Source: Eledone cirrhosa
Taxonomy: Eukaryota
DNA length: 64,000 nt
Assembly: GCA_964016885.1 (NCBI GenBank)
Contig: OZ024742.1
Span: forward strand, 18,228,001 to 18,292,000
Reading direction: 5' to 3'
Shown here: piece after piece, positions 1 through 64,000 of the stretch
Numbering within the stretch: position 1 is the first letter of the stretch
Layout of the letters: every line of letters starts with the position of its first letter
Translations under genes and position numbers: made by a program
The notes under the pieces: generated by a model
Seen by the model: only the letters and a program-made list of their open reading frames with translations
Told to the model about the DNA's origin: nothing
The model's database searches: none

Positions 1-788
1 GTTATTTACCATGCGGCCCTCAGTTCCTACCCCCCCTCTCTATGCACTTATTTACGGCTTACTACCCTGTCTTTAACCTAATTCATTCAATCTGAAAATA
101 TTGAAGAGATAAGACACTTTCCCATTCTTCTCTGCTAAAATGTACCACTAGAGCTGATTCCAATTTTCCCAGCCAGCCATCCATCTAATCTACGAAGGTA
201 TTTTAGCCTACATATTGTCGTTAATATTATGATGTTCCCTGCTGTATTAGCGTTAAATTTTCCCTGCTGTATTAGCGATAAATTTTCGAGGGTTTCTCTT
301 AGTAGCTTTTTTCATGACGTTATTATTGTTAATTTTACTGATGTAGTATTAACTTGGATATTTACCATGCGGTATTCTAATCCTATTGTATCTCTCTCAG
401 TTATTTACCATGCGGCCCTCAGTTCCTACCCCCCCCCTCTCTATGCACTTCTTTAAGGCTTACTACCCTGTCTTTAACCTAATTCATTCAATCTGAAAAT
501 ATTGAAGAGATAAGACACTTTCCCATTCTTCTCTGCTAAAATGTACCACTAGAGCTGATTCCAATTTTCCCAGCCAGCCATCCATCTAATCTACGAAGGT
601 ATTTTAGCCTACATATTGTCGTTAATATTATGATGTTCCCTGCTGTATTAGCGTTAAATTTTCCCTGCTGTATTAGCGATAAATTTTCGAGGGTTTCTCT
701 TAGTAGCTTTTTTCATGACGTTATTATTGTTAATTTTACTGATGTAGTATTAACTTGGATATTTACCATGCGACCCTCAGTTCCTACC
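1..788. repeat. ~400-bp direct tandem duplication (2 copies, first may be cut by the window edge) immediately 5' of an RTE ORF
   Basis: 1-399 recurs from 400 almost base for base (ORFs at 229 and 630 share their first 48 aa; offset 399-401 because of a poly-C length change). The second copy runs on into the RTE 5' region. Confidence 0.9.
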
Positions 789-789
789 T

Positions 790-3700
790 CACAATTTCCC
801 TCCCCCCACCCCCACACACCACCATAGTCTATTCGACCAATCAAACCTAGCATGCCATTTCCACTGCTGCTGCTGCTACTACCTGCCTAACTAACTCTCT
901 CCTCCTCTGGCGCATCCCAACACACCCTGCCATTACCCCACCACCACTGTCCTTCTAGCCCTCAATTTTCCCACCGTTATGGATGGATGAGCTGGGAATA
1001 CACGAGCAACTCTGAATCAATAGATGAAATATGAATCTGCGAGCTACCAAGCACCCACGTGAAGCGCCAACCCAGAGACCCTCCCCTACGAGTGTCGACA
1101 AATGCCCAAAACTCCGAGTTGGTACCATCAATGTAGGCTCAATGAAAGGAAGAGCAGGAGAAATCGTAGAAATGCTAGAGCGAAAGGAAGTTGATGTATG
1201 CTGTGTGCAAGAGACTAGATGGAGAGGAGGGTCTGCTAGAGTCCTTGTAGGAAAAAGCCAGTGCTACAAATTTTTCTGGGTGGGAAATGACGATGGGATG
1301 GGTGGTGTAGGTATACTATTAGCTGACAAGTGGGTAGATAAAGTAATCTCAGTGTACAGGGTAAATGCAAGAATCATTAAACTCAGACTAGTCCTGAATA
1401 AGACAATTACCACAATAATATCAGCTTACGCACCCCAATCGGGGCTGCCAGACGAACTTAAGGATAGGTTTTACGAGTCCCTAATACACACTACTGCTCT
1501 AACAGACGACAAGGACTTCCTAATCATTGCAGGAGATTTTAACGGACACGTAGGTAAACACTGCGACGGCTTCAATAGAGTACATGGAGGCCATGGAGTT
1601 GGCACAAGGAATGAGGAAGGATTCAGACTTCTAGAATTCTGCGACGCCAATGACATGTCGATATGTAACACAAACTTTAAAAAACCCGACAACCACCTGA
1701 TCACCTATAGATCAGGGGAGCACTCTAGTCAGTTAGATTTTATCCTCATCAGAGGACGTGACAGATGGACGGTCGTAAACACAAAAGCCTTCCCTAGTGA
1801 GGAATGTACATCCCAACATAGCTTAGTTGTCAGCGACCTCACGGTCAGAACTAGACGAGCCCTGAAACAGAGGCCAACCTGGAGAAGAAAGATCTGGAAG
1901 CTGAAAGTCCCCTCAACCAGTAACAGATTTAAAGATATTCTACTCAACGCCTATGACAGTAAAGAAGAACAGATAGAGACATTCAATGTAGAAGAGCACT
2001 GGGAGTTCCTAAAAAATAACTTACTAAAAGCGACGGACGAGATCTGTGGTTGGAGCAAGTCCACAGGGAGGAGGAGAGTGACTTTGTGGTGGAACAATAA
2101 GGTAGATGAGGCAGTTAAAGATTAGAGACAGGCATGAAAAGAATGGAAGAACGGGTGAAGCAGGGTACATTACATAGAGACCAGGAGGGAAGCTAGGCGA
2201 CAAGTATACTTAGCTAGAAGAGAAGCAGAGGATAGAAAATTCAAGCATGTTTTACAACGTGAGGACCAGAAACAGGAGGTATTCAATATTGCGAGGCAGT
2301 GTGTCAGAGATAGTTGTGATGTCATTGGAGAGAAGTGTATCCGGAATGATAAAGGTGAGCTTGCCCTCACAAGTGCTGAGAAGAAAGATGCATGGAAGAG
2401 TCATTATGATAGATTACTAAATGAGGAGAATGCATGGGAAGAAGAGACCCTACCCCACGTAGACCCTATAGAGGGACCAGCAGTACAAGTCAGCGGCAGC
2501 GTAGTAAGTAAGGCAATCAGAGATATGAAGATAGGGAAGGCAACCGGTCCATCGGGTATAGCTGCCGAGATGCTGAAGGCATCTGGGTCTGTAGGTCACA
2601 CTATAACCACACGTATCGTTAACCAGGTAATACTAGAGGGGGCCATACCAAAAGATTGGTGCAGTAGCATCATTGTCAACTGCTACAAAGGTAAAGGCGA
2701 TGCACTAGATAGAGGAAACTATAGAGGTATAAAGTTGATGGACCAGGTCATGAAAGTAACAGAAAGAGTTATAGCACAGCTGATTAGGGACCGGGTGAAT
2801 ATAGACGAGATGCAATTTGGGTTTGTACCAGGGAAAGGCACCACTGATGCGCTCTTCCTTGTGAGGCAATTACAGGAAAAGTACCTAGCTAAAAGTAAGC
2901 CACTCTACTTGGCATTTGTCGACCTTGAGAAAGCCTTTGACAGAGTTCCACGTGCAGTAATCTGGTGGGCTCTTAGAAAACTAGGAGTAGATGAATGGCT
3001 TGTGAAAGCGGTACAAGCCATGTATAGGGGAGCAGTCAGCAAAGTTAGGATTGGCAATGAGTATAGCGAGGAATTTAGCGTACAGGTTGGGGTCCACCAG
3101 GGCTCTGTTCTTAGCCCTCTCCTGTTCATCATAGTCCTGCAGGCAATAACGGAGGAGTTTAAGACCGGATGCCCATGGGAACTCCTGTATGCTGATGACC
3201 TCGCACTCATAGCTGAATCTATGGTAGAACTAGAGAATAAATTCCAAACCTGGAAGCAGGGACTAGAGAGAAAGGGCCTCAAAGTCAACATGACAAAGAC
3301 TAAGGTCCTTATAAGTAGACGAGAAAACAGAACCCAGATCCCCTCAGGGAAATGGCCTTGCTCAGTATGTAGGAAAGGTGTAGGTAGGAACTCCATTCTT
3401 TGCCCCAAATGCAAACAATGGGTACACAAGAGATGTAGCGGGATCTCAGGAAGCTTAATTAAGAATGTAGGATTCACATGCAGCAGCTGTGCTGAAACAG
3501 CAAGCAAACAGCCACAGGAAACAAGTACCACCAATCTCTGGGAGGGCCCTGTAGAAACAGTAGACAGCTTCTGCTACCTAGGTGACCGAATTAGCAACGG
3601 AGGTGGGTGCTCAGAAAGTACAATAACTAGGGTAAGAACGGGATGGAAGAAGTTTAGGGAACTACTACCACTGCTAGCTGCAAAAGGCTTCTCCCTCAGA

Positions 3701-4455
3701 ATGAAAGGCAGACTGTATGATGCGTGTATCCGAACAGCGATGTTGCATGGTAGTGAGACCTGGGCGCTGAAGGTGGAAGACCTACGTAGATTAGAGAGAA
3801 ACGAAGCCTGCATGCTCCGATGGATGTGTAACAGTAATATACGTGAATGACAAAGCATAAATGAATTGAGAGAGAGACTGAGCATAAGAGGAATCAAATG
3901 CTGCGTGCAGGAGAGGCGGTTACGCTGGTATGGACATGTGATGCGTATGAAGGATGACAGCTGCATAAAAAGGTGCAGAGCACTAGAAGTTGATGGAAAC
4001 CGCGGAGTGGGGAGACCCAAGATGACTTGGGATGAGGTGATAAAAGCCGACCTTACCCAACTACACCTCTCAAAGTCAATGACACACGACCGTGACTTCT
4101 GGCGTCACGCAGTAATACAGGGTACCCGACCTCCCATGGGTACATGCTGAAGCATATAAACAATATGCCCCCCCCCCCCCCACCGCAAGGTGGTCGTGGA
4201 GGTGCCACGGCAAAAAAGCACCCAGCCCACACTGTAAAGTGGACGTGTAGGCGCCACGAAAAAGCACCCAGCACTCACTGTAAATGAGGTTGGTGTTAGG
4301 AAGGGCATCCAGCTGTAGAAATCAAGCCAGATCAGTTCCTGTATGAGCAAGGCATGGTCAGCCGACCAGACACTGCCCACAACAGGACAACCCGTCTAAC
4401 CCATGCTAGCGTGGAAGAACGGACGTAAAACGGTGATGATGATGATGATGATGAT
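790..4455 (+). mobile_element. Near full-length RTE-clade LINE (APE + RT with PHD-like insert), inactivated by in-frame stops
   Basis: One reading frame 1031-4150: APE motifs (TINVGS, QETRW, GDFNGHVG), RT motifs (QFGF, DLEKAFD, GVHQGSVLSP, YADD, YLG), C-terminal [12 protein letters not shown]. Stops at 2123, 2135, 2156 and 3848. 3' UTR ends in (GAT)n. Confidence 0.95.
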
Positions 4456-6740
<2,285 letters not shown>

Positions 6741-8977
6741 AAGAGTAAGAGTCGTACAATATAGAGGAACAGTGAGAATTCCTGAAAGCTAACCTGCTGA
6801 AGGCGACAGATGAAACCTGTGGCTGGAGCAGGCCTATAGGCAGGGGGAGAGTAACTTGGTGGTGGAACAGTGAGGTGGAGAGGGCAATCAAGTCCAAAAA
6901 GCAGGCTTGGAAAGCATGGCGGGATGGGGGAAGTAGAGAAGACTATCAAGTGGCCAGGAGGGAAGCTAGGAGACAAGTGTACTTCGCAAGAAGGGAAGCA
7001 GAGGAAAGAAAGTTCAAGCATGTTCTACAACGCGAGGACCAAAAACGTGAGGTGTTCAGGATTGCTAGGCAATGTGTCAACGAAAACTGATATTGTCGTG
7101 GAGAAGTGTGTCCTAAATGATGATGGTGTACTTGCCATCACTGACGCTGATAAGAAGGTAGCTTGGAAGTGTCACTACGAAAGGCTACTAAATGAGGAGA
7201 ATAATTGGGAGAAAGACAGTCTCCCCCACATCGACCCGATAGAGGGACCAGCAGTGCAAGTTGAAGGTAGTATAATAAGTAAGGCGATCAAAGACATGAA
7301 GATGGACAAGGCGGCCGGGCCTTCGGAAATAGTTGCCGAAATGCTGAAAGCATCTGGAACGGTGGGACACACTATGGTCACCCGGATAGTAAACCAAGTC
7401 ATACAGAATGGGGTCGTTCCGAAGGACTGGCGCAGCAGCATCATCATTAACTGCTACAAGGGTAAAGGTGATGGCCTAGATAGGGGAAACTATAGAGGCA
7501 TTAAATTAATTGACCAGGTCATGAAGGTCACAGAAAAAGTAATAGCACAACTAATCAGAGAGCGAATTGATCTAGACAAAATGCAGTTCGGGTTTGTGTC
7601 AGGTAAAAGTACAACAGACGCTCTTTTCATTGTACGACAACTACAGGAGAAGTACCTAGCTAAAAGTAAACCCCTATACTTAGCTTTTGTTGACTTGGAG
7701 AAAGCCTTTGACAGAGTACCCCGCTTGATTATCTGGTGGGCCCTTAGAAAACTAGGTGTTGATGAATGGCTTGTGAGAGCTATACAAGCCATGTATAAAG
7801 AAACAGTCAGCAAGGTTAGAATTAACAACGAATATAGTGAAGAGTTTAGCGTAAAAGTTGGTGTTCATCAGGGCTCCGTCCTTAGCCCCCTACTATTTAT
7901 TATTGCCCTTCAGGCTATAACAGAGGAGTTCAAGACCGGCTGCCCATGGGAACTCCTATATGCAGATGATTTAACGCTCATAGCTGAATCAATGGCTGAA
8001 CTAGAGAAGAAATTCCAAACATGGAAGCATGGCCTAGAATCAAAAGGCCTTAAAGTTGACTTGTCTAAGACTAAAGTTCTAGTTTGTAGGAAGGAAAATA
8101 GGGCACCGGTCCCATCTGGGAAATGGCTATGCTCAGTGTGTAGGAAAGGAGTAGATAGAAACTCCATTTTATGTCCCAAATGCAAAGTATGGGTAGGATG
8201 TAGTGGGATCACAGGTAAGCTAACTAAGAATATAGATTTTATATGTGGCCGGTGCTCTGGTGCAATAAGTAGCAGCAAGTGCCCACAGAATACTAACTCA
8301 TTCCATTGCACAGATGGTTCTATAGAAATAGTGGACAGCTTCCGTTACCTGGGTGATAAAATCAGCAGTGGGGGAGGGTGCTCTGAAAGTACAGTAGCTA
8401 GAGTCAGAACGGGATGGAAAAAGTTCAGAGAGCTTATACCACTATTGGCCGCTAAAGGGTTCTCTCTAAAAATGAAAGGCAGGCTGTATGATGCCTGCAT
8501 ACGAACAGCAATGTTACATGGCAGTGAGACCTGGGCATTGTGTGCAGAGGATATACGCAGACTGGAGAGAAACGAAGCTTGCATGCTCCGCTGGATGTAT
8601 AATAGTAATATACGTGAACGGCAAAGCATAAACGAACTAAGGGAGAAATTAGAAATAAGAGGGATCAGATGTTGTTTACTCGAGAGAAGACTACGTTGGT
8701 ATGGTCACGTGATGCGCATGAAAGACGACAGCTGTATAAAAAAGTGCAGGGCAATAAAAATAGACGGTAGCCACGGAGTAGGCAGACCCAGAAAAACCTG
8801 GGACGACTTGATAAATTCCGACCTCACACACTTACACCTCTCCAAGACAATGTCACTGGACCGAGATCTTTGGCGCTACACAGTAATAGAGAAGACCCGC
8901 CTTACCTAAGTGCAAAGTGAAACCTACTACAGTCAGTAGGCACCTCTAACAAAATAATGAAGATGATGATGATGATG
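6741..8977 (+). mobile_element. 5'-truncated RTE LINE (third subfamily): linker + RT + PHD-like insert
   Basis: ORF 6875-7090 joins the frame of ORF 6870-8909 through a frameshift near 7085; [26 protein letters not shown]; short (GAT)n tail. Confidence 0.93.
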
Positions 8978-10053
8978 AGTGAGAGAAAGAGTTTAACCCT
9001 TTCATGACTACATATCTAATGAAATAGACTTTACTTCAATTAAATAATGAAGAATTTTGAAGGATTTACTAAAATTATTAATGATTTCATTACTGAGATA
9101 GTAACTTAATGTAAGGTTCTCATATAAATTTATGTTGGAATCCTTTAAAATGTGTAGTTTCATTTTATAGAACCAGAAATGGTTTTGGTAAGTAAAGGTT
9201 TAAACCTAAGGAGCAGTCAATACAGCAAATATTGTCCTATAAAAGCCATTGAAGGAAGCCTCAACATAATTATTTCACCTGCTAGAAATAGCAACCAAGT
9301 TTCCTTTAATGTTAAAAACTGTGAAACAAAACATGCGTGTATGTGTATGGATGGGAATATCAGGTATAGTGTTGGCGAATTTTGGGAAGCATGGAAGTTT
9401 TGAAGGATGCAGTGTCCCAGCAGCTAACAACCAAATAAGCAATTTTGTATCATAAAACCAGGGAAGTTTCAGGTGGTTTGGTATTAAAAGGGTTAAACAG
9501 TTCTAACTAAATATTTATTTAATTTATATAATATTGTAACTGAAAGAATTGATTGGTTTTTAAAAAGTAACAAATATCTATCGATTAAATTGACACCAGT
9601 GCATGACTGGTATTTTATTTTATCAACACTGTAAGGATGAAAGGCAAAGCCAATCTCTGCAAGATAAGGAATTACACTAATATTTTTCATTTTTGGAGAC
9701 AACATGGTCAAACTGTTTAGATGTTTACTTCCCAATTATTAGGACCTGAGTTCAATCCCATTACGTACCATCTTGAGAAAGTGTGATTTACCATAGTCTC
9801 AGGTTGATCCATGCCTTGTGAGTGAAATTTAGTAGACAGAAACTGTGCGGAAGTCTGTTAAATGAGCTGTGCCTGTAATTTAAAGATCCAGCCCTTGTCA
9901 TATTGAATCTCTGAGACTTATGATGAGGCTGCTTGTGTCTGTGGAATGCTCAGCCTCTTACACAGTAATTTCAGAGGCTGTTCCATTGATTGAACAACTG
10001 GAACATTCATTGTCAAACCTGATAGGGGTCCATTCTAATATTTTCCCTTTTAA

Positions 10054-10264
10054 CCCTTTAATGTTCAAAACCGGCCAGAATTCTCTACCTCTTTCTGTTG
10101 AAACTGGCTGTAACTGGTCACTCAAACTGATTTTAAGGTATTGTTCTCAAAATAAATACTTTCAAAATCTCATAAATTCGGTATTATGTGAGATAATTAT
10201 GTGAGGTAAAGCCTTTACCATGAAAATATAATAGTATATATAGAGTAATGTGAATGCTAAAGGG
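10054..10264. mobile_element. TTAA-flanked piggyBac-like MITE; related copies at 21690-21949, 30659-30871, 41043-41263, 48237-48457
   Basis: TTAA|CCCTTTA...TAAAGGG|TTAA ends and a shared ~215-bp body in five copies. Confidence 0.8.
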
Positions 10265-10326
10265 TTAAATGACAATATTAGCAACAAATCACAGATATTT
10301 ATTGAACACATAAAATATTGCCTTAC

Positions 10327-10430
10327 CTTTATAGGATCTGAATTTAAGGCTTCAGCTTCTGCTAAGAAGTTTTTCTTGGTATCTTTTGACCACCAGGTTC
10401 TCATATTACCATTATCATCAAACTGTGACC
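10327..10430 (-). CDS. M13-like gene exon (GSQFDDNGNMRTWWSKDTKKNF...PIK)
   Basis: aag|GG...AAG|gtaagg, phase 1-0; matches neprilysin GRxFDxxGNLxxWW. Confidence 0.92.
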
Positions 10431-13400
10431 CTTTAAGGAAATATGAAAAAGAAAAAAGAAGTAGTTTAATAATTATTTCTATCAAAACTGAAAATATTAA
10501 TATTCTCATCTGAGGTCTCAAATAGAAACCTAAGCTAGATAGATTTTATTTGGTGACATGACAAAAAGCACCCAGCCCTCACTGTAGATATGGTTGGCAT
10601 TAGAAAGGGCATCCAACCATAGAAACCAAGCTAGAAACATTGTGTGTGAGCAAAACACAGTCACCTGACCCAACTTGCCTCAAACGGGACAAATCATCTA
10701 ACCCATGTAAGCGTGGAAAAATGGACATTAAACAGTGATGATGATGATTAAACAAGATAGACATATGGTTATAAATGTTAAGTATTTCTCTGGTGGAGAA
10801 TGCACCACATAAAATAAACTGGTGATTAGGGATTTCAGAGTATGCTCCTGATACATAGACAAATAAAAGACAGTTTGGGGAAGGAGGAGATGATGGAAGT
10901 TTAAAGAACAGAAAACAATCTTGGGTTTATATATGTACTGAGACAGTTGACAAGGTGGAGGAAGAATTGTAATCCTGTAACATTGAGGACAACTGGAAAC
11001 TCCTATGAGACTACCTATTGAGGACTACAGATGAGATTTTGGCTGGATGGAAGTTGGGAAGTCTGATATGCTGAGGATTTAGCCCTCATAGCTGAAACTG
11101 CAGAAGAATTAAAAAAGTTCTAGACATGGAGTCAGATGAATTCACAGACACACACACACACACACATAAGCAAACAAAACATATGGCTCAGACAAATTTA
11201 GCAAAGATTAAAGTTTCAGTAAGTAGAATAGAGAATTCTGCTACCACCAGGGAAATGGTTATGATCAATATACAGAAAAAGAATAAGTGAAACCTTCCTA
11301 TGACATATCCAGTGTGTACAGTGTGTGTACAAGAGGTGTAGTAGGATTGTAGCTAGGTTGATAGAGAAGGTAAACTTCATATATAACAGGTATATAGAAG
11401 TAGTCAGCAGTAAAAAAAATATCCCTCATATACTTAGAAGGTTCATTAGACCAACAGCAGGAGTTAAACTCAGAATGCAGACACATGGAACAAGTCTTTA
11501 ATGCTCTACCAACTCTGCTAAATCAAACACATTTCTATAGAATATATACACAGATCAAAATGATAAAATACCTTGCAGATCTAAGGAATGGATATAGGCA
11601 TGCCCAACCACAGATCCTAAAGCTCCAAATTGCATTGCTCTAAAAAATAAAATAAAATAAATCTTATCTTACCTTTTTGTTTTAACATATTTAATAAGAT
11701 TGCTGGTTCAATATTGTTTTATGAAGGAAATATATACTAGTCTGTGTCATCATGTCTTACTTCACTAAACTGTTAACAAGTAATATTTGTGGATTATATA
11801 CCCTTGCAAGCAGGGAAAAGCGGACGTAAAATGGTGATGATGATGACATACTCATATATATGTATATTACATATAGAGGTAGAACACTGGAAGGTAATAT
11901 CTGTAGTGGTAGAGCACTCAGTCTATGGGACGAGTTTGGTAGAAGTAGTAACCCAACAGTTAGTTCACTATACCGAGAACAATCCGAGCTGGAGATCCGC
12001 ATAAGGTGAAACAATTGTTCTTCGTATGGTGAACTAACTGTTGTGTTACTACGTCTATATATATATATATATCAATATTGCTAACAAAAGTTTATTGGAC
12101 CGTATGACACAACCAATAATACACCTTACTATATAACTGTATATATTTATATATATATATATATATATGGTGCATGTATGTATATATATATACATACTGT
12201 ACATCTGTATACATATATGTATGTACGTATACATACTTATATTTAAGTAACAGCCGTACTAAGAGTGGGAAATGAAATTTCGTTTCATTTTTTCCGTTTA
12301 TCATTTTCGGTGCACCCGGCCGATTAACCCACTCGATATGAAAATTGGGCTACTCAGCCGTTAATATGCATAAGGAAAGTATATACTTTCAGACGTTCAA
12401 TCATCTGGCAGGAAGGTATACGTTGCTGACGATAGCTAATAAGCTTGAAACTAGAACAGCGTTCCTTTGTCAGTGTTGAACAAACGAGCAACGGTGGTTG
12501 CTAGATACTACGGATTAATACGGGATGTTTGTTTACAAACACACTGAGCATTATAATAAATGTTCGGTGAATCCATACGTACATATATATATGTGTGCAT
12601 GTATGTATATATATATACATACTACTGTACGTCTGTATACATATATGTATGTACGTATACATACTTATATATATATATATATATTTATATATTCAACCTT
12701 TCTGTATCTATTGTTGTGGTATATATTTGGCCACCGCCTTTGGTCATTTTTCTTGGTGCCACAATTTTTAACTGTTGTGTTTACTGGATGATAATGTATT
12801 AACTTATCACTCCATTGAGTGCTTTGTGATTGCCTCAAACTAATCGAATAGTACATGGTGTACGGCAGCTACAACTTCGGTTTATACTTAATATATATAT
12901 ATATAATAATGATAATAATAATAATAATGAAATTATTGTGTAAAGTGCTCAGGTGCACTACAACTCGTCAAAGGTGCATGTATAGTACATAGAATAATAC
13001 ACAAATGTCAGGGAAGTGAATAGTGTATGAGTCATGATATACATGTGTGTATGTGTATGTGTATGGAGGGGGAACATTAGGTGTAATGTTGGCGAATCTC
13101 GGGAAGCATGGAGGCCTTAAAGGATGCAGTGTCTCCACAGCTAACAACTGATGCAGGTAGTTTGTTCCATGCTTCAGCAACTCTGAGCATGAAAAAATGT
13201 TTCCGAAAGTCATGGGAACTGTACTGTTTTCATATATATATATATATATACATATGTAGATTCCAAGTTAAATCGGGGTTAACCATAGTAAATAAGGTAT
13301 TCAATACATTAGTAGAGTGTGAACATAATTATTTAATATAGAAATGGCTTCTACAGGACTAGAACTGTGTCATTCATATGAAATAATCAGGAATACTCTG

Positions 13401-13819
13401 ATTATTTCATATGAATGAAACAGTTCTAGTCCTGTAGAATCCATTTCTATATTAAATAATTATATATATATATATGGGTGTGTTTTTGTTTAATGTATAT
13501 ATATATATATATATAGAAGTGGTTACACAACAGTTAGTTCACCATACCGAGAACAATTGTTTCACCTTCGCGGATCTTCAGCTCGGGATGTGTTATTCGT
13601 TCGTCAGTACATAGGATAGTTATTCGTTCGTCAATACATAAATAGGATAGTTATTCGTTTGTCAATACATAAGCTACTATATAAGATACACATCCCAAGC
13701 TGAAGATCCGCGATGGTGAAACAATTGTTCTCGGTATGGTGTTGTGTAACCACTTCTACCTAACTCGTCCCTTGGACTGAGTGCTCTACCACTACGGATA
13801 TTACCTTCCAGTGTGCCAC

Positions 13820-13850
<31 letters not shown>

Positions 13851-16800
13851 GGAGGAGGTTATAGTTCACTTGAAGCATTGTGTAATGAGGTATAAACGTT
13901 TGTATATGTACCATTTCCTGTCAGCATGACTTGGCAAGTTATTTAGAACACTGGTTTAACCGCTTTACTTCCCTCCGAAGAAGAGATATTATCTCGAAAA
14001 TTAAGGACATTTAAATAAATCTAAGGTAAAAGACTAATTGTCAACAATATCTTTTGCATTTGCATTCTTTATTCTATGTCCATACCTGCATTGTTTTGGC
14101 TTTATTATACATATACAAACGTTTATATATATATAACACTGACAATGATAAGGATGATTGAGAAAATACTTACAAAGGTAGGTCATCATGGAAAAGTGGT
14201 TGTTGGAACATGACTGCTGGGATATCTATTGGAAATAAATATTTATATAAACATGTATTTTTCTTATTTCATAAAAAAATTAATATACTTTGAAAGTGTA
14301 TTTTAAAAATTGGTGTGATTCCTTCATCATTTTTACATCAACTTTTCTATGTTGGCATGGGTTTGATGAGATATTTTAGGGCAATGTTTTACAGCCAGAT
14401 GCCCTTTCTGACACTGATCCTCTTGGTCACTTCTTAAGACATGCAGACTCTATTCTGTCCACATGGGCTGTGGGACGGCCAGCGTATGGGCCCCCATTTG
14501 CTCATGTTAGTGAGAGATGGGGAGATCAGGAGAGATGGAAGCAGTGACAGTGGAAGTTTGGATCTGGTCTATATGTCATCATCATCATCATCACCGTTTT
14601 ACATCCGTTCTTCTACGCTAGCATGGATTAGATGGGTTGTCCTGTTGTGGGCAGTGTCTGGTCGGCTGACCTTGTCTTGTTCATACAGGAACTGATTCTG
14701 ACTTGATTTCTACAGCTGGATGCCCTTCCTAACACCAACCTCATTTACAGTGTGGGCTGGGTGCTTTTTTTCCATGGCACTCCACGACCACTTTGCAGTG
14801 GGAGGGGGTGGGGTATATTGTCTATATGCTTCAGCTTATATATATATATATATATATATATAAACAATACCCTGTTAGAAAATAGAGCTATTCAGGATAA
14901 AAACTCAACAGATACTAGACAAGACAGCAATGTGTATATTTGTTTATTGCACCACATATATATACTCCATCTATGGTAAATGTTTAAGCTTACTAAATAA
15001 TTCAGAATTTCACCCCACCGGCCAAAAGAAAAAAAGAAACTGTACCAATAACAACTCACAAATAGAATTCTGCTCTGGTGTGTAGAAAGCTTTTATTTCA
15101 AATGGATGGGCATTCAAAGACCATCTAAATAAAGTCAAGAGAAATTATTTCAACAAAGTATTTCACAGCTGCAATAGTAATAAAATTACTTTCACAGAAT
15201 TTGAAACTATATTATAAAGTTTTATTTCCCCATAATTGTGTGTGCTCTAGCATGGCCATAGACCTTTCACTGGAACAGGTTAAATGGTATATATTCTCAA
15301 TGTATTACTCCTGCCAGATTAATCATGTAGGCTTATTAACATAAAACCTATTACACACAGGGTTGGAAGGGCAGGGGTCACTTCATGTTTGGATGATCCC
15401 TCATACACAAAAAATTAGAAAACACAGCAAAGCCCCCAAGTTTACATATCAAAGTTAGCTAGGCACAAGTAATTCGAATTGAAAAGTTATACATACAGAT
15501 ATTAAATTAAAAAATTCTAACCATCCTAAAACCAAAAAGCCCAGCTGAGAGCACAAATAAATTTCCCACTTTGCGCCCCACATTATACCCCATTAAATGA
15601 GCAAGACACTTTATTTCACATTGCTCCAGTTTACTCAGCTGTAGAAATGAGATGATAGGGACTGGGGTCCATATCATTCCCCTGCAAAGTGGTCATGGAG
15701 GTGCCACGGCTAAAAAGCACCCAGCACTCACTGTAAATGAGGTTGGTGTTAGGAAGGGCATCCAGCTGTAGAAATCAAGCCAGAATCAGTTCCCGTCCCA
15801 CCCTTGCAAGCAGGGAAAAAGCGGACGTAAAATGAAATGAAATGATGATGAAATCCAGCCCTGACTGTGACAATACTGCAAATGTGTTGGCTTGCCTAAA
15901 AAATCATTAGATGCAAACTCCAGCACCCCTTGATATGGTATGTGACTGACTGTGCATATCTTCTCCCACATTTTATAAATATATAAATTGTGTTTATGGG
16001 CATGTGGTTAGAATGTCTCAGAAAAGAATTGCTGGACAGATTTTATGGGCAAAGCCAGCCAGCAGGAGACCCAGGAGTAGACCACAAACAAGATGGTTGG
16101 ATAACATTCATGAACTTGGCTGGTTATGCTTGGGAATCCAGCTAGATCAGTTGGAAATGGTTGTTTCTGATGGGACCCACTGGAAGGAGTGTTTGAGGAT
16201 TCAGGAAGAAGTGTTTATTTGTATCTTCATTTATAAAATATTGAAAATTTACTGCAATATTGTATGTATGGAGCTGTAAATCCTGGTGGAGTCATGTAAG
16301 TGCCACAGTGACATATGTGTCTTGGACATTTTAAACTCAGTGGCACCCATCCCTCTTCAGGTCTGAAAACAGCTGATTTCTTCTAGCAAAGGAGAGAGAG
16401 AGAGAGAGAGAGAGAGGGAAAGTGATAAAGAGATATAGAGTACAGGACTGGTACTTTTTCATCAATCTCGATAAGTTAAAAGGCAAAGTTGACCTCACTG
16501 AGATTTGAACTCAGAATACATAGAGCCGGAACAAATACCACAAGGCATTATATTAATAAAGATATAGTGAAATTAATGACAACATTTGAATTTATACAGA
16601 TATTGGATATTACTTACTTTCCCCTTGAATTGGTTTGCCTGAGTTTACTGAATGTCCGTACTAATTTATATCTGTCAATCGTGAACAAGTTACTCATGAA
16701 GTTTTCATTGAACTGAAACTAAAATTAAAAGAACATTTATTTAGAGTGAGACAGTTTACATAGAAGGAAGATGCAGTAGAGGAAGACCACGAAAAACATT

Positions 16801-17490
16801 GGCCGAGGTGGTGAGAGCAGACTCAGATCGCTGGAGATGACAAAGGACCATGACAAGTGGAGAGGTGCTGTGCTGAATAGGACCTGTCCCACCCTTGCAA
16901 ACAGGGAAAAGTAGACGTAAAATGATGATGAGGAGGATGATTAAGTAACGTTACTCCAAAGACCCTTCACAAGAACCCCATTTCGGCCACTTGTATTTGT
17001 GATTATATTCTTCTGGTCATTACCCAAGATTCATGACCATAGGTAAGAGTTTGGCATGGATATGACATGGATACCAAATTGAAGACAGCGAGTATGGCTT
17101 TTACACCAACTCCCCTTCTTCTGATAACTGAATGCTGAAGCTGCACATTACTGCACCAGCTCCTACAATTATTGCACTTAATTCAGTCTTCTGCCTTTCA
17201 TCACTCGTGAATGTGGCCCTGATAAACAGTTTAACAGTTTTGTTGTATTTTTCTAATGAAATGCAGAGGATTCAAATTAATAAATGAAGAATGGACTGAT
17301 AAAAGTTTCATCACTGTATATTGGAGGAAGCACTTTTATTTGTCCATCTGCCTGAAGAAAGGCCAGTTTAAAAATGCCTCCTATATACAGTGGTGGCCAC
17401 AACTGGACATTGAAACCAATGGTCACACATACATGTTAAATATATGCAACTTTGTTTATACTAAATATATATATACTATATATATATATA

Positions 17491-17547
<57 letters not shown>

Positions 17548-20500
17548 CACACACAAACGGATGTGTAATAGTAATATACATGAATGGGAAAGCGTAAATG
17601 AACTGAGAGAGAAATTAGGCATAAGAGGGATCAGATGCAGTTTACTAGAGAGGAAATTGCATTGGTATGGTCATGTAATGTGTATGAAGGATAACAGCTG
17701 TATAAAAAGGTGCAGGGTGATCAAAGTTGATGGAAGCTATGGAGTAAGAAGACCTGGGATGAGGTGATAAAAGCTGATCTTGCGCAATTTCACCTCTCAA
17801 AGACAATGGCACAGGATCGAGATCTTTGGTGTTATGCAGTAATACAGAAGACATGATCACCTGACCCAACTTGCCTCTAATGGGACAACCCATCTACCCC
17901 ATGCTAGTATAGAAAATGCATGTTAAACGATGATGATATTTATATATACATTACCTGTTCTATAAAGGGATCAGCACTAAGGGTATCGTCGCTACCAATC
18001 ATCTGTAACATACTGTATAGCTGTAAAAAGATACATATCACAGTTATATTAACTTTATTTTAAATAACATAAGAATCAATGGGCTGGTCGGAAATTCTTA
18101 GAAAATGTAGAAATCCCAAATTCACATAATAGCTTAAAAATCTATTGCATCAGAATTACTTCAATCCAGGAGCTTTTCATTCCTATTGGAGGAACCTCTC
18201 CCTGGTTGATCTCCACCACCTTCTGTTTGGTTTTAGTCATGTCAGGGGTGTAGCCCTACTCACCATGCTTGTAGGTTGGTGAGGCTATATAACCCATATT
18301 TGGGGTGGAAGGTCGTTGACTCTGAGGACTTCATCCACCCTTTTAACAGCTCTTTTTTTGTGTTGCTGGGATTCCACTTATCCTTCTCACCAGACCAGGG
18401 TCTGGTGAGGGAACCTCAACCATGAAGCAAGTTGTACTGGTTTACATGTTACCGGTAGCAGGCAGAAGCCTGACCTTATTTCTCATCTCATGCTTTAGAC
18501 TCTCTCTCTTCTTTTCTTTCCCACTCTCCGTTTGATATGGGGTTATATCTTAACCCGACCTTTTATTCCACATATAGTATCCAGCTCTTTATGTCTACCC
18601 TTCACACTGACAATATTACAATTTTATCAATATTCATATACACTCATCACTTTAAACCTTTTCCATTAACATTTACACACTTATATTTAATAGAGTACAA
18701 CATGTTACCTTTTTCAGACCTTCCCACTTTGTGATTTGATCCATCCAACAAATGTGGGAAACCATGTTTATGACAGCTGCGTGGATCATCTTTGGGACAT
18801 GGATGTTCTAAGGAAGCAAAAAATCACATTTATGATATCAACTTCCTACATTATTAAAATATGTAAATCAACATCATCATCATCATCACCACCACCACCA
18901 CCATCGTCGTTGTCATCATTATCATCATCATCATCATCATCATCACCATCATCTCTACCACCGCCACCACCACTGCCATCATCTAATTCATCATCATTAT
19001 CATCATTGTTAAACATCTATCTTCCTTCTAGCAAGTGTTAGATGGGTCATCACAGTCCAAGTCAGTACTCAAGCAGAGGTAGTGACCTGCCAGATGGGCC
19101 AGGAGCCAACAACTTGCTTACATACATTCCTGCCCTCTATTAAGTGCATTTGATCATAGCAGCAGCACAAAGGAGGTTTTCATATTTTTAACAAAGTTGA
19201 ACAATCCTCCTGTATATGAAAACTAGTTTTGTGTTATAGTGTTGGTTGCTTAACAGTATAAATTGGCATTTTACCAAAGTTAAGTTTTACTCTTATCCAA
19301 TTGATAGAATTTAAATAATATAATTATCATCATCACCATTTAACGTCCATTTTTCCATGCTGGCAGATCCTGTTGTGAGCTATGCTAGGTCAGATGACTA
19401 TGTCATGCTCACACAGAACCAATTTTGACTTGGTTTCTACAGCTGGATGTCGTAAAACCCAAGCCATAATGAAAATTATCGTGTACAGTATTTAGGTGCA
19501 CTAAAACTCATCAAAGGTGCATGTGTAGTACATGCAAGTTCGCTTCATGGACCAGGCAATGTGTTATGTCCTTGAGCAAAACATTTTATTTCATGCTGTA
19601 TTTTCTGCCAGGAGTTGTAACTGATAGATAGTATCAGCAATGGAAACATCATTTCCTTGGTCCGATTTTACGAGTTCCACCCCACTGAGTAAGTGAATGA
19701 GGTTTGGGATCTTCTCAATCAATTCAATCAACTATAAATTATAGTTGAAAAAAAACCCCCAAAAAACAAAAAGACAGGTAAAATACACCTGGAGACAGAA
19801 AAAAGTGGTGCCCCAGCATAGCCTCAGTCCCTTGGTTGGAATGCAAATAAATAAGAGGCACCTACAAGGAACTGAACCTGCCCCTTTCATTTCTTACCTT
19901 ATATTTATCAGCATCTGAGAAATATCTTCTGGCATAGATTTTACTGATAACACTTGGCATTAAATTACCAACAAAGAGGACACAGCTGAGGGGTCTGTTG
20001 GCAGTACCTATACCACTGGTTATCTGTAATAAATAGAGACATGACTTGTGACAGCTTCATAAAAATAATGGTTTCTACTTTTGGCACAAGGCCAGCAATT
20101 ACCCCAGTCTATTACTGGTACTTTATTTTATTGACCCCTTAAGGATGAAAAGCAAAGTTAACCTCAGCGAGATTTGAACTCAGAATGGCAAGGCCCGTAA
20201 CTCTATGCATCAAAGCATGGGGAACATCAAGATAAGAAACTATCAGTTCAAATTCCAGGAGACCACCATTTATAAGTGTGACCAGTTCCTGTCATGGGAA
20301 GTTATAATGTGGTATAAGCGAGATAAATCCTTACCTATGAAAGAACAGTAGAAACGTAAGTCTGAATATCACATATGTCTTCAGAATTGTACTTTGTATA
20401 TATAAAATATATATATAATAAAAAATATAGGATAATAATAAATTTACTTACATGTTTGTAATTTTGGTACATATTATAGAACGGGCTGGGCATAGCATCG

Positions 20501-23500
20501 ATTTTGGACATTAAAAACTTCATCAATACAAAGTCAATCAAATCACTTGGTGTTAAAAAGAAAAAAAAAAAAAAGAGAATATTAAGAATGTATACAGTCC
20601 AAGATCTGAGTGTCATCATTCTTGACCTATGTGCTGATGGCTGCAGGAGATTGTCATGGAGCACTTGTTCTGTTTTATGGATCACATTTTGTGCCTCCCA
20701 GAACATTGCCTATACAAAACAGCAATGACAGAGACTTCCCCTGAAGGCAAGCGGAAAGAGACCGTCCAAAGATGACCTGACAGTGGACATTCCAAAGTGA
20801 CCTACAAACCGTCAATATCACCTGACACAGATTTCAACAAGCTGCCTCAGCTTATAAAATTAATTTTTTTGAGTAATCGAAAGTTTAACGAGATATAGAA
20901 ATTTAACTAAATCATTATTCAACGTTGAGTTAAAATATGAAATAATTGTTTCTACTTTTGGCACAAGGCCAGCAATTATCCCATTGCATTACTGTTATTT
21001 TTTTTTGTCGACCCCGTAAGGATGAAAGGCAAAGTTAACCTCGGCGGGATTTGAACTCAGACCATAAAGGGCCATAACCCTTTGCTGCAAAGCATGGCGT
21101 CCGACCCTCTACTGATACTGCCATAAAATATGAAATAATATGTAGGGATTATTCTTTGTTCGATAACTAATGGTGTCATAAAATCACTTAATTTTTAACT
21201 CTACAAAATACTTCACTGACCGACAGCACTGGAGATGATTGGTTGCCTTATGTTCCCTTTGGAACAAGCTGGACTAAGAGTAAAGAAGCTATCTTTAAAC
21301 ATTTTAAAATATCTGAAATGATCCCTGACTTACTTTTCTTCTGAATTCCTTAACATTTGTAACAGATTCTTTAAATATTCTGGAGATTCAACAAGAACAA
21401 CTTCATCATCTTTAATTGTCACATTTTTTCCAGTCAGGTTTAAAGCTGTTTGGAATATTTGGCGCCAAGAAATCTATGAAAAGAAAAGAAAAAAGTGATA
21501 AAAAGGGAAATGAAAGTTTCATTGATTGTAAATATGAATTATATATTATCCTTGCAGTGGCAGTGGCAGAAGGAGCAACGTGAAATAAAATGTCTTGCTG
21601 AAGGCCATAACATATCACCAGCTCACACCCTCGCGATTGTGAATCCAATTCTCTAACCACTCATCCACGTGCCTTCACTATGACATTAACCCTTTAGAAT
21701 TTACATTATTCTATATTTACTATTGTATTTTCGTGGTAAAGGCTGTATCTTACATAATTATCTCATATAGTATCGAATCTTAAACCCATGTTAGCGTGGA
21801 AGATAGACGTTAAACGATGATGATGAGATTTTGATATTCATTTTGAGAAAAATACCTTAACATCAGTATGAACGGCCAGTTACAGCCGGTTTGAACAGAA
21901 GGAGGTGAGAGAGTTCTGACTGGATACAGCCTGTTTAAATGCTAAAGGGTTAATAATCTGTCTTTTTCAACCTTCATATGTCTTTCTGGAATATATTAGC
22001 AATAAGTAAATATCAAACCATACTCTAGTCCTTGTTATTTCTGTCCATAAGAGGTAAAAAGATGCCATTAATACCTGAGTGGATTCTTCAAGTTCTCTTA
22101 TTTGTATTAGATTATATTTGCGATGAACATCTGTTGTAGCACTTGGTGTGATCTAAGTAGAAAAAATAGTTTTAAAATCAAACTTCATAACAAGAAAAAG
22201 AAGTTTTGTAGAAAATAACAAGAAAAGTATTATTGAGCAGAGCTGTAAAAGGAAAATGGTTGAAGAGAACTATGTCGCAGCAAATAATCCTTTTTTTATA
22301 CAGAGCATATAAATAAATTTACAATAGAATAACAACAAATATGTTTTAAATATATACATAAATAACATTACAAATGCTTAGACAACATTATAAATTGCTC
22401 GCGATTCTTTCAGAAGGATATATTCTTTTAATGTTGCAATATTAAAGAAAATGTAAAGGAAGGGATGAACAACCGAGCCAACACCAGAGCAAAAGACAGC
22501 AGCGTCGCGAGGGGTACCAGGCAACCTCTCTAATGATTTTTGAGGCAAGCCAGCACACTCGCAGCGTTGCCTTGGGTGATGGCGAGGCTAATGCGCTGGA
22601 ACAACCAAGCGCCCTCACAAGATTCACCAAATAATTGAACCAAATCCACAACTCCTCAATTGAACTATTTAAGATCATTTGTAAAAGTTTGTAGTAATGT
22701 AATATATTTATAAAATATGTTTATAAAATTCATAGAAAATACAGGATTCCTAGACATTGGAATTGACAAGGATGACCGTCTAACCCATGCTAGCGTAGAA
22801 GATGGACATTAAACGAAGATGATGATGATGACCTACAAACTTTGATGGGAAACAGAGACCGTTGTTGTGCAGTTGTGAATTTCATAGTAAATCTAAGAGT
22901 CCCAGACACATAAAATAACTGTAAACACTGCTATAAATAATACCATAATATCATCATGATTATCCTGATCATCATCACTGTTTTATATCTATTTTCTATG
23001 TTTATTGTTGTTGTTGTTACAGTTCACACCTATGTAGGTTTTGCTAGCCTCCTCCAAGGTTGTATCTCATTGGAGGTGTCTTGGATGATATAATGATAGG
23101 GACCCCAGTCCCTATCATCTCATTTCTACAGCTGAGTAAACTGGAGCAATGTGAAATAAAGTGTCTTGCTCAAGGAAACAACACATCACCCGGTCCAAGA
23201 ATTGAACTCACAACCTTTCGATTGCAAGCCCAATGCTCTAACCACTAAGCCATGCACCTTCTATGCTTGCATGGGTTAGACAAGTTATCATGCTCTGAGA
23301 CTAAACAAGCAAGTCAGACAACTGTGTTTTGCTCATATATTCCATTTTGGCATGGTCTTTATGGCTGGATGCCCTTCTTAATGCCAACTTTTTCATGATA
23401 TGAATAGGGTTCATTTCCACATGTAGTCACCATTACTATCTGACAGGGTAGAATGGGTGCTTTTTTTGTGACACTAGCACTTCTACATTACAGAATCAGC

Positions 23501-26500
23501 TGGATGCATTTTATCATGGTACAAACACTAACATTTTACAAATTGAGCTTGGTGCATTAATCTACATCAAAAATGATGATCAGAATCTGAAGGAACTCCA
23601 AAGTTTCAGGTGGTTTGATATTAAAAAAACAAACACTTAAAGTCATAAAATAAGATATAATTCAATTGAATGGTTGAAAGTTTTTCTAATTTACCTGTGA
23701 AAGAACTAATTCTAAACCAATAACCTTTTGTACGATTGATTGCACCTGCATCTGATTAGCAATGTCAGTCAGTAATTTTCGGAATGCCGTAAAGTAAGGT
23801 AGCTTGGAATCATAGTTTTTTTTGTTTCCCAGTTGCAGAGGTAAAATACCAATCTGGAAAATAATAAAAAAAATATTAAGAATGTATAACATATATATAT
23901 ATATATGACAAAGGAAGTGTGGTAAGGAACCAGGTGAACCATAATGCACCAGAGTACTCGATACTTTGGGTAGTAGAGTGGGTAATAGAAAAATGTTCAG
24001 GACCCCGACAGCAGAGCTCAAGCTTTTTCAACGGCTAGAAATAGCCATCAAAATAGCTTGAGCTCTGCTATCGGGGTCCTGAACATTTTCCTATATATAT
24101 ATAATACGTATGCAGTAGATGTACAGGGAAATTTGATAGTAGAAGTCGCAGTGATAGACTTATTTTTCAAATGCAGGTAGGTTCTATAGAAGTGGTTGAT
24201 AGCTTCCAGTACCTAGGTGATCAGATTAACATGGGAGGGTGGTGTTCCGAGGCCATAGTATCTAGAATAAGGACGGGTTGGAAGAAGTTTAGGGAGCTGC
24301 TTCCTCTGCTGACAAAGAAGGGTTTCTCCTGGCGTACGAAAGGCCAGTTATATGATGCCTGTGTGAGATGCGTGATGCTGCATGGTAGTGAGACATGGGC
24401 AGCAACTGCAGAGGATATGCGACGGCTGGAGAGAAATGAAGCAAGTATGCTCCATTGGATGTGCAATGTCAATGTGTGTGAACGACCAAGCATAGACGAG
24501 TTGAGAAAGAAACTGGGTATAAGAGGGATAAGTTGTGGTGTGCAGGAGAGAAGGCTGAGATGGTATGGACATGTGATGCGCATGGAGGATGACCACTGGG
24601 TAAAGAAGTGTTAAGAAATGCCAGTAGAAGGAAGATGTGGTAGAGGAAGACCACGAAAAACATGGGCGGAGGTGGTGAGAGCGGACCTCAGATTGAAGGA
24701 CCGTGACAAGCGGAGAGATGCTGTGCTGAATAGGACCCGTCCCACCCTTGCAAGCAGGGAAAAGCGGATGTAAAATGATGATGATGATGATGATATATAA
24801 CAAGAAATCAACAGGTTAAAATTAACTTCATTTATTCATATTTGCTGCAATATATATTTGGTGATAACCATTATTCAACAGTTATGACCTCATCTAGAAC
24901 TTGAACAGAAAAAACAGGGAAACATAATGGTGGAATAGAGTTTACCTTGTTAATTCGTTGATATGCCTAGATCTGGAAAGTGGTGTTGTTAATCCAAAGC
25001 ACTGTCAGAATATCTATATATATACACATACACACATCATTTCTGTTGCATTTTGTGTGCTTATCTTCAATGCTCTACAAGTTTCAAAAATGCAATTACA
25101 GTTATGAAAGAACTGTGTGTGACATTAAGGGAGGATATTATAGACATCAGAATGGTTCAGAGATGTTTCTGCTAATTTCCAACTGGAAATTTCAATCCCA
25201 AAGATGAGCTGCATACTGGCAGACAGTCAAATTTTAATGTCAATATCCTAAATGCCCTTACTTCTTAAAGACCCATTTTCTTTAGTAACAGCTTAACCAA
25301 ATAAAATTGACTTTGCTCATACCACAGTATCTTGGCATATTAACAAATAAGGGTGTGTTTAAAGTTTGAATGATAAGTTCCACATGAACTTAACACAGCC
25401 AGTTTTACCACCAGATTCACCATATGCACTTCACTGTTGGCACAGCATAATTTTCAGGCTTTTCAGCCTTTAATGATTGGTTAATCATTGTCAATGAAAA
25501 ATAGGTTATATATGATAATTCAGTCAGGAAAAATGTTAACTGTTTGCCACATGAGAAGGTCCCCCATGTTCTGTGGCCTAATATGTATATATGAACTTGT
25601 AACTCCTGATGGATCATAGAAGTACCATAATGATATACAGTGTGTTTTGGGATTTTTTAAACCTGGTGGATGATATTAATGATGATGATGATGATGATGA
25701 TAAAAAAAACATACAAAAAAGAAATTCAAATATAATCTTAGAATGCAAAGGCAGACTGTATGATGCGTGTATACAAACAACAATGTTACATGGTAGTGAG
25801 ACCTGGGCACTGTCTGACTTGTGTAGATTAGAAAGAAACGAAGCTTGCATGTCCCAATGGATGTGTAATAGTAGTATACACGAACGGCAAAGCATAAACG
25901 AATTGAGAGAGAGGCTGAGCATAAGAGGAATCAAATGTTGTGTGCAGGAGAGGAGGTTGCGTTGTTATGGACATGTGATGCATATGAAGGATGACAGCTG
26001 CATATAAAGGTGTAGAGCAATAGAAGTCGATGGAAGCTGCGGAGAGGGGAGACCCAAGAGGATGAGGTGATAAAAGCCGACCTTACCCAATTGCACCTCT
26101 CAAGGGCGATGACACACGATCGCAACCTCTGGCGTTATGCAGTAATACAGAAGACTCGACTTCCCATGGGAACAAGCCGAAGCTGAAGCATATAGACAAT
26201 ATGCCTCCCCCCTCCCACTGTAAAGTGGACGTGTAGGCACAACGGAAAAAGCACCCAACACTCACTATAAAGTGGACGTGTAGGCGCCACAGAAAAAAAG
26301 CACTCAGCACTCACTGTAAATGAGGTTGGTGTTAGGAAGGGCATCCAGCTGTAGAAATGAAGCCAGAATCAGTTCTCGTATGAGCAAGACAAGGTCAGCC
26401 GACCGGACACTGCCCACAACAGAACAAGCCATCTAACCCATGCTAGCATGGAAGAACAGACGTAAAACGGTGAAGATGATGATACTGTATATGTGTTGTT

Positions 26501-29500
26501 TCATCTATTTCTGAAATTTCTGTGTATTCCACAGTTTCTACAAAGCCATGTTTGTGTTTATTATATGTTTTTATGACCCTGATCAATAAATATTCCTCCA
26601 TCACTTGTTTTCTGGTCAAAAAGTGGTGTGTGTTATACATGAATGTGCACAATACATGAAATTATATGGTGCTAGAGTTTCTTGTCTCTAGAAACTTACA
26701 TGTAAGATATTGTTTGAAACATTTTTCTGGTCTTTTACAACTCCAATTGGTAATAAATAGTTACTATAAAGTGGTATAAGTTCTGTTACTAATCGATTCA
26801 AATCAGGTTTTTTAGAATTAGGTTGATTGCTTCGTGCTATACTTGTTAATGCTGACAATGTTCGTTGGATGAATAACAGGCTTGGTTTTCCATAATTTTC
26901 TGTAATATAGAAAAATATATTCTTTGTATTTGCCAAAATAAGTTTTTATTAAAATTCAATCCAATTCATGGCTTTCTCAATCCTATTGGAGGACTCGCTC
27001 CCTAGTTGACCAACACCCCCTATTTTGGTTTTGGTCATGTCATGGGTATAGCCGTACTCACCATGCTTGGTGTGTTGGTGAGGCTATTTAACTTATAGTT
27101 GGGGTGGATGGCCATTGACTCTGAGGAGTTTATCCACCCTTTTTAACAGCTCTTAATTTTTGTATTGCTGCTGGGGTTCCACTTATCCTCCTCACCTGAC
27201 AAGGGTTATATGGGGTAGCTGGTTTAGTCCCCGACCACTTGACCATGAAGCAGGTTGTACTGGATTACATGGTACCAGTAGCAGGCAGAAGTCTGAGCTG
27301 ACATTTCACATACAACTATCTCACTTACCTGAGTACACACAAGACTTGTATAAGGTTTTTGCATTTTTTTCTGCTTTTGAATCATATTGTAGGGGTTCCT
27401 TCATTAGCAAATCTGGAAATATAGAAATTATTTATGTAAATGTTTGATGGAATGGTCCTCCATCGATTTCAGTGATGATTGTTACAGTTGTTTGATCAAT
27501 GGAACATCATGAAATTAACATGTAAGTGGCTGAACATTTCACAGACACATAATTCTCAGGGAGATTCAGCATGACAAAGTGTGTGACCAGAGCAAGACTT
27601 TCATCTGTTGAAGCCCTAAGCTATGAGATGTTAGACACAGAATTCAAAACAGTGTCAAGGGTTGTTGTTGGAAAGATGGTTAATAATCTTGTGGGTGTCT
27701 ACCAAGTCAGATGATGAAACGCATTCCATGGGTGTTTTTATTTGTAATTGCTCACATGAGTCTTGTATGTCAGAAGTTTTTTTTTCACTGCCAGACTACC
27801 ATAGAATCTACTACACCTTTTGTGCATCCATAGTTTACATATAACACAATGTATGAAATTCTTACTGATTCCATTTCTGTTAATATCATCATTGTTATGT
27901 GTTTTTTAAAATTATTTTGTATGGTGGTTGGCATTAGGAAGAGCATCCATCCACCCATAGAAAGCATGCGAAATATGGAATGTATGAAGAGAATGGTTGA
28001 ATTGATCCACCAGGTCTTGGATGACTACAACCCATCCAACCTATGCCAGCATGGAAAGAGGATGCAAAAATAATGATGATAATGATGATGATGATCATCA
28101 TGATGATTAGGAATTCTTTTGCTAATTATTCCATTAGCATGTCATCATCATCATCATCGTTTAACATCCATTTTTCCACACTAGCAAGGTATGAACATAT
28201 CTGTAAAAATGTATCAGTATTTATGAAATGTACCAATAAAATAAAACAAACAAACAAAAAAACCCTATGTACCTTTGATGTCACTTTTTATCTGATCTGT
28301 GAGGACCACACCAGAAATTCCTAGATGGACAGGAGGAGAAGTAGTTGTTTGTTTCCAGTTTCCACAAATATATTGATAGAAGTCATCACAAGGAGCTGTA
28401 TTTTCATCAATTGAGGATTTGAAAGATTTTACTTTGATAAAAAGAAAAAAAAAGTACAAAATTGTGATTCCAGTATTTATTGTAAAGCAAGTTATTTTGC
28501 ATGATTTCTGATTTCTATTATTTAGTGAATAATACACTTTATTTGCTGATCTGAAGTTGGATTCCAACTTAACCCCAAAGTCCTCCATGTCTTAACTTTA
28601 GATGCTTTTACTGCAGTTTTTCATGCCTGCTTGTGCTGCAAGTGCGAGAAGGGGGACTTATTTCCAAGCCAAGATTTGTAAGGCTCCTTCTTTTCAGATG
28701 GCATTTTTGACCTCTTGAATGAACCAAGGAGTTTTCCTGCCATTTGGTGCCACACCATGCCTCTTTCGCCTACAGCATTTAACAGTATTAAGAGTTAAAA
28801 TAGACATTTAGCAATGTGAAAATTTAAATGTTGGTGTCATGATAATATGCACCCAGTACACCCTGTAAAGTTGTAAACCATTGACTGGAGGTCTTTAGCC
28901 TTGTCAAGAACATGACAGTTTCTTTAGTGTTGATGTCATAATAAAATACATAAAATAGAATCTATAAAATGGCTAGTATGAAGAAGGACATCCAGCAGTA
29001 GAAACCATGCCAAAAATTGGGACATACATGTGAGATGTAGATTCCTATCACCACAACCTGGCTAGGAAGGTAGCATAGAAAGTGAATGTAAAATGATGAT
29101 ATTGTTGTTGTTAATACTGATGATGATGGGGATGATGATAACGATGATCATGATGAGGATCTTGATGATAATGATGATGATGATGTATTAGTTTCAATAA
29201 AATCCCACAAGAAATCAATCTGCCTTACCAACTATTAGGCATTCATCTTCCAAACATTCATTCTTCAATGGTACATTTGTAATGTGAGTTGAAGATGTTG
29301 CAGTTGTTCCACTGAAGTCTGTAAAAGATGTTATATTAGTTGTAGTTTGAAGTAGTGACGTTGTTGCTGCTTCACTAAAGTTTTGGTGGTATTTGGTTTT
29401 ATTTGTAGTTTGAGAAATATTTAAATATGTTTTCAAGACGCTCAAAGAATGGTTTCGAATCTTAGTGATATTCAGATCATAATTGTGATCTTCTACAGTA

Positions 29501-32500
29501 GATGTAGCGTCATAAGGCGTAGAAGTTTCTCTATCAAAGATGGAATTAGTATAATTAAGAATAGATTCAGTGGTAAAAACTGAGCTTGAAATAGAAGCAA
29601 ATGTTGAATTTTCATAAATGGAATCAGAGCTTTCGTTCAATGTTTTGCCAGAGCTTTTGGATATATTTAAAATTGCTGTTAGGTTTAAATCTTGAGAAGG
29701 GATATGAATCCTGTCTGTTCTTCCTTGGTGAGAAATGTTTCTGTTTCCTTCTGTGGTACCAAGAACAAATGGTGTTGTTATAGTTGTAGAACTTTTGTAA
29801 GTATTATTGGTGATAGGAGTAGGTATAGTATTAGAAGGAATTTGTTCTGTTGATTCAGGTGAAAAATGGGGAGTTGTTTGGTGGACTGAAGTAAGTTTAA
29901 ATATAGAAGTGATGAGGGAGAGAGAAGTTGTAAATTTGTGAGGAGAAACATATGGAGTGGGAAAAAGTGTAGAAGTTGCAGTAGTAGTAGTAGTAGTAGG
30001 AACAGTAACTCTAGAGATAGGAATAGTGGTAGTAATAGTAGTGGGAGTAGTAGTGTGAGTAGTAGTAGGGATTGGAGTAGTTGTAGTAGTAGTACTCATA
30101 GATGAAGGAGAAACTGGACGTTTCTGTAAAGATGGTGTTGTAAAAGGGAAGAGTAATCGCTGAGATTGTGTTGGTATGAATGTAGTTGATGTGGAAGATG
30201 GTCTTTTGTTAGGTTCCTGTGGAGGAAATTTCCTATTATGTATTGTGTTTCCTGGATTTCCTTCTTCAAATATAGGAATTTTATGTGTAGTTCTTAATAA
30301 GTTTTCTGTTGTGGTTTTAATTATTGGGAATTCAACATCATCCCATAAAGGATATTTAGAGTTCCATCGATTCTGGAAACGAGCATTCATTATCAAATTT
30401 CTTGACTCCTCATAGAATGAATCGGGGTCTTCAAGATGTTTCTTTTTCTCTGTGGGAAATATAATAACATAACTTTAATTTGATGGCAACCAAACTTCAT
30501 TTCTATAAAACATTTACTGTAAAAATCTAGATTTTTCTGACATATTTTTATGTGAAACAATGAATACGGTAGATCACCTTAAGAAAATGTTCATTATCAA
30601 AAACAAAAGCAAAAAAGGACATTCTAAAGTATGAATAAGTGATAATCCATTACATTAACCCTTTAGCATTTAAACTGATCATATCCGGCCTGAGTTCTCT
30701 CACCTCTTTCTGTTCAAACCAGCCATAACTGGCCACTCATACCAGCATTAAGGTATTATTCTCAAAATAAATATCAAAATCTCATAGATTCGATATTATG
30801 TGAGATAATTATGTGGGATAGAACCTTTATTGTGAAAATACAATAGTAAATATAGAGTAAATACTAAAGGGTTAATCAGTGCAATAAGGGCCAGACTTTC
30901 CCTTGCTGAGGAACAAACCACCAGCATCAGTTGTTAGTTGTTGGGACACTGCATCCTTCAAAACTTCCATGCATCCCAAAATTCACCAACACTACACCTG
31001 ATATGCCTCCTCCATACACATGCATGCATGTGTGTGCGTGTGTCTGAGTATATATCATGACTCATACACTGTTCACTTTCCTGACATTTGTACATTATTC
31101 TATGTACTATACATGCACCTTTAATGAGTTGTAGTGAACCTGAGCATTGTACACAATAATTTTCATTATTTTCATTATTATTATTATTATTATTATAACT
31201 TATTATTATAAAGGCGGTGAATTGGCAGTATCGGTAGAGGGTCGGACAACATGCTTTCCAGCATAGTTACGTCCCTTTACGGTCTGAGTTCAAATCCCGT
31301 TGGGGTTAACTTTGCCTTTTATCCTTACGAGGTCGATAAAATAAAGTACCAGTAATACACTGGGATAATTGCTGGCCTTGTGCCAAAAGTAGAAACAATT
31401 ATTATAACTTACTTGCATCTGATTTTTCAGAAGAAATAGTTAATGAGAAAATAAGGGCACATAGTACTATACAACAAAAAACAACAGCCTGAATTGTACG
31501 TTTTTCTCTTTGTGATCTTGTTGCCCACCATCCATAATTTATGAATCTGTAAAAATAAAACAAAATATTTATGTGTAACTAATGAATTTATTGTTTATCT
31601 GAAGTACACAATAATGAAAGTTTTTTTTTTACAAAAAAGATTTAAGGAAGGAAAAAAAAGGGTGAGGAATGGGAAATGGGAATATTGGTGAATCTCTATA
31701 TTCTTGACAGGATTGGTGTGTATATCTCAGCTGAACTTCACAGAAAAGATGGTGTAACAGCCAGCATCAATCACTGTAACAGCCATTTCACCTCATAGGG
31801 CTTATATCTCAGGAGAAGGCAATTCTCATGATAAAATATTTTGTAATTCAAAATCAACTCAATAAAACCGTTTTGAAAAATAATTCAATTTTTTCACTTT
31901 TGATCATTTTTAATATATATATTAAAAAAAAAATCCCATGAAGCCTATAATTACCAAATTAAATTTTCTTGCATTTAAAAGTTGTGAAGTTATTCTCTGA
32001 ATTTGTCAAGTTCTATGTTTTTATTTTAACTCTTAAAGTCCTGTACCACATAAAACTACATTAGCAATACATTCTTGAGAAGTACAACACAGCACTATGA
32101 TTGTATCACATTAAAAATTAAAGTCTCTCCTCTTTAGCTCTGAATTTTCTCAATGATCTATCCACTAATAAAAAAAACTATAAATAAACATGTTTGTTAA
32201 CCCTTTCATGACTTCATATCTAATGAAATACACTATATTTTAATTAATTAATGAAGAATTTTGAAGGATTTACTAAAATTATTAATTATTCCATTACTAA
32301 GATAGTAACTTAATGTAAGGTTCTTATATAAAATTATGTTGAATGATTTTAATTTAAATTGAAAACCTTTAAAATAGGTGGTTTTATTACATAGTACCAG
32401 AGCCGGTTTTGGCTGAGTTGGTAACTAAAGGGTTAAATCAAATATTTTCTGCTAAATCATAAAAAGATGTTAAGAGTTATTCAGTAAATCTTTTGCTTGT

Positions 32501-33665
32501 ATAAATTTGAACATTGGTAAATCAAAGAAATAAACATTCAGCAAAGTATTTTGGTAATTGTATTATTTCTGTTTTTATAAACTATCAGTGTTGTTTGACA
32601 TTGAATTCAGGCTGCATTTATACACATCACCATCAGCTTCTGCTGAGAAATAGCTTTAGCTCTTTTCTTCAAATACTCAGTCATGTAATACCTAACACAA
32701 GATACAAGACACTACACCTGATATTCCACCCCCACACACATGCACACATGTGTATCTGTATCTGTGTGTATGTCATGACTCATACACTGTTCACTTTCTT
32801 GACTTTTTTTCATTATTCTCTGTACTATACATGCACCTTTAATGAGTTGTTATACACCTGAGCACTGTACACAATAATTTTCATTATTATCATTATATTA
32901 TTATATTTATACACACCAGGATATTATCCTGGTTATCTATGGAAGTTTATCCACAAAAAGTTTGTAATAAATGAATTATTAAACTAAAAATAATTGTTTC
33001 TACTTTTGGCACAAGGCCAGCAATTATCCCACTGGTACTTTATTTTATCGACCCCGTAAGGATGAAAGGCAAAATTAACCTTGGCGGGATTTGAACTCAG
33101 ACCATAAAGGGCCGTAACTCTTTGCTGCAAAGCATGGTGTCCGACCCTCTACCGATACTGCCAATCCATAAAAATAATGTTGGAAGATTTTAATTTAAAT
33201 TGGAAACCTTGAAAATGGGTGATTATATTTCATAGGACCAGAGGTGGTTTTGGCTTGGTTGGTAACCCTAACCCTAAAGGGTTAAAGGGTTACCAACCAA
33301 GCCAGAGGTAACTAAAGGGTTAAAAATGCTAAAATGCATGTTAAACTATCATATTAACCTAGTTAACTTAATTCCTAGCCTTGTCAAATACTTCCTATTT
33401 TCTCCAAACTGTTTTTTAACTTCTAATATAGATTTATTATTTCAATCTATGGATGGGAATAATATATCTACACAGACCCCCCCCCCTCCGGGGCACACAC
33501 CACCATATCCCCACACACATGCAGACACACACACATACAGGCACAGACATCCTCCATGAAACACACACACACATAATACACTCACTTATATCCACAAACA
33601 CAACACCATATATATATATATATATAGGGAGGGAAAGAGTGAGAGAGCAAGAAAACACACACACA

Positions 33666-33723
<58 letters not shown>

Positions 33724-36169
33724 CGTGTATTTTTTCCTAGTATATCAAGTGTAAAACTAAATATATTTATTCATTGTACTGTGGCATTTGGTTTATTTCT
33801 GTTTGCATTTTGCACACACACACACACACACATATATATAGAGAGAGAGCGAGTGAGGGAGGAAATTATATTTTCTAAACAATTCCATTCTTTTTCAAAA
33901 TGAATAAAAAATAATATTTGTGATAAAATAAATAATTTTCTAACCTTTGAGGTCTAAAGTTAACATTCATTTTTAGCAGCTGAGAAGTACGTAAGATGTT
34001 GTATCTCCTCCCAATGACTTGTTAATGTAGAGAGGAAATAAACAGTTGAATTAAGAAGATTATAGTGGCCATGTGATATAAGTAAAATAAGCTGAGGGTG
34101 AAATTAAACCATACATAGATATATATATGTATGATATAATGATTATGATGATGTTGATGATGGTGATGATGATGATGGTGGTGGTGGTGGTGGTGGTGAT
34201 AATCTATAAACTAGATTTGATAGATAAGCAAGAAATGTAGGTAGTGGCACGTGGCTAATGTGAAGTCTTATGAGATTAACATTGATATTCACGTGAAGTG
34301 TCTCCATTGCAAAGCAACATTTCATAACGATGTAATTCCTACCCAGATAAGCCACTGTTTATTGACTTCTTAGTAGGAAAAAATATCATATCTATAAATC
34401 TGCTTCGTTAATCCTATCGACTATTATTTTAAGCCAACAGCAATGACTAGAAAATAACAGAAGTTGTTATTTAGCCCCAGGTTATTTTCCTTTGAATCAA
34501 AGGCGTGATTGTGACAATCAACATCTTCTTTTTTTTCTAGGCATAGGGTGCTCTGGAATATATTATCTAAAGTAGTTATTTTAGGACAGTAAGGGGGCGG
34601 ATTAGCAGTATTAGTAGAGTGTTGGACATCATGCTTTACAGCATAGAGTTACAGCCCTTTATGGTCTGAGTTCAAATCCTGCCGAGGTTAACTTTGCCTT
34701 TCATCCTTACGGGGTCGATAAAATAAAGTACCAGTAATACACTGGGATAATTGCTGGCCTTGTGCCAAAAGTAGAAACAATTATTTTAGGACAGTAAGGG
34801 CAACGGATTGGCAGTATTAGTAGAGTGTCAGACATCATGCTTTATTGCATTTAGTTATGGCTCATTACGTTCGGAGTTCAAATCCTGCCAAGGTTAGCTT
34901 TGCCTTTCATCTTTACAAGGTCAATAAAATAAAGTACCAGTAATGCACTGGGGTAAATTTAATCAACTTTCCTCTCCTCCAAAACTGTTGGTCTTGTGCC
35001 TAAATCAGAAACCCTTATTTTTAGGACAGTAGGGAAGTAGATTGGCAGAATTGGTAGCGCGGTGGAGTTGGATAAAATGTTATCGTGATATTTGTTCTGG
35101 CATTTTATATTCTGAGTGAGAATGTTGCTGAGGTCAGCTTTACCTTTTCATTCTTCAAGGGTCAATAAAATAAGTACTGGAGTCAATGTAATTGACTTTC
35201 TCCTCCCCCTTCTAAAATTTATGGCCTTGTCCTAGCAGTAGCCTGGTGACTAATCCAATCTCTGCTGCGCTTTGGGCCAAGGAGGATAAATTCTCCAACA
35301 GGTTTGTGGTTGAGCCTGTAGCAGTGAAGATTTCTTGTGTCCTTGGCCCTAGGACCACACCCTACTCACAATCATGCGCACAGAGTTGGATACCTGCAAG
35401 TGTGAGCCTCACGAGCTGGAATGGCTCTTCCAACGCATCTCCCTCCTCCTCCTCTGGGAAACGCCTTCTCTATTCTGTTCACCAGGGCCATAGAGCAGCC
35501 AGCATGTGGGTTCCCATTTACTTATAAAAGTGAGAGATGGGGAGGGCTAGAGAGACAGAGGCAGGGAGTGAAAGAGAGAGAACATTAATACACACACATA
35601 ACGACACAGAAATAAAAGTAAATCTTTTATGTGGAACCTCTATAAAGGCAGTAGACTAGCAGCAATGTCAATGTATCAAATGAAATACATTACATAGCTA
35701 CGTTCTGATTGCTATTTCTGATGGGGTCAACTTTACCTTTCATTCTTATGGAGTTGATAAAATAAAGCACCTGAAAACTATTGGGGTCAGTATAATTGAC
35801 CTTTCCTCATCACCCCAAAATTGTAAGACTTGTGCCTAATTAAAAAAAAAAGTTATTTTTCAGATGGTAGGTTGTGACTTAAGGGAGATATAGCTACTAT
35901 TTCTAGCAGGTAGTCAAGTGATCATGTCATTGCTCCCTTGTTGGCTTGTGAAAACAAGAAGTGAATTAATTACTGCGAGTTTGAAGTTATGTAATTGTGT
36001 GACTAAATTGTCTAATTAACTTTTCAACAAAGACTTACACAGCCATTATTTTCAACTATTATCTAAATATAAATCTAATAATAATCTACACAGAATAGAT
36101 CAATAAAAAGTTATTGATTACTAAATGACTACAGATTTGTATGCTTACTTTTGATGGCTTAATCTTCAT
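10327..36169 (-). CDS. Neprilysin/ECE-like M13 family type II membrane protein with mucin-like stalk; predicted catalytically inactive (HAYIH); partial, 3' exons outside window
   Basis: About 19 exons; all but the one at ~19.7 kb have GT-AG ends and consistent phases. They give a TM anchor, ECLEDECL..DENTAPCDDFYQYICGNW, AEKNAKTLYKSC, IKAFY..QNSIYIPA, FGALGSVVGHAYIHSLD, GSQFDDNGNMRTWW. Confidence 0.9.
10838..11460 (+). mobile_element. Highly degraded, internally deleted RTE fragment
   Basis: Patchy similarity by eye to the RTE copies (ctgatatgctgaggatttagccctcatagctga ~ LYADDLALIAE). Confidence 0.6.
11572..11639 (-). CDS. M13-like gene zinc-motif exon (AMQFGALGSVVGHAYIHSLDLQ)
   Basis: tag|A GCA ATG...CAA G|gtattt, phase 2-1; aligns with NYGxIGxVIGHEITHGFD. 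Confidence 0.92.
11872..12058 (+). mobile_element. Fold-back remnant in (TA)n with degenerate minimal hammerhead motif (Penelope-like)
   Basis: Arms 11940-11983 / 12014-12057; ccgag-CTGGAGA-tccgcataaggt-GAAAC-aatt-GTT; same family as 13514-13823 in opposite orientation. Confidence 0.6.
12905..13228 (-). mobile_element. CR1-like LINE 3' end with (ATT)n tail; further copies at ~30918-31200, 32710-32905, 42365-42690, 43785-44000, 49320-49600 (+)
   Basis: Minus strand reads HDFRKHFFMLRVAEAWNKLP (CR1 ORF2 terminus), then a shared 3' UTR. Confidence 0.8.
13325..13463. repeat. ~66-bp-arm near-perfect hairpin in (TA)n
   Basis: ataattatttaatatagaaatgg..catatgaaataatcag / ctgattatttcatatg..ccatttctatattaaataattat. 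Confidence 0.9.
13514..13823 (-). mobile_element. Fold-back Penelope-like remnant in (TA)n with a minimal hammerhead motif in each arm
   Basis: Inverted arms ~13514-13592 / 13689-13758; flanked by (TA)n on both sides; loop contains 3 copies of gttattcgttcgtcaatacata. Confidence 0.65.
13547..13586 (-). ncRNA. Minimal type I hammerhead ribozyme motif
   Basis: Minus strand: ccgag-CTGAAGA-t-cc gcgaa gg-t-GAAAC-aatt-GTT^ctcgg (stem I ccgag/ctcgg, palindromic stem III). Mirror copy on + at 13695-13734. Confidence 0.55.
14174..14225 (-). CDS. M13-like gene exon (YIPAVMFQQPLFHDDLP)
   Basis: tag|AT...TT|gtaagt, phase 1-2; matches FPAGILQPPFF. Confidence 0.9.
15060..15124 (-). CDS. M13-like gene exon (WSLNAHPFEIKAFYTPEQNSI)
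   Basis: tag|A TGG...ATT T|gtgagt, phase 2-1; matches W..P..VNAFY.P..N.I. Confidence 0.92.
15597..15850 (+). mobile_element. 5'-truncated tRNA-derived SINE with RTE-derived tail
   Basis: Same body as 61037-61381; ends ccgtcccacccttgcaagcaggg..(ATG)n. Confidence 0.85.
16618..16712 (-). CDS. M13-like gene exon (FNENFMSNLFTIDRYKLVRTFSKLRQTNSRG)
   Basis: cag|TTC...AA|gtaagt, phase 0-2. Confidence 0.85.
17556..17937 (+). mobile_element. RTE 3' fragment
   Basis: MCNSNIHE..LHWYGHVMCMKD; (GAT)n tail; preceded by (TA)n. Confidence 0.85.
17955..18020 (-). CDS. M13-like gene exon (LYSMLQMIGSDDTLSADPFIEQ)
   Basis: cag|CTA...CAG|gtaatg, phase 0-0; occupies the IGYPD position. Confidence 0.8.
18170..18475. 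repeat. Unclassified ~310-bp dispersed repeat; second copy at ~26970-27295
   Basis: tcctattggagg..gccctactcaccatgctt..gactctgagg..ccatgaagca..gtagcaggcagaag shared between the two loci. Confidence 0.75.
19657..19731 (-). CDS. Probable M13-like gene exon (LIELIEKIPNLIHLLSGVEL..); 3' boundary uncertain
   Basis: Acceptor aatttatag|TTG at the expected position. No strong donor: either CTC|gtaaaa after 60 nt or a non-GT end near 19656. Confidence 0.45.
19898..20023 (-). CDS. M13-like gene exon (ITSGIGTANRPLSCVLFVGNLMPSVISKIYARRYFSDADKYK)
   Basis: cag|ATA...AAG|gtaaga, phase 0-0; matches RW..C...V...M..AVG.LYV..YF. Confidence 0.9.
20452..20545 (-). CDS. M13-like gene exon (DLIDFVLMKFLMSKIDAMPSPFYNMYQNYKH)
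   Basis: aag|T GAT...CAT|gtaagt, phase 2-0. Confidence 0.85.
21334..21473 (-). CDS. M13-like gene exon (ISWRQIFQTAL..DDEVVLVESPEYLKNL)
   Basis: tag|ATT...AA|gtaagt, phase 0-2; matches .NW..Y......E.VVV..P.YL. Confidence 0.9.
22075..22152 (-). CDS. M13-like gene exon (ITPSATTDVHRKYNLIQIRELEESTQ)
   Basis: tag|ATC...CAG|gtatta, phase 0-0; matches D....YN...L.EL. Confidence 0.85.
22395..22630 (-). mobile_element. 3' end of a CRE-like (restriction-like endonuclease) non-LTR element; degraded relatives at ~15855-15990 and ~51815-51930 (+)
   Basis: 22619-22530 reads CEGAWLFQRISLAITQGNAASVLACLKNH*, the FQRLS.AIQRGNA terminal motif. Confidence 0.7.
23695..23853 (-). CDS. M13-like gene exon (IGILPLQLGNKKNY..VIGLELVLSQ)
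   Basis: cag|ATT...CAG|gtaaat, 53 codons, phase 0-0. Confidence 0.88.
23986..24094. repeat. Hairpin (~36-bp arms) next to (TA)n
   Basis: atagaaaaatgttcaggaccccgacagcagagctcaagct / agcttgagctctgctatcggggtcctgaacattttcctat. Confidence 0.88.
24165..24794 (+). mobile_element. 5'-truncated RTE (same subfamily as 4844-5457)
   Basis: [28 protein letters not shown]; same 3' tail and (GAT)n. Confidence 0.92.
25743..26483 (+). mobile_element. 5'-truncated RTE (same subfamily as 790-4455)
   Basis: [17 protein letters not shown]; 3' UTR matches 4150-4455. Confidence 0.92.
26700..26899 (-). CDS. M13-like gene exon (ENYGKPSLLF..VVKDQKNVSNNILH)
   Basis: cag|AA...CAT|gtaagt, phase 1-0; matches V..D.KNS...II. 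Confidence 0.88.
27329..27412 (-). CDS. M13-like gene exon (DLLMKEPLQYDSKAEKNAKTLYKSCVYS)
   Basis: cag|AT...G|gtaagt, phase 1-1; matches A..KAK.LY.SC. Confidence 0.92.
28273..28431 (-). CDS. M13-like gene exon (VKSFKSSIDENTAPCDDFYQYICGNW..)
   Basis: aag|TA...G|gtacat, phase 1-1; hallmark PC.DFY..CG.W. Confidence 0.93.
29229..30449 (-). CDS. M13-like gene: 1221-nt exon encoding a Thr/Ser/Pro-rich mucin-like stalk ending ECLEDECLIV
   Basis: cag|AG AAA...GTT G|gtaagg, phase 1-1; in frame with ORF 29215-30396. Confidence 0.9.
31213..31402 (+). mobile_element. tRNA-derived SINE with Nin/Deu-like domain; >10 copies (e.g. 20065-20220, 20942-21123, 32990-33166, 34594-35230 x3, 40068-40420 x2, 46025-46230, 50495-50702, 53410-53520, 54090-54320)
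   Basis: A/B-box head (tggcagtatcggta..gagttcaaatcc), core ttgcctttcatccttacggggtcgataaaat, tail ggccttgtgccaaaagtagaaacaatt. Confidence 0.85.
31413..31546 (-). CDS. M13-like gene exon with type II signal-anchor (FINYGWWATRSQREKRTIQAVVFCCIVLCALIFSLTISSEKSDA)
   Basis: cag|A TTC...GCA A|gtaagt, phase 2-1; basic residues followed by a ~20-aa hydrophobic segment. Confidence 0.85.
33945..33979 (-). CDS. M13-like gene short exon (LLKMNVNFRPQ); contains an alternative ATG at 33970
   Basis: ctcag|CTG...AG|gttaga; phase 2 fits the next exon. Confidence 0.55.
36149..36169 (-). CDS. Candidate first coding exon of the M13-like gene (MKIKPSK)
   Basis: ATG preceded by an in-frame TAA; AAA|gtaagc donor, phase 0 fits the 33979 exon; no homology support. 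Confidence 0.35.
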
Positions 36170-36316
36170 TAGTTGTTGTTAATAATGAGAGAAAGTGGTT
36201 ATAAACAACACATTTTCAGTAGTAATCTTTCATATAGAGTATAGTGAAAGTAGGAATTTGGAAACAACTAAATATAACAAATAGTTTATAAACAACTTTA
36301 CAGAAGTTCTGAGCCC

Positions 36317-37155
36317 AACATCTCCAGATGTCACAGACTAAATATACTGAGACACAGAGCAACCTTACATTCCCAGAGTTCAGTATAGATTAGTAACCAA
36401 AGCCTAACATTTCCAGATAGACTGACCTTTCATTCCCAAGGCTCAGTGTAAATTAGTAAGTGAACCCTAACATCTCCAGATGTCACAGACTAAATATACT
36501 GAGACACAGAGCAACCTTACATTCCCAGAGTTCAGTATAGATTAGTAACCAAAGCCTAACATTTCCAGATAGACTGACCTTTCATTCCCAAGGCTCAGTG
36601 TAAATTAGTAAGTGAACCCTAACATCTCCAGATGTCACAGACTAAATATACTGAGACACAGAGCAACCTTACATTCCCAGAGTTCAGTATAGATTAGTAA
36701 CCAAAGCCTAACATTTCCAGATAGACTGACCTTTCATTCCCAAGGCTCAGTGTAAATTAGTAAGTGAACCCTAACATCTCCAGATGTCACAGACTAAATA
36801 TACTGAGACACAGAGCAACCTTACATTCCCAGAGTTCAGTATAGATTAGTAACCAAAGCCTAACATTTCCAGATAGACTGACCTTTCATTCCCAAGGCTC
36901 AGTGTAAATTAGTAAGTGAACCCTAACATCTCCAGATGTCACAGACTAAATATACTGAGACACAGAGCAACCTTACATTCCCAGAGTTCAGTATAGATTA
37001 GTAACCAAAGCTTAACATTTCCAGATAGACTGACCTTTCATTCCCAAGGCTCAGTGTAAATTAGTAAGTGAACCCTAACATCTCCAGATGTCACAGACTA
37101 AATATATACTGAAACTCAGGGTGACCTTTTTCTCCCAGAATTCAGTGTAAATTAA
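36317..37155. repeat. 152-bp tandem repeat, 5 near-identical units plus a partial unit
   Basis: aacatctccagatg recurs at 36317, 36469, 36621, 36773, 36925, 37077. Confidence 0.97.
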
Positions 37156-37942
37156 TAAACAAATCAGCTTGTAGCGCTCTCTAGACAAGGGAAGTAGCTA
37201 GAGTTACTTCCTGTTGACTTTCTAGAACATTCCTTAAAACTTCCGTTCCACGGATTATAAAGGATAGAGCAAAAAAAGCGTTTTTCCTCTTTGGTGGCTA
37301 ACTCTTAAACTGACAACATCGAGCGCAAGCATGTTAAGCTTTTTCTAACCACATCTTATAATTCAGGATTATACCTTGTCATGCCACGAGGTACGTTTTG
37401 TTACCACATTTGTAATACACGGACTACAATAAATGCAAGTTATTTTGATACTCGTTTTGAGAAATTCTTCATGCCTCAGTTATTACTTCGAATGTAGGGA
37501 GAGATAATTCTCACAAAAAAGAAATTGTATGAAAGTTCTTCTATATCTTCTTTCTATTAAAATTAGTTGGGATCCAATGGTACTTACTGGAATAAGTAAC
37601 CCTGGGACCAACTCCCTAAAAGCTGTTTAGAAAATTTCAAACGCAAATAATTTTAAATCACTCATAAACAGAGGAATAATTCTGTTATATGTAACTAAAA
37701 TTAAGAGATTTCTTCTTAGAAAATGCAAGTTTATTTCTAAATTGTTTCTATATTGAATACCTTGATAAGATTCTTTTCTCTTCTAATATCATATCCAACT
37801 GTTTTGCTTTGTAGAACTTATTTATTGGTGAGTAGCAATTGACTAGAACTGATACTTTCATAGAACAAGTCAATGTTGGTATTGAAGCAACAGTTAACTG
37901 GTATATCTATTTCAGAGATATATTTGTTATGTGGTATATATT

Positions 37943-38059
37943 GGAGCTGTGATCTCTCAATTGGAGAAGTAGCGGCTCTACCTGGAGTGACTCTCTGATC
38001 TCTGAGCTATGCGCGCTATCAAGTAATGCTACTTCTCCGAATTGAGAGATCACAGCTCC
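37943..38059. repeat. Hairpin (~31-bp arms)
   Basis: ggagctgtgatctctcaattggagaagtagc / gctacttctccgaattgagagatcacagctcc. Confidence 0.88.
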
Positions 38060-38064
38060 GATTC

Positions 38065-38385
38065 TATGGGTATGTGGTTAGAATGTCCCAGGAAAGAATT
38101 ACTGGACAGATTTTATGGGCAAAAACCAACCGGCAGGAGACCCAGAGGTAGACCCTGAGCAAGATAGTTGGATAATATCCATGAGCTTGGCTGGTCTCGC
38201 CCACTTATACGTGAGAGCATATAAGGGCAGATTCCTCAGACACTCCTACCAGCGGGTCCTGTCAGAAGCAACCGTCTCCAACTGGTCCAGCTTGATCCTC
38301 AAGCGAGATCAGCCAAGCTCATAGATGTTATTCAGCCATCTTGCTCAGCTGGTCTACCCTTGGGTCTCCTGCCGATTGGTTTTTA
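38065..38385. mobile_element. Two LINE 3'-ORF fragments in inverted (tail-to-tail) arrangement; same family at 15995-16200 and 50305-50480
   Basis: 38119-38200 is the reverse complement of 38303-38384 with mismatches; the family encodes RRPRxRPxTRWLD. Confidence 0.7.
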
Positions 38386-39689
38386 TCAGTCTTTAAGAAA
38401 ATTGCTGGTATTTTGGTTTTCATTCCTGCTTTATCACATTCTGTTTTTGGCTTGGTTTCTATGGCTAAATGTTTTTCCTAACACTATCCCCTTTACAGAA
38501 TGTACTGGGTACATTTTATCGTAAGTCTAGTGCTAATACCTTACAGGGTTGACTGGGTGTTTTTTTTGTCATTGCACCAGCAAGGTGGACTGGGAGCTTT
38601 TTGTTGTGGCACCAACACTACCACCTTTCAAGGTGGATTGGAAGCTTTTTGTCATGGCATCAGCTCTACCACCCAAGCAATAATTGACATAGCATGTTTA
38701 AATTTTCAGCAGCTCCAGAGGAATGGAAACACTTGGCCTTATTAATTGTAGAGTGAATGTAAACTTTATTAGATGGTTCAACAATAAAGATTTCTATGTC
38801 AGTTGCAAGGTAGAATGTATTATGTTAATATATGTAGCCACCACTCCTTTTGCCACTTCAATGCCTTCTTAGCCTGACCAAAGATGTCAGTCACTCTCTT
38901 ACCTCATCTCCTTTGAAGGTGTTTAGAAGGACATCTAGGTGACCCACAAGTTCTGTTACAATGGTTAAACAATGTATTTCAGCCAAATCTGAACCAATTT
39001 ACTTGAAAACTTGCACACTAGTTTTTAACATTCTCAGCAATGTTACAGCAAAAATTTATTCAATAAATCCACCTCTTTTCTTTATTACCACCTTAAGTCT
39101 ACCAGGCACTGTTTCAACTACGGCACGCAAGACTTCTAGGATAAAATATATTAGTAAAGACATGGTCATATAATCTGTCTAGTCTGAGATCTTGACAACT
39201 CCTCTAATCCATATAAGCACAGAAAATAGAGATGTAAATCAATGATGATGATGATGATGATGATGATGTTATTGCTGTTGATGTTGTTCAGTTGACTGAA
39301 TGTTACTGTGATTCATTTTCTTTATAATTAATCCTTTGAGTTAATTAATTACTCTGCAACAATCAAACCTGTACTTTAATTCTGGCACTAATTCTATCAC
39401 ACATTAATTATATTTACCAAAACATCACAACAAACACAGTAATGTCATTGAGTGTTTAAGTGTTGTGAATAGTTTAAACTCTGAATATCTGTTGGCCATG
39501 ACCAAGAAAATACCTGAGAAGATCACAATACATCCCATCACCATTTAATATCTATTTTCCATGCTTACATAGATTAGGTGTGCTGTTGTGTACTGAGACA
39601 GGCCAGACCTGTCAGGTAACTACTTCTTGCTCGTATGCTCTGTTCTTTTGGCTTCATTTCTACGTCGGCTCGATGTTTCTCCTAACACC

Positions 39690-40000
39690 AGCAACTTTAC
39701 AGAATATACTAGGTGCATTTTATCTAGGAGCTTTTTGTTGCATCACCAACACTACTACCTTACAGGGTGGATTAGGAGCTTTTTATCATGGCACCAGCAC
39801 TACCATCTTACAGGGTGTACTGGGAGCTTTTTATCATGGCACCAGTACTACCTCCTTATAAAGGAGATTGGGTGTTTTTGTCATAGTGCCAGCTCTACCA
39901 CCTTTAAAGGTAGATCGGGAGCTTTTGGTTGTCACCAGCACTACCACATTACAAGGTAGACTGGGTGTTTTTGTCATAGTACCAGCTCTACCACCTAAGC
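39690..40000. repeat. Degenerate ~42-bp tandem subrepeats related to the RTE/SINE 3' UTR; similar at 38490-38675 and 46606-46760
   Basis: Repeated ttacagggtg(g/t)actgggagctttttatcatggcaccagcactaccac. Confidence 0.75.
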
Positions 40001-40593
40001 AATAATTAACATAGCATATTTAAATTTACATCTCATTTCAGGTAAACTTTTCTCACAATATTATTATATCGGTAGAGGGTCGGACGCCATGCTTTGACAC
40101 AGAGTTACGGCCTTTGCCATTCTGAGTTCAAATCCAGCCGAGGTTAACTTTGCCTTTCATCCTTATGGGGTCGATAAAATAAAGTACCAGTAATGCACTG
40201 GGTAATTGCTGGTCATGTGCCAAAAGTAGAAACAATTATTATGCTACATAATTATGTGGCATAGAGTTACATCCTTTTATATTCTGAGTTCAAATCCTGC
40301 CGGGGTTAGCTTTGCCTTTCATCCTTACGGGGTTGATAAAACAAAGTACCAGTAACACACTGAGGTTGGTTTAATTGACTTTCCCGTTGCCCAAAATTGT
40401 TGGCCTTGTGTCTGAACCAGAAAGCACTATTGTGCTACATAATAACTGTTTATGGGTAGCGCAGCCAGATGGCAGGAACAGGTAAAAGAATAAAAGAGCC
40501 TGAAAGGTTGTACCTCAGACGATATCTCTCACTGACCAATGAGACTAATGTTTAGTTTGAACATATATAGGTCAATGTTTTTAGGAAATATAT

Positions 40594-40954
40594 GAAGGAG
40601 CATGGCTTAGTGGTTAGAGCATTGGGCTTGCAATCGAAAGGTTGTGAGTTCTCGGACCGGGTGATGTGTTGTTTCCTTGAACAAGACACTATTTCACATT
40701 GCTCCAGTTTACTCAACTGTAGAAATGAAATGATAGGGACTGGGGTCCCTATCATTCCACTGCATAGTAGTCGTGGAGGTGCCACGGCAAAAAAGCACCC
40801 AGCACTCACTGTAAATGAGGTTGGTGTTAGGAAGGGCATCCAGCTGTAGAAATCAAGCCAGAATCAGTTCCGACCGGACACTGCCCACAACAGGACAACC
40901 CATCTAACCCATGTTAGCATGGAAGAACGGACGTAAAACGGTGATGATGATGAT
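40594..40954 (+). mobile_element. tRNA-derived SINE ending in the 3' tail of the first RTE subfamily
   Basis: tggcttagtggttagagc head, same body as 61037, tail gaccggacactgcccacaacaggacaacccatctaaccc..(GAT)n. Confidence 0.88.
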
Positions 40955-41959
40955 AGGTGAGGAGAGATTTCCAGAGGGTTTTATTCTGGGGATGAAGGAC
41001 TGGTGAAACTTTTCATACAGAATCTGGGAGTTGAGACATTAACCCTTTAGCATTTAAACTGGCCATATCCGGCCAGAATTCTTTCACCTCTTTTTGCTCA
41101 ATCTGGCCATAACTGGCCACTCATACTGATGTTAAGGTATTGTTCTCAAAATAAATAATATCAAAATCTCATATATTCAACAATATGTGAGATATTTATG
41201 TGAGGTAAAGCCTTTACCATGAAAATACAATAGTATATATAGAGTAATGTAAATGCTAAAGGGTTAACGGTGATGGGAGGGGAAAAAGGGAAAGAGCTGA
41301 AAGGATGTAATATGTAGGTAGTCAATTCCATGAAGCAGGTCATTGTAGTAATTATAGAAGAGGCAAAAAGAAGAAGCAGAACATCAGTTAACTAGGGGTC
41401 ATACTGTGTTGGTGATTGAGCTTTGCACAATCAGATGAATGCCCATTTTTTGGAAATGGTCAACGATATTTGCATATGTAGCAGTAGCACCCTAGTATTT
41501 AACCCAATTTTATATAAATAGTGCTGGTGCTGTGATAAGGAGCACCCAGTCCATCCTGTCTAGAGAGGTCTTCAGCATTTGCATTTAACATTAGTGGGCT
41601 CCCCAATTAAACGTTTTGTAGCAGGTTCGTTGTCTCACATGAAATAACCTACAAGTTGAAGTCACTTGATACAGATGGTATGGCTAATAAGCAAGAGGTT
41701 GCTGTAGAGAATTTTGTTTGTAACAATGGTCAAGAGGTTTGATTTTTTTATCCTTCTTAGCCTTCTGGTGTAGCAACCATCTAAAGCTTTGGTAATAGGT
41801 ATTGTCATTGACCATGATTTACAGGGATACAGTAGAATTGGTTCCACTGTAGCTTTGAATAATATAACTTGTTTTGGTGGTTATGTTAGATTTCAAAAAA
41901 AACAAAAAAAAGATATAATATCAACTGTGATGATAGCGAATATTTATATACTTATATAT

Positions 41960-42217
41960 TTGAGATGGTAGGGACATGTGATACGCATGGAGCATGACCG
42001 CTGGGTAAAGAAGTGCCAAGAAATCACAGTAGAAGGAAGACGTAGTAGAGGAAGACCACAAAAGACATGGGTGGAGGTGGTGAGAGCAGACCTCAGATTG
42101 TTGAATCTCACGGAGGAGATGACAAGGGACCGTGACGAATGGAGAGATACCGTGCTTAATAAGACCCGTCCCACCCTTGCAAGCAGGGAAAAGCGGGCGG
42201 GAAATGATGATGATGAC
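41960..42217 (+). mobile_element. RTE 3' fragment (second subfamily)
   Basis: [30 protein letters not shown]. Confidence 0.88.
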
Positions 42218-42876
42218 TTATGTGAGTGTATGTGTGTTTATGTTTATATCATTCATCATCATTCAGCCCCATCGTTCTCTGTGGGGCATAGGCCATTGGT
42301 CCTGGGTTGCTCTCGCCACTCTACTCCAGTTGGCTTCCAGCTTTCTTAATTATTTATATACTCAAACATATAAATATACAGTACAGTTCCCATGGCTTTC
42401 AGAAAAATTTGTTCACGCCCGGAGTTGCTTAAACATGGAACAAGCTACCTGCATCAGTTGTTAGCTGTCGGGACACTGCACCCTTCAAAACTTCCATGCT
42501 TTCCGAAATTCTCCAACACTACACCTGAGATTCCCCCTGCATACACACTTACGCATATGTGTATATCATGACTTATACACTGTTCACTTTCCTGACATTT
42601 ATGCAGTATTCTATGTACTATACATGCACCTTTGATGAGTTGTAGTGCACCTGAGCACTGTACACAATAATTTTATTATTATTATATTATTATACTTATA
42701 TTCACCAAGATACTATCTTGGTTATCTATGGTTGTGGTAAATAGTTTATCCACAAAAAAGTTTGTAATAAAAGAATTATTAAACTAAAAACTTGGCTTTG
42801 ATAGCACAGGGGCCAGCTAGTTAATAATAAACTTGAAAACAGGAAACAGGATATGAATTAAAAGAATAAAAAACTT

Positions 42877-42976
42877 TTATTTAGACCATAATCTCTTCTT
42901 AACAATATATAAGACAGTAGCAAAGATTATTTAGACCATAATCTCTTCTTAACAATATATAAGACAGTAGCAAAGA
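42877..42976. repeat. Perfect 50-bp tandem duplication covering the BNIP1 stop codon
   Basis: ttatttagaccataatctcttcttaacaatatataagacagtagcaaaga at 42877-42926 and 42927-42976. Confidence 0.95.
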
Positions 42977-43120
42977 AGAAGACTAGAGCAAGGATTATTA
43001 GAAGACGATCAGTAAATTCTCTTCTGTTATATTTCGAAAGAAGTTTCTTTGAAGTGTGAATATGGCCAGACATTCCTTTAAATTCTTCGTGAGTTTCATC
43101 CACAGCCTTGGAAGAAGAAG
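42927..43120 (-). CDS. BNIP1: BNIP1 exon 7 (SNARE end + tail anchor)
   Basis: tag|CT TCT.. to TAA. Confidence 0.95.
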
Positions 43121-46100
43121 CTAAATAATATAGAGAATTACAGAATATTTCAACTAGAACAGTAAAATACATGAAATAAATGTGTTATAAATATAGTTTT
43201 ATATTGTTACATAGGAATGAAATATTTAACATTTGAAGAAATATTGTATTGATAAAAAACGATGAGTGTTGGTGACATGATATTTGCATCCAGTACACTC
43301 TGAAAATTAGCTGGTAATAGGAAAGGCATTCAGACAGAAAACTTGCCAAACAAAGGAGTGGGAGGACTATTCAGCTCTAGAGTTGGTGACATGATAAATG
43401 CACCCAGTACACTCTGTAAAGTAATAGGTGAAAGGAAGGGCATTCAGCTATAAAACAATTGCCAAAGAAAAGGACAGGAAAACTCTTCAGTTATATCAAG
43501 AGCATGACCTTCAGTATTGGTGACATGATAAAATGTACCCGATGCAATTATAAATGAGATGCAGGTCCTCTTGGGCCAACTGAGATATGAGTAACTCTGA
43601 TTAAGTCTAGACATGGTCTGTGATGATTTTTCCAACCCAGTGGTCCTTGTTACTGTTGCTAGAAACTTGGTAGATACCACAAGATTATTAACTCTCTTGC
43701 CAACAACAACCTTGGGCACCTTTTTGAATTCCATATGTTTAACACCCATGGACATGCTTACAAAATCAGAAAACTGTGCAGCTCCCATGACTTTCAGAAA
43801 CATTTTTACATGCTCAGAGTTGCTGAAGAATAGAAGAAACTACTTGCATCAGTGGTGTGTGTGTCTGTGTATATATTATGCTTCATACACTGTTCATTTC
43901 CTGACATTTGTACATTATTTTATGTACTATACATGCACATTTGATGAGTTGTAGTGCACCTGAGCATTGTACACAATAATTTTCATTATTATTATTATTA
44001 TAATTTAGAAGGTCGAAATAGTAAAACTTGATAGTCTCTTACCCAGTGTGTTGATAGTATGTTCACTTTGTTTCACTTGAGTGGCCATCATACGGTTAAG
44101 ACTCATTAAATTATCAGTTATAGAATTTGCTGCTTGAGACAAGGCTTGTCTGTTGCTTACCTTCCTGTCAATACAAAATAGAAATTGAAGATCTCGTTTA
44201 CTTATTCTAGTTATAGCAATCATCACACACACACACACACACACATCTAAAGTCTGTCTCGAGCCCTGAGGCTCATCAGACGGGTGCTTATCCTGGTTTC
44301 CATGGCATGAAATGACTGAGAGTACAAGACTCCCCCCTCCTGGACAGGACACCAGTCCATCACAGGGTTAAACCTCCAGCTATTGCTGGTACTTATTTCA
44401 GATGAAATATACTGGAGCAACGCGAAATAAAAGGTTTTGCTCAAGAACACAACACGCAAACCAGGAATCAAACCCACAACATTATGATCGTAAGTCCAAC
44501 ACCCTTACCACTAGGCCACACCACACCTCCACAACAGACAACCCAGGAATCAAACCCACAACATTATGATCGTAAGTCCAACACCCACACCACACCTCCA
44601 CAACAGCCAACCCAGGAATCAAAGCCACGATATTATGATCGTAAGTCCAACACCCTTACCACTAGGCCACACCACACCTCCACAACAGCCAACCCAGGAA
44701 TCAAACCCACGATATTATGATCGTAAGTCCAACACCCTTACCACTAGGTCACACCACACCTCCACAACAGCCAACCCAGGAATCAAACCCACGATATTAT
44801 GATCGTAAGTCCAACACCCTTACCACTAGGCCACACCACACCTCCACAACAGCCAACCCAGGAATCAAACCCACGATATTATGATCGTAAGTCCAACACC
44901 CTTACCACTAGGCCACACCACACCTCCACAACAGCCAACCCAGGAATCAAACCCACGATATTATGATCGTAAGTCCAACACCCTTACCACTAGGCCACAC
45001 CACACCTCCACAACACACAACCCAGGAATCAAACCCACGATATTATGATCGTAAGTCCAACACCCTTACCACTAGGCCACACCACACCTCCACAACACAC
45101 AAACAGGGAATCAAACCCACGATATTATGATCGTAAGTCCAACACCCTTACCACTAGGCCCCACCACACCTCCACAACACACAACCAGGGAATCAAACCC
45201 ACGATATTATGATCGTAAGTCCAACACCCTTACTACTAGGCCCCACCACACCTCCACAACACACAACCCAGGAATCAAACCCACGACATTATGATCGTAA
45301 GTCCAACACCCTTACCACTAGGCCCCACCACACCTCCACAACACACAACCCAGGAATCAAACCCACGACATTATGATCGTAAGTCCAACACCCTTACCAC
45401 TAGGCCACACCACACCTCCACAACACACAACCCAGGAATCAAACCCACGATATTATGATCGTAAGTCCAACACCCTTACCACTAGGCCACACCACACCTC
45501 CACAACACACAACCCAGGAATCAAACCCACGACATTATGATCGTAAGTCCAACACCCTTACCACTAGGCCACACGACACCTCCACAACACAACCTAACCC
45601 AGGAATCAAACCCATGATATTATGATCGTAAGTCCAACACCCTTACCACTAGACCACACCACACAACCCAAGAAACAAACCCACGACATTATAATCATAA
45701 GTCCAACACCCTTACCACTAGGTGTCACTTACCTTTGTTTCACAGATGATTCAACTGAAAAAAATTCTTCTCTTAAGCGCCGATCTAAACTCATCTGGGC
45801 TGTCAACTTAGCCTTCCGTAATGAGTTGACACTACTGTAATAGTCAAAAGAGATTATCATGTATAAACAAGTTAAAGGATTATTATTAATAAACTGAAAT
45901 ACTATTGTTTTTTTAAATAAAATATATGTAATCAAAGTGGTTGCTTAAGAAGTATTGGGAAAATCTAAAATCTGAAATGTGGCATCCCAATGCAAATAAC
46001 TATAATAATAGTGGATCACTATAAATAATTGTTTCTACTTTTGGCACAAGGTTAACAATTTTGGGGGAGGGGAAAGTTGATTAAATTGACCCGTGTGTGT

Positions 46101-49100
46101 TACTGGTACTTTATGTTATTGACCTCATAAGAATGAAAAGCAAAGTTAACTGTGACAGGACTCAGAATGCAAAGGGACGTAACTCTATACTGCAAAGCAT
46201 GGTGTCCGACGCTCTAACAATTACTGCCACTACCCTTTGGTTCACTATAAATAACTGTTGAGAAAATCAGATAAGGTATTCCTGGAGCCAGCAAAAATTG
46301 GATAGAATCACTTTTGAGGAATTGGACGCTGGATGTTCACATCTTTCCATCTCTAGGGGTACATTGCTAAATTATCTTAACTATTATTTATAACGATTGA
46401 CTATTATTATGGTCTTTTATGTTAAGATACTCACTTTATATATATAAATATCATCATCATTGTTTAACGTCTATCTTCCATGCTAGCATGGGTTAGACAG
46501 ATTTGTCCCACTTGAGGCAAGTTTGGTCGGGTGACCGTGTCTCGCTCATATAGAACTGTTTCTGGCTGGTTTTCTATGGCTGGATGCCCTTCCTAGCACT
46601 AACCACATTTACAGTGTGGACTGGGTGTTTTTTGTCGTGACACCTACACGACCACTTTACAGTGTGGACTGGGTGTTTTTTTGTCGTGACACCTACACGA
46701 CCACTTTACAATGTGGACTGGGTGTTTTTTGTCGTGGCACCTACACGACCACTTTTGTATGGGCTGGATGTTCTGTGGTACCAACACAACTTTACAGAGA
46801 AAGGGTGGTGTGGGAGGATGATATATATATATATAATGGGGTAGATGTACTCTCCATATGATGTAGTGAAGGCAACCTGTTTAGGAGGGTAGAAATTCCA
46901 AATAAAAGCTGATATAGGATGGAAAGGACTCTCAAGTCCAGTAAGACAACTTCTCTAGTGTTAGTGGTTTGAACAATGCATACAGTCCACGTTGTAAAGC
47001 TGTTGGTGATAGGAAGGGCATCCAGCTAGAAAAAAAAACCTAGCCAAAATTATGGAAAGCATAAAAAAGAAAGCTGCAGTCGAGGTAGACCAAGGAAGAC
47101 CTGAGCAGAGGTGGTGAGTGCTGATCTACAACCATTGAGACGCACAGAGGAACGTGGTGAGTGGAGAGATGCTGTGCTGAAAAGGATCTGTCCAACCCAT
47201 GCAAGCGTGGAAAAATGGATGTAAAAATGATGATGATGATTATATATTTGTGCCGTCATCATCATCATCATTTTACATCCGCTTTTCCCTGCTTGCAAGG
47301 GTGGGACGGGAACTGATTCTGGCTTGATTTCTACAGCTGGATGCCCTTCCTAACACCAACCTCATTTACAGTGAGTGCTGGGTGCTTTTTTGCCGTGGCA
47401 CCTCCACGACCACTTTACAGTGGAATGATAGGGACCCCAGTCCCTATCATCTCATTTCTACAGCTGAGTAAACTGGAGCAATGTGAAATAAAGTGTCTTG
47501 CTCAAGATGTGTGCAAACTGTTGACAAAGAAAGTTGAAACAGCAATCACAACAACAGGAACAAAACAGGAGCAACAACACCACCATCAACAATATCATCA
47601 CCACCACTAACACCACTATCCCCTTCACCACTGCTGCCACCACCAATAACATCACTACCATCACCAACAACCCCACCATCAATAATGTCCCCCCCCACAC
47701 ACACCACCACTTCCACCAGCCCCCCCCCCCTCCAAGCAATGGAAGTCAGGTGAAAGTAGAATTAGAAATAGAACACAAATCCAACCTGAGTAAAGCTTGT
47801 TGATGATTTTGAACTTGTTTCATTATCATATTCTGGTTGTTCTCCCTCTCTTGTTCCTGGGCCAGCTGTTCTAAGTCCTGTGGGGTAAGAATAAACCAAT
47901 AAATATTCTTCATTCGATCAATATATGTATTCGAGAAACATTGGAGAAATTTGAAATGTGTGCATCCCAACGTAAATGGCCATTATAATAGTTGAGAAAC
48001 TAGGGTAAAGAACTCGTCTAAAGTCCATCTCCAGCCTAAAGGCTCATCTGTCTGGTACTTATCCTAGTTTTCATGGTGTGACAGAGTACAAGATCTGTAT
48101 CAAACCATGAAACAAGAGTGACAACTTCATTTGGTATAGCAAGTAATGTTTTAGCTTGGAGCACCTGCCAGGTCCCCAAACCTACATAAAGTGTAATATT
48201 GAGGATTAACGTCATAAATATATGACATAGCTTTAACCTTTTAGCATTTAAACCGGCCATATCCGGCCAGAATTCTCTCACTTCTTTCTGTTCAAACTGG
48301 TCATAACTGGCCACTCATACTGATGTTAAGGTATTGTTCTCAAAATAAATAACATCAAAATCTCATAGATTCGTTATTATGTGAGATAATTATGTGAAAT
48401 AAAGCATTTACCATGAAAATACAGTAGTATGTATAGAGTAATGTAAATGCTAAAGTGTTAATAAACACAAGGAAGATGTTTATTGTCACATTTTGTTAAA
48501 ATATTACTAACAAAAATCAGTGACTAAGATTTTGAAAATACTCAAGAATATGGAAGGATTTAATATTATAATTCACTTCTTTAGTATTAAGTTGGTGTTT
48601 AGAACATAACAAAGGTTCTTATATAAAATTATGATGGAAGGTTCTTAGATAAATAAACACTTTAAAACAGTTTTATGTATATGTAGCCAATCTCTCGGAC
48701 TCTTAAAGCTCTGAGAAGATAAAGTTAATATAAAGAATGATGAGCCATAAAATAGGATGAAGACCCTTAAAAGAGGAATTGAACCCCCATATCTTCCAGA
48801 TACTTCCAGATCTGTGACAGATGGTATCTTCTTTTTCCTTCTTTTAAGGTTCTTCATCCTATTTTATGCATCTCCACACCTGAGCACAACATTCTTTATA
48901 TAGACAGTAGTGTATTGTAAATACAGTAAATAGGACATAAGACAATAATTTAAGTAGACTTACTTTGATTTTAATTCTAAGCTTGGCCAGTTTTTCATTT
49001 GCCAGCAAATTCAGTTCCTCCAGAGAAGGTAAAACAGGGGTTTTGGAGTTCTGTTTAAGATAGGAATTGAAAATAGATTTTTAACATTATTCTTTGATAA

Positions 49101-50713
49101 TAACAAAAAATATCAGAACAACTTTCCATTTCCTTGTTTTAACATCATCATTATCCATATCTCCATCAATTAATGTTGTTTACCTTGGTTTATACAAATA
49201 TTAGAAATAGTTTGTACAAGAAAACTTACATGTCTTGAATTATATTGATATAAATAAATATCTTTATCTTTGTTAGCAGTATCAAGTGAGAAGTGAAGAG
49301 ACAAACACACACATATAAGACTTTCAGAAACATTTTTTCATGCTAAGAGTTGCTGTAACATGGAACAAACTACCTGCATCAGTTATTAACTGTTGTGACT
49401 CTACATTCTTTAAAACTTCAATTCACCAACACTACACCTGATATTCCCCTTCCAGATACACGCATGCATGTGTGTCTGTGTATATATCATGACTTACACA
49501 CTGTTCACTTTCCTGACATTTGTACATTATTCTATGTACTATACAAGCACCTTTGATGAGTTGTAGTTCACCTGAACATTGTATACAATAATTTTCATCA
49601 TATTATGATCAGCTTCCACACAAATTTTGTCAGTCAAATTTCACTGGCATGGCATTAGTCAGCCTGAGGCTATGGTAGAAAGAAGAGTGGAGTTGAACTC
49701 AAAACCACATAGTTGAGAAGCAATGTTGTTAACATATGGTCATGCTAAACTTTAAATTAATTTTGGCAAACATTATCTAGATCTCAGTGTGGGTACCATG
49801 ACATAAAGTACCCAGTCCACCCTGTACAGTGGTAGTGATTGTGCTGGTCCCACAACAAAAAGCACCTGGTCTATCCAGTAAAAGTGGTTGTACTAGTGCT
49901 GCGACAAAAAGCTCTCAAGACACTATAATATAGCTGATGATAGGGCATCAAACCATAGAAACCAAGCCAAAATTGAATTGTACAAGCAAGACATGGTCAC
50001 CTAATCTGTCTGGCCTCATAATGTGACAACTCATCTCGCCCATGCAAGCATGGAAAATAGACGTTAAATAGTGATGATGATGATGACATAATGAACAAAA
50101 GGAATATATAACTTAAAAGTTAAACAAATTGTTTAATTTAGAAGATAAATATGAAAGCTTACAGAGTCTCCATCACCCGTACTCTTTGTTAAGCCTATAT
50201 TCTCATAGTCTCGGATATCCTGCAAAACAAAATTCATAGAATTAGAAATTTCTCTAAACAATTCTTGTAGAGCTTTTTCTGAGATTATCAAGAATTTATG
50301 ACATTTTTATGGGCAAAACCAACCAGCAGGAGACACAGGTGTAGACTCTGAGCAACATGGTTGGATAACATCTCTGAGCTTGGCTGGTCTCACTTGGAGT
50401 TCAAGCCTTATCAATTGGAGAAGGTTGCTTCTGACAAGACCTGCTGGAAGGAGTGTTTGAGGACTCTGCCCCCATGGCCCTCTCAGGAATAATAATAATG
50501 TTTCTACTTTAGGCACAAGGCCAGCAATTTGAAGGGGAAAGTCGATAAAATCGACTCCAGTGCATTACTGGTTCTTTATTTATCGATCCTGTAAGGATGA
50601 AAGGCAAAGCTAACCTCGGTGGGGTTTGAACACAGAACATAAAGAACTGTAACTATATGCCGTGAAGCATGGTGTCTGATGCTCTACTGATATTGCCAAT
50701 CCATATATATATA

Positions 50714-50780
<67 letters not shown>

Positions 50781-51463
50781 GGGTGTCTCAAAAAATGTAT
50801 ACACACTTTGATTACAGGTACAGGCAATATTTAGTAGAATGCTGTTGAAGTGTGTATACATTTTTGGGGTCACCCTGTGAGTGTGTGTGTTCATTTATAT
50901 TTATACTCGGAATTTTTCCTAGAGTGCTTAAAATTATTTGTGACTAATCCCGGTCTTTTTTAAAAAAAAACCACGATAATATTGCTATTTTGCTGAACTC
51001 CTTACATTTTGTTGAGTTTTTTCGGAATGTTTTTGACTGCTGTTTCTTGTAAATAGACATCTCATTCTGATGTCACCAGTCATGTCTCTCCATGTGTGTT
51101 TATTTTTATAATTCCACACGAGGTGAACTAGCCTGCTTTTAAATTCCCTTTTTGGTATATTCTGACAGTGATTTAGGGTTATCGTGTTTGAACTCTACTG
51201 ATGAACGACTCCAACCGTGACCATCCCCACTGAAAAGTTTCGTGAAATAGTCTTTTTAAGACTATATAGAGCATTTGTAGTTTTTCCAAATTGAAGGATG
51301 AGTATTTAGGCTTTATTTATTCTGAGTTAAGACTCTATTGGTTTTTCCCTGGATTTCACAAAATCTGTGGATAAAATCTCTGTCTTGATTTTTTAAAAAT
51401 TATAGTCACTTATATATTATGAAATACTGTTGGCTTCTTGCTCACAATAATTTCTATATTTTC

Positions 51464-51505
<42 letters not shown>

Positions 51506-52932
51506 CTTCAGACAAGGTGCAACCCCTCAGCATGCAGCCACACGTTCAGGCTTAAGCTGTCAGTACTTATGAATAAAAATCACCCAAACTTGCCTCACAA
51601 TTAGACATTCACCGTTACAACGAGGAGAGATGTGAGAGGGCTGTCCCACTTAGTTTCTTCTTAGCATTCTACTATAAATTCATGGACACCGAGAGGGAAA
51701 CTCCAGCGTTCTTATTGTGGTATTTGATTGAGTGTGTGTCTTCACACACTTTTTTCTCTCTTGTTCATTATGTATTTTAATTTTCAGAAAATATCAAGGA
51801 CACCGATTCGTTATTCCAGCATCACTCGCCACAATGCTGCGACTGTGTTGGCTTGCCTAAAAAAAACATTAGAGAACAATTCCAACACCCCTTGGTGTAT
51901 ATTTTCATTATTCATAGTTGTATAAATTATTTATTATTCTTACAGAATGAAAATATAAACACAAATATAAACAAATATAATAAATACAATTAACCCTATC
52001 TATCTAGTGCGGGTAAAATTAACCCTAACCCTAACGCTATCTATCTATTTATCAATCCTACAATTTTGAAACGCTGAGCTTGAGCTTTATTTATGGTCAT
52101 AGCAAAACTGGCTCTAATAGGGAACTGAAGTCTTAAGAATTTGAACGGCAGCTCGGTAGAGGAAGAGATTAGAGGAATCTTGGGAATAAATGCATTTTCT
52201 CCTTGGTTGCCTCAAAGAATAGTAACTCTAGGAGATTATCATCTGCCCGACTGTTAAGCATGTGCCTTTGCATAGACGTATCACGAGTGGTAACACCTAG
52301 AAATCTTCATATACTATACACGAACGGTGAAACAAAGAATCTGGCGTATCTGAAATACTTTTTACCGTTATTTTTGTCACACACACATACAGCGGCCTCG
52401 CCTCGTACTGTAAACCAGACAACGCATCCAATACAGTCGTTTTCTCTTCTACCTGTCTTATCATCTGTTTACTCGGGCGAAGCTGGGTACATCAGCTAGT
52501 ATATTTATATTCAAAAGAAAATATAGTACAGTTGTAAACCACCGAATCCTAACATAGTTCTAACTGTAGAATAATTTCACCCCGTCTACCAGTATTTCAC
52601 TAGTGCCTTATTTTATCCAAACCCCCAAAATCAAAAGCAAAGTTGAACTAAAAACACAAAAAAGGCCGTAAATAAATAAAGCTGGTATTTTGGCCATCAC
52701 TCAATCAATCCACCGTCTGCTTCGATCTACTTTTGACACACGTCCACTTATGCCGCTTATGCCTCTAGAAAAAAATCATAACATTTCTCATTTCTCACTT
52801 CTAGATATACGTATATACTTCTACTGAGTTAAAACAATCCAATATTCATACCTGTATTAGTGCTTGAATTTCCAAGTCAAGTTTCACTACTTCTTGTAAA
52901 CATATTTTTACGTGGACATCTTCGGCTTCCAT
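42927..52932 (-). CDS. BNIP1: Vesicle transport protein SEC20/BNIP1, complete, 7 exons, 244 aa: 52932-52852, 50219-50163, 49050-48964, 47877-47786, 45834-45733, 44164-44043, 43120-42927
   Basis: MEAEDVHVKICLQEVVKLDLEIQALIQDIRD..DLEQLAQEQ..LRKAKL..ITDNLMSLNRMM..EEFKGMSGHIHTSKKLLSKYNRREFTDRLLIILALVFFFATVLYIVKKRL. All introns GT-AG, phases consistent, total 735 nt. Confidence 0.95.
44043..44164 (-). CDS. BNIP1: BNIP1 exon 6
   Basis: cag|G AAG..CTG G|gtaaga; KVSNRQALSQAANSITDNLMSLNRMMATQVKQSE. Confidence 0.93.
44248..44530 (-). mobile_element. tRNA-derived SINE whose head is tandemly amplified into the adjacent array
   Basis: Minus strand: tggcctagtggtaagg head, gtgttcttgagcaa, ccctgtgatggactggtgtcctgtccagg body, ends in (GT)n. 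Confidence 0.8.
44461..45722 (-). repeat. 82-bp minisatellite, ~16 units, each a tRNA-like SINE head
   Basis: ggaatcaaa at 44464, 44546, 44615, 44697, 44779 ... 45517, 45602, last degenerate at ~45671. Minus strand has A-box TGGCCTAGTGG and B-box-like GGTTTGATTCC. Confidence 0.95.
45733..45834 (-). CDS. BNIP1: BNIP1 exon 5
   Basis: cag|T AGT..AG|gtaagt; SVNSLRKAKLTAQMSLD. Confidence 0.93.
47256..47506 (-). mobile_element. 5'-truncated SINE, tail-to-tail with an RTE 3' fragment (47075-47240, +)
   Basis: Reverse complement of the 61125-61381 body and tail. Confidence 0.85.
47786..47877 (-). CDS. BNIP1: BNIP1 exon 4
   Basis: cag|GAC..AG|gttgga; DLEQLAQEQERE. Confidence 0.93.
48747..48868. repeat. 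Hairpin (~32-bp arms) in a BNIP1 intron
   Basis: cataaaataggatgaagacccttaaaagaggaa / ttccttcttttaaggttcttcatcctattttatg. Confidence 0.8.
48964..49050 (-). CDS. BNIP1: BNIP1 exon 3
   Basis: cag|AAC..AAA|gtaagt; NSKTPVLPSLEELNLLANEKLAKLRIKIK. Confidence 0.88.
50163..50219 (-). CDS. BNIP1: BNIP1 exon 2
   Basis: cag|GAT..TCT|gtaagc; DIRDYENIGLTKSTGDGDS. Confidence 0.88.
50779..50877. mobile_element. ~99-bp Tc1/mariner-like MITE
   Basis: TIRs CAGGGTGtctcaaaaaatgtatacacactt / aagtgtgtatacatttttggggtCACCCTG. Confidence 0.7.
52852..52932 (-). CDS. BNIP1: BNIP1 exon 1
   Basis: aaaATG GAA..CAG|gtatga; MEAEDVHVKICLQEVVKLDLEIQALIQ. Confidence 0.95.
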
Positions 52933-53708
52933 TTTGAAACGGTGTTAGCTGAACTCATCTTCCCCCAAGTCAATATTCCGTAACTAAAATTTAAAAAATG
53001 ATTTTCCTAAATTTTATAATTTAGATTTTACCTTGATTTCTCTTCATATCTAAAACCTTCATATTGATAACATTTGTCTTAATCGCTTTGGTTACACTTC
53101 TAGTTAACAGAAGTGTAATTATTATACAATTACAAACAAAATCAACATTTTAATTAACAAAAATTATGATAAGTATAGCGCATGAAAAAATCTATTTTTA
53201 TTAGTATTTAAAATAACTGATCAGTTTTATAAGTCGATAAATCTAATTAATATAATGGACAATTAGTGTGTGATGGTTTATAGATTGATTCTATCCAATA
53301 CTTGCTAGAAAGGATATATATGTGTGTGTATGCGTATATATAAATTGTGATTATTTGTATGCCTAATTATGTGAAACAAAAGAAACAGCGATCTGTATTT
53401 ATTATTTATAAATCCCACCGAGGTTAACTTTGCCTTTCATCCTTACGGGGTCGATAAAATAAAGTACCAGTAATACAGTAGTATAATTGCTGGCCTTGTG
53501 CCAAAATGTAGAAACAATTATTTATATTATAAAGACGCCATACACTATACTGGTTTCGTATGAGAAAAGTAAGAAATAAAATTAGAGTTATCTCCCTTTA
53601 TCTTCATTCCACACCGATTAGTTTTACCCAGTTACAACAAACTTGAGTTAACTTCAAAAATACCGATTTGTAATATATTTTATTGCTGAAATACCTTAAA
53701 AAATTAAT
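52933..53708. promoter_or_regulatory. Probable bidirectional promoter and 5' UTRs between BNIP1 and the NGLY1-like gene
   Basis: Divergent ATGs 776 bp apart; inferred from the arrangement only. Confidence 0.6.
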
Positions 53709-53933
53709 ATGGCATGTAAATATAATTATGACTTTTTAGATGACATACGTGACAATCCAGCAAGTGTAGTTGTTGACACGTTCCGTGTTATACTGAAGAT
53801 ATGTAAGAACATAATTGACAACCCAGCTGAAAGGAAATACAGACGTCTTCGTCTCGGAAATCAGGTTGTACAGAACAAAATCTTACCTATTAACGGAGCT
53901 TTCAATTGTTTATTAGCCTTAGGCTTCGAAGAG
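53709..53933 (+). CDS. NGLY1: First coding exon of an N-terminal PUB-domain protein, probably peptide:N-glycanase; remaining exons not found in window
   Basis: ILKICKNIIDNPAERKYRRLRLGNQVVQNKILPINGAFNCLLALGFEE|gttagc resembles the NGLY1 PUB domain (NILRNPNDEKYRSIRIGN..LLPVRGAVECLFEMGFEE). Confidence 0.72.
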
Positions 53934-54378
53934 GTTAGCAATACTTCGTATCTTCTTTTGTGTTGTTGTTGGTATTGTTGTTGTTCTCGATACAGTAGTT
54001 TGGAGTCTGTAGTCTGGTTAAGACACAACGTGTGTTGGTAGTGGTGGAGAACTCGTATTTCCGAAGCCGGCGATTATGGCTTCATCTGACAAATCCCGCC
54101 GAGGTTGACTTTGCCTTTCATCCTTACGGGGTCGATAAAATAAAGTACCAGTAATGCACTGGGTAATTGCTGGCCTTGTGCCAAAAGTAGAAACAATTAT
54201 TATTAATACCCTGAGTTTAAATCCCGCCGAGGTTAACTTTGCCTTTCATCCTTACGGGGTCAATAAAATAAAGTACCAGTATTGCACTGGCCTTGTGCCA
54301 AACATAGAAACAATTATTATTAATACCCTAACCACAAAGCCACGCACCTTCTCTCTCTCACACACACACGCACGCACG

Positions 54379-54416
<38 letters not shown>

Positions 54417-54591
54417 ACTTCAGCATTCGGTAATCAGGTGGAGATGATTGCTTCTGACAGGACCTACTGGAAGGAGTGTTTGAGGACTTTTCCCCTACGA
54501 CACTCCCAGGAATAAATGGGGGAAGAAGAGAGAAGACGACTTCCATCCGAAGCACCTCCAGTTCCTCCTAAACGTGACCCAAATAAGACTT

Positions 54592-55050
54592 TAAAATGAA
54601 TGTATCCTAGTTGGATTGTTTATCGACATAGACGTGAGGGAAGGTCCCTTGTCTATTTACCATTTTTGTAAGTGAGAATTATAACAAAGTGAGTGGGTGT
54701 GTGCGTAAACAAGACAATAACCACAACGAGAGTTATATTCAACAATTGTAAATAATGGTGATGTTTATTTTGTTTATATGTGTTTATTATATTACAAATG
54801 GAACATACCAAATATAGACGCGGTCAGTTGTGGTGAAAGGAGCGTATTACAATTACAAAGGTATTGTGGGGTTTGCTGTTTGCTGTTCCCTTGGGCTGTT
54901 TATCGTTTCGTGGTACAGAGGCTGTTTTCTGTGGCGTGTGTTTAGTCTGCTTTCCCGTGGCTGTCTGTGTTTACCTCTGGTGTTCTCAACCAGGGGGAGA
55001 CAATTAGCTTGGGCTATTATCCGCCAGGAGGCGTGAGGCGTCTTACTACA
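54592..55050 (-). repeat. 3' LTR (outer 5-6 bp missing)
   Basis: Direct repeat of 59872-60330; PPT GGCAGGGAGTAC on the minus strand at 55051-55062. Confidence 0.95.
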
Positions 55051-55271
55051 GTACTCCCTGCCAGATTTTCAAATCATCGAAAATCGATGTTATTACTCAC
55101 ACGTGGAGTAAGATGGCGAACAATGCAACAAGGGGGAGCTATTCGCCCTACCAATCATTAAATCCAAAATAAGGATTTGAAAAATGTTAAAAAACAACAT
55201 GCATGCATAAAAAACAGGCAAAGAAAAAAGCAGAAACACAGAAGCAAAAAAAAAGGTGCAGCTGATACAGT

Positions 55272-57092
55272 CTAAATATAGACGGTGCTGCAAAATTTTT
55301 TGGGCCAGTGGACCCTACGACCTGAACGGGTCGTGGTCTTGTAACGTGGTGATGGTGGTGGTGTAGGGACAGGCGATGATGGTGGTTCAGGAACAGGCGT
55401 TCGCTCAACAGGCAAATACGAAGGGGTTCGTGGATCAGGAACCACAGCGTCCGTGTCAAGGTGTGCCTGCTTAAGCCTGTCTATTGTAACTGTCTCCCTG
55501 GACCCTTTAATATCTAAAGTGAAATGCTTAGCCAAGCGCGCTAAGACACGGTAAGGTCCAGTGTAAGGCTGTGTGAGCGGGGGCTTCACAGAATCTTTCC
55601 TTACAAAGACATGCGTCCACGAGGCAACATCCCTAGGGACAGCAGTCTTGACAGTTTGTTTCCTAGTGTCCATTGGCGGCAAATCCTGGAAATAGGAGCG
55701 CAAACGGGACACGTAGGAAGCGTGATCTTGGGCATCAAGATCGATAGGGGCAAGCATTTGCCCGGGCAACGTCAGAGGGGCACCGTACAGTACTTCGGCC
55801 GGTGAAAATCCAAAGTCGACCTTCACCGTTGCCCGAATCCCTTGTAGCACAATAGGGAGGTACTCGCTCCAATGCGCCGAGTCCATTGAGGCCATTAAGG
55901 AGGCCTTCAGTTGGCGGTGAAAACGCTCCACCATACCATTCGAAGCGGGATGGTACGCCGTAGTTCTGATGCATTTAGCACCAATTAATTTTGACAGTTC
56001 GAGGAAAAGGCTCGACTCGAACTGTCGTCCACGGTCGGTAGTTACTGTGGATGGAACTCCATAATGAGAGATCCATCCAGACACAAGAGCACGCACTGTT
56101 GTCTCAGCGGTGATGTTTTTCAAGGGGATGGCTTCAGGCCATCTCGAAAAACGGTCAATTATGGTCAGCAGATAAGAATACCCATCGCTGACAGGCCAAG
56201 GTCCCACTATATCAATATGAATGTGCGAAAAACGCGCATCTGGGTTAGTAAAGGTATCCAGGGGAGCCTTGACGTGTCGATGGACCTTTGATTTCTGGCA
56301 AGCGACGCAGGAACGGCACCAAGCAGCAATTTCACGCCTCATATTTGGCCAGAAAAATCTAGCTGATATGAGCTTTGCTGTGGCAGAAGATCCTGGATGC
56401 GAGAAACCATGTAATCCCAGAAACACGGTCAGATGATGATTCTCTGGAACGAAGGGCCTAGGCACGTCCAAAGAGACGTCGCAGAGAATTTGGCCAACTG
56501 CAGTCGACAGAGGCAAGAATTTCATCTCGCAATTCGCAAACTCGGGCGATGTAACATCCAATGACTCAAGGGGAGGCTGATCCGCAGCCAAACGAGTCAG
56601 ATCTATGTCAGAGGGTGACGAGATAGCTGTCATGGGTAAGCGGGACAAGGCATCGGCCGCTATATTTAGTGAACCCGGAATGTGTTGGATATTATTCGCA
56701 TATTGCGATATGAAATCAAGGTGTCTCGTCTCTCTGGGCGAGTATTTATCAGCCTTCGCTCTCAACGCAAAAGTCAATGGTTTATGGTCAGTGAGGATAG
56801 TAAATAGTCTACCCTCTAGCATATGTGAAAAATGTTTCACGGCCAAATAGATGGCCAAAAGCTCTCTTCCAAAGGTGCTGTCGTGCGTCTCAGCAGGTTT
56901 CAGCTTTCTGGAAAAAAACTCCAGCGGTTGCTGGTAACCATTGATGTTTTGCTGTAGCACTGCGCCCACAGCGATATCCGATGCATCAACACAAAGCATT
57001 AGCTTTGCACCAGGTACCGGGTGAGCCAGTAACGAAGCATTAGCCAAAGCAGTTTTGGCGTGCTGAAAATCAGCAAGTTGAGTGTCTGTCAA
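55272..57092 (-). CDS. pol: Gypsy pol: RNase H + integrase
   Basis: [30 protein letters not shown] (HGFSH..CVAC), [27 protein letters not shown]. Confidence 0.93.
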
Positions 57093-58467
57093 AGAAATGT
57101 CTTTGTTCTTCTTCCGACAATTTTTTTAAAATTTCTGTCAGGGAGAAAAGCAATCTTGCACAATTTGGCACGAAACGCCTATAAAAGTTAATCAGGCCTA
57201 AGAACTGGCGTAACTGACGTAGTGAGGTCGGTGGAGGCAAATCCTCTATGACCTTAACTCGCTCAGGCCGGGGTCGAATACCGTCAGCATCGATGACGTG
57301 ACCCAAGAAAGTCAGTGACTCAACACCAAAAACACATTTGGGTGCATTAATCTGCACGTTATACGCCTTCAATCGGCGGAAAAGAAGATTCAAATGGTGC
57401 GTATGTTGCTCTTGAGAAGAACTAGCAATGAGCAGGTCGTCAATATAGGTATAGACGAAATCGAGGCCGCGAGTAACCTCGTCCATAAACCGCTGAAAAG
57501 TACTAGCGGCATTCCTTAATCCGAACGGCATGGTCAAAAACTCAAATGACCCAAATGGCGTAACTATAGCCGTTTTTGGAATGTCATTTTTATGGACAGA
57601 AATTTGATGGTACGCACGAATTAAATCCAGTTTGGAGAATATCTTGCATCCCTGCAACAAAGACGCAAAGTCTTGCAGATGAGGGATAGGACAACGGTCC
57701 GGTTCCATTATCGAATTTAGGCGTCGATAATCTCCAGTAGGTCTCCAATCGCCAGTCGCTTTCGGTACCATGTGTAATGGGGACGCCCACGGGCTCGTGG
57801 ACGGACAAATATTCCCCAACTGCAGCATATGATCAAACTCTGATCGTGCTGCTTTGAGTTTGTCCGGAGGCAAGCGACGAGGACGAGAAAAAACGGGAGC
57901 ACCAGTTGTAGATATGAAGTGCTCCGTGGTATGAGTTGGCTCATCAACTCGAAAATTTCCCCGAGTCAGTTGCGGGAACGAGTTCAACAAAGCATGGTAA
58001 GTATCACCGGTGTTAGCAAGAAAAAAGGTCGGGCTAACCGTTGGAACTCCTGGTGCCTTGCCAACAACAGTTAAACCAGTGATGCCATCAATTAGGCGTT
58101 TACGACGGAGGTCCACTGTCAATGAAAAATGGTGGAGAAAATCCGCGCCTAGAATCGGATACGGCAAGGCAGCGACAGTAAATATCCATTTAAACTCGCG
58201 CCGCAGATTACGGAACTGCAAAGGTAGCGAGATTTGTCCGAAGGTTCGAATCAGCGAACAATTTACTGCCTGCAACTCAATAGGTGTCTCAGGGGGAGTT
58301 TCCTTCATACAACACACAGGCCATATTGAACAAACTGCACCTGTGTCCACCAGAAAGGCTCTACCTGATAGCAGGTCCTCAATGAAAAAGTGGCGGTTGG
58401 ATGATGTTTCGCAGAGCGCACTATCCGCCGTTAGTGACTCTGGTCGTCGTTTCCCATGTAAGCACAA
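57070..58467 (-). CDS. pol: Gypsy pol: protease + reverse transcriptase; frameshift to the RH/IN part near the T-run at ~57120
   Basis: [46 protein letters not shown]. Confidence 0.93.
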
Positions 58468-59212
58468 GGAGGCCTACAGCGAGCGGCTTTGTCACCATAT
58501 TTGTCATGGTAATAACAATATGGTGGTTTTGGTGTTTTGGAAGGGCTACGGTGGCGAGGAGTTGAATAACATCATGAGCGGCTCCTCTGCCGTCCAAAAG
58601 ACCTGAATTCCTGGCACAACTCCGCCATTTGACGAGTCATGGCTTCCATTGTGGTGACTAATTTCTCATCACCCGCTGATGAGCGTGATTGAGGAAGAGA
58701 AGAGGAAGCACGTACTTTGGCTTCGAAGTGTCTCTCTTCGTCACTTCTACAATTTTGTCAGCAGAGACAGCAATGTGGTCGAGGGTATTTACCTCTAGCA
58801 TATGGGCTAGGATCGCCTGTACCTCTTGAGGTAGGCGAGAGAAGAACAATTGCTTCAGGAAAGGGCTATCCTGATCTTGGGAATCGCTCAATTCCCGCAA
58901 ATGCTGGAGAAAAGCGGTAGGGGTCCTGTCACCTAATTGTTCGTCCTCGATCAATGACTGAAAACGACTCTCTACCAACTTACAATTCCTTCTCAAGATT
59001 TCGCCTTTTAAAGACTCATACGTTAAGTCAGAGGGGGGGGGGGGGTCTGTAATTAGGTCTTGGACCGAATCTGCTAGATTAGGGGGAAGTCCGCTAATCA
59101 AGACAGCGAGGCGCTGGTTAGACTCGATCTTACAGACCGTAAAATACGCCTGTAGCTGAGCCAACCACAGCTTAGGGTTTCCGGTAAAGGCGGGCAAATG
59201 TGGCACTTTCAT
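58460..59212 (-). CDS. gag: Gypsy gag (frameshifted near 58690)
   Basis: MKVPHLPAF..NPKLWLAQL..YESLK..LGDRTPTAFL..FFSRLP; CHCC knuckle at ~58520-58465 in another frame. Confidence 0.85.
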
Positions 59213-59850
59213 GGTAAAACGTTTAAAATAAAAAAAAATATATATATATAAACAGCAATTAATGTACCCTCGCACAGCGAAAAGCAAACACCCACAATGG
59301 AAAAAAAATCAAAGGTCAAAAAGAAACAGACATTCAAAACATTAGGAAATAGGAAAAATACATAAAATACATATATATTTAAAAAAAAAAAAAATTTTCC
59401 TTCAATGTCTGTCCCCTTGTGTTGCTTCAACGGGCCAGTAAATCAAATAACTCGTGAAAAAGAGAAAAAAAAAAATGTTTGTTTTAGAATATATCCACGT
59501 TGGATATCATCAATAGGTAGCCTGTGGCTAAAAATCCCTTATAAAAAAAGTAAGGCATGTATATCCCCTGCGGGGCAGTAATGTTCACAAAAAAGTTTTT
59601 TTCCCTTGATCAAATATGGAACACACACGCAATTCCAAAATGTCCCTGTCCTGGCAGAAAATTACAAAACGGGGAAGGAAAGCAACGCCATCTTTGAAAA
59701 ATTTTTTTGGCTGGTTTGTATACCTTGTCAATACGGTATAAACACTTTATTATTTCTCTGTCTTTTTTTGTATTTTCGTAAGTTGCGAAAAGGTTGACAA
59801 CGTGGTAATAACAGTGATGTTCAACTGAATAAAAAGGCTGCGTAAAATTC

Positions 59851-59865
59851 TTACGTCGGTCACCA
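59851..59865 (-). promoter_or_regulatory. Primer-binding site, tRNA-Trp-like
   Basis: TGGTGACCGACGTAA one base after the LTR's CA end; the canonical Trp PBS is TGGTGACCCCGACGT. Confidence 0.75.
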
Positions 59866-59866
59866 G

Positions 59867-60330
59867 TGTGGTAAAATGAATGTATCCTAGTTGGATTGTT
59901 TATCGACATAGACGTGAGGGAAGGTCCCTTGTCTATTTACCATTTTTGTAAGTGAGAATTATAACAAAGTGAGTGGGTGTGTGCGTAAACAAGACAATAA
60001 CCACAATGAGAGTTATATTCAACAATTGTAAATAATGGTGATGTTTATTTTGTTTATATGTGTTTATTATATTACAAATGGAACATACCAAATATAGACG
60101 CGGTCAGTTGTGGTGAAAGGAGCGTATTACAATTACAAAGGTATTGTGAGGTTTGCTGTTTGCTGTTCCCTTGGGCTGTTTATCGTTTCGTGGTACAGAG
60201 GCTGTTTTCTGTGGCGTGTGTTTAGTCTGCTTTCCCGTGGCTGTCTGTGTTTACCTCTGGTGTTCTCAACCTGGGGGAGACAACAAGCTTGGGCTATTAT
60301 CTGCCAGGAGGCGTGAGGCGTCTTACTACA
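59867..60330 (-). repeat. 5' LTR (464 bp, TGTAGTAA...TTACCACA)
   Basis: TG..CA ends with a short terminal inverted repeat; followed by the PBS. Confidence 0.96.
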
Positions 60331-61026
60331 ACTTTGTGTTTTTGCATCCGTGTTTGTTTTGTTTTATTTGTTCAACTATATATATATATATATACAATAT
60401 ATTAATAAATGGAAACTATATCTATAAAACCATATTTATTTTATTATATATATTTCAAGGGCAACCAAGGTAAATTATGGTGCGCTTTCATCAGATAAAA
60501 TACAGATTTGTTTTATAAATAAATATTGACATACCCGGAAAAAAGACAACCTCAAAGGTTGAAATTGATATCAGTTATAAAAATGTTTAAGCTTGTTGAA
60601 TCCCAACAAATTAGATATAACCTCTGCATATATATATATATATATATATACCCATCCATACCACCCCTTTCAATGTAAAGTTATGTTGGTACCACAACAT
60701 CCAGTCCGAAACAAATGAGGTCATGTAGGTGTCACGACAAAAAAAAACACACAGTCCACGCTGTAATGTGGCCGTGTAGGTAACACGGTAAAAACCTCCC
60801 AGTCCACACTGTAAACATGGTTGGTGTTAGGAAGGGCATCCAGCCGTAGAAAACCCGCCAGACAGTCCTATGCGAGCAAGCCAACCACTCTTGCCTCAAG
60901 TGGGAAAACTCCCGTCCAAACCCATGCAAGCGTGGAAGATGGACGTTAAACGATGATGATGATGATATATATATGGTTGAACAAATAAAACAAAACAAAC
61001 ATGGATGCAAAAACACAAAGTCTTAT
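60331..61026. repeat. ~52-bp inverted repeat pair (left arm split by the Gypsy insertion) enclosing (TA)n and an RTE/SINE tail (60720-60965)
   Basis: ataag|actttgtgtttttgcatccgtgtttgttttgttttatttgttcaac versus the reverse complement of 60976-61025. Confidence 0.85.
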
Positions 61027-61036
61027 ATATATATAT

Positions 61037-61381
61037 GGAGGCACATGGTTTAGTGGTTAGAGCATTGGCCTTGCAATCGAAAGGTTGTGAGTTCAATTCT
61101 CAAACTGGGTGATGTGTTGTTTCCTTGAGCAAGACACTTTATTTCACATTGCTCCAGTTTACTCAGCTGTAGAAATGAGATGATAGGGACTGGTGTCCAT
61201 GTCATTTCACTGCAAAGTGGTCGTGGAGGTGTCACGGCATAAAAGCACCCAGCACTCACTGTAAATGAGGTTGGTGTTAGGAAGGGCATCCGGCTGTAGA
61301 AATCAAGCTAGAATCAGTTCCCGTCCCACCCTTGCAAGCAGGGAAAAGCGGACGTAAAATGATGATGATGATGATGATGAT
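61037..61381 (+). mobile_element. Full-length tRNA-derived SINE with RTE-derived 3' tail (octopus OK-like)
   Basis: A-box tggtttagtggtta, B-box gagttcaattc, ccttgagcaagacactt core, RTE 3' UTR segment, (GAT)n. Confidence 0.9.
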
Positions 61382-61474
61382 ATAGATATTTATTTATTTG
61401 CATTTATTCCTGATGATTTCATACAAATGAAATAGTTTTAATTCTGTAGAAGTCATTTCTATAATATATATATA

Positions 61475-64000
61475 TCATCATCATCATCATCATACGTCCG
61501 TTCTTCCACGCTAGCATGGGTTAGACGGGTTGTCCTGTTGTAGGCAGTGTCCAGTCGGCTGACCTTGTCTTGCTCATAGAGGAACTGATTCTGGCTTGAT
61601 TTCTACAGCTGGATGCCCTTCCTAACACCAACCTCATTTACAGTGAGTGCTGGGTGCTTTTTTTTTCCGTGGCGCCTACACATCCAGTTTACAGTGTGGG
61701 CTGGGTGCTTTTTTGCCGTGGCACCTCCACGACCACTTTGCAGTGGGGGTGGGGTGGGGTGGGGGCATATAGTCTATATGCTTCAGCTTCGGCTTGTTCC
61801 CATGGGAAGTCAGGTCTTCTGTATTACTGCGTGACCCCAGAGGTCACGGTCGTGTGTTATAGCCCTTGAGAGGTGCAATTGGGTAAGGTCGGATTTTATC
61901 ACTTCATCCCAGGTCTTCTTGGGTCTCCCCACTCTGCGGCTTCCATCGACTTCTAGTGCTCTGCAACATTTTATGCAGCTGTCATCCTTCATACGCATCA
62001 CATGTCCATAATGTAACCTCCTCTCCTGCGCACAGCATTTGATTCCTCTTATGCTCAGTCTCTCTCTCACTTTGTTCACGTGTATTACTATTACACATCC
62101 ATCGGAGCATGCAAGCTTTGTTTCTTTCTAATCTGCGCAAGTCTTCTACAGACAGCGCCCAGGTCTCACTACCATGTAACATTGCTGTTCGTATACACAC
62201 ATCATACAGTCTGTCTTTCATTTTGAGGGAAAAATCTTTTGCAGCTAGTAGTGGCAGTAGCTCCCTGAACTTTTTCCATCCCGTTCTTACCCTAGTTATT
62301 GTACTTTCCGAACACCCACCTCCGCTGCTAATTCGGTCAACTAGGTAGCAGAAGCTGTCCACTGTTTCTACAGAGCCCTCCCAGAGTTTGGTGGTGCTTG
62401 TTTCCTGTGGCTGTTTGCTGCTTGCTGTCCCAGCACAGCTGCTACATATGAAGCCTACATTCTTAGTTAAGCTTCCTGAGATCCCACTACATCTCTTGTG
62501 TACCCATTGTTTGCATTTGGGGCAGAGGATGGAGTTCCTACCTACACCTTTCCTACATACTGAGCAAGGCCATTTCCCTGAGGGGCTCTGGGTTCTGTTT
62601 TCTCGTCTACCTTAGTCTTTGTCAGGTTGACTTTGAGACCCTTTCTTTCTAGTTTCTGCTTCCATGTTTGGAATTTCTTCTCTAGTTCCACCATAGATTC
62701 AGCTATAAGTGTGAAATCATCTGCATATAGGAGTTCCCATGGGCATCCAGTCTTAAACTCCTCCGTTATTGCCTGCAAAACTATAATGAACAGGAGAGGG
62801 CTAAGATCAGAGCCCTGTGGACACCGATCTGTATGCTAAATTCCTTGCTATAGTCATTGCTAACCCTAACTTTGCTGACTGCTCCTCTATACATGGCTTG
62901 TACAGCTTTCACAAGCCATTCATCTACTCCTAATTTTCTAAGAACCCACCAGATTATAGCACGGGGGACTCAGTCGAAGGCTTTTTCCAGATCGACGAAT
63001 GCCAGGTAGAGTGGCTTACTTTTAGCTAGGTACTTTTCTTGTAACTGCCTCACAAGGAAGAGGGCATCAGTGGTGCCTTTTCCTGGTACAAACCCAAATT
63101 GCATCTCATCTAGTTTCACCCGGTCCCTAATCAACTGTGTTAACTCTTTCCGTTACTTTCATGACCTGGTCCATCAGCTTTATACCTCTATAGTTTCCTC
63201 TATCTAGTGCATCACCTTTACCTTTGTAACAGTTGACAATGATGCTGCTGCACCAATCTTTTGGTATGATACCCTCTAGTATTACCTGGTTAACAATTTG
63301 TGTGGTTATGGTGTGACCTACCGACCCAGATGCCTTCAGCATCTCGGCAGCTATACCCGATGGACTGGTTGCCTTCCCTGTCTTCATATCTTTGATTGCC
63401 TTACTTACTACGCTGCTGCTGACTTGTACTGCTGGCCCCTCTATAGGGTCCGCTTGGGGTAGGGTCTCTTTTTTCCATGCATTCTCCCCATTTAGTAATC
63501 TTTCATAATGGCTCTTCCACACAGCTTTCTTCTCGGTACTTGTGAGGGCAAGCTCACCATTATCATTCCGGATACACTTCTCTCCAATGATATCACAATT
63601 CTCTCTGACACACTGCCTTGCAATCTTGAACACCTCCTGTTTCTGGTCCTCCCATTGCAAAACATGCTTGAATTTTCTATTTTCTGCTTCTCTTCTAGCT
63701 AAGTATACTTGTCGCCTAGCTTCCCTCCTGGTCTCTATGTAATGTACCCTGCTTCACCCGTTCTTCCATTCTTTTCATGCCTGTCTCTAATCTTTAACTG
63801 CCTCATCTACCTTATTGTTCCACCACAAAGTCACTCTCCTCCTCCCTGTGGACTTGCTCCAACCACAGATCTCGTCCGTCGCTTTTAGTAAGTTATTTTT
63901 TAGGAACTCCCAGTGCTCTTCTACATTGAATGTCTCTATCTGTTCTTCTTTACTGTCATAGGCGTTGAGTAGAATATCTTTAAATCTGTTACAGGCTGAG
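61475..64000 (-). mobile_element. Degraded RTE LINE (same subfamily as 790-4455), continues beyond the window end
   Basis: ORF pieces 63127-63660, 62542-62778, 61982-62362, 61810-62079 match the RT; 3' UTR and (GAT)n at 61475. Confidence 0.95.

Follow-up and report, generated by a model that had tools for sequence, protein, structure and literature searches.

The window, a stretch of 64,000 nucleotides (G000:C3:18228001-18292000 of a 3.0-Gb genome), carries on its minus strand a gene of the M13 (neprilysin) family in which the catalytic glutamate of the zinc helix is replaced by alanine, so that HAYIH stands in place of HExxH, and in which all three zinc ligands are preserved. According to protein-level tests, this gene is maintained by selection, and its product is best described as a pseudo-peptidase: a predicted membrane protein with a neprilysin-type domain at the end of a long stalk.

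Gene structure and protein layout

The gene comprises 22 coding exons in one open frame of 1105 amino acids, a candidate first exon included (Table 1). The exon model was obtained by tblastn, in which the Octopus vulgaris orthologue P0001 was searched against the window together with the 20 kb that lie past position 1, and the boundaries were set at AG/GT. In the 21 exons checked, all acceptors are AG (21/21) and all donors GT (20/20), and the sole stop codon lies at the end. Within the 52 kb scanned upstream, the candidate exon 1 gave the top BLOSUM match to the first nine residues of P0001 (31, the next being 23), and its phase fits exon 2. The initial annotation had described the HAYIH exon as having intact splice sites, together with an IKAFY motif upstream and AEAEAL in the following exon. 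All of this was borne out: exon 17 (68 nt) is preceded by an AG acceptor rich in pyrimidines and followed by a GT donor, the codons at 11602-11588 (-) read CAT GCC TAT ATC CAT, IKAFY was found at 15096, and AEAEAL lies within exon 10430-10327. The exon of the third zinc ligand, expected beyond position 1, was also recovered there; it reads LESSADIGG and retains the equivalents of Glu646 and Asp650 of neprilysin.

Table 1. Features of the HAYIH gene; positions refer to the window unless preceded by G000:C3
Feature	Position	Strand	Remarks
Exon 1, candidate only	33945..33970	-	ATG at 33970, MNVNFRPQ, donor GTTAGA
Exon 2	31413..31546	-	cytoplasmic tail, basic; one transmembrane helix predicted at about residues 29-47
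Exon 3	29229..30449	-	1221 nt; Ser/Thr/Pro-rich stalk, first M13-domain Cys pair at its end
Exons 4-6	28431-28273, 27412-27329, 26899-26700	-	start of Peptidase_M13_N
Exons 7-10	23853-23695, 22152-22075, 21473-21334, 20545-20452	-	M13_N region continued; AG/GT, open frame
Exons 11-14	20023-19898, 18807-18709, 18020-17955, 16718-16618	-	remainder of M13_N region; AG/GT, open frame
Exon 15	15060..15124	-	IKAFY; Asn542 equivalent is Lys907, codon AAA
Exon 16	14174..14225	-	PAGIL-equivalent strand altered to PAVMF
Exon 17	11572..11639	-	zinc helix HAYIH: His948, Ala949 (for Glu584), His952, Asp955; translation of 11639-11572: (R)AMQFGALGSVVGHAYIHSLDLQ(G)
Exon 18	10327..10430	-	AEAEAL, without Cys620 equivalent; next loop shorter than in relatives
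Intron 18	1..10326, runs on past the window	-	exons 19-22 beyond position 1
Exon 19	G000:C3:18221596-18221531	-	LESSAD, third zinc ligand
Exon 20	G000:C3:18217039-18216941	-	
Exon 21	G000:C3:18215310-18215234	-	His711 equivalent is Asn1067; Arg717 equivalent retained
Exon 22	G000:C3:18214576-18214477	-	end ATIW-stop

The encoded protein begins with a short basic tail, followed by one hydrophobic segment, a stalk of about 400 residues and the M13 domain, which starts at Cys452. Hydropathy reaches a peak of 2.7 in the exon 2 helix, and after residue 60 no other hydropathy window exceeds 1.9. The stalk contains 33.5% Ser+Thr and 13 N-glycosylation sequons, and pLDDT is below 50 over most of its length. 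A type II membrane topology is predicted, with a disordered and glycosylated stalk. Pfam recognised in P0001 both Peptidase_M13_N (205 bits, cut-off 32) and Peptidase_M13 (138.5 bits, cut-off 24.5). The exon 18709-18807 (-) contains an extra cysteine, Cys827, which is unpaired by sequence count and is His in the three Octopus species.

The window also contains several repeated elements. An LTR-retrotransposon-like element lies upstream of the gene at 55272-59308 (-), where different frames encode DUF7041, reverse transcriptase, RNase H and integrase. LINE-type elements with endonuclease and reverse transcriptase are inserted antisense within intron 18, at 1028-3850 (+) and 6855-8909 (+); in the first of them a PHD finger match follows the reverse transcriptase, and a similar PHD match occurs at 61982-62611 (-). 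A (TA)n/(TG)n microsatellite array at 5387-6788 generates several spurious open frames of more than 400 codons.

Reality of the HAYIH exon

The HAYIH exon is not a chance match, since tblastn of P0001 gave collinear minus-strand exons all along the locus and the residues encoded by exon 17 are identical in the two proteins (23/23). The phase in which exon 17 begins and the G|GT position at its end are shared by the zinc exons of paralogues at other places in the genome. Reads with GAA or GAG at the alanine codon had been named as the observation that would speak against the substitution. Contigs of runs X1-X3 cross this codon with 0 other letters; they derive from one sample of one study, possibly the assembly's own, and are unspliced and intron-spanning, hence DNA-like. 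Independent support is given by the same residue in three other species. An assembly error was rejected on these two grounds, the agreement of the X1-X3 contigs and the presence of HAYIH in three Octopus species. An alternative HExxH exon was likewise rejected, because the only two six-frame HE..H matches in the window, at 41329 and 52282, are both on the plus strand. A genome search for a second copy of the zinc exon yielded the exon itself and one weak paralogue match (E 4.6; two candidates scored, which sets a lower bound), and by this sequence search the HAYIH gene is single-copy in the genome.

Active site residues lost and retained

Residues were numbered by a HMMER alignment to the neprilysin chain 6suk_A with an offset of +50, and the numbering was checked on His583, Glu584, His587, Glu646 and Asn542 as given in PMC2259306; PMC12893245 served as source for the names of pocket residues only. 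Conservation was measured in 126 of the 149 other matches listed (the best 150 of 9809 HMMER matches); the 23 proteins longer than 930 amino acids, mostly tandem domain repeats, were left out. The 126 homologues are thus best-scoring matches and were not drawn at random from the family.

Among the losses, the general base Glu584 is Ala949, the transition-state His711 is Asn1067, the substrate-binding Asn542 is Lys907, and Asn647 is Ser. Among the 126 homologues from the best 150 of 9809 matches, Glu584 is found in 126, His711 in 124 and Asn542 in 121. Arg102 and Arg110 have no equivalents in the protein, and Ile558, Phe563 and Met579 have been substituted. These changes, together with that of Asn542, make the canonical mode of peptide binding doubtful. 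The zinc ligands His583, His587 and Glu646 are kept, the two histidines as the initial annotation had claimed, and so are Asp590, Asp650, Arg717, Val580 and Trp693. That annotation had overlooked further changes, namely His711 to Asn and ENIAD to ESSAD (zinc Glu kept), as well as the Ser/Thr stalk of about 400 amino acids.

The protein was then compared with the four motifs that characterise active neprilysins (PMC8223033). HExxH is replaced by HAYIH in 5/5 sequences from four species. NAY/FY is KAFY in the window protein and KALY in Octopus, and the C-terminal CxxW reads ATIW, TTLW or TILW. ENIAD(xGG) reads ESSADIGG, in which Glu646 and Asp650 are retained and Asn and Ile have become Ser. CxxW is also missing from P0013, P0038 and P0119, whose motifs are those of active enzymes, and from a paralogue of the same genome with the zinc motif HEFTH. 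By homology the protein belongs to M13, and the absence of three of the four motifs places it, as judged from its sequence, in the Nepl-type non-peptidase class.

Replacement of His711 by Asn and of Pro713 by Ser creates an Asn1067-Met-Ser sequon, present in 4/4 full-length sequences and in 0/126 homologues of the best 150 of 9809 matches. A glycan on this predicted sequon could block the cavity.

The E584V variant of neprilysin serves as an inactive control (PMC4954676), fly Nep4 E873Q is reported as inactive (PMC5140268), and PMC7822871 states the transition-state role of the histidine. Because single substitutions of the same glutamate inactivate neprilysin and Nep4, peptidase activity has very probably been lost in the HAYIH protein; by the same analogy with neprilysin biochemistry, zinc has probably been retained.

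A-to-I editing is widespread in coleoids. Rescue of the glutamate by this route was rejected, because GCC cannot become a Glu codon, nor AAT a His codon. A slow or altered hydrolase, with an intact zinc site and a base supplied by another residue or by the substrate, would account for the complete zinc triad, the conserved Arg717 and Asp650 and the fixation of new pocket residues. However, the general base and the transition-state histidine are both gone with no acidic replacement at the aligned positions, editing restores neither codon, and loss of the glutamate by itself kills the two enzymes cited above, so that we consider residual hydrolysis quite unlikely.

Loss of a cysteine pair

The initial annotation had also pointed to AEAEAL as lacking a conserved cysteine. 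The absence is real, the missing residue being Cys620, and Cys746 of the terminal CxxW is absent as well. The Cys620-Cys746 pair forms a disulfide. Its loss does not belong to the inactivation: the first cysteine is absent in 3/126 homologues from the best 150 of 9809 matches (P0013, P0038 and P0119), all of which also lack the second and have intact catalytic motifs, and the HEFTH gene of the same genome lacks both. As a sign of decay, the loss was rejected on the same grounds; we regard the loss of Cys620 as a trait of the clade or lineage, since active-motif relatives and the HEFTH paralogue have neither cysteine.

Predicted structure

An AlphaFold2 model of P0001, calculated from a 100-sequence alignment, has a mean pLDDT of 68 with 480 residues at or above 90; the domain is mostly above 90 and the stalk is of low confidence. 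The best Foldseek match was human neprilysin E584D (6sh1; TMt 0.86, E 9e-38), and the model thus predicts a neprilysin fold. The model is silent on the state of the pocket because its input alignment is made of active M13 enzymes.

Orthologues and maintenance

The orthologue P0001 was found by a search with the long exon 30447-29227, which matched one protein, and the others were members of its cluster. P0001-P0004 represent O. vulgaris (P0001), O. sinensis (two isoforms, for which RefSeq isoform models exist) and O. bimaculoides, and all have HAYIH. Accessions for the protein in Octopus are XP_014772660, XP_029643531 and CAI9731130. Between the window protein and the Octopus proteins, the M13 domain is 81-85% identical (about 17% diverged) and the stalk 57-58%.

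The window, O. vulgaris and O. bimaculoides proteins are identical at 95/102 family-conserved columns versus 307/401 variable columns (Fisher p 8e-5), conserved meaning at least 80% and variable less than 50% conserved among the homologues from the best 150 of 9809 matches. In a neutral simulation run to 82.5% identity, with substitutions only and along one lineage, the sequences acquired a mean of 7.1 stops, and one run in 1000 remained stop-free. The 115 real differences are conservative: their BLOSUM score averages +0.43, whereas the simulated mean was -0.37 and at most 0.10. In the window protein 33 of the 102 family-conserved columns are replaced, and P0013 keeps 87 of them. At 27 of these 33 replaced columns the same new residue occurs in all three species, which indicates that the pocket was rebuilt and then held.

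The long stem of the HAYIH group in the trees and the 33 replaced columns might suggest a decaying duplicate, as might the further M13 exon copies without the glutamate on contig C25 of this genome, which come from a multi-copy family whose members are nearly identical and of which one is broken. Nevertheless, the frame is open and its substitutions are shared by four species, neutral simulation is rejected and DNA contigs match the codon; a pseudogene or a sequence error is therefore highly improbable. New pocket residues fixed across species and a divergence far from neutral argue instead for a maintained pseudo-peptidase. The initial annotation had favoured the same reading, and the unbroken 22-exon frame, the shared substitutions and the non-neutral divergence at the protein level uphold it.

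Word-index searches for orthologues outside Octopus returned P0001 and distant M13 proteins only, and the same searches missed known cephalopod M13 paralogues. Among the HMMER matches listed (the best 150 of 9809) there was no second HAYIH-like representative, relatives more than 50% identical being hidden behind P0001. A search of the ESM Atlas confirmed M13 and gave nothing further.

Origin and paralogues

In a FastTree phylogeny (130 rows) and in IQ-TREE phylogenies of 22, 16 and 12 rows, which are subsets of one 40-row set, the HAYIH proteins join P0013 and, where included, the HEFTH gene. IQ-TREE support for this grouping was 100/98, 100/98 and 100/100, and 100/98 under both LG+G4 and a mixture model. 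The HEFTH gene and P0013 appeared as sisters with 98/91 and 84/80 (LG+G4), without resolution under the mixture model. Placements with the long outgroup or with canonical mollusc neprilysins were rejected (AU p 0.0025 and <1e-70), for groups picked after earlier trees. The stem branch of the HAYIH group is long, 1.35-1.42 changes per column (3.0 under the mixture model) versus about 0.1 per octopod tip, and the position in the tree therefore carries some risk of attraction. The shared cysteine loss and the exon boundaries agree with it.

The HEFTH gene (G000:C3:151.22-151.33 Mb; L045, L052-L065) and P0013 are nearest to the HAYIH proteins in the trees, share exon boundaries with them and likewise lack Cys620 and Cys746. 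In contrast to the HAYIH proteins they keep VNAFY, HExxH, GENIAD and His711, and P0013, a Logan record, has no long stalk. Their identity to the HAYIH domain is about 32-34%. In the HEFTH gene and in P0013 alike, the loop preceding GENIAD has gained two cysteines. The HAYIH gene likely originated by duplication of an active M13 gene devoid of Cys620 and Cys746, followed by fast remodelling and then by constraint.

Ten or more additional M13 loci or clusters are present in the genome, and their zinc exons read HEITH (four genes), HELTH, HEIMH, HELMH, HEFTH and HEIFH; given these HExxH-bearing loci, active M13 peptidases are not lacking in this genome. A near-identical multi-copy family (L015, L026, L028 and L046, at G000:C25: 7.17, 5.62, 25.34 and 7.54 Mb) has a zinc exon that reads HEIFH twice, HKIFH once and HQIFH once, and a last exon without the CxxW cysteine; in L028 the zinc motif is followed by a short deletion. 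It could be that Glu-less neprilysins arose here a second time, and recently, or that the copies are duplicates in decay. The M13 gene at L001, L024 and L030 (G000:C3:192.9-193.3 Mb, a span of about 400 kb) has HELMH, AENIAD and an end YGVW without the terminal cysteine, and resembles P0038. At L035 (G000:C24:7.63 Mb) a 705-amino-acid frame was considered as a second stalk and rejected: it is an intronic minisatellite tandem repeat, which lies directly behind the HELTH paralogue's first M13_N exon.

Possible function

For the function we give about an even chance to a non-cutting, membrane-anchored binding protein that captures its ligand in the remodelled zinc pocket. Such a protein would be displayed on the cell surface, unable to cut and probably still zinc-bound, and would bind something. 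An extracellular peptide or other ligand may be held in the zinc pocket at the tip of the long, predicted glycosylated stalk, and the ligand so bound could be protected, sequestered or presented, which is the weakest and an inferred step. What favours capture in the pocket is that the protein still has its full zinc triad and the Asp650-Arg717 pair, whereas zinc ligands have been lost in the fly proteins Gone early and Nepl15. Pocket use is, however, deduced from conservation, and since the zinc helices are also buried core, this conservation could be structural. For Nepl15, binding and sequestration of peptides is a proposal from modelling only (PMC7822871). The more specific idea of an octopod trap or receptor for neuropeptides or hormones, in which a zinc-loaded, silenced cage would sit on a mucin-like stalk with an N-glycan at the former His711 gating the cavity, seems unlikely.

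A dead enzyme could also act through its outer surface, in adhesion, as a scaffold, as a co-receptor in the manner of Gone early, or as a regulator of an active M13 paralogue, with the pocket sealed and any zinc structural. Gone early, the best-studied membrane pseudo-neprilysin, acts on EGFR signalling and has lost its zinc motifs, as described in PMC4242634, and with PMC11266112 it supplies a precedent. The long mucin-like stalk with its predicted membrane anchor fits such a role, as the stalk suits cell-to-cell reach, and so do the disappearance of Asn542 and of the S2' arginines (Arg102/Arg110 equivalents), the sequon newly formed and conserved in place of His711, and the good conservation of surface and variable columns as well (73-79% identical in three species). 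On the other hand, Gone early and Nepl15 are described as having lost zinc ligands, whereas the HAYIH protein has all three along with Asp590, Asp650 and Arg717, and its zinc exon matches that of O. vulgaris at all 23 residues. An outer-surface role thus remains a tentative alternative, of appreciable but lesser weight than ligand capture by the pocket. A role in venom was rejected, because the available text of PMC12607849 reports neprilysin-like transcripts of octopus glands by BLAST label alone, with no tie to the HAYIH gene.

Comparison with known M13 proteins

With neprilysin, MMEL1 and ECE (MEROPS M13; PF05649 and PF01431) the HAYIH protein shares both Pfam domains, the predicted fold, the type II layout and H583, H587, E646, D590, D650 and R717; its C-terminal intron positions are shared with an active M13 paralogue. 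Unlike neprilysin, it has Ala for Glu584, Asn for His711, Lys for Asn542 and ESSAD for ENIAD, lacks the Cys620-Cys746 pair and bears the stalk of about 400 amino acids.

Non-catalytic members of the family are an established class. PMC8223033 counts 21 non-peptidases among the 28 Drosophila M13 genes, and PMC2259306 lists thirty M13 sequences, rat Kell among them, whose active site or structure is altered. Drosophila Nepl proteins such as Nepl15 resemble the HAYIH protein in their M13 fold, in the loss of the equivalents of the general base, His711 and Asn542, in the retained Arg717/Asp650 pair and in the long conservation of the changed site (PMC8223033, PMC7822871). Nepl15 differs in having lost two zinc ligands and in being secreted, while the HAYIH protein keeps three ligands and is predicted to be membrane-bound on a long stalk. 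In the Nepl set secretion is predicted for 18 of 21 proteins, and some Nepl may keep the triad, the motif-by-motif table of PMC8223033 standing outside this comparison. The fly M13 expansions are Drosophila-specific (PMC2259306), whereas the HAYIH gene occurs as a single copy and clusters in the trees with an active-motif paralogue from the same genome; the two are likened by function class and not by descent.

Gone early is likewise a type II membrane M13 non-peptidase of the cell surface (PMC4242634, PMC11266112), but according to these descriptions, on which the comparison is based, EAxxD and Val replace its HExxH and third ligand, so that it has no zinc site. Rat Kell is a membrane M13 protein in which Glu584 is replaced, by Lys; it has also lost Glu646 and is a vertebrate protein of separate origin (PMC2259306). 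Our search of the literature on cephalopod and mollusc neprilysins, which covered few subscription journals and no supplements, found no published description of an octopod HAYIH protein, and in the available text of three octopus papers (PMC12919962, PMC12607849, PMC6522055) neprilysin appears as an annotation only. On the sequence evidence, the HAYIH protein is an independent octopod variant of the known non-catalytic neprilysins, distinguished by its kept zinc triad and long stalk.

The octopus orthologues bear the database name 'membrane metallo-endopeptidase-like 1', with the inactive motif not marked; the present analysis corrects this label, under which the protein would pass for an active enzyme in three Octopus proteomes. 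Most known non-catalytic neprilysins come from flies, and that they bind peptides is described as a proposal still open (PMC8223033, PMC7822871). A conserved, single-copy form with the whole zinc triad would come close to a natural substrate-trap mutant, which makes the idea of peptide sequestration directly testable, with the active sister paralogue as control. It also indicates that pseudo-enzymes of the M13 family arose independently in molluscs.

Follow-up and report, generated by a model that had tools for sequence, protein, structure and literature searches.

The closest described counterparts of the protein discussed here are the neprilysin-like (Nepl) proteins of Drosophila, which have the M13 peptidase fold without its catalytic motifs. 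As described in the accessible text of the respective papers, they include Gone early (PMC4242634), Nepl15 (PMC7822871) and the further members listed in PMC8223033. Gone early is a type II membrane protein that acts at the cell surface (PMC4242634), much like the predicted topology of the octopod protein, whereas secretion is predicted for most Nepl proteins (PMC8223033) and the octopod protein is predicted to be membrane-anchored. The zinc site also sets them apart: Gone early has lost both zinc motifs (PMC4242634) and Nepl15 two zinc ligands (PMC7822871), while the octopod head keeps all three. The accessible text of these three papers (PMC4242634, PMC7822871, PMC8223033) describes no long Ser/Thr stalk on a Nepl protein.

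Human neprilysin (PDB 6suk, 1dmt, 6sh1) shares with the octopod protein its type II topology, its fold (target TM-score 0.84-0.85), its zinc ligands and 8 of 12 ectodomain cysteines, but the two are only 24% identical and the catalytic residues of the human enzyme are intact. The stalk of a bird neprilysin orthologue measures about 6 residues.

Membrane-tethered mucins and mucin-stalk proteins carry a Ser/Thr/Pro-rich spacer between the membrane and a globular head, and a membrane-tethered mucin is recognized by long tandem PTS repeats, by SEA or other mucin domains, by dense O-glycosylation and by expression in epithelia. The octopod protein differs from them in its type II orientation and in having neither an SEA domain nor a long tandem repeat; its glycosylation is predicted.

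The gene and its stalk exon

The gene lies on the minus strand of the window (the whole 64,000-nucleotide stretch of Eledone cirrhosa DNA that was analysed) and continues beyond its left end (Table 1). The model is intact and encodes a type II M13 protein of 1105 codons in 22 exons, with AG at 21 of 21 acceptors and GT at 21 of 21 donors. A non-coding exon probably precedes the first coding exon; an acceptor-like AG is found 9 nt before the ATG. The transmembrane (TM) segment is the sole hydrophobic 19-mer above 1.6 in the product, and from this arrangement of a short N-terminal tail and one TM segment we infer the type II topology expected of an M13 protein.

An earlier note on this DNA had singled out a 407-codon exon between the membrane anchor and the M13 head. 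Its coordinates proved exact: the exon is 1221 nt long with AG and GT flanks, its phase of 1 at both ends allows in-frame joins to the TM exon (ending at 31413) and to the M13 exon starting at 28431, and it terminates, as described there, in the first M13 cysteine pair, C-x4-C. The coding frame contains no stop, as compared to 16-63 in the other five frames, and the open frame survived in none of 20,000 base shuffles. An artefact or a chance frame is ruled out by the shuffles and the stop counts, together with the orthologous stalks of Octopus. Contigs assembled from three runs, which are DNA-like, have no letter differing from the exon, but this match is not independent support, because the runs come from one sample, possibly the very one from which the assembly was made. 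No splice joint is seen in these runs, which says nothing for or against expression.

Table 1. Features of the stalk gene (window positions, except where a G000 contig is given)
Feature	Position	Strand	Description
First coding exon	33945..33970	-	ATG, 8 codons + 2 nt; resembles P0001 N-terminus
Cytoplasmic tail and TM exon	31413..31546	-	TM about residues 27-47, type II anchor; 85% identical to P0001
Stalk exon	29229..30449	-	1221 nt, phase 1-1; orthologous stalk in P0001-P0004
Stalk part A	30199..30447	-	83 charged residues, 11% S+T, no sequon, initial Lys run
Stalk part B	29740..30198	-	153 residues, 46% S+T, 12% P; mucin-like composition
Degenerate ACT trinucleotide array in part B	29969..30094	-	Encodes Thr run
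In-frame internal acceptor candidate	29885..29887	-	Score 7.2; would leave 657-nt exon
Stalk part C	29257..29739	-	161 residues, 34% S+T, 12 sequons
In-frame internal acceptor candidate	29318..29320	-	Score 7.3; would leave 90-nt exon
Ancestral core of stalk exon	29229..29256	-	First M13 cysteine pair (C-x4-C-x3) and phase-1 donor; common to 36-45-nt paralogue exons
Twelve M13 exons, first six	28431-28273, 27412-27329, 26899-26700, 23853-23695, 22152-22075, 21473-21334	-	The twelve span 15060..28431
Twelve M13 exons, last six	20545-20452, 20023-19898, 18807-18709, 18020-17955, 16718-16618, 15124-15060	-	Exon 15124-15060 holds KAFY instead of NAFY
M13 exon	14174..14225	-	
HAYIH exon	11572..11639	-	HAYIH (11602-11588) replaces HExxH; 23/23 residues as in P0001
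Last M13 exon within window	10327..10430	-	
Four exons left of window	G000:C3:18221596-18221531, 18217039-18216941, 18215310-18215234, 18214576-18214477	-	Carry third zinc ligand, His711-to-Asn sequon and stop

Orthologues in Octopus

Orthologues with a full stalk were identified from database records as gene models of O. vulgaris, O. sinensis (two isoforms) and O. bimaculoides (P0001-P0004; CAI9731130.1, XP_029643531.2, XP_036363959.1 and XP_014772660.1), all entered as "membrane metallo-endopeptidase-like 1" (MMEL1-like). They share with the Eledone protein the anchor, the stalk, HAYIH, ESSAD and the N-M-S at 711, while the Eledone stalk differs from theirs by several indels and by a segment of 21 additional residues. 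Identity to the Octopus orthologues is 82-83% in the head and 53-63% in the stalk (61-63% in part A), and both are therefore constrained. Two sets of scored candidates, 7,964 and 7,991 in number, and the 150 best representatives contained no orthologue outside the octopods, a result that does not amount to absence since the coverage of squid, cuttlefish and nautilus is uncertain.

A literature search of main texts found no paper on this gene and none citing the accessions of its orthologues, which may still be listed in tables of proteome or expression studies. A neprilysin is named in three octopus transcriptome papers, but it could not be linked to the stalk gene.

An M13 head without its catalytic residues

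In the orthologue P0001, Pfam recognizes Peptidase_M13_N at 205 bits (cut-off 32) and Peptidase_M13 at 138.5 bits (cut-off 24.5), and the gene model is 82% identical to P0001 across this region. The head of the AlphaFold model of P0001 is confident and has the neprilysin fold, with a target TM-score of 0.85 and an E of 2.8e-39 against the PDB.

According to PMC2259306, Glu584 activates water and Asn542 binds the substrate. Both are replaced here (E584A, N542K), as is His711 (H711N), which has become part of an N-M-S sequon; in the other M13 rows E584 is found in 88 of 88, N542 in 77 of 88 and H711 in 88 of 88. The head has also lost R102/R110. Retained are H583, H587, E646, D650, R717 and D590, and with them all three zinc ligands. 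When the protein is compared with the motifs of an active neprilysin (Nep), taken from the accessible part of PMC8223033, HExxH reads HAYIH in the gene model and in all four Octopus entries, NAY/FY reads KAFY in the gene model and KALY in Octopus, and the ENIAD(xGG) region reads ESSADIGG, with Glu646 and Asp650 kept and Asn and Ile changed. The C-terminal CxxW reads ATIW in the gene model; this loss alone is not a mark of inactivity, because a sister clade with intact HExxH (YGVW) also has no such Cys. Similarity to M13 proteins together with at least one missing catalytic motif, by which a Nepl protein is recognized, is found here.

The head had been called dead in the earlier note, a judgement supported by the replacement of three catalytic or substrate-binding residues, and on these substitutions it is very likely inactive, a pseudopeptidase. 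It could be argued from the three zinc ligands and the retained D590, D650 and R717 that the head is a hydrolase still, with an altered mechanism or substrate. We give this very little credence, as Glu584, Asn542 and His711 are all replaced and no compensating acid was found in the aligned motif.

The further suggestion of an undescribed host system is not supported: M13 proteins without activity have been described as a class (PMC8223033, PMC4242634), orthologues are present in RefSeq and UniProt, and a single gene is involved. Nor is a part in mucus, which the note also raised, supported here, as the protein has a predicted membrane anchor. The octopod pseudopeptidase appears to have arisen independently of the Drosophila Nepl proteins, which were left out of our trees. 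It would extend the neprilysin-like pseudopeptidases to octopods, in a form with the zinc site kept and three catalytic residues lost. A 400-residue mucin-like stalk on a Nepl protein was not found in the literature and database searches.

Composition of the stalk

The stalk had been described as having two parts. The Ser/Thr-rich and the sequon-rich parts are indeed present, but the stalk is tripartite, since its first 83 residues are charged and poor in Ser and Thr. Ser, Thr and Pro make up 59% of the 153 residues of part B, an extended Pro/Thr/Ser-rich region of the kind looked for in membrane-tethered mucins. ACT accounts for 23 of the 26 Thr codons in the Thr run, whereas in the M13 exons it accounts for 7 of 35.

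The earlier note had counted about 13 N-X-S/T sequons; there are 13, every one in the second half of the exon (exon residues 214-371), which exceeds the mean of 6.3 (sd 2.0) obtained when this half is shuffled (p = 0.0005). In two Octopus proteins compared, 7 of 13 and 9 of 13 occupy an identical alignment column. Sequon-specific conservation was not found by an asparagine test, in which 9/12 and 11/12 sequon Asn were kept and 11/15 of the other stalk Asn.

Besides the degenerate ACT array, a tandem-repeat scan of the exon returned just one weak unit of 27 nt. Neither long tandem PTS repeats (same scan) nor an SEA, vWD or other mucin domain (Pfam) were found in the stalk; no Pfam domain there is above cut-off, and residues 48-160 of P0001 found no usable match in the ESM Atlas. 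The pLDDT of the P0001 model is low across the stalk (residues 48-447), which is weak evidence because the alignment depth there is almost nil.

From its composition one may ask if the stalk is the working part of the protein, a tethered mucin-like glycoprotein that lubricates, keeps surfaces apart or forms a barrier, with the dead head serving folding, trafficking or capping. The 46% S+T and 12% P of part B and the 12 sequons of part C would fit such a role, as would the altered cavity residues and a cavity that may be blocked by a glycan at 711. This is a possible but unlikely reading: conservation is much higher in the head (82-83%) than in the stalk (53-63%), and none of the zinc ligands of the head is lost. 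For a mucin the stalk is short, the Thr run is its one tandem peptide repeat, and the mucin domains searched for with Pfam are missing.

Probable origin from a mini-exon

Short stalks are typical of the relatives, as had been assumed: the median is 15 residues and none of the 104 measured is above 300. Nor is this architecture a common one among those active mollusc M13 proteins that were measured. Long stalks do occur on proteins with an intact HExxH, namely 166 residues with 7 sequons in P0236 and 165 in Pieris Nep4.

In four paralogous loci of the same genome the matching exon has only 36, 45, 42 and 39 nt and the same 3' boundary, and so we consider the stalk to have grown out at the 5' side of a mini-exon typical of the family. 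The common 3' boundary favours growth in place over capture. Capture from another mucin gene or a repeat was rejected on a search with the 5' 300 nt of the exon, which match themselves alone in the genome (G000), and on the lack of a Pfam domain above cut-off. A second long stalk in a paralogue at G000:C24:7.63 Mb was also dismissed; its 705-codon open frame leads, downstream of a normal exon, into tandemly repeated DNA.

The nearest relatives are the active "GVW" M13 clade, which comprises O. bimaculoides neprilysin-1 (P0301, 27% identity), P0124 and P0297-P0299 (32-33%), and the paralogue at G000:C3:151.2-151.3 Mb. The two clades group in the tree with support of 100/99 and have in common the loss of Cys620 and Cys746 and an intron after the first cysteine pair. 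Its long branch (2.18) may have drawn the stalk clade towards another long clade. Unlike the stalk gene, the GVW clade keeps HEFTH and VNAFY; the stalk of P0124 has about 9 residues, and the matching exon of the C3:151 Mb paralogue is the one of 39 nt. The stalk gene may thus have originated by duplication from this active, short-stalk clade, with catalysis lost and the mini-exon grown in the 5' direction later, partly via expansion of the ACT repeat. This would be a clean route to a long, predicted glycosylated spacer, in which a family exon of 13-15 codons grew about thirty-fold without any new exon. The main acceptor of the stalk exon scores 11.7.

The two internal acceptor candidates bear on whether the stalk is needed at all. 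Their scores are near the median of the true acceptors of the gene and are reached by 2 of 112 intronic AGs, and they are in frame, so a short-stalk isoform might be the main product and the stalk optional or near neutral. We regard this as very unlikely. The score of the main acceptor is well above both, the frame is open for 406 codons and is kept in three other species, the 29318 site sits in the 21-residue segment missing from the Octopus proteins, and no stalk-less orthologue was found among the proteins of 608-1936 residues or the cluster representatives.

Possible role of the protein

We would give somewhat better than even chances to a single-pass octopod pseudopeptidase whose long, glycosylated and extended stalk presents the head, as a binding module, within the cell coat. 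For the roughly 400 residues rich in Ser, Thr and sequons we predict glycosylation and an extended shape, which would keep the head far from the cell surface; by what is known of such families, O-glycans would stiffen part B and N-glycans would coat part C. The head may bind a peptide or protein that it does not cleave, a mode of action put forward for Drosophila Nepl15 and Gone early. Judging from the residues, peptides could hardly be bound in the usual way given N542K, the lost R102/R110 and the sequon gained at 711, which weakens a simple role as a "peptide sink".

Drosophila Nep2 and most Nepl proteins offer a precedent for another possibility, in which the ectodomain is shed near the membrane and becomes a secreted glycoprotein of a gland product. 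This is quite improbable for the octopod protein, as none of the three stalks scanned has an R-X-K/R-R furin site, the single R-X-X-R site is not conserved, and the anchor, with 27 cytoplasmic residues before it, is not placed like a signal peptide.

Returning to the tethered binding module, a bolder version of it, which we hold to be rather unlikely, is that neprilysin became, in octopods, a molecule for recognition at surfaces with no enzymatic role: the head, still with its zinc but with a cavity remodelled by Lys 542 and a glycan at 711, would be lifted tens of nanometres off the membrane on the mini-exon-derived stalk and touch a partner on the far side of a gap at a skin, sucker, gamete or nerve surface. 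It is worth pointing out that the MMEL1-like names of the Octopus entries flag neither the dead site nor the stalk, and would make users of the databases place the gene, probably wrongly, among active enzymes that degrade neuropeptides.

The gene and its stalk exon

The 22-exon M13 (neprilysin-like) gene on the minus strand was modelled from DNA and homology with the Octopus orthologue as guide; the window itself is G000:C3:18228001-18292000. The coding sequence runs from an ATG at window 33970 to a stop codon 13.5 kb beyond the window's left edge. The model has 1105 codons without internal stops, and all 21 acceptors have AG and all 21 donors GT. Judged from sequence, the gene is real and conserved. 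Only one segment of the predicted protein is hydrophobic, near residues 27-47; the first M13 cysteine, at residue 452, follows some 400 residues later. The phase 1-1 single-exon stalk described in the earlier note is borne out: the coding frame has no stops and the five other frames have 16-63 each, and none of 20,000 shuffles of the exon gave an open frame. That note also divided the stalk into a Thr/Pro-rich half and a sequon half. All 13 N-glycosylation sequons do lie late, within exon residues 214-371 (6.3 ± 2.0 expected by shuffling residues 201-406; p = 0.0005), but by composition the stalk falls into three parts: a charged one of 83 residues (11% S+T), one of 153 residues (46% S+T, 12% P) and one of 161 residues (34% S+T, 12 sequons). 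The Thr run is encoded by a degenerate ACT array and is explained by repeat slippage.

With the stalk exon alone as query, one of 7,964 scored candidates came up: O. vulgaris CAI9731130.1 (P0001), which is 49% identical across the whole exon length. Its cluster consists of four proteins, one each from O. vulgaris and O. bimaculoides and two from O. sinensis (isoforms X1 and X2, distinct only in their C-termini). All four bear the name membrane metallo-endopeptidase-like 1 and have both the stalk and the HAYIH motif. Identity to these orthologues is 76% in the tail and TM, 61-63%, 57-59% and 53-55% in the successive stalk parts (gaps excluded), and 82-83% in the head; at these values the window comes from an octopod other than those three species. 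The earlier note saw here a candidate for an undescribed host system; what we find is one gene, with orthologues already modelled in databases. Literature searches, with supplements and subscription journals outside their scope, found no published description of it; passages of PMC12607849, PMC12919962 and PMC6522055 mention octopus neprilysin transcripts not tied to this gene.

How unusual is the stalk

The stalk survey took 149 other representatives from the best 150 of 1,102 profile-search matches (E up to 1e-30), a sample of near relatives, and measured the 104 with a detectable M13 start and TM, the latter called by a simple hydropathy rule (45 omitted). Within this sample the median stalk is 15 residues, with four of 104 above 100, one above 200 and none above 300, in keeping with the earlier view that typical neprilysins are short-stalked. 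The longest surveyed stalk belongs to a multi-domain model (275 residues, 13% S+T), and that of Pieris Nep4 has 165 residues (13% S+T). The mollusc relatives, proposed as a check for the same architecture, have stalks of only 8-51 residues in the named proteins (Bulinus, Lottia, Haliotis, Patella, Magallana). The unnamed protein P0236, with a 166-residue stalk, 22% S+T, 7 sequons and an intact HExxH, is a milder parallel. Another relative, P0132 (Belonocnema kinseyi neprilysin-2-like), has HExxR in both M13 units.

The earlier concern that an internal acceptor might skip the stalk has some ground. A scoring matrix built from the gene's remaining acceptors was applied to 52 AGs; two in-frame internal AGs at 29318 and 29885 reach 7.3 and 7.2, and only 2 of 112 intronic AGs score at least 7. 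However, the main acceptor scores higher, at 11.7 (true acceptors of the gene span -4.7 to 19.9), the open stalk frame is conserved, the segment holding the 29318 AG is missing from the Octopus proteins, and no stalk-less orthologue was found among the scored database proteins or the best 150 of 1,102 profile-search representatives. Short isoforms may be made, but it is very unlikely that they are the main product and the stalk optional.

Origin of the stalk

Among the profile-search matches listed, the best single-domain one is the unnamed P0124 (E 3.3e-97), which keeps HEFTH, VNAFY and ENIAD, has a short stalk, and is grouped with P0297-P0299 and O. bimaculoides neprilysin-1. The stalk proteins join this clade in a quick 46-row tree (SH-aLRT 97) and a careful 18-row tree (100/99), on a long branch (1.9-2.2). 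Cys620 and Cys746, kept in the five other rows, are nonetheless missing from both groups as well.

Four other M13 loci of the E. cirrhosa genome were examined for a matching exon, with sizes set by the best acceptor. A candidate phase 1-1 exon is present at every one of them; it ends C-x4-C-x3 ahead of GT and lies a few kb upstream of the one carrying the next cysteines. Intact HExxH exons follow downstream on the same strand (exon-level evidence). Because these mini-exons, of 36-45 nt, share phase and ending with the stalk exon, the latter is, on this comparison, the family mini-exon extended at its 5' end; the rest of the stalk may come from a captured intron or internal duplication. The other M13 loci noted in this genome, these four among them, lie at C3:151.2-151.3, C3:193.2-193.3, C3:89.0-89.2, C3:56.2-56.5, C24:7.5-7.8 and C2:318.1 Mb. 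HExxH exons are intact at several, C24 carries a cluster of three, and the C3:151 and C3:193 Mb genes end in a 'GVW' motif without the last cysteine.

Features of the window and candidate mini-exons at other M13 loci
Feature	Position	Strand	Details
Stalk exon	window 30449-29229	minus	1221 nt, AG/GT-bounded, phase 1 both ends
Candidate mini-exon	C3:89.15 Mb		36 nt
Candidate mini-exon	C3:56.53 Mb		45 nt
Candidate mini-exon	C24:7.54 Mb		42 nt
Candidate mini-exon	C3:151.23 Mb		39 nt
Sec20-domain (BNIP1-type) gene, 3' end	window 42930-43100; further exon near 44063-44160	minus	Pfam Sec20, E 5.7e-19
400-bp tandem repeat	window 1-772 and ~2.4 kb further left		7.8 copies, 98% matches; M13 gene intron
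152-bp tandem array	window 36310-37106		5.2 copies, 99%
82-bp tandem array	window 44585-45664		13.1 copies, 97%
LINE-type element in intron	window 1028-4147	plus	endonuclease and reverse transcriptase frames, PHD finger match
LTR-retrotransposon pol region	window ~55275-58100	minus	RNase H and integrase matches

The M13 head and its proposed role

In human neprilysin numbering, the head keeps H583, H587, E646, D590, D650 and R717, and has E584 replaced by Ala, N542 by Lys, H711 by Asn and R110 by Thr. The 88 other M13 rows have E at 584 and H at 711 without exception, and N at 542 in 77. His711 is presumably the residue that stabilises the transition state. Passages of PMC7822871 assign this stabilisation to a His, and passages of PMC2259306 give H583, H587 and E646 as zinc ligands, with E584 polarising water and N542 coordinating substrate. 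The loss of E584, N542 and H711 supports the earlier reading of the head as dead, and a residual hydrolase is highly improbable. The Asn at 711 (exon G000:C3:18215310-18215234, left of the window) begins a candidate N-M-S sequon, also found in the three full-length Octopus proteins. For P0001, AlphaFold models the head with confidence and in the neprilysin fold (target TM-score 0.85); pLDDT is below 50 over residues 48-447, a weakly informative score with only three near-identical rows aligned there.

We give a little better than an even chance to a surface pseudopeptidase, in which the glycosylated stalk would raise the zinc-holding head from the cell surface and the head would bind a ligand without cleaving it. 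The stalk architecture and the loss of catalysis are each very likely; it is at the binding role that this reading is weak. A densely O-glycosylated chain spans about 0.25 nm per residue, so the second stalk part alone would reach about 40 nm. The changes at 542, 711 and 110 suggest that the putative ligand differs from the usual neprilysin substrates. The mucin-like character proposed earlier holds for composition, by which the protein resembles mucin-stalk proteins, but it lacks the repeats and domains that define a membrane mucin; a mucin-like coat is a doubtful reading, and a shed glycoprotein an unlikely one.

In PMC8223033, Nepl proteins are those that have lost at least one of four motifs; Drosophila has 21, of which 18 are predicted to be secreted, and peptide sequestration is suggested for them. 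By these motif criteria the predicted protein is of Nepl type, not an active neprilysin. Gone early, which PMC4242634 describes as a germ-cell type II membrane protein that is not a peptidase and has neither zinc motif, is the M13 pseudopeptidase listed in the relevant passages of PMC11266112, which mention no mollusc. The novelty lies in the combination: the zinc site is kept, three catalytic residues are gone, the catalytic His position has become part of a sequon, and a mini-exon has grown into a stalk of 400 residues.

Other features of the window

The Sec20-domain gene lies just upstream of the M13 gene on the same strand, and its last 50 nt, stop included, are tandemly duplicated at window 42877-42976. 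The LINE-type element is broken by stops, with more fragments near 6800-8700. In the LTR-retrotransposon pol region, a reverse-transcriptase-like frame lies directly upstream of the RNase H and integrase matches.
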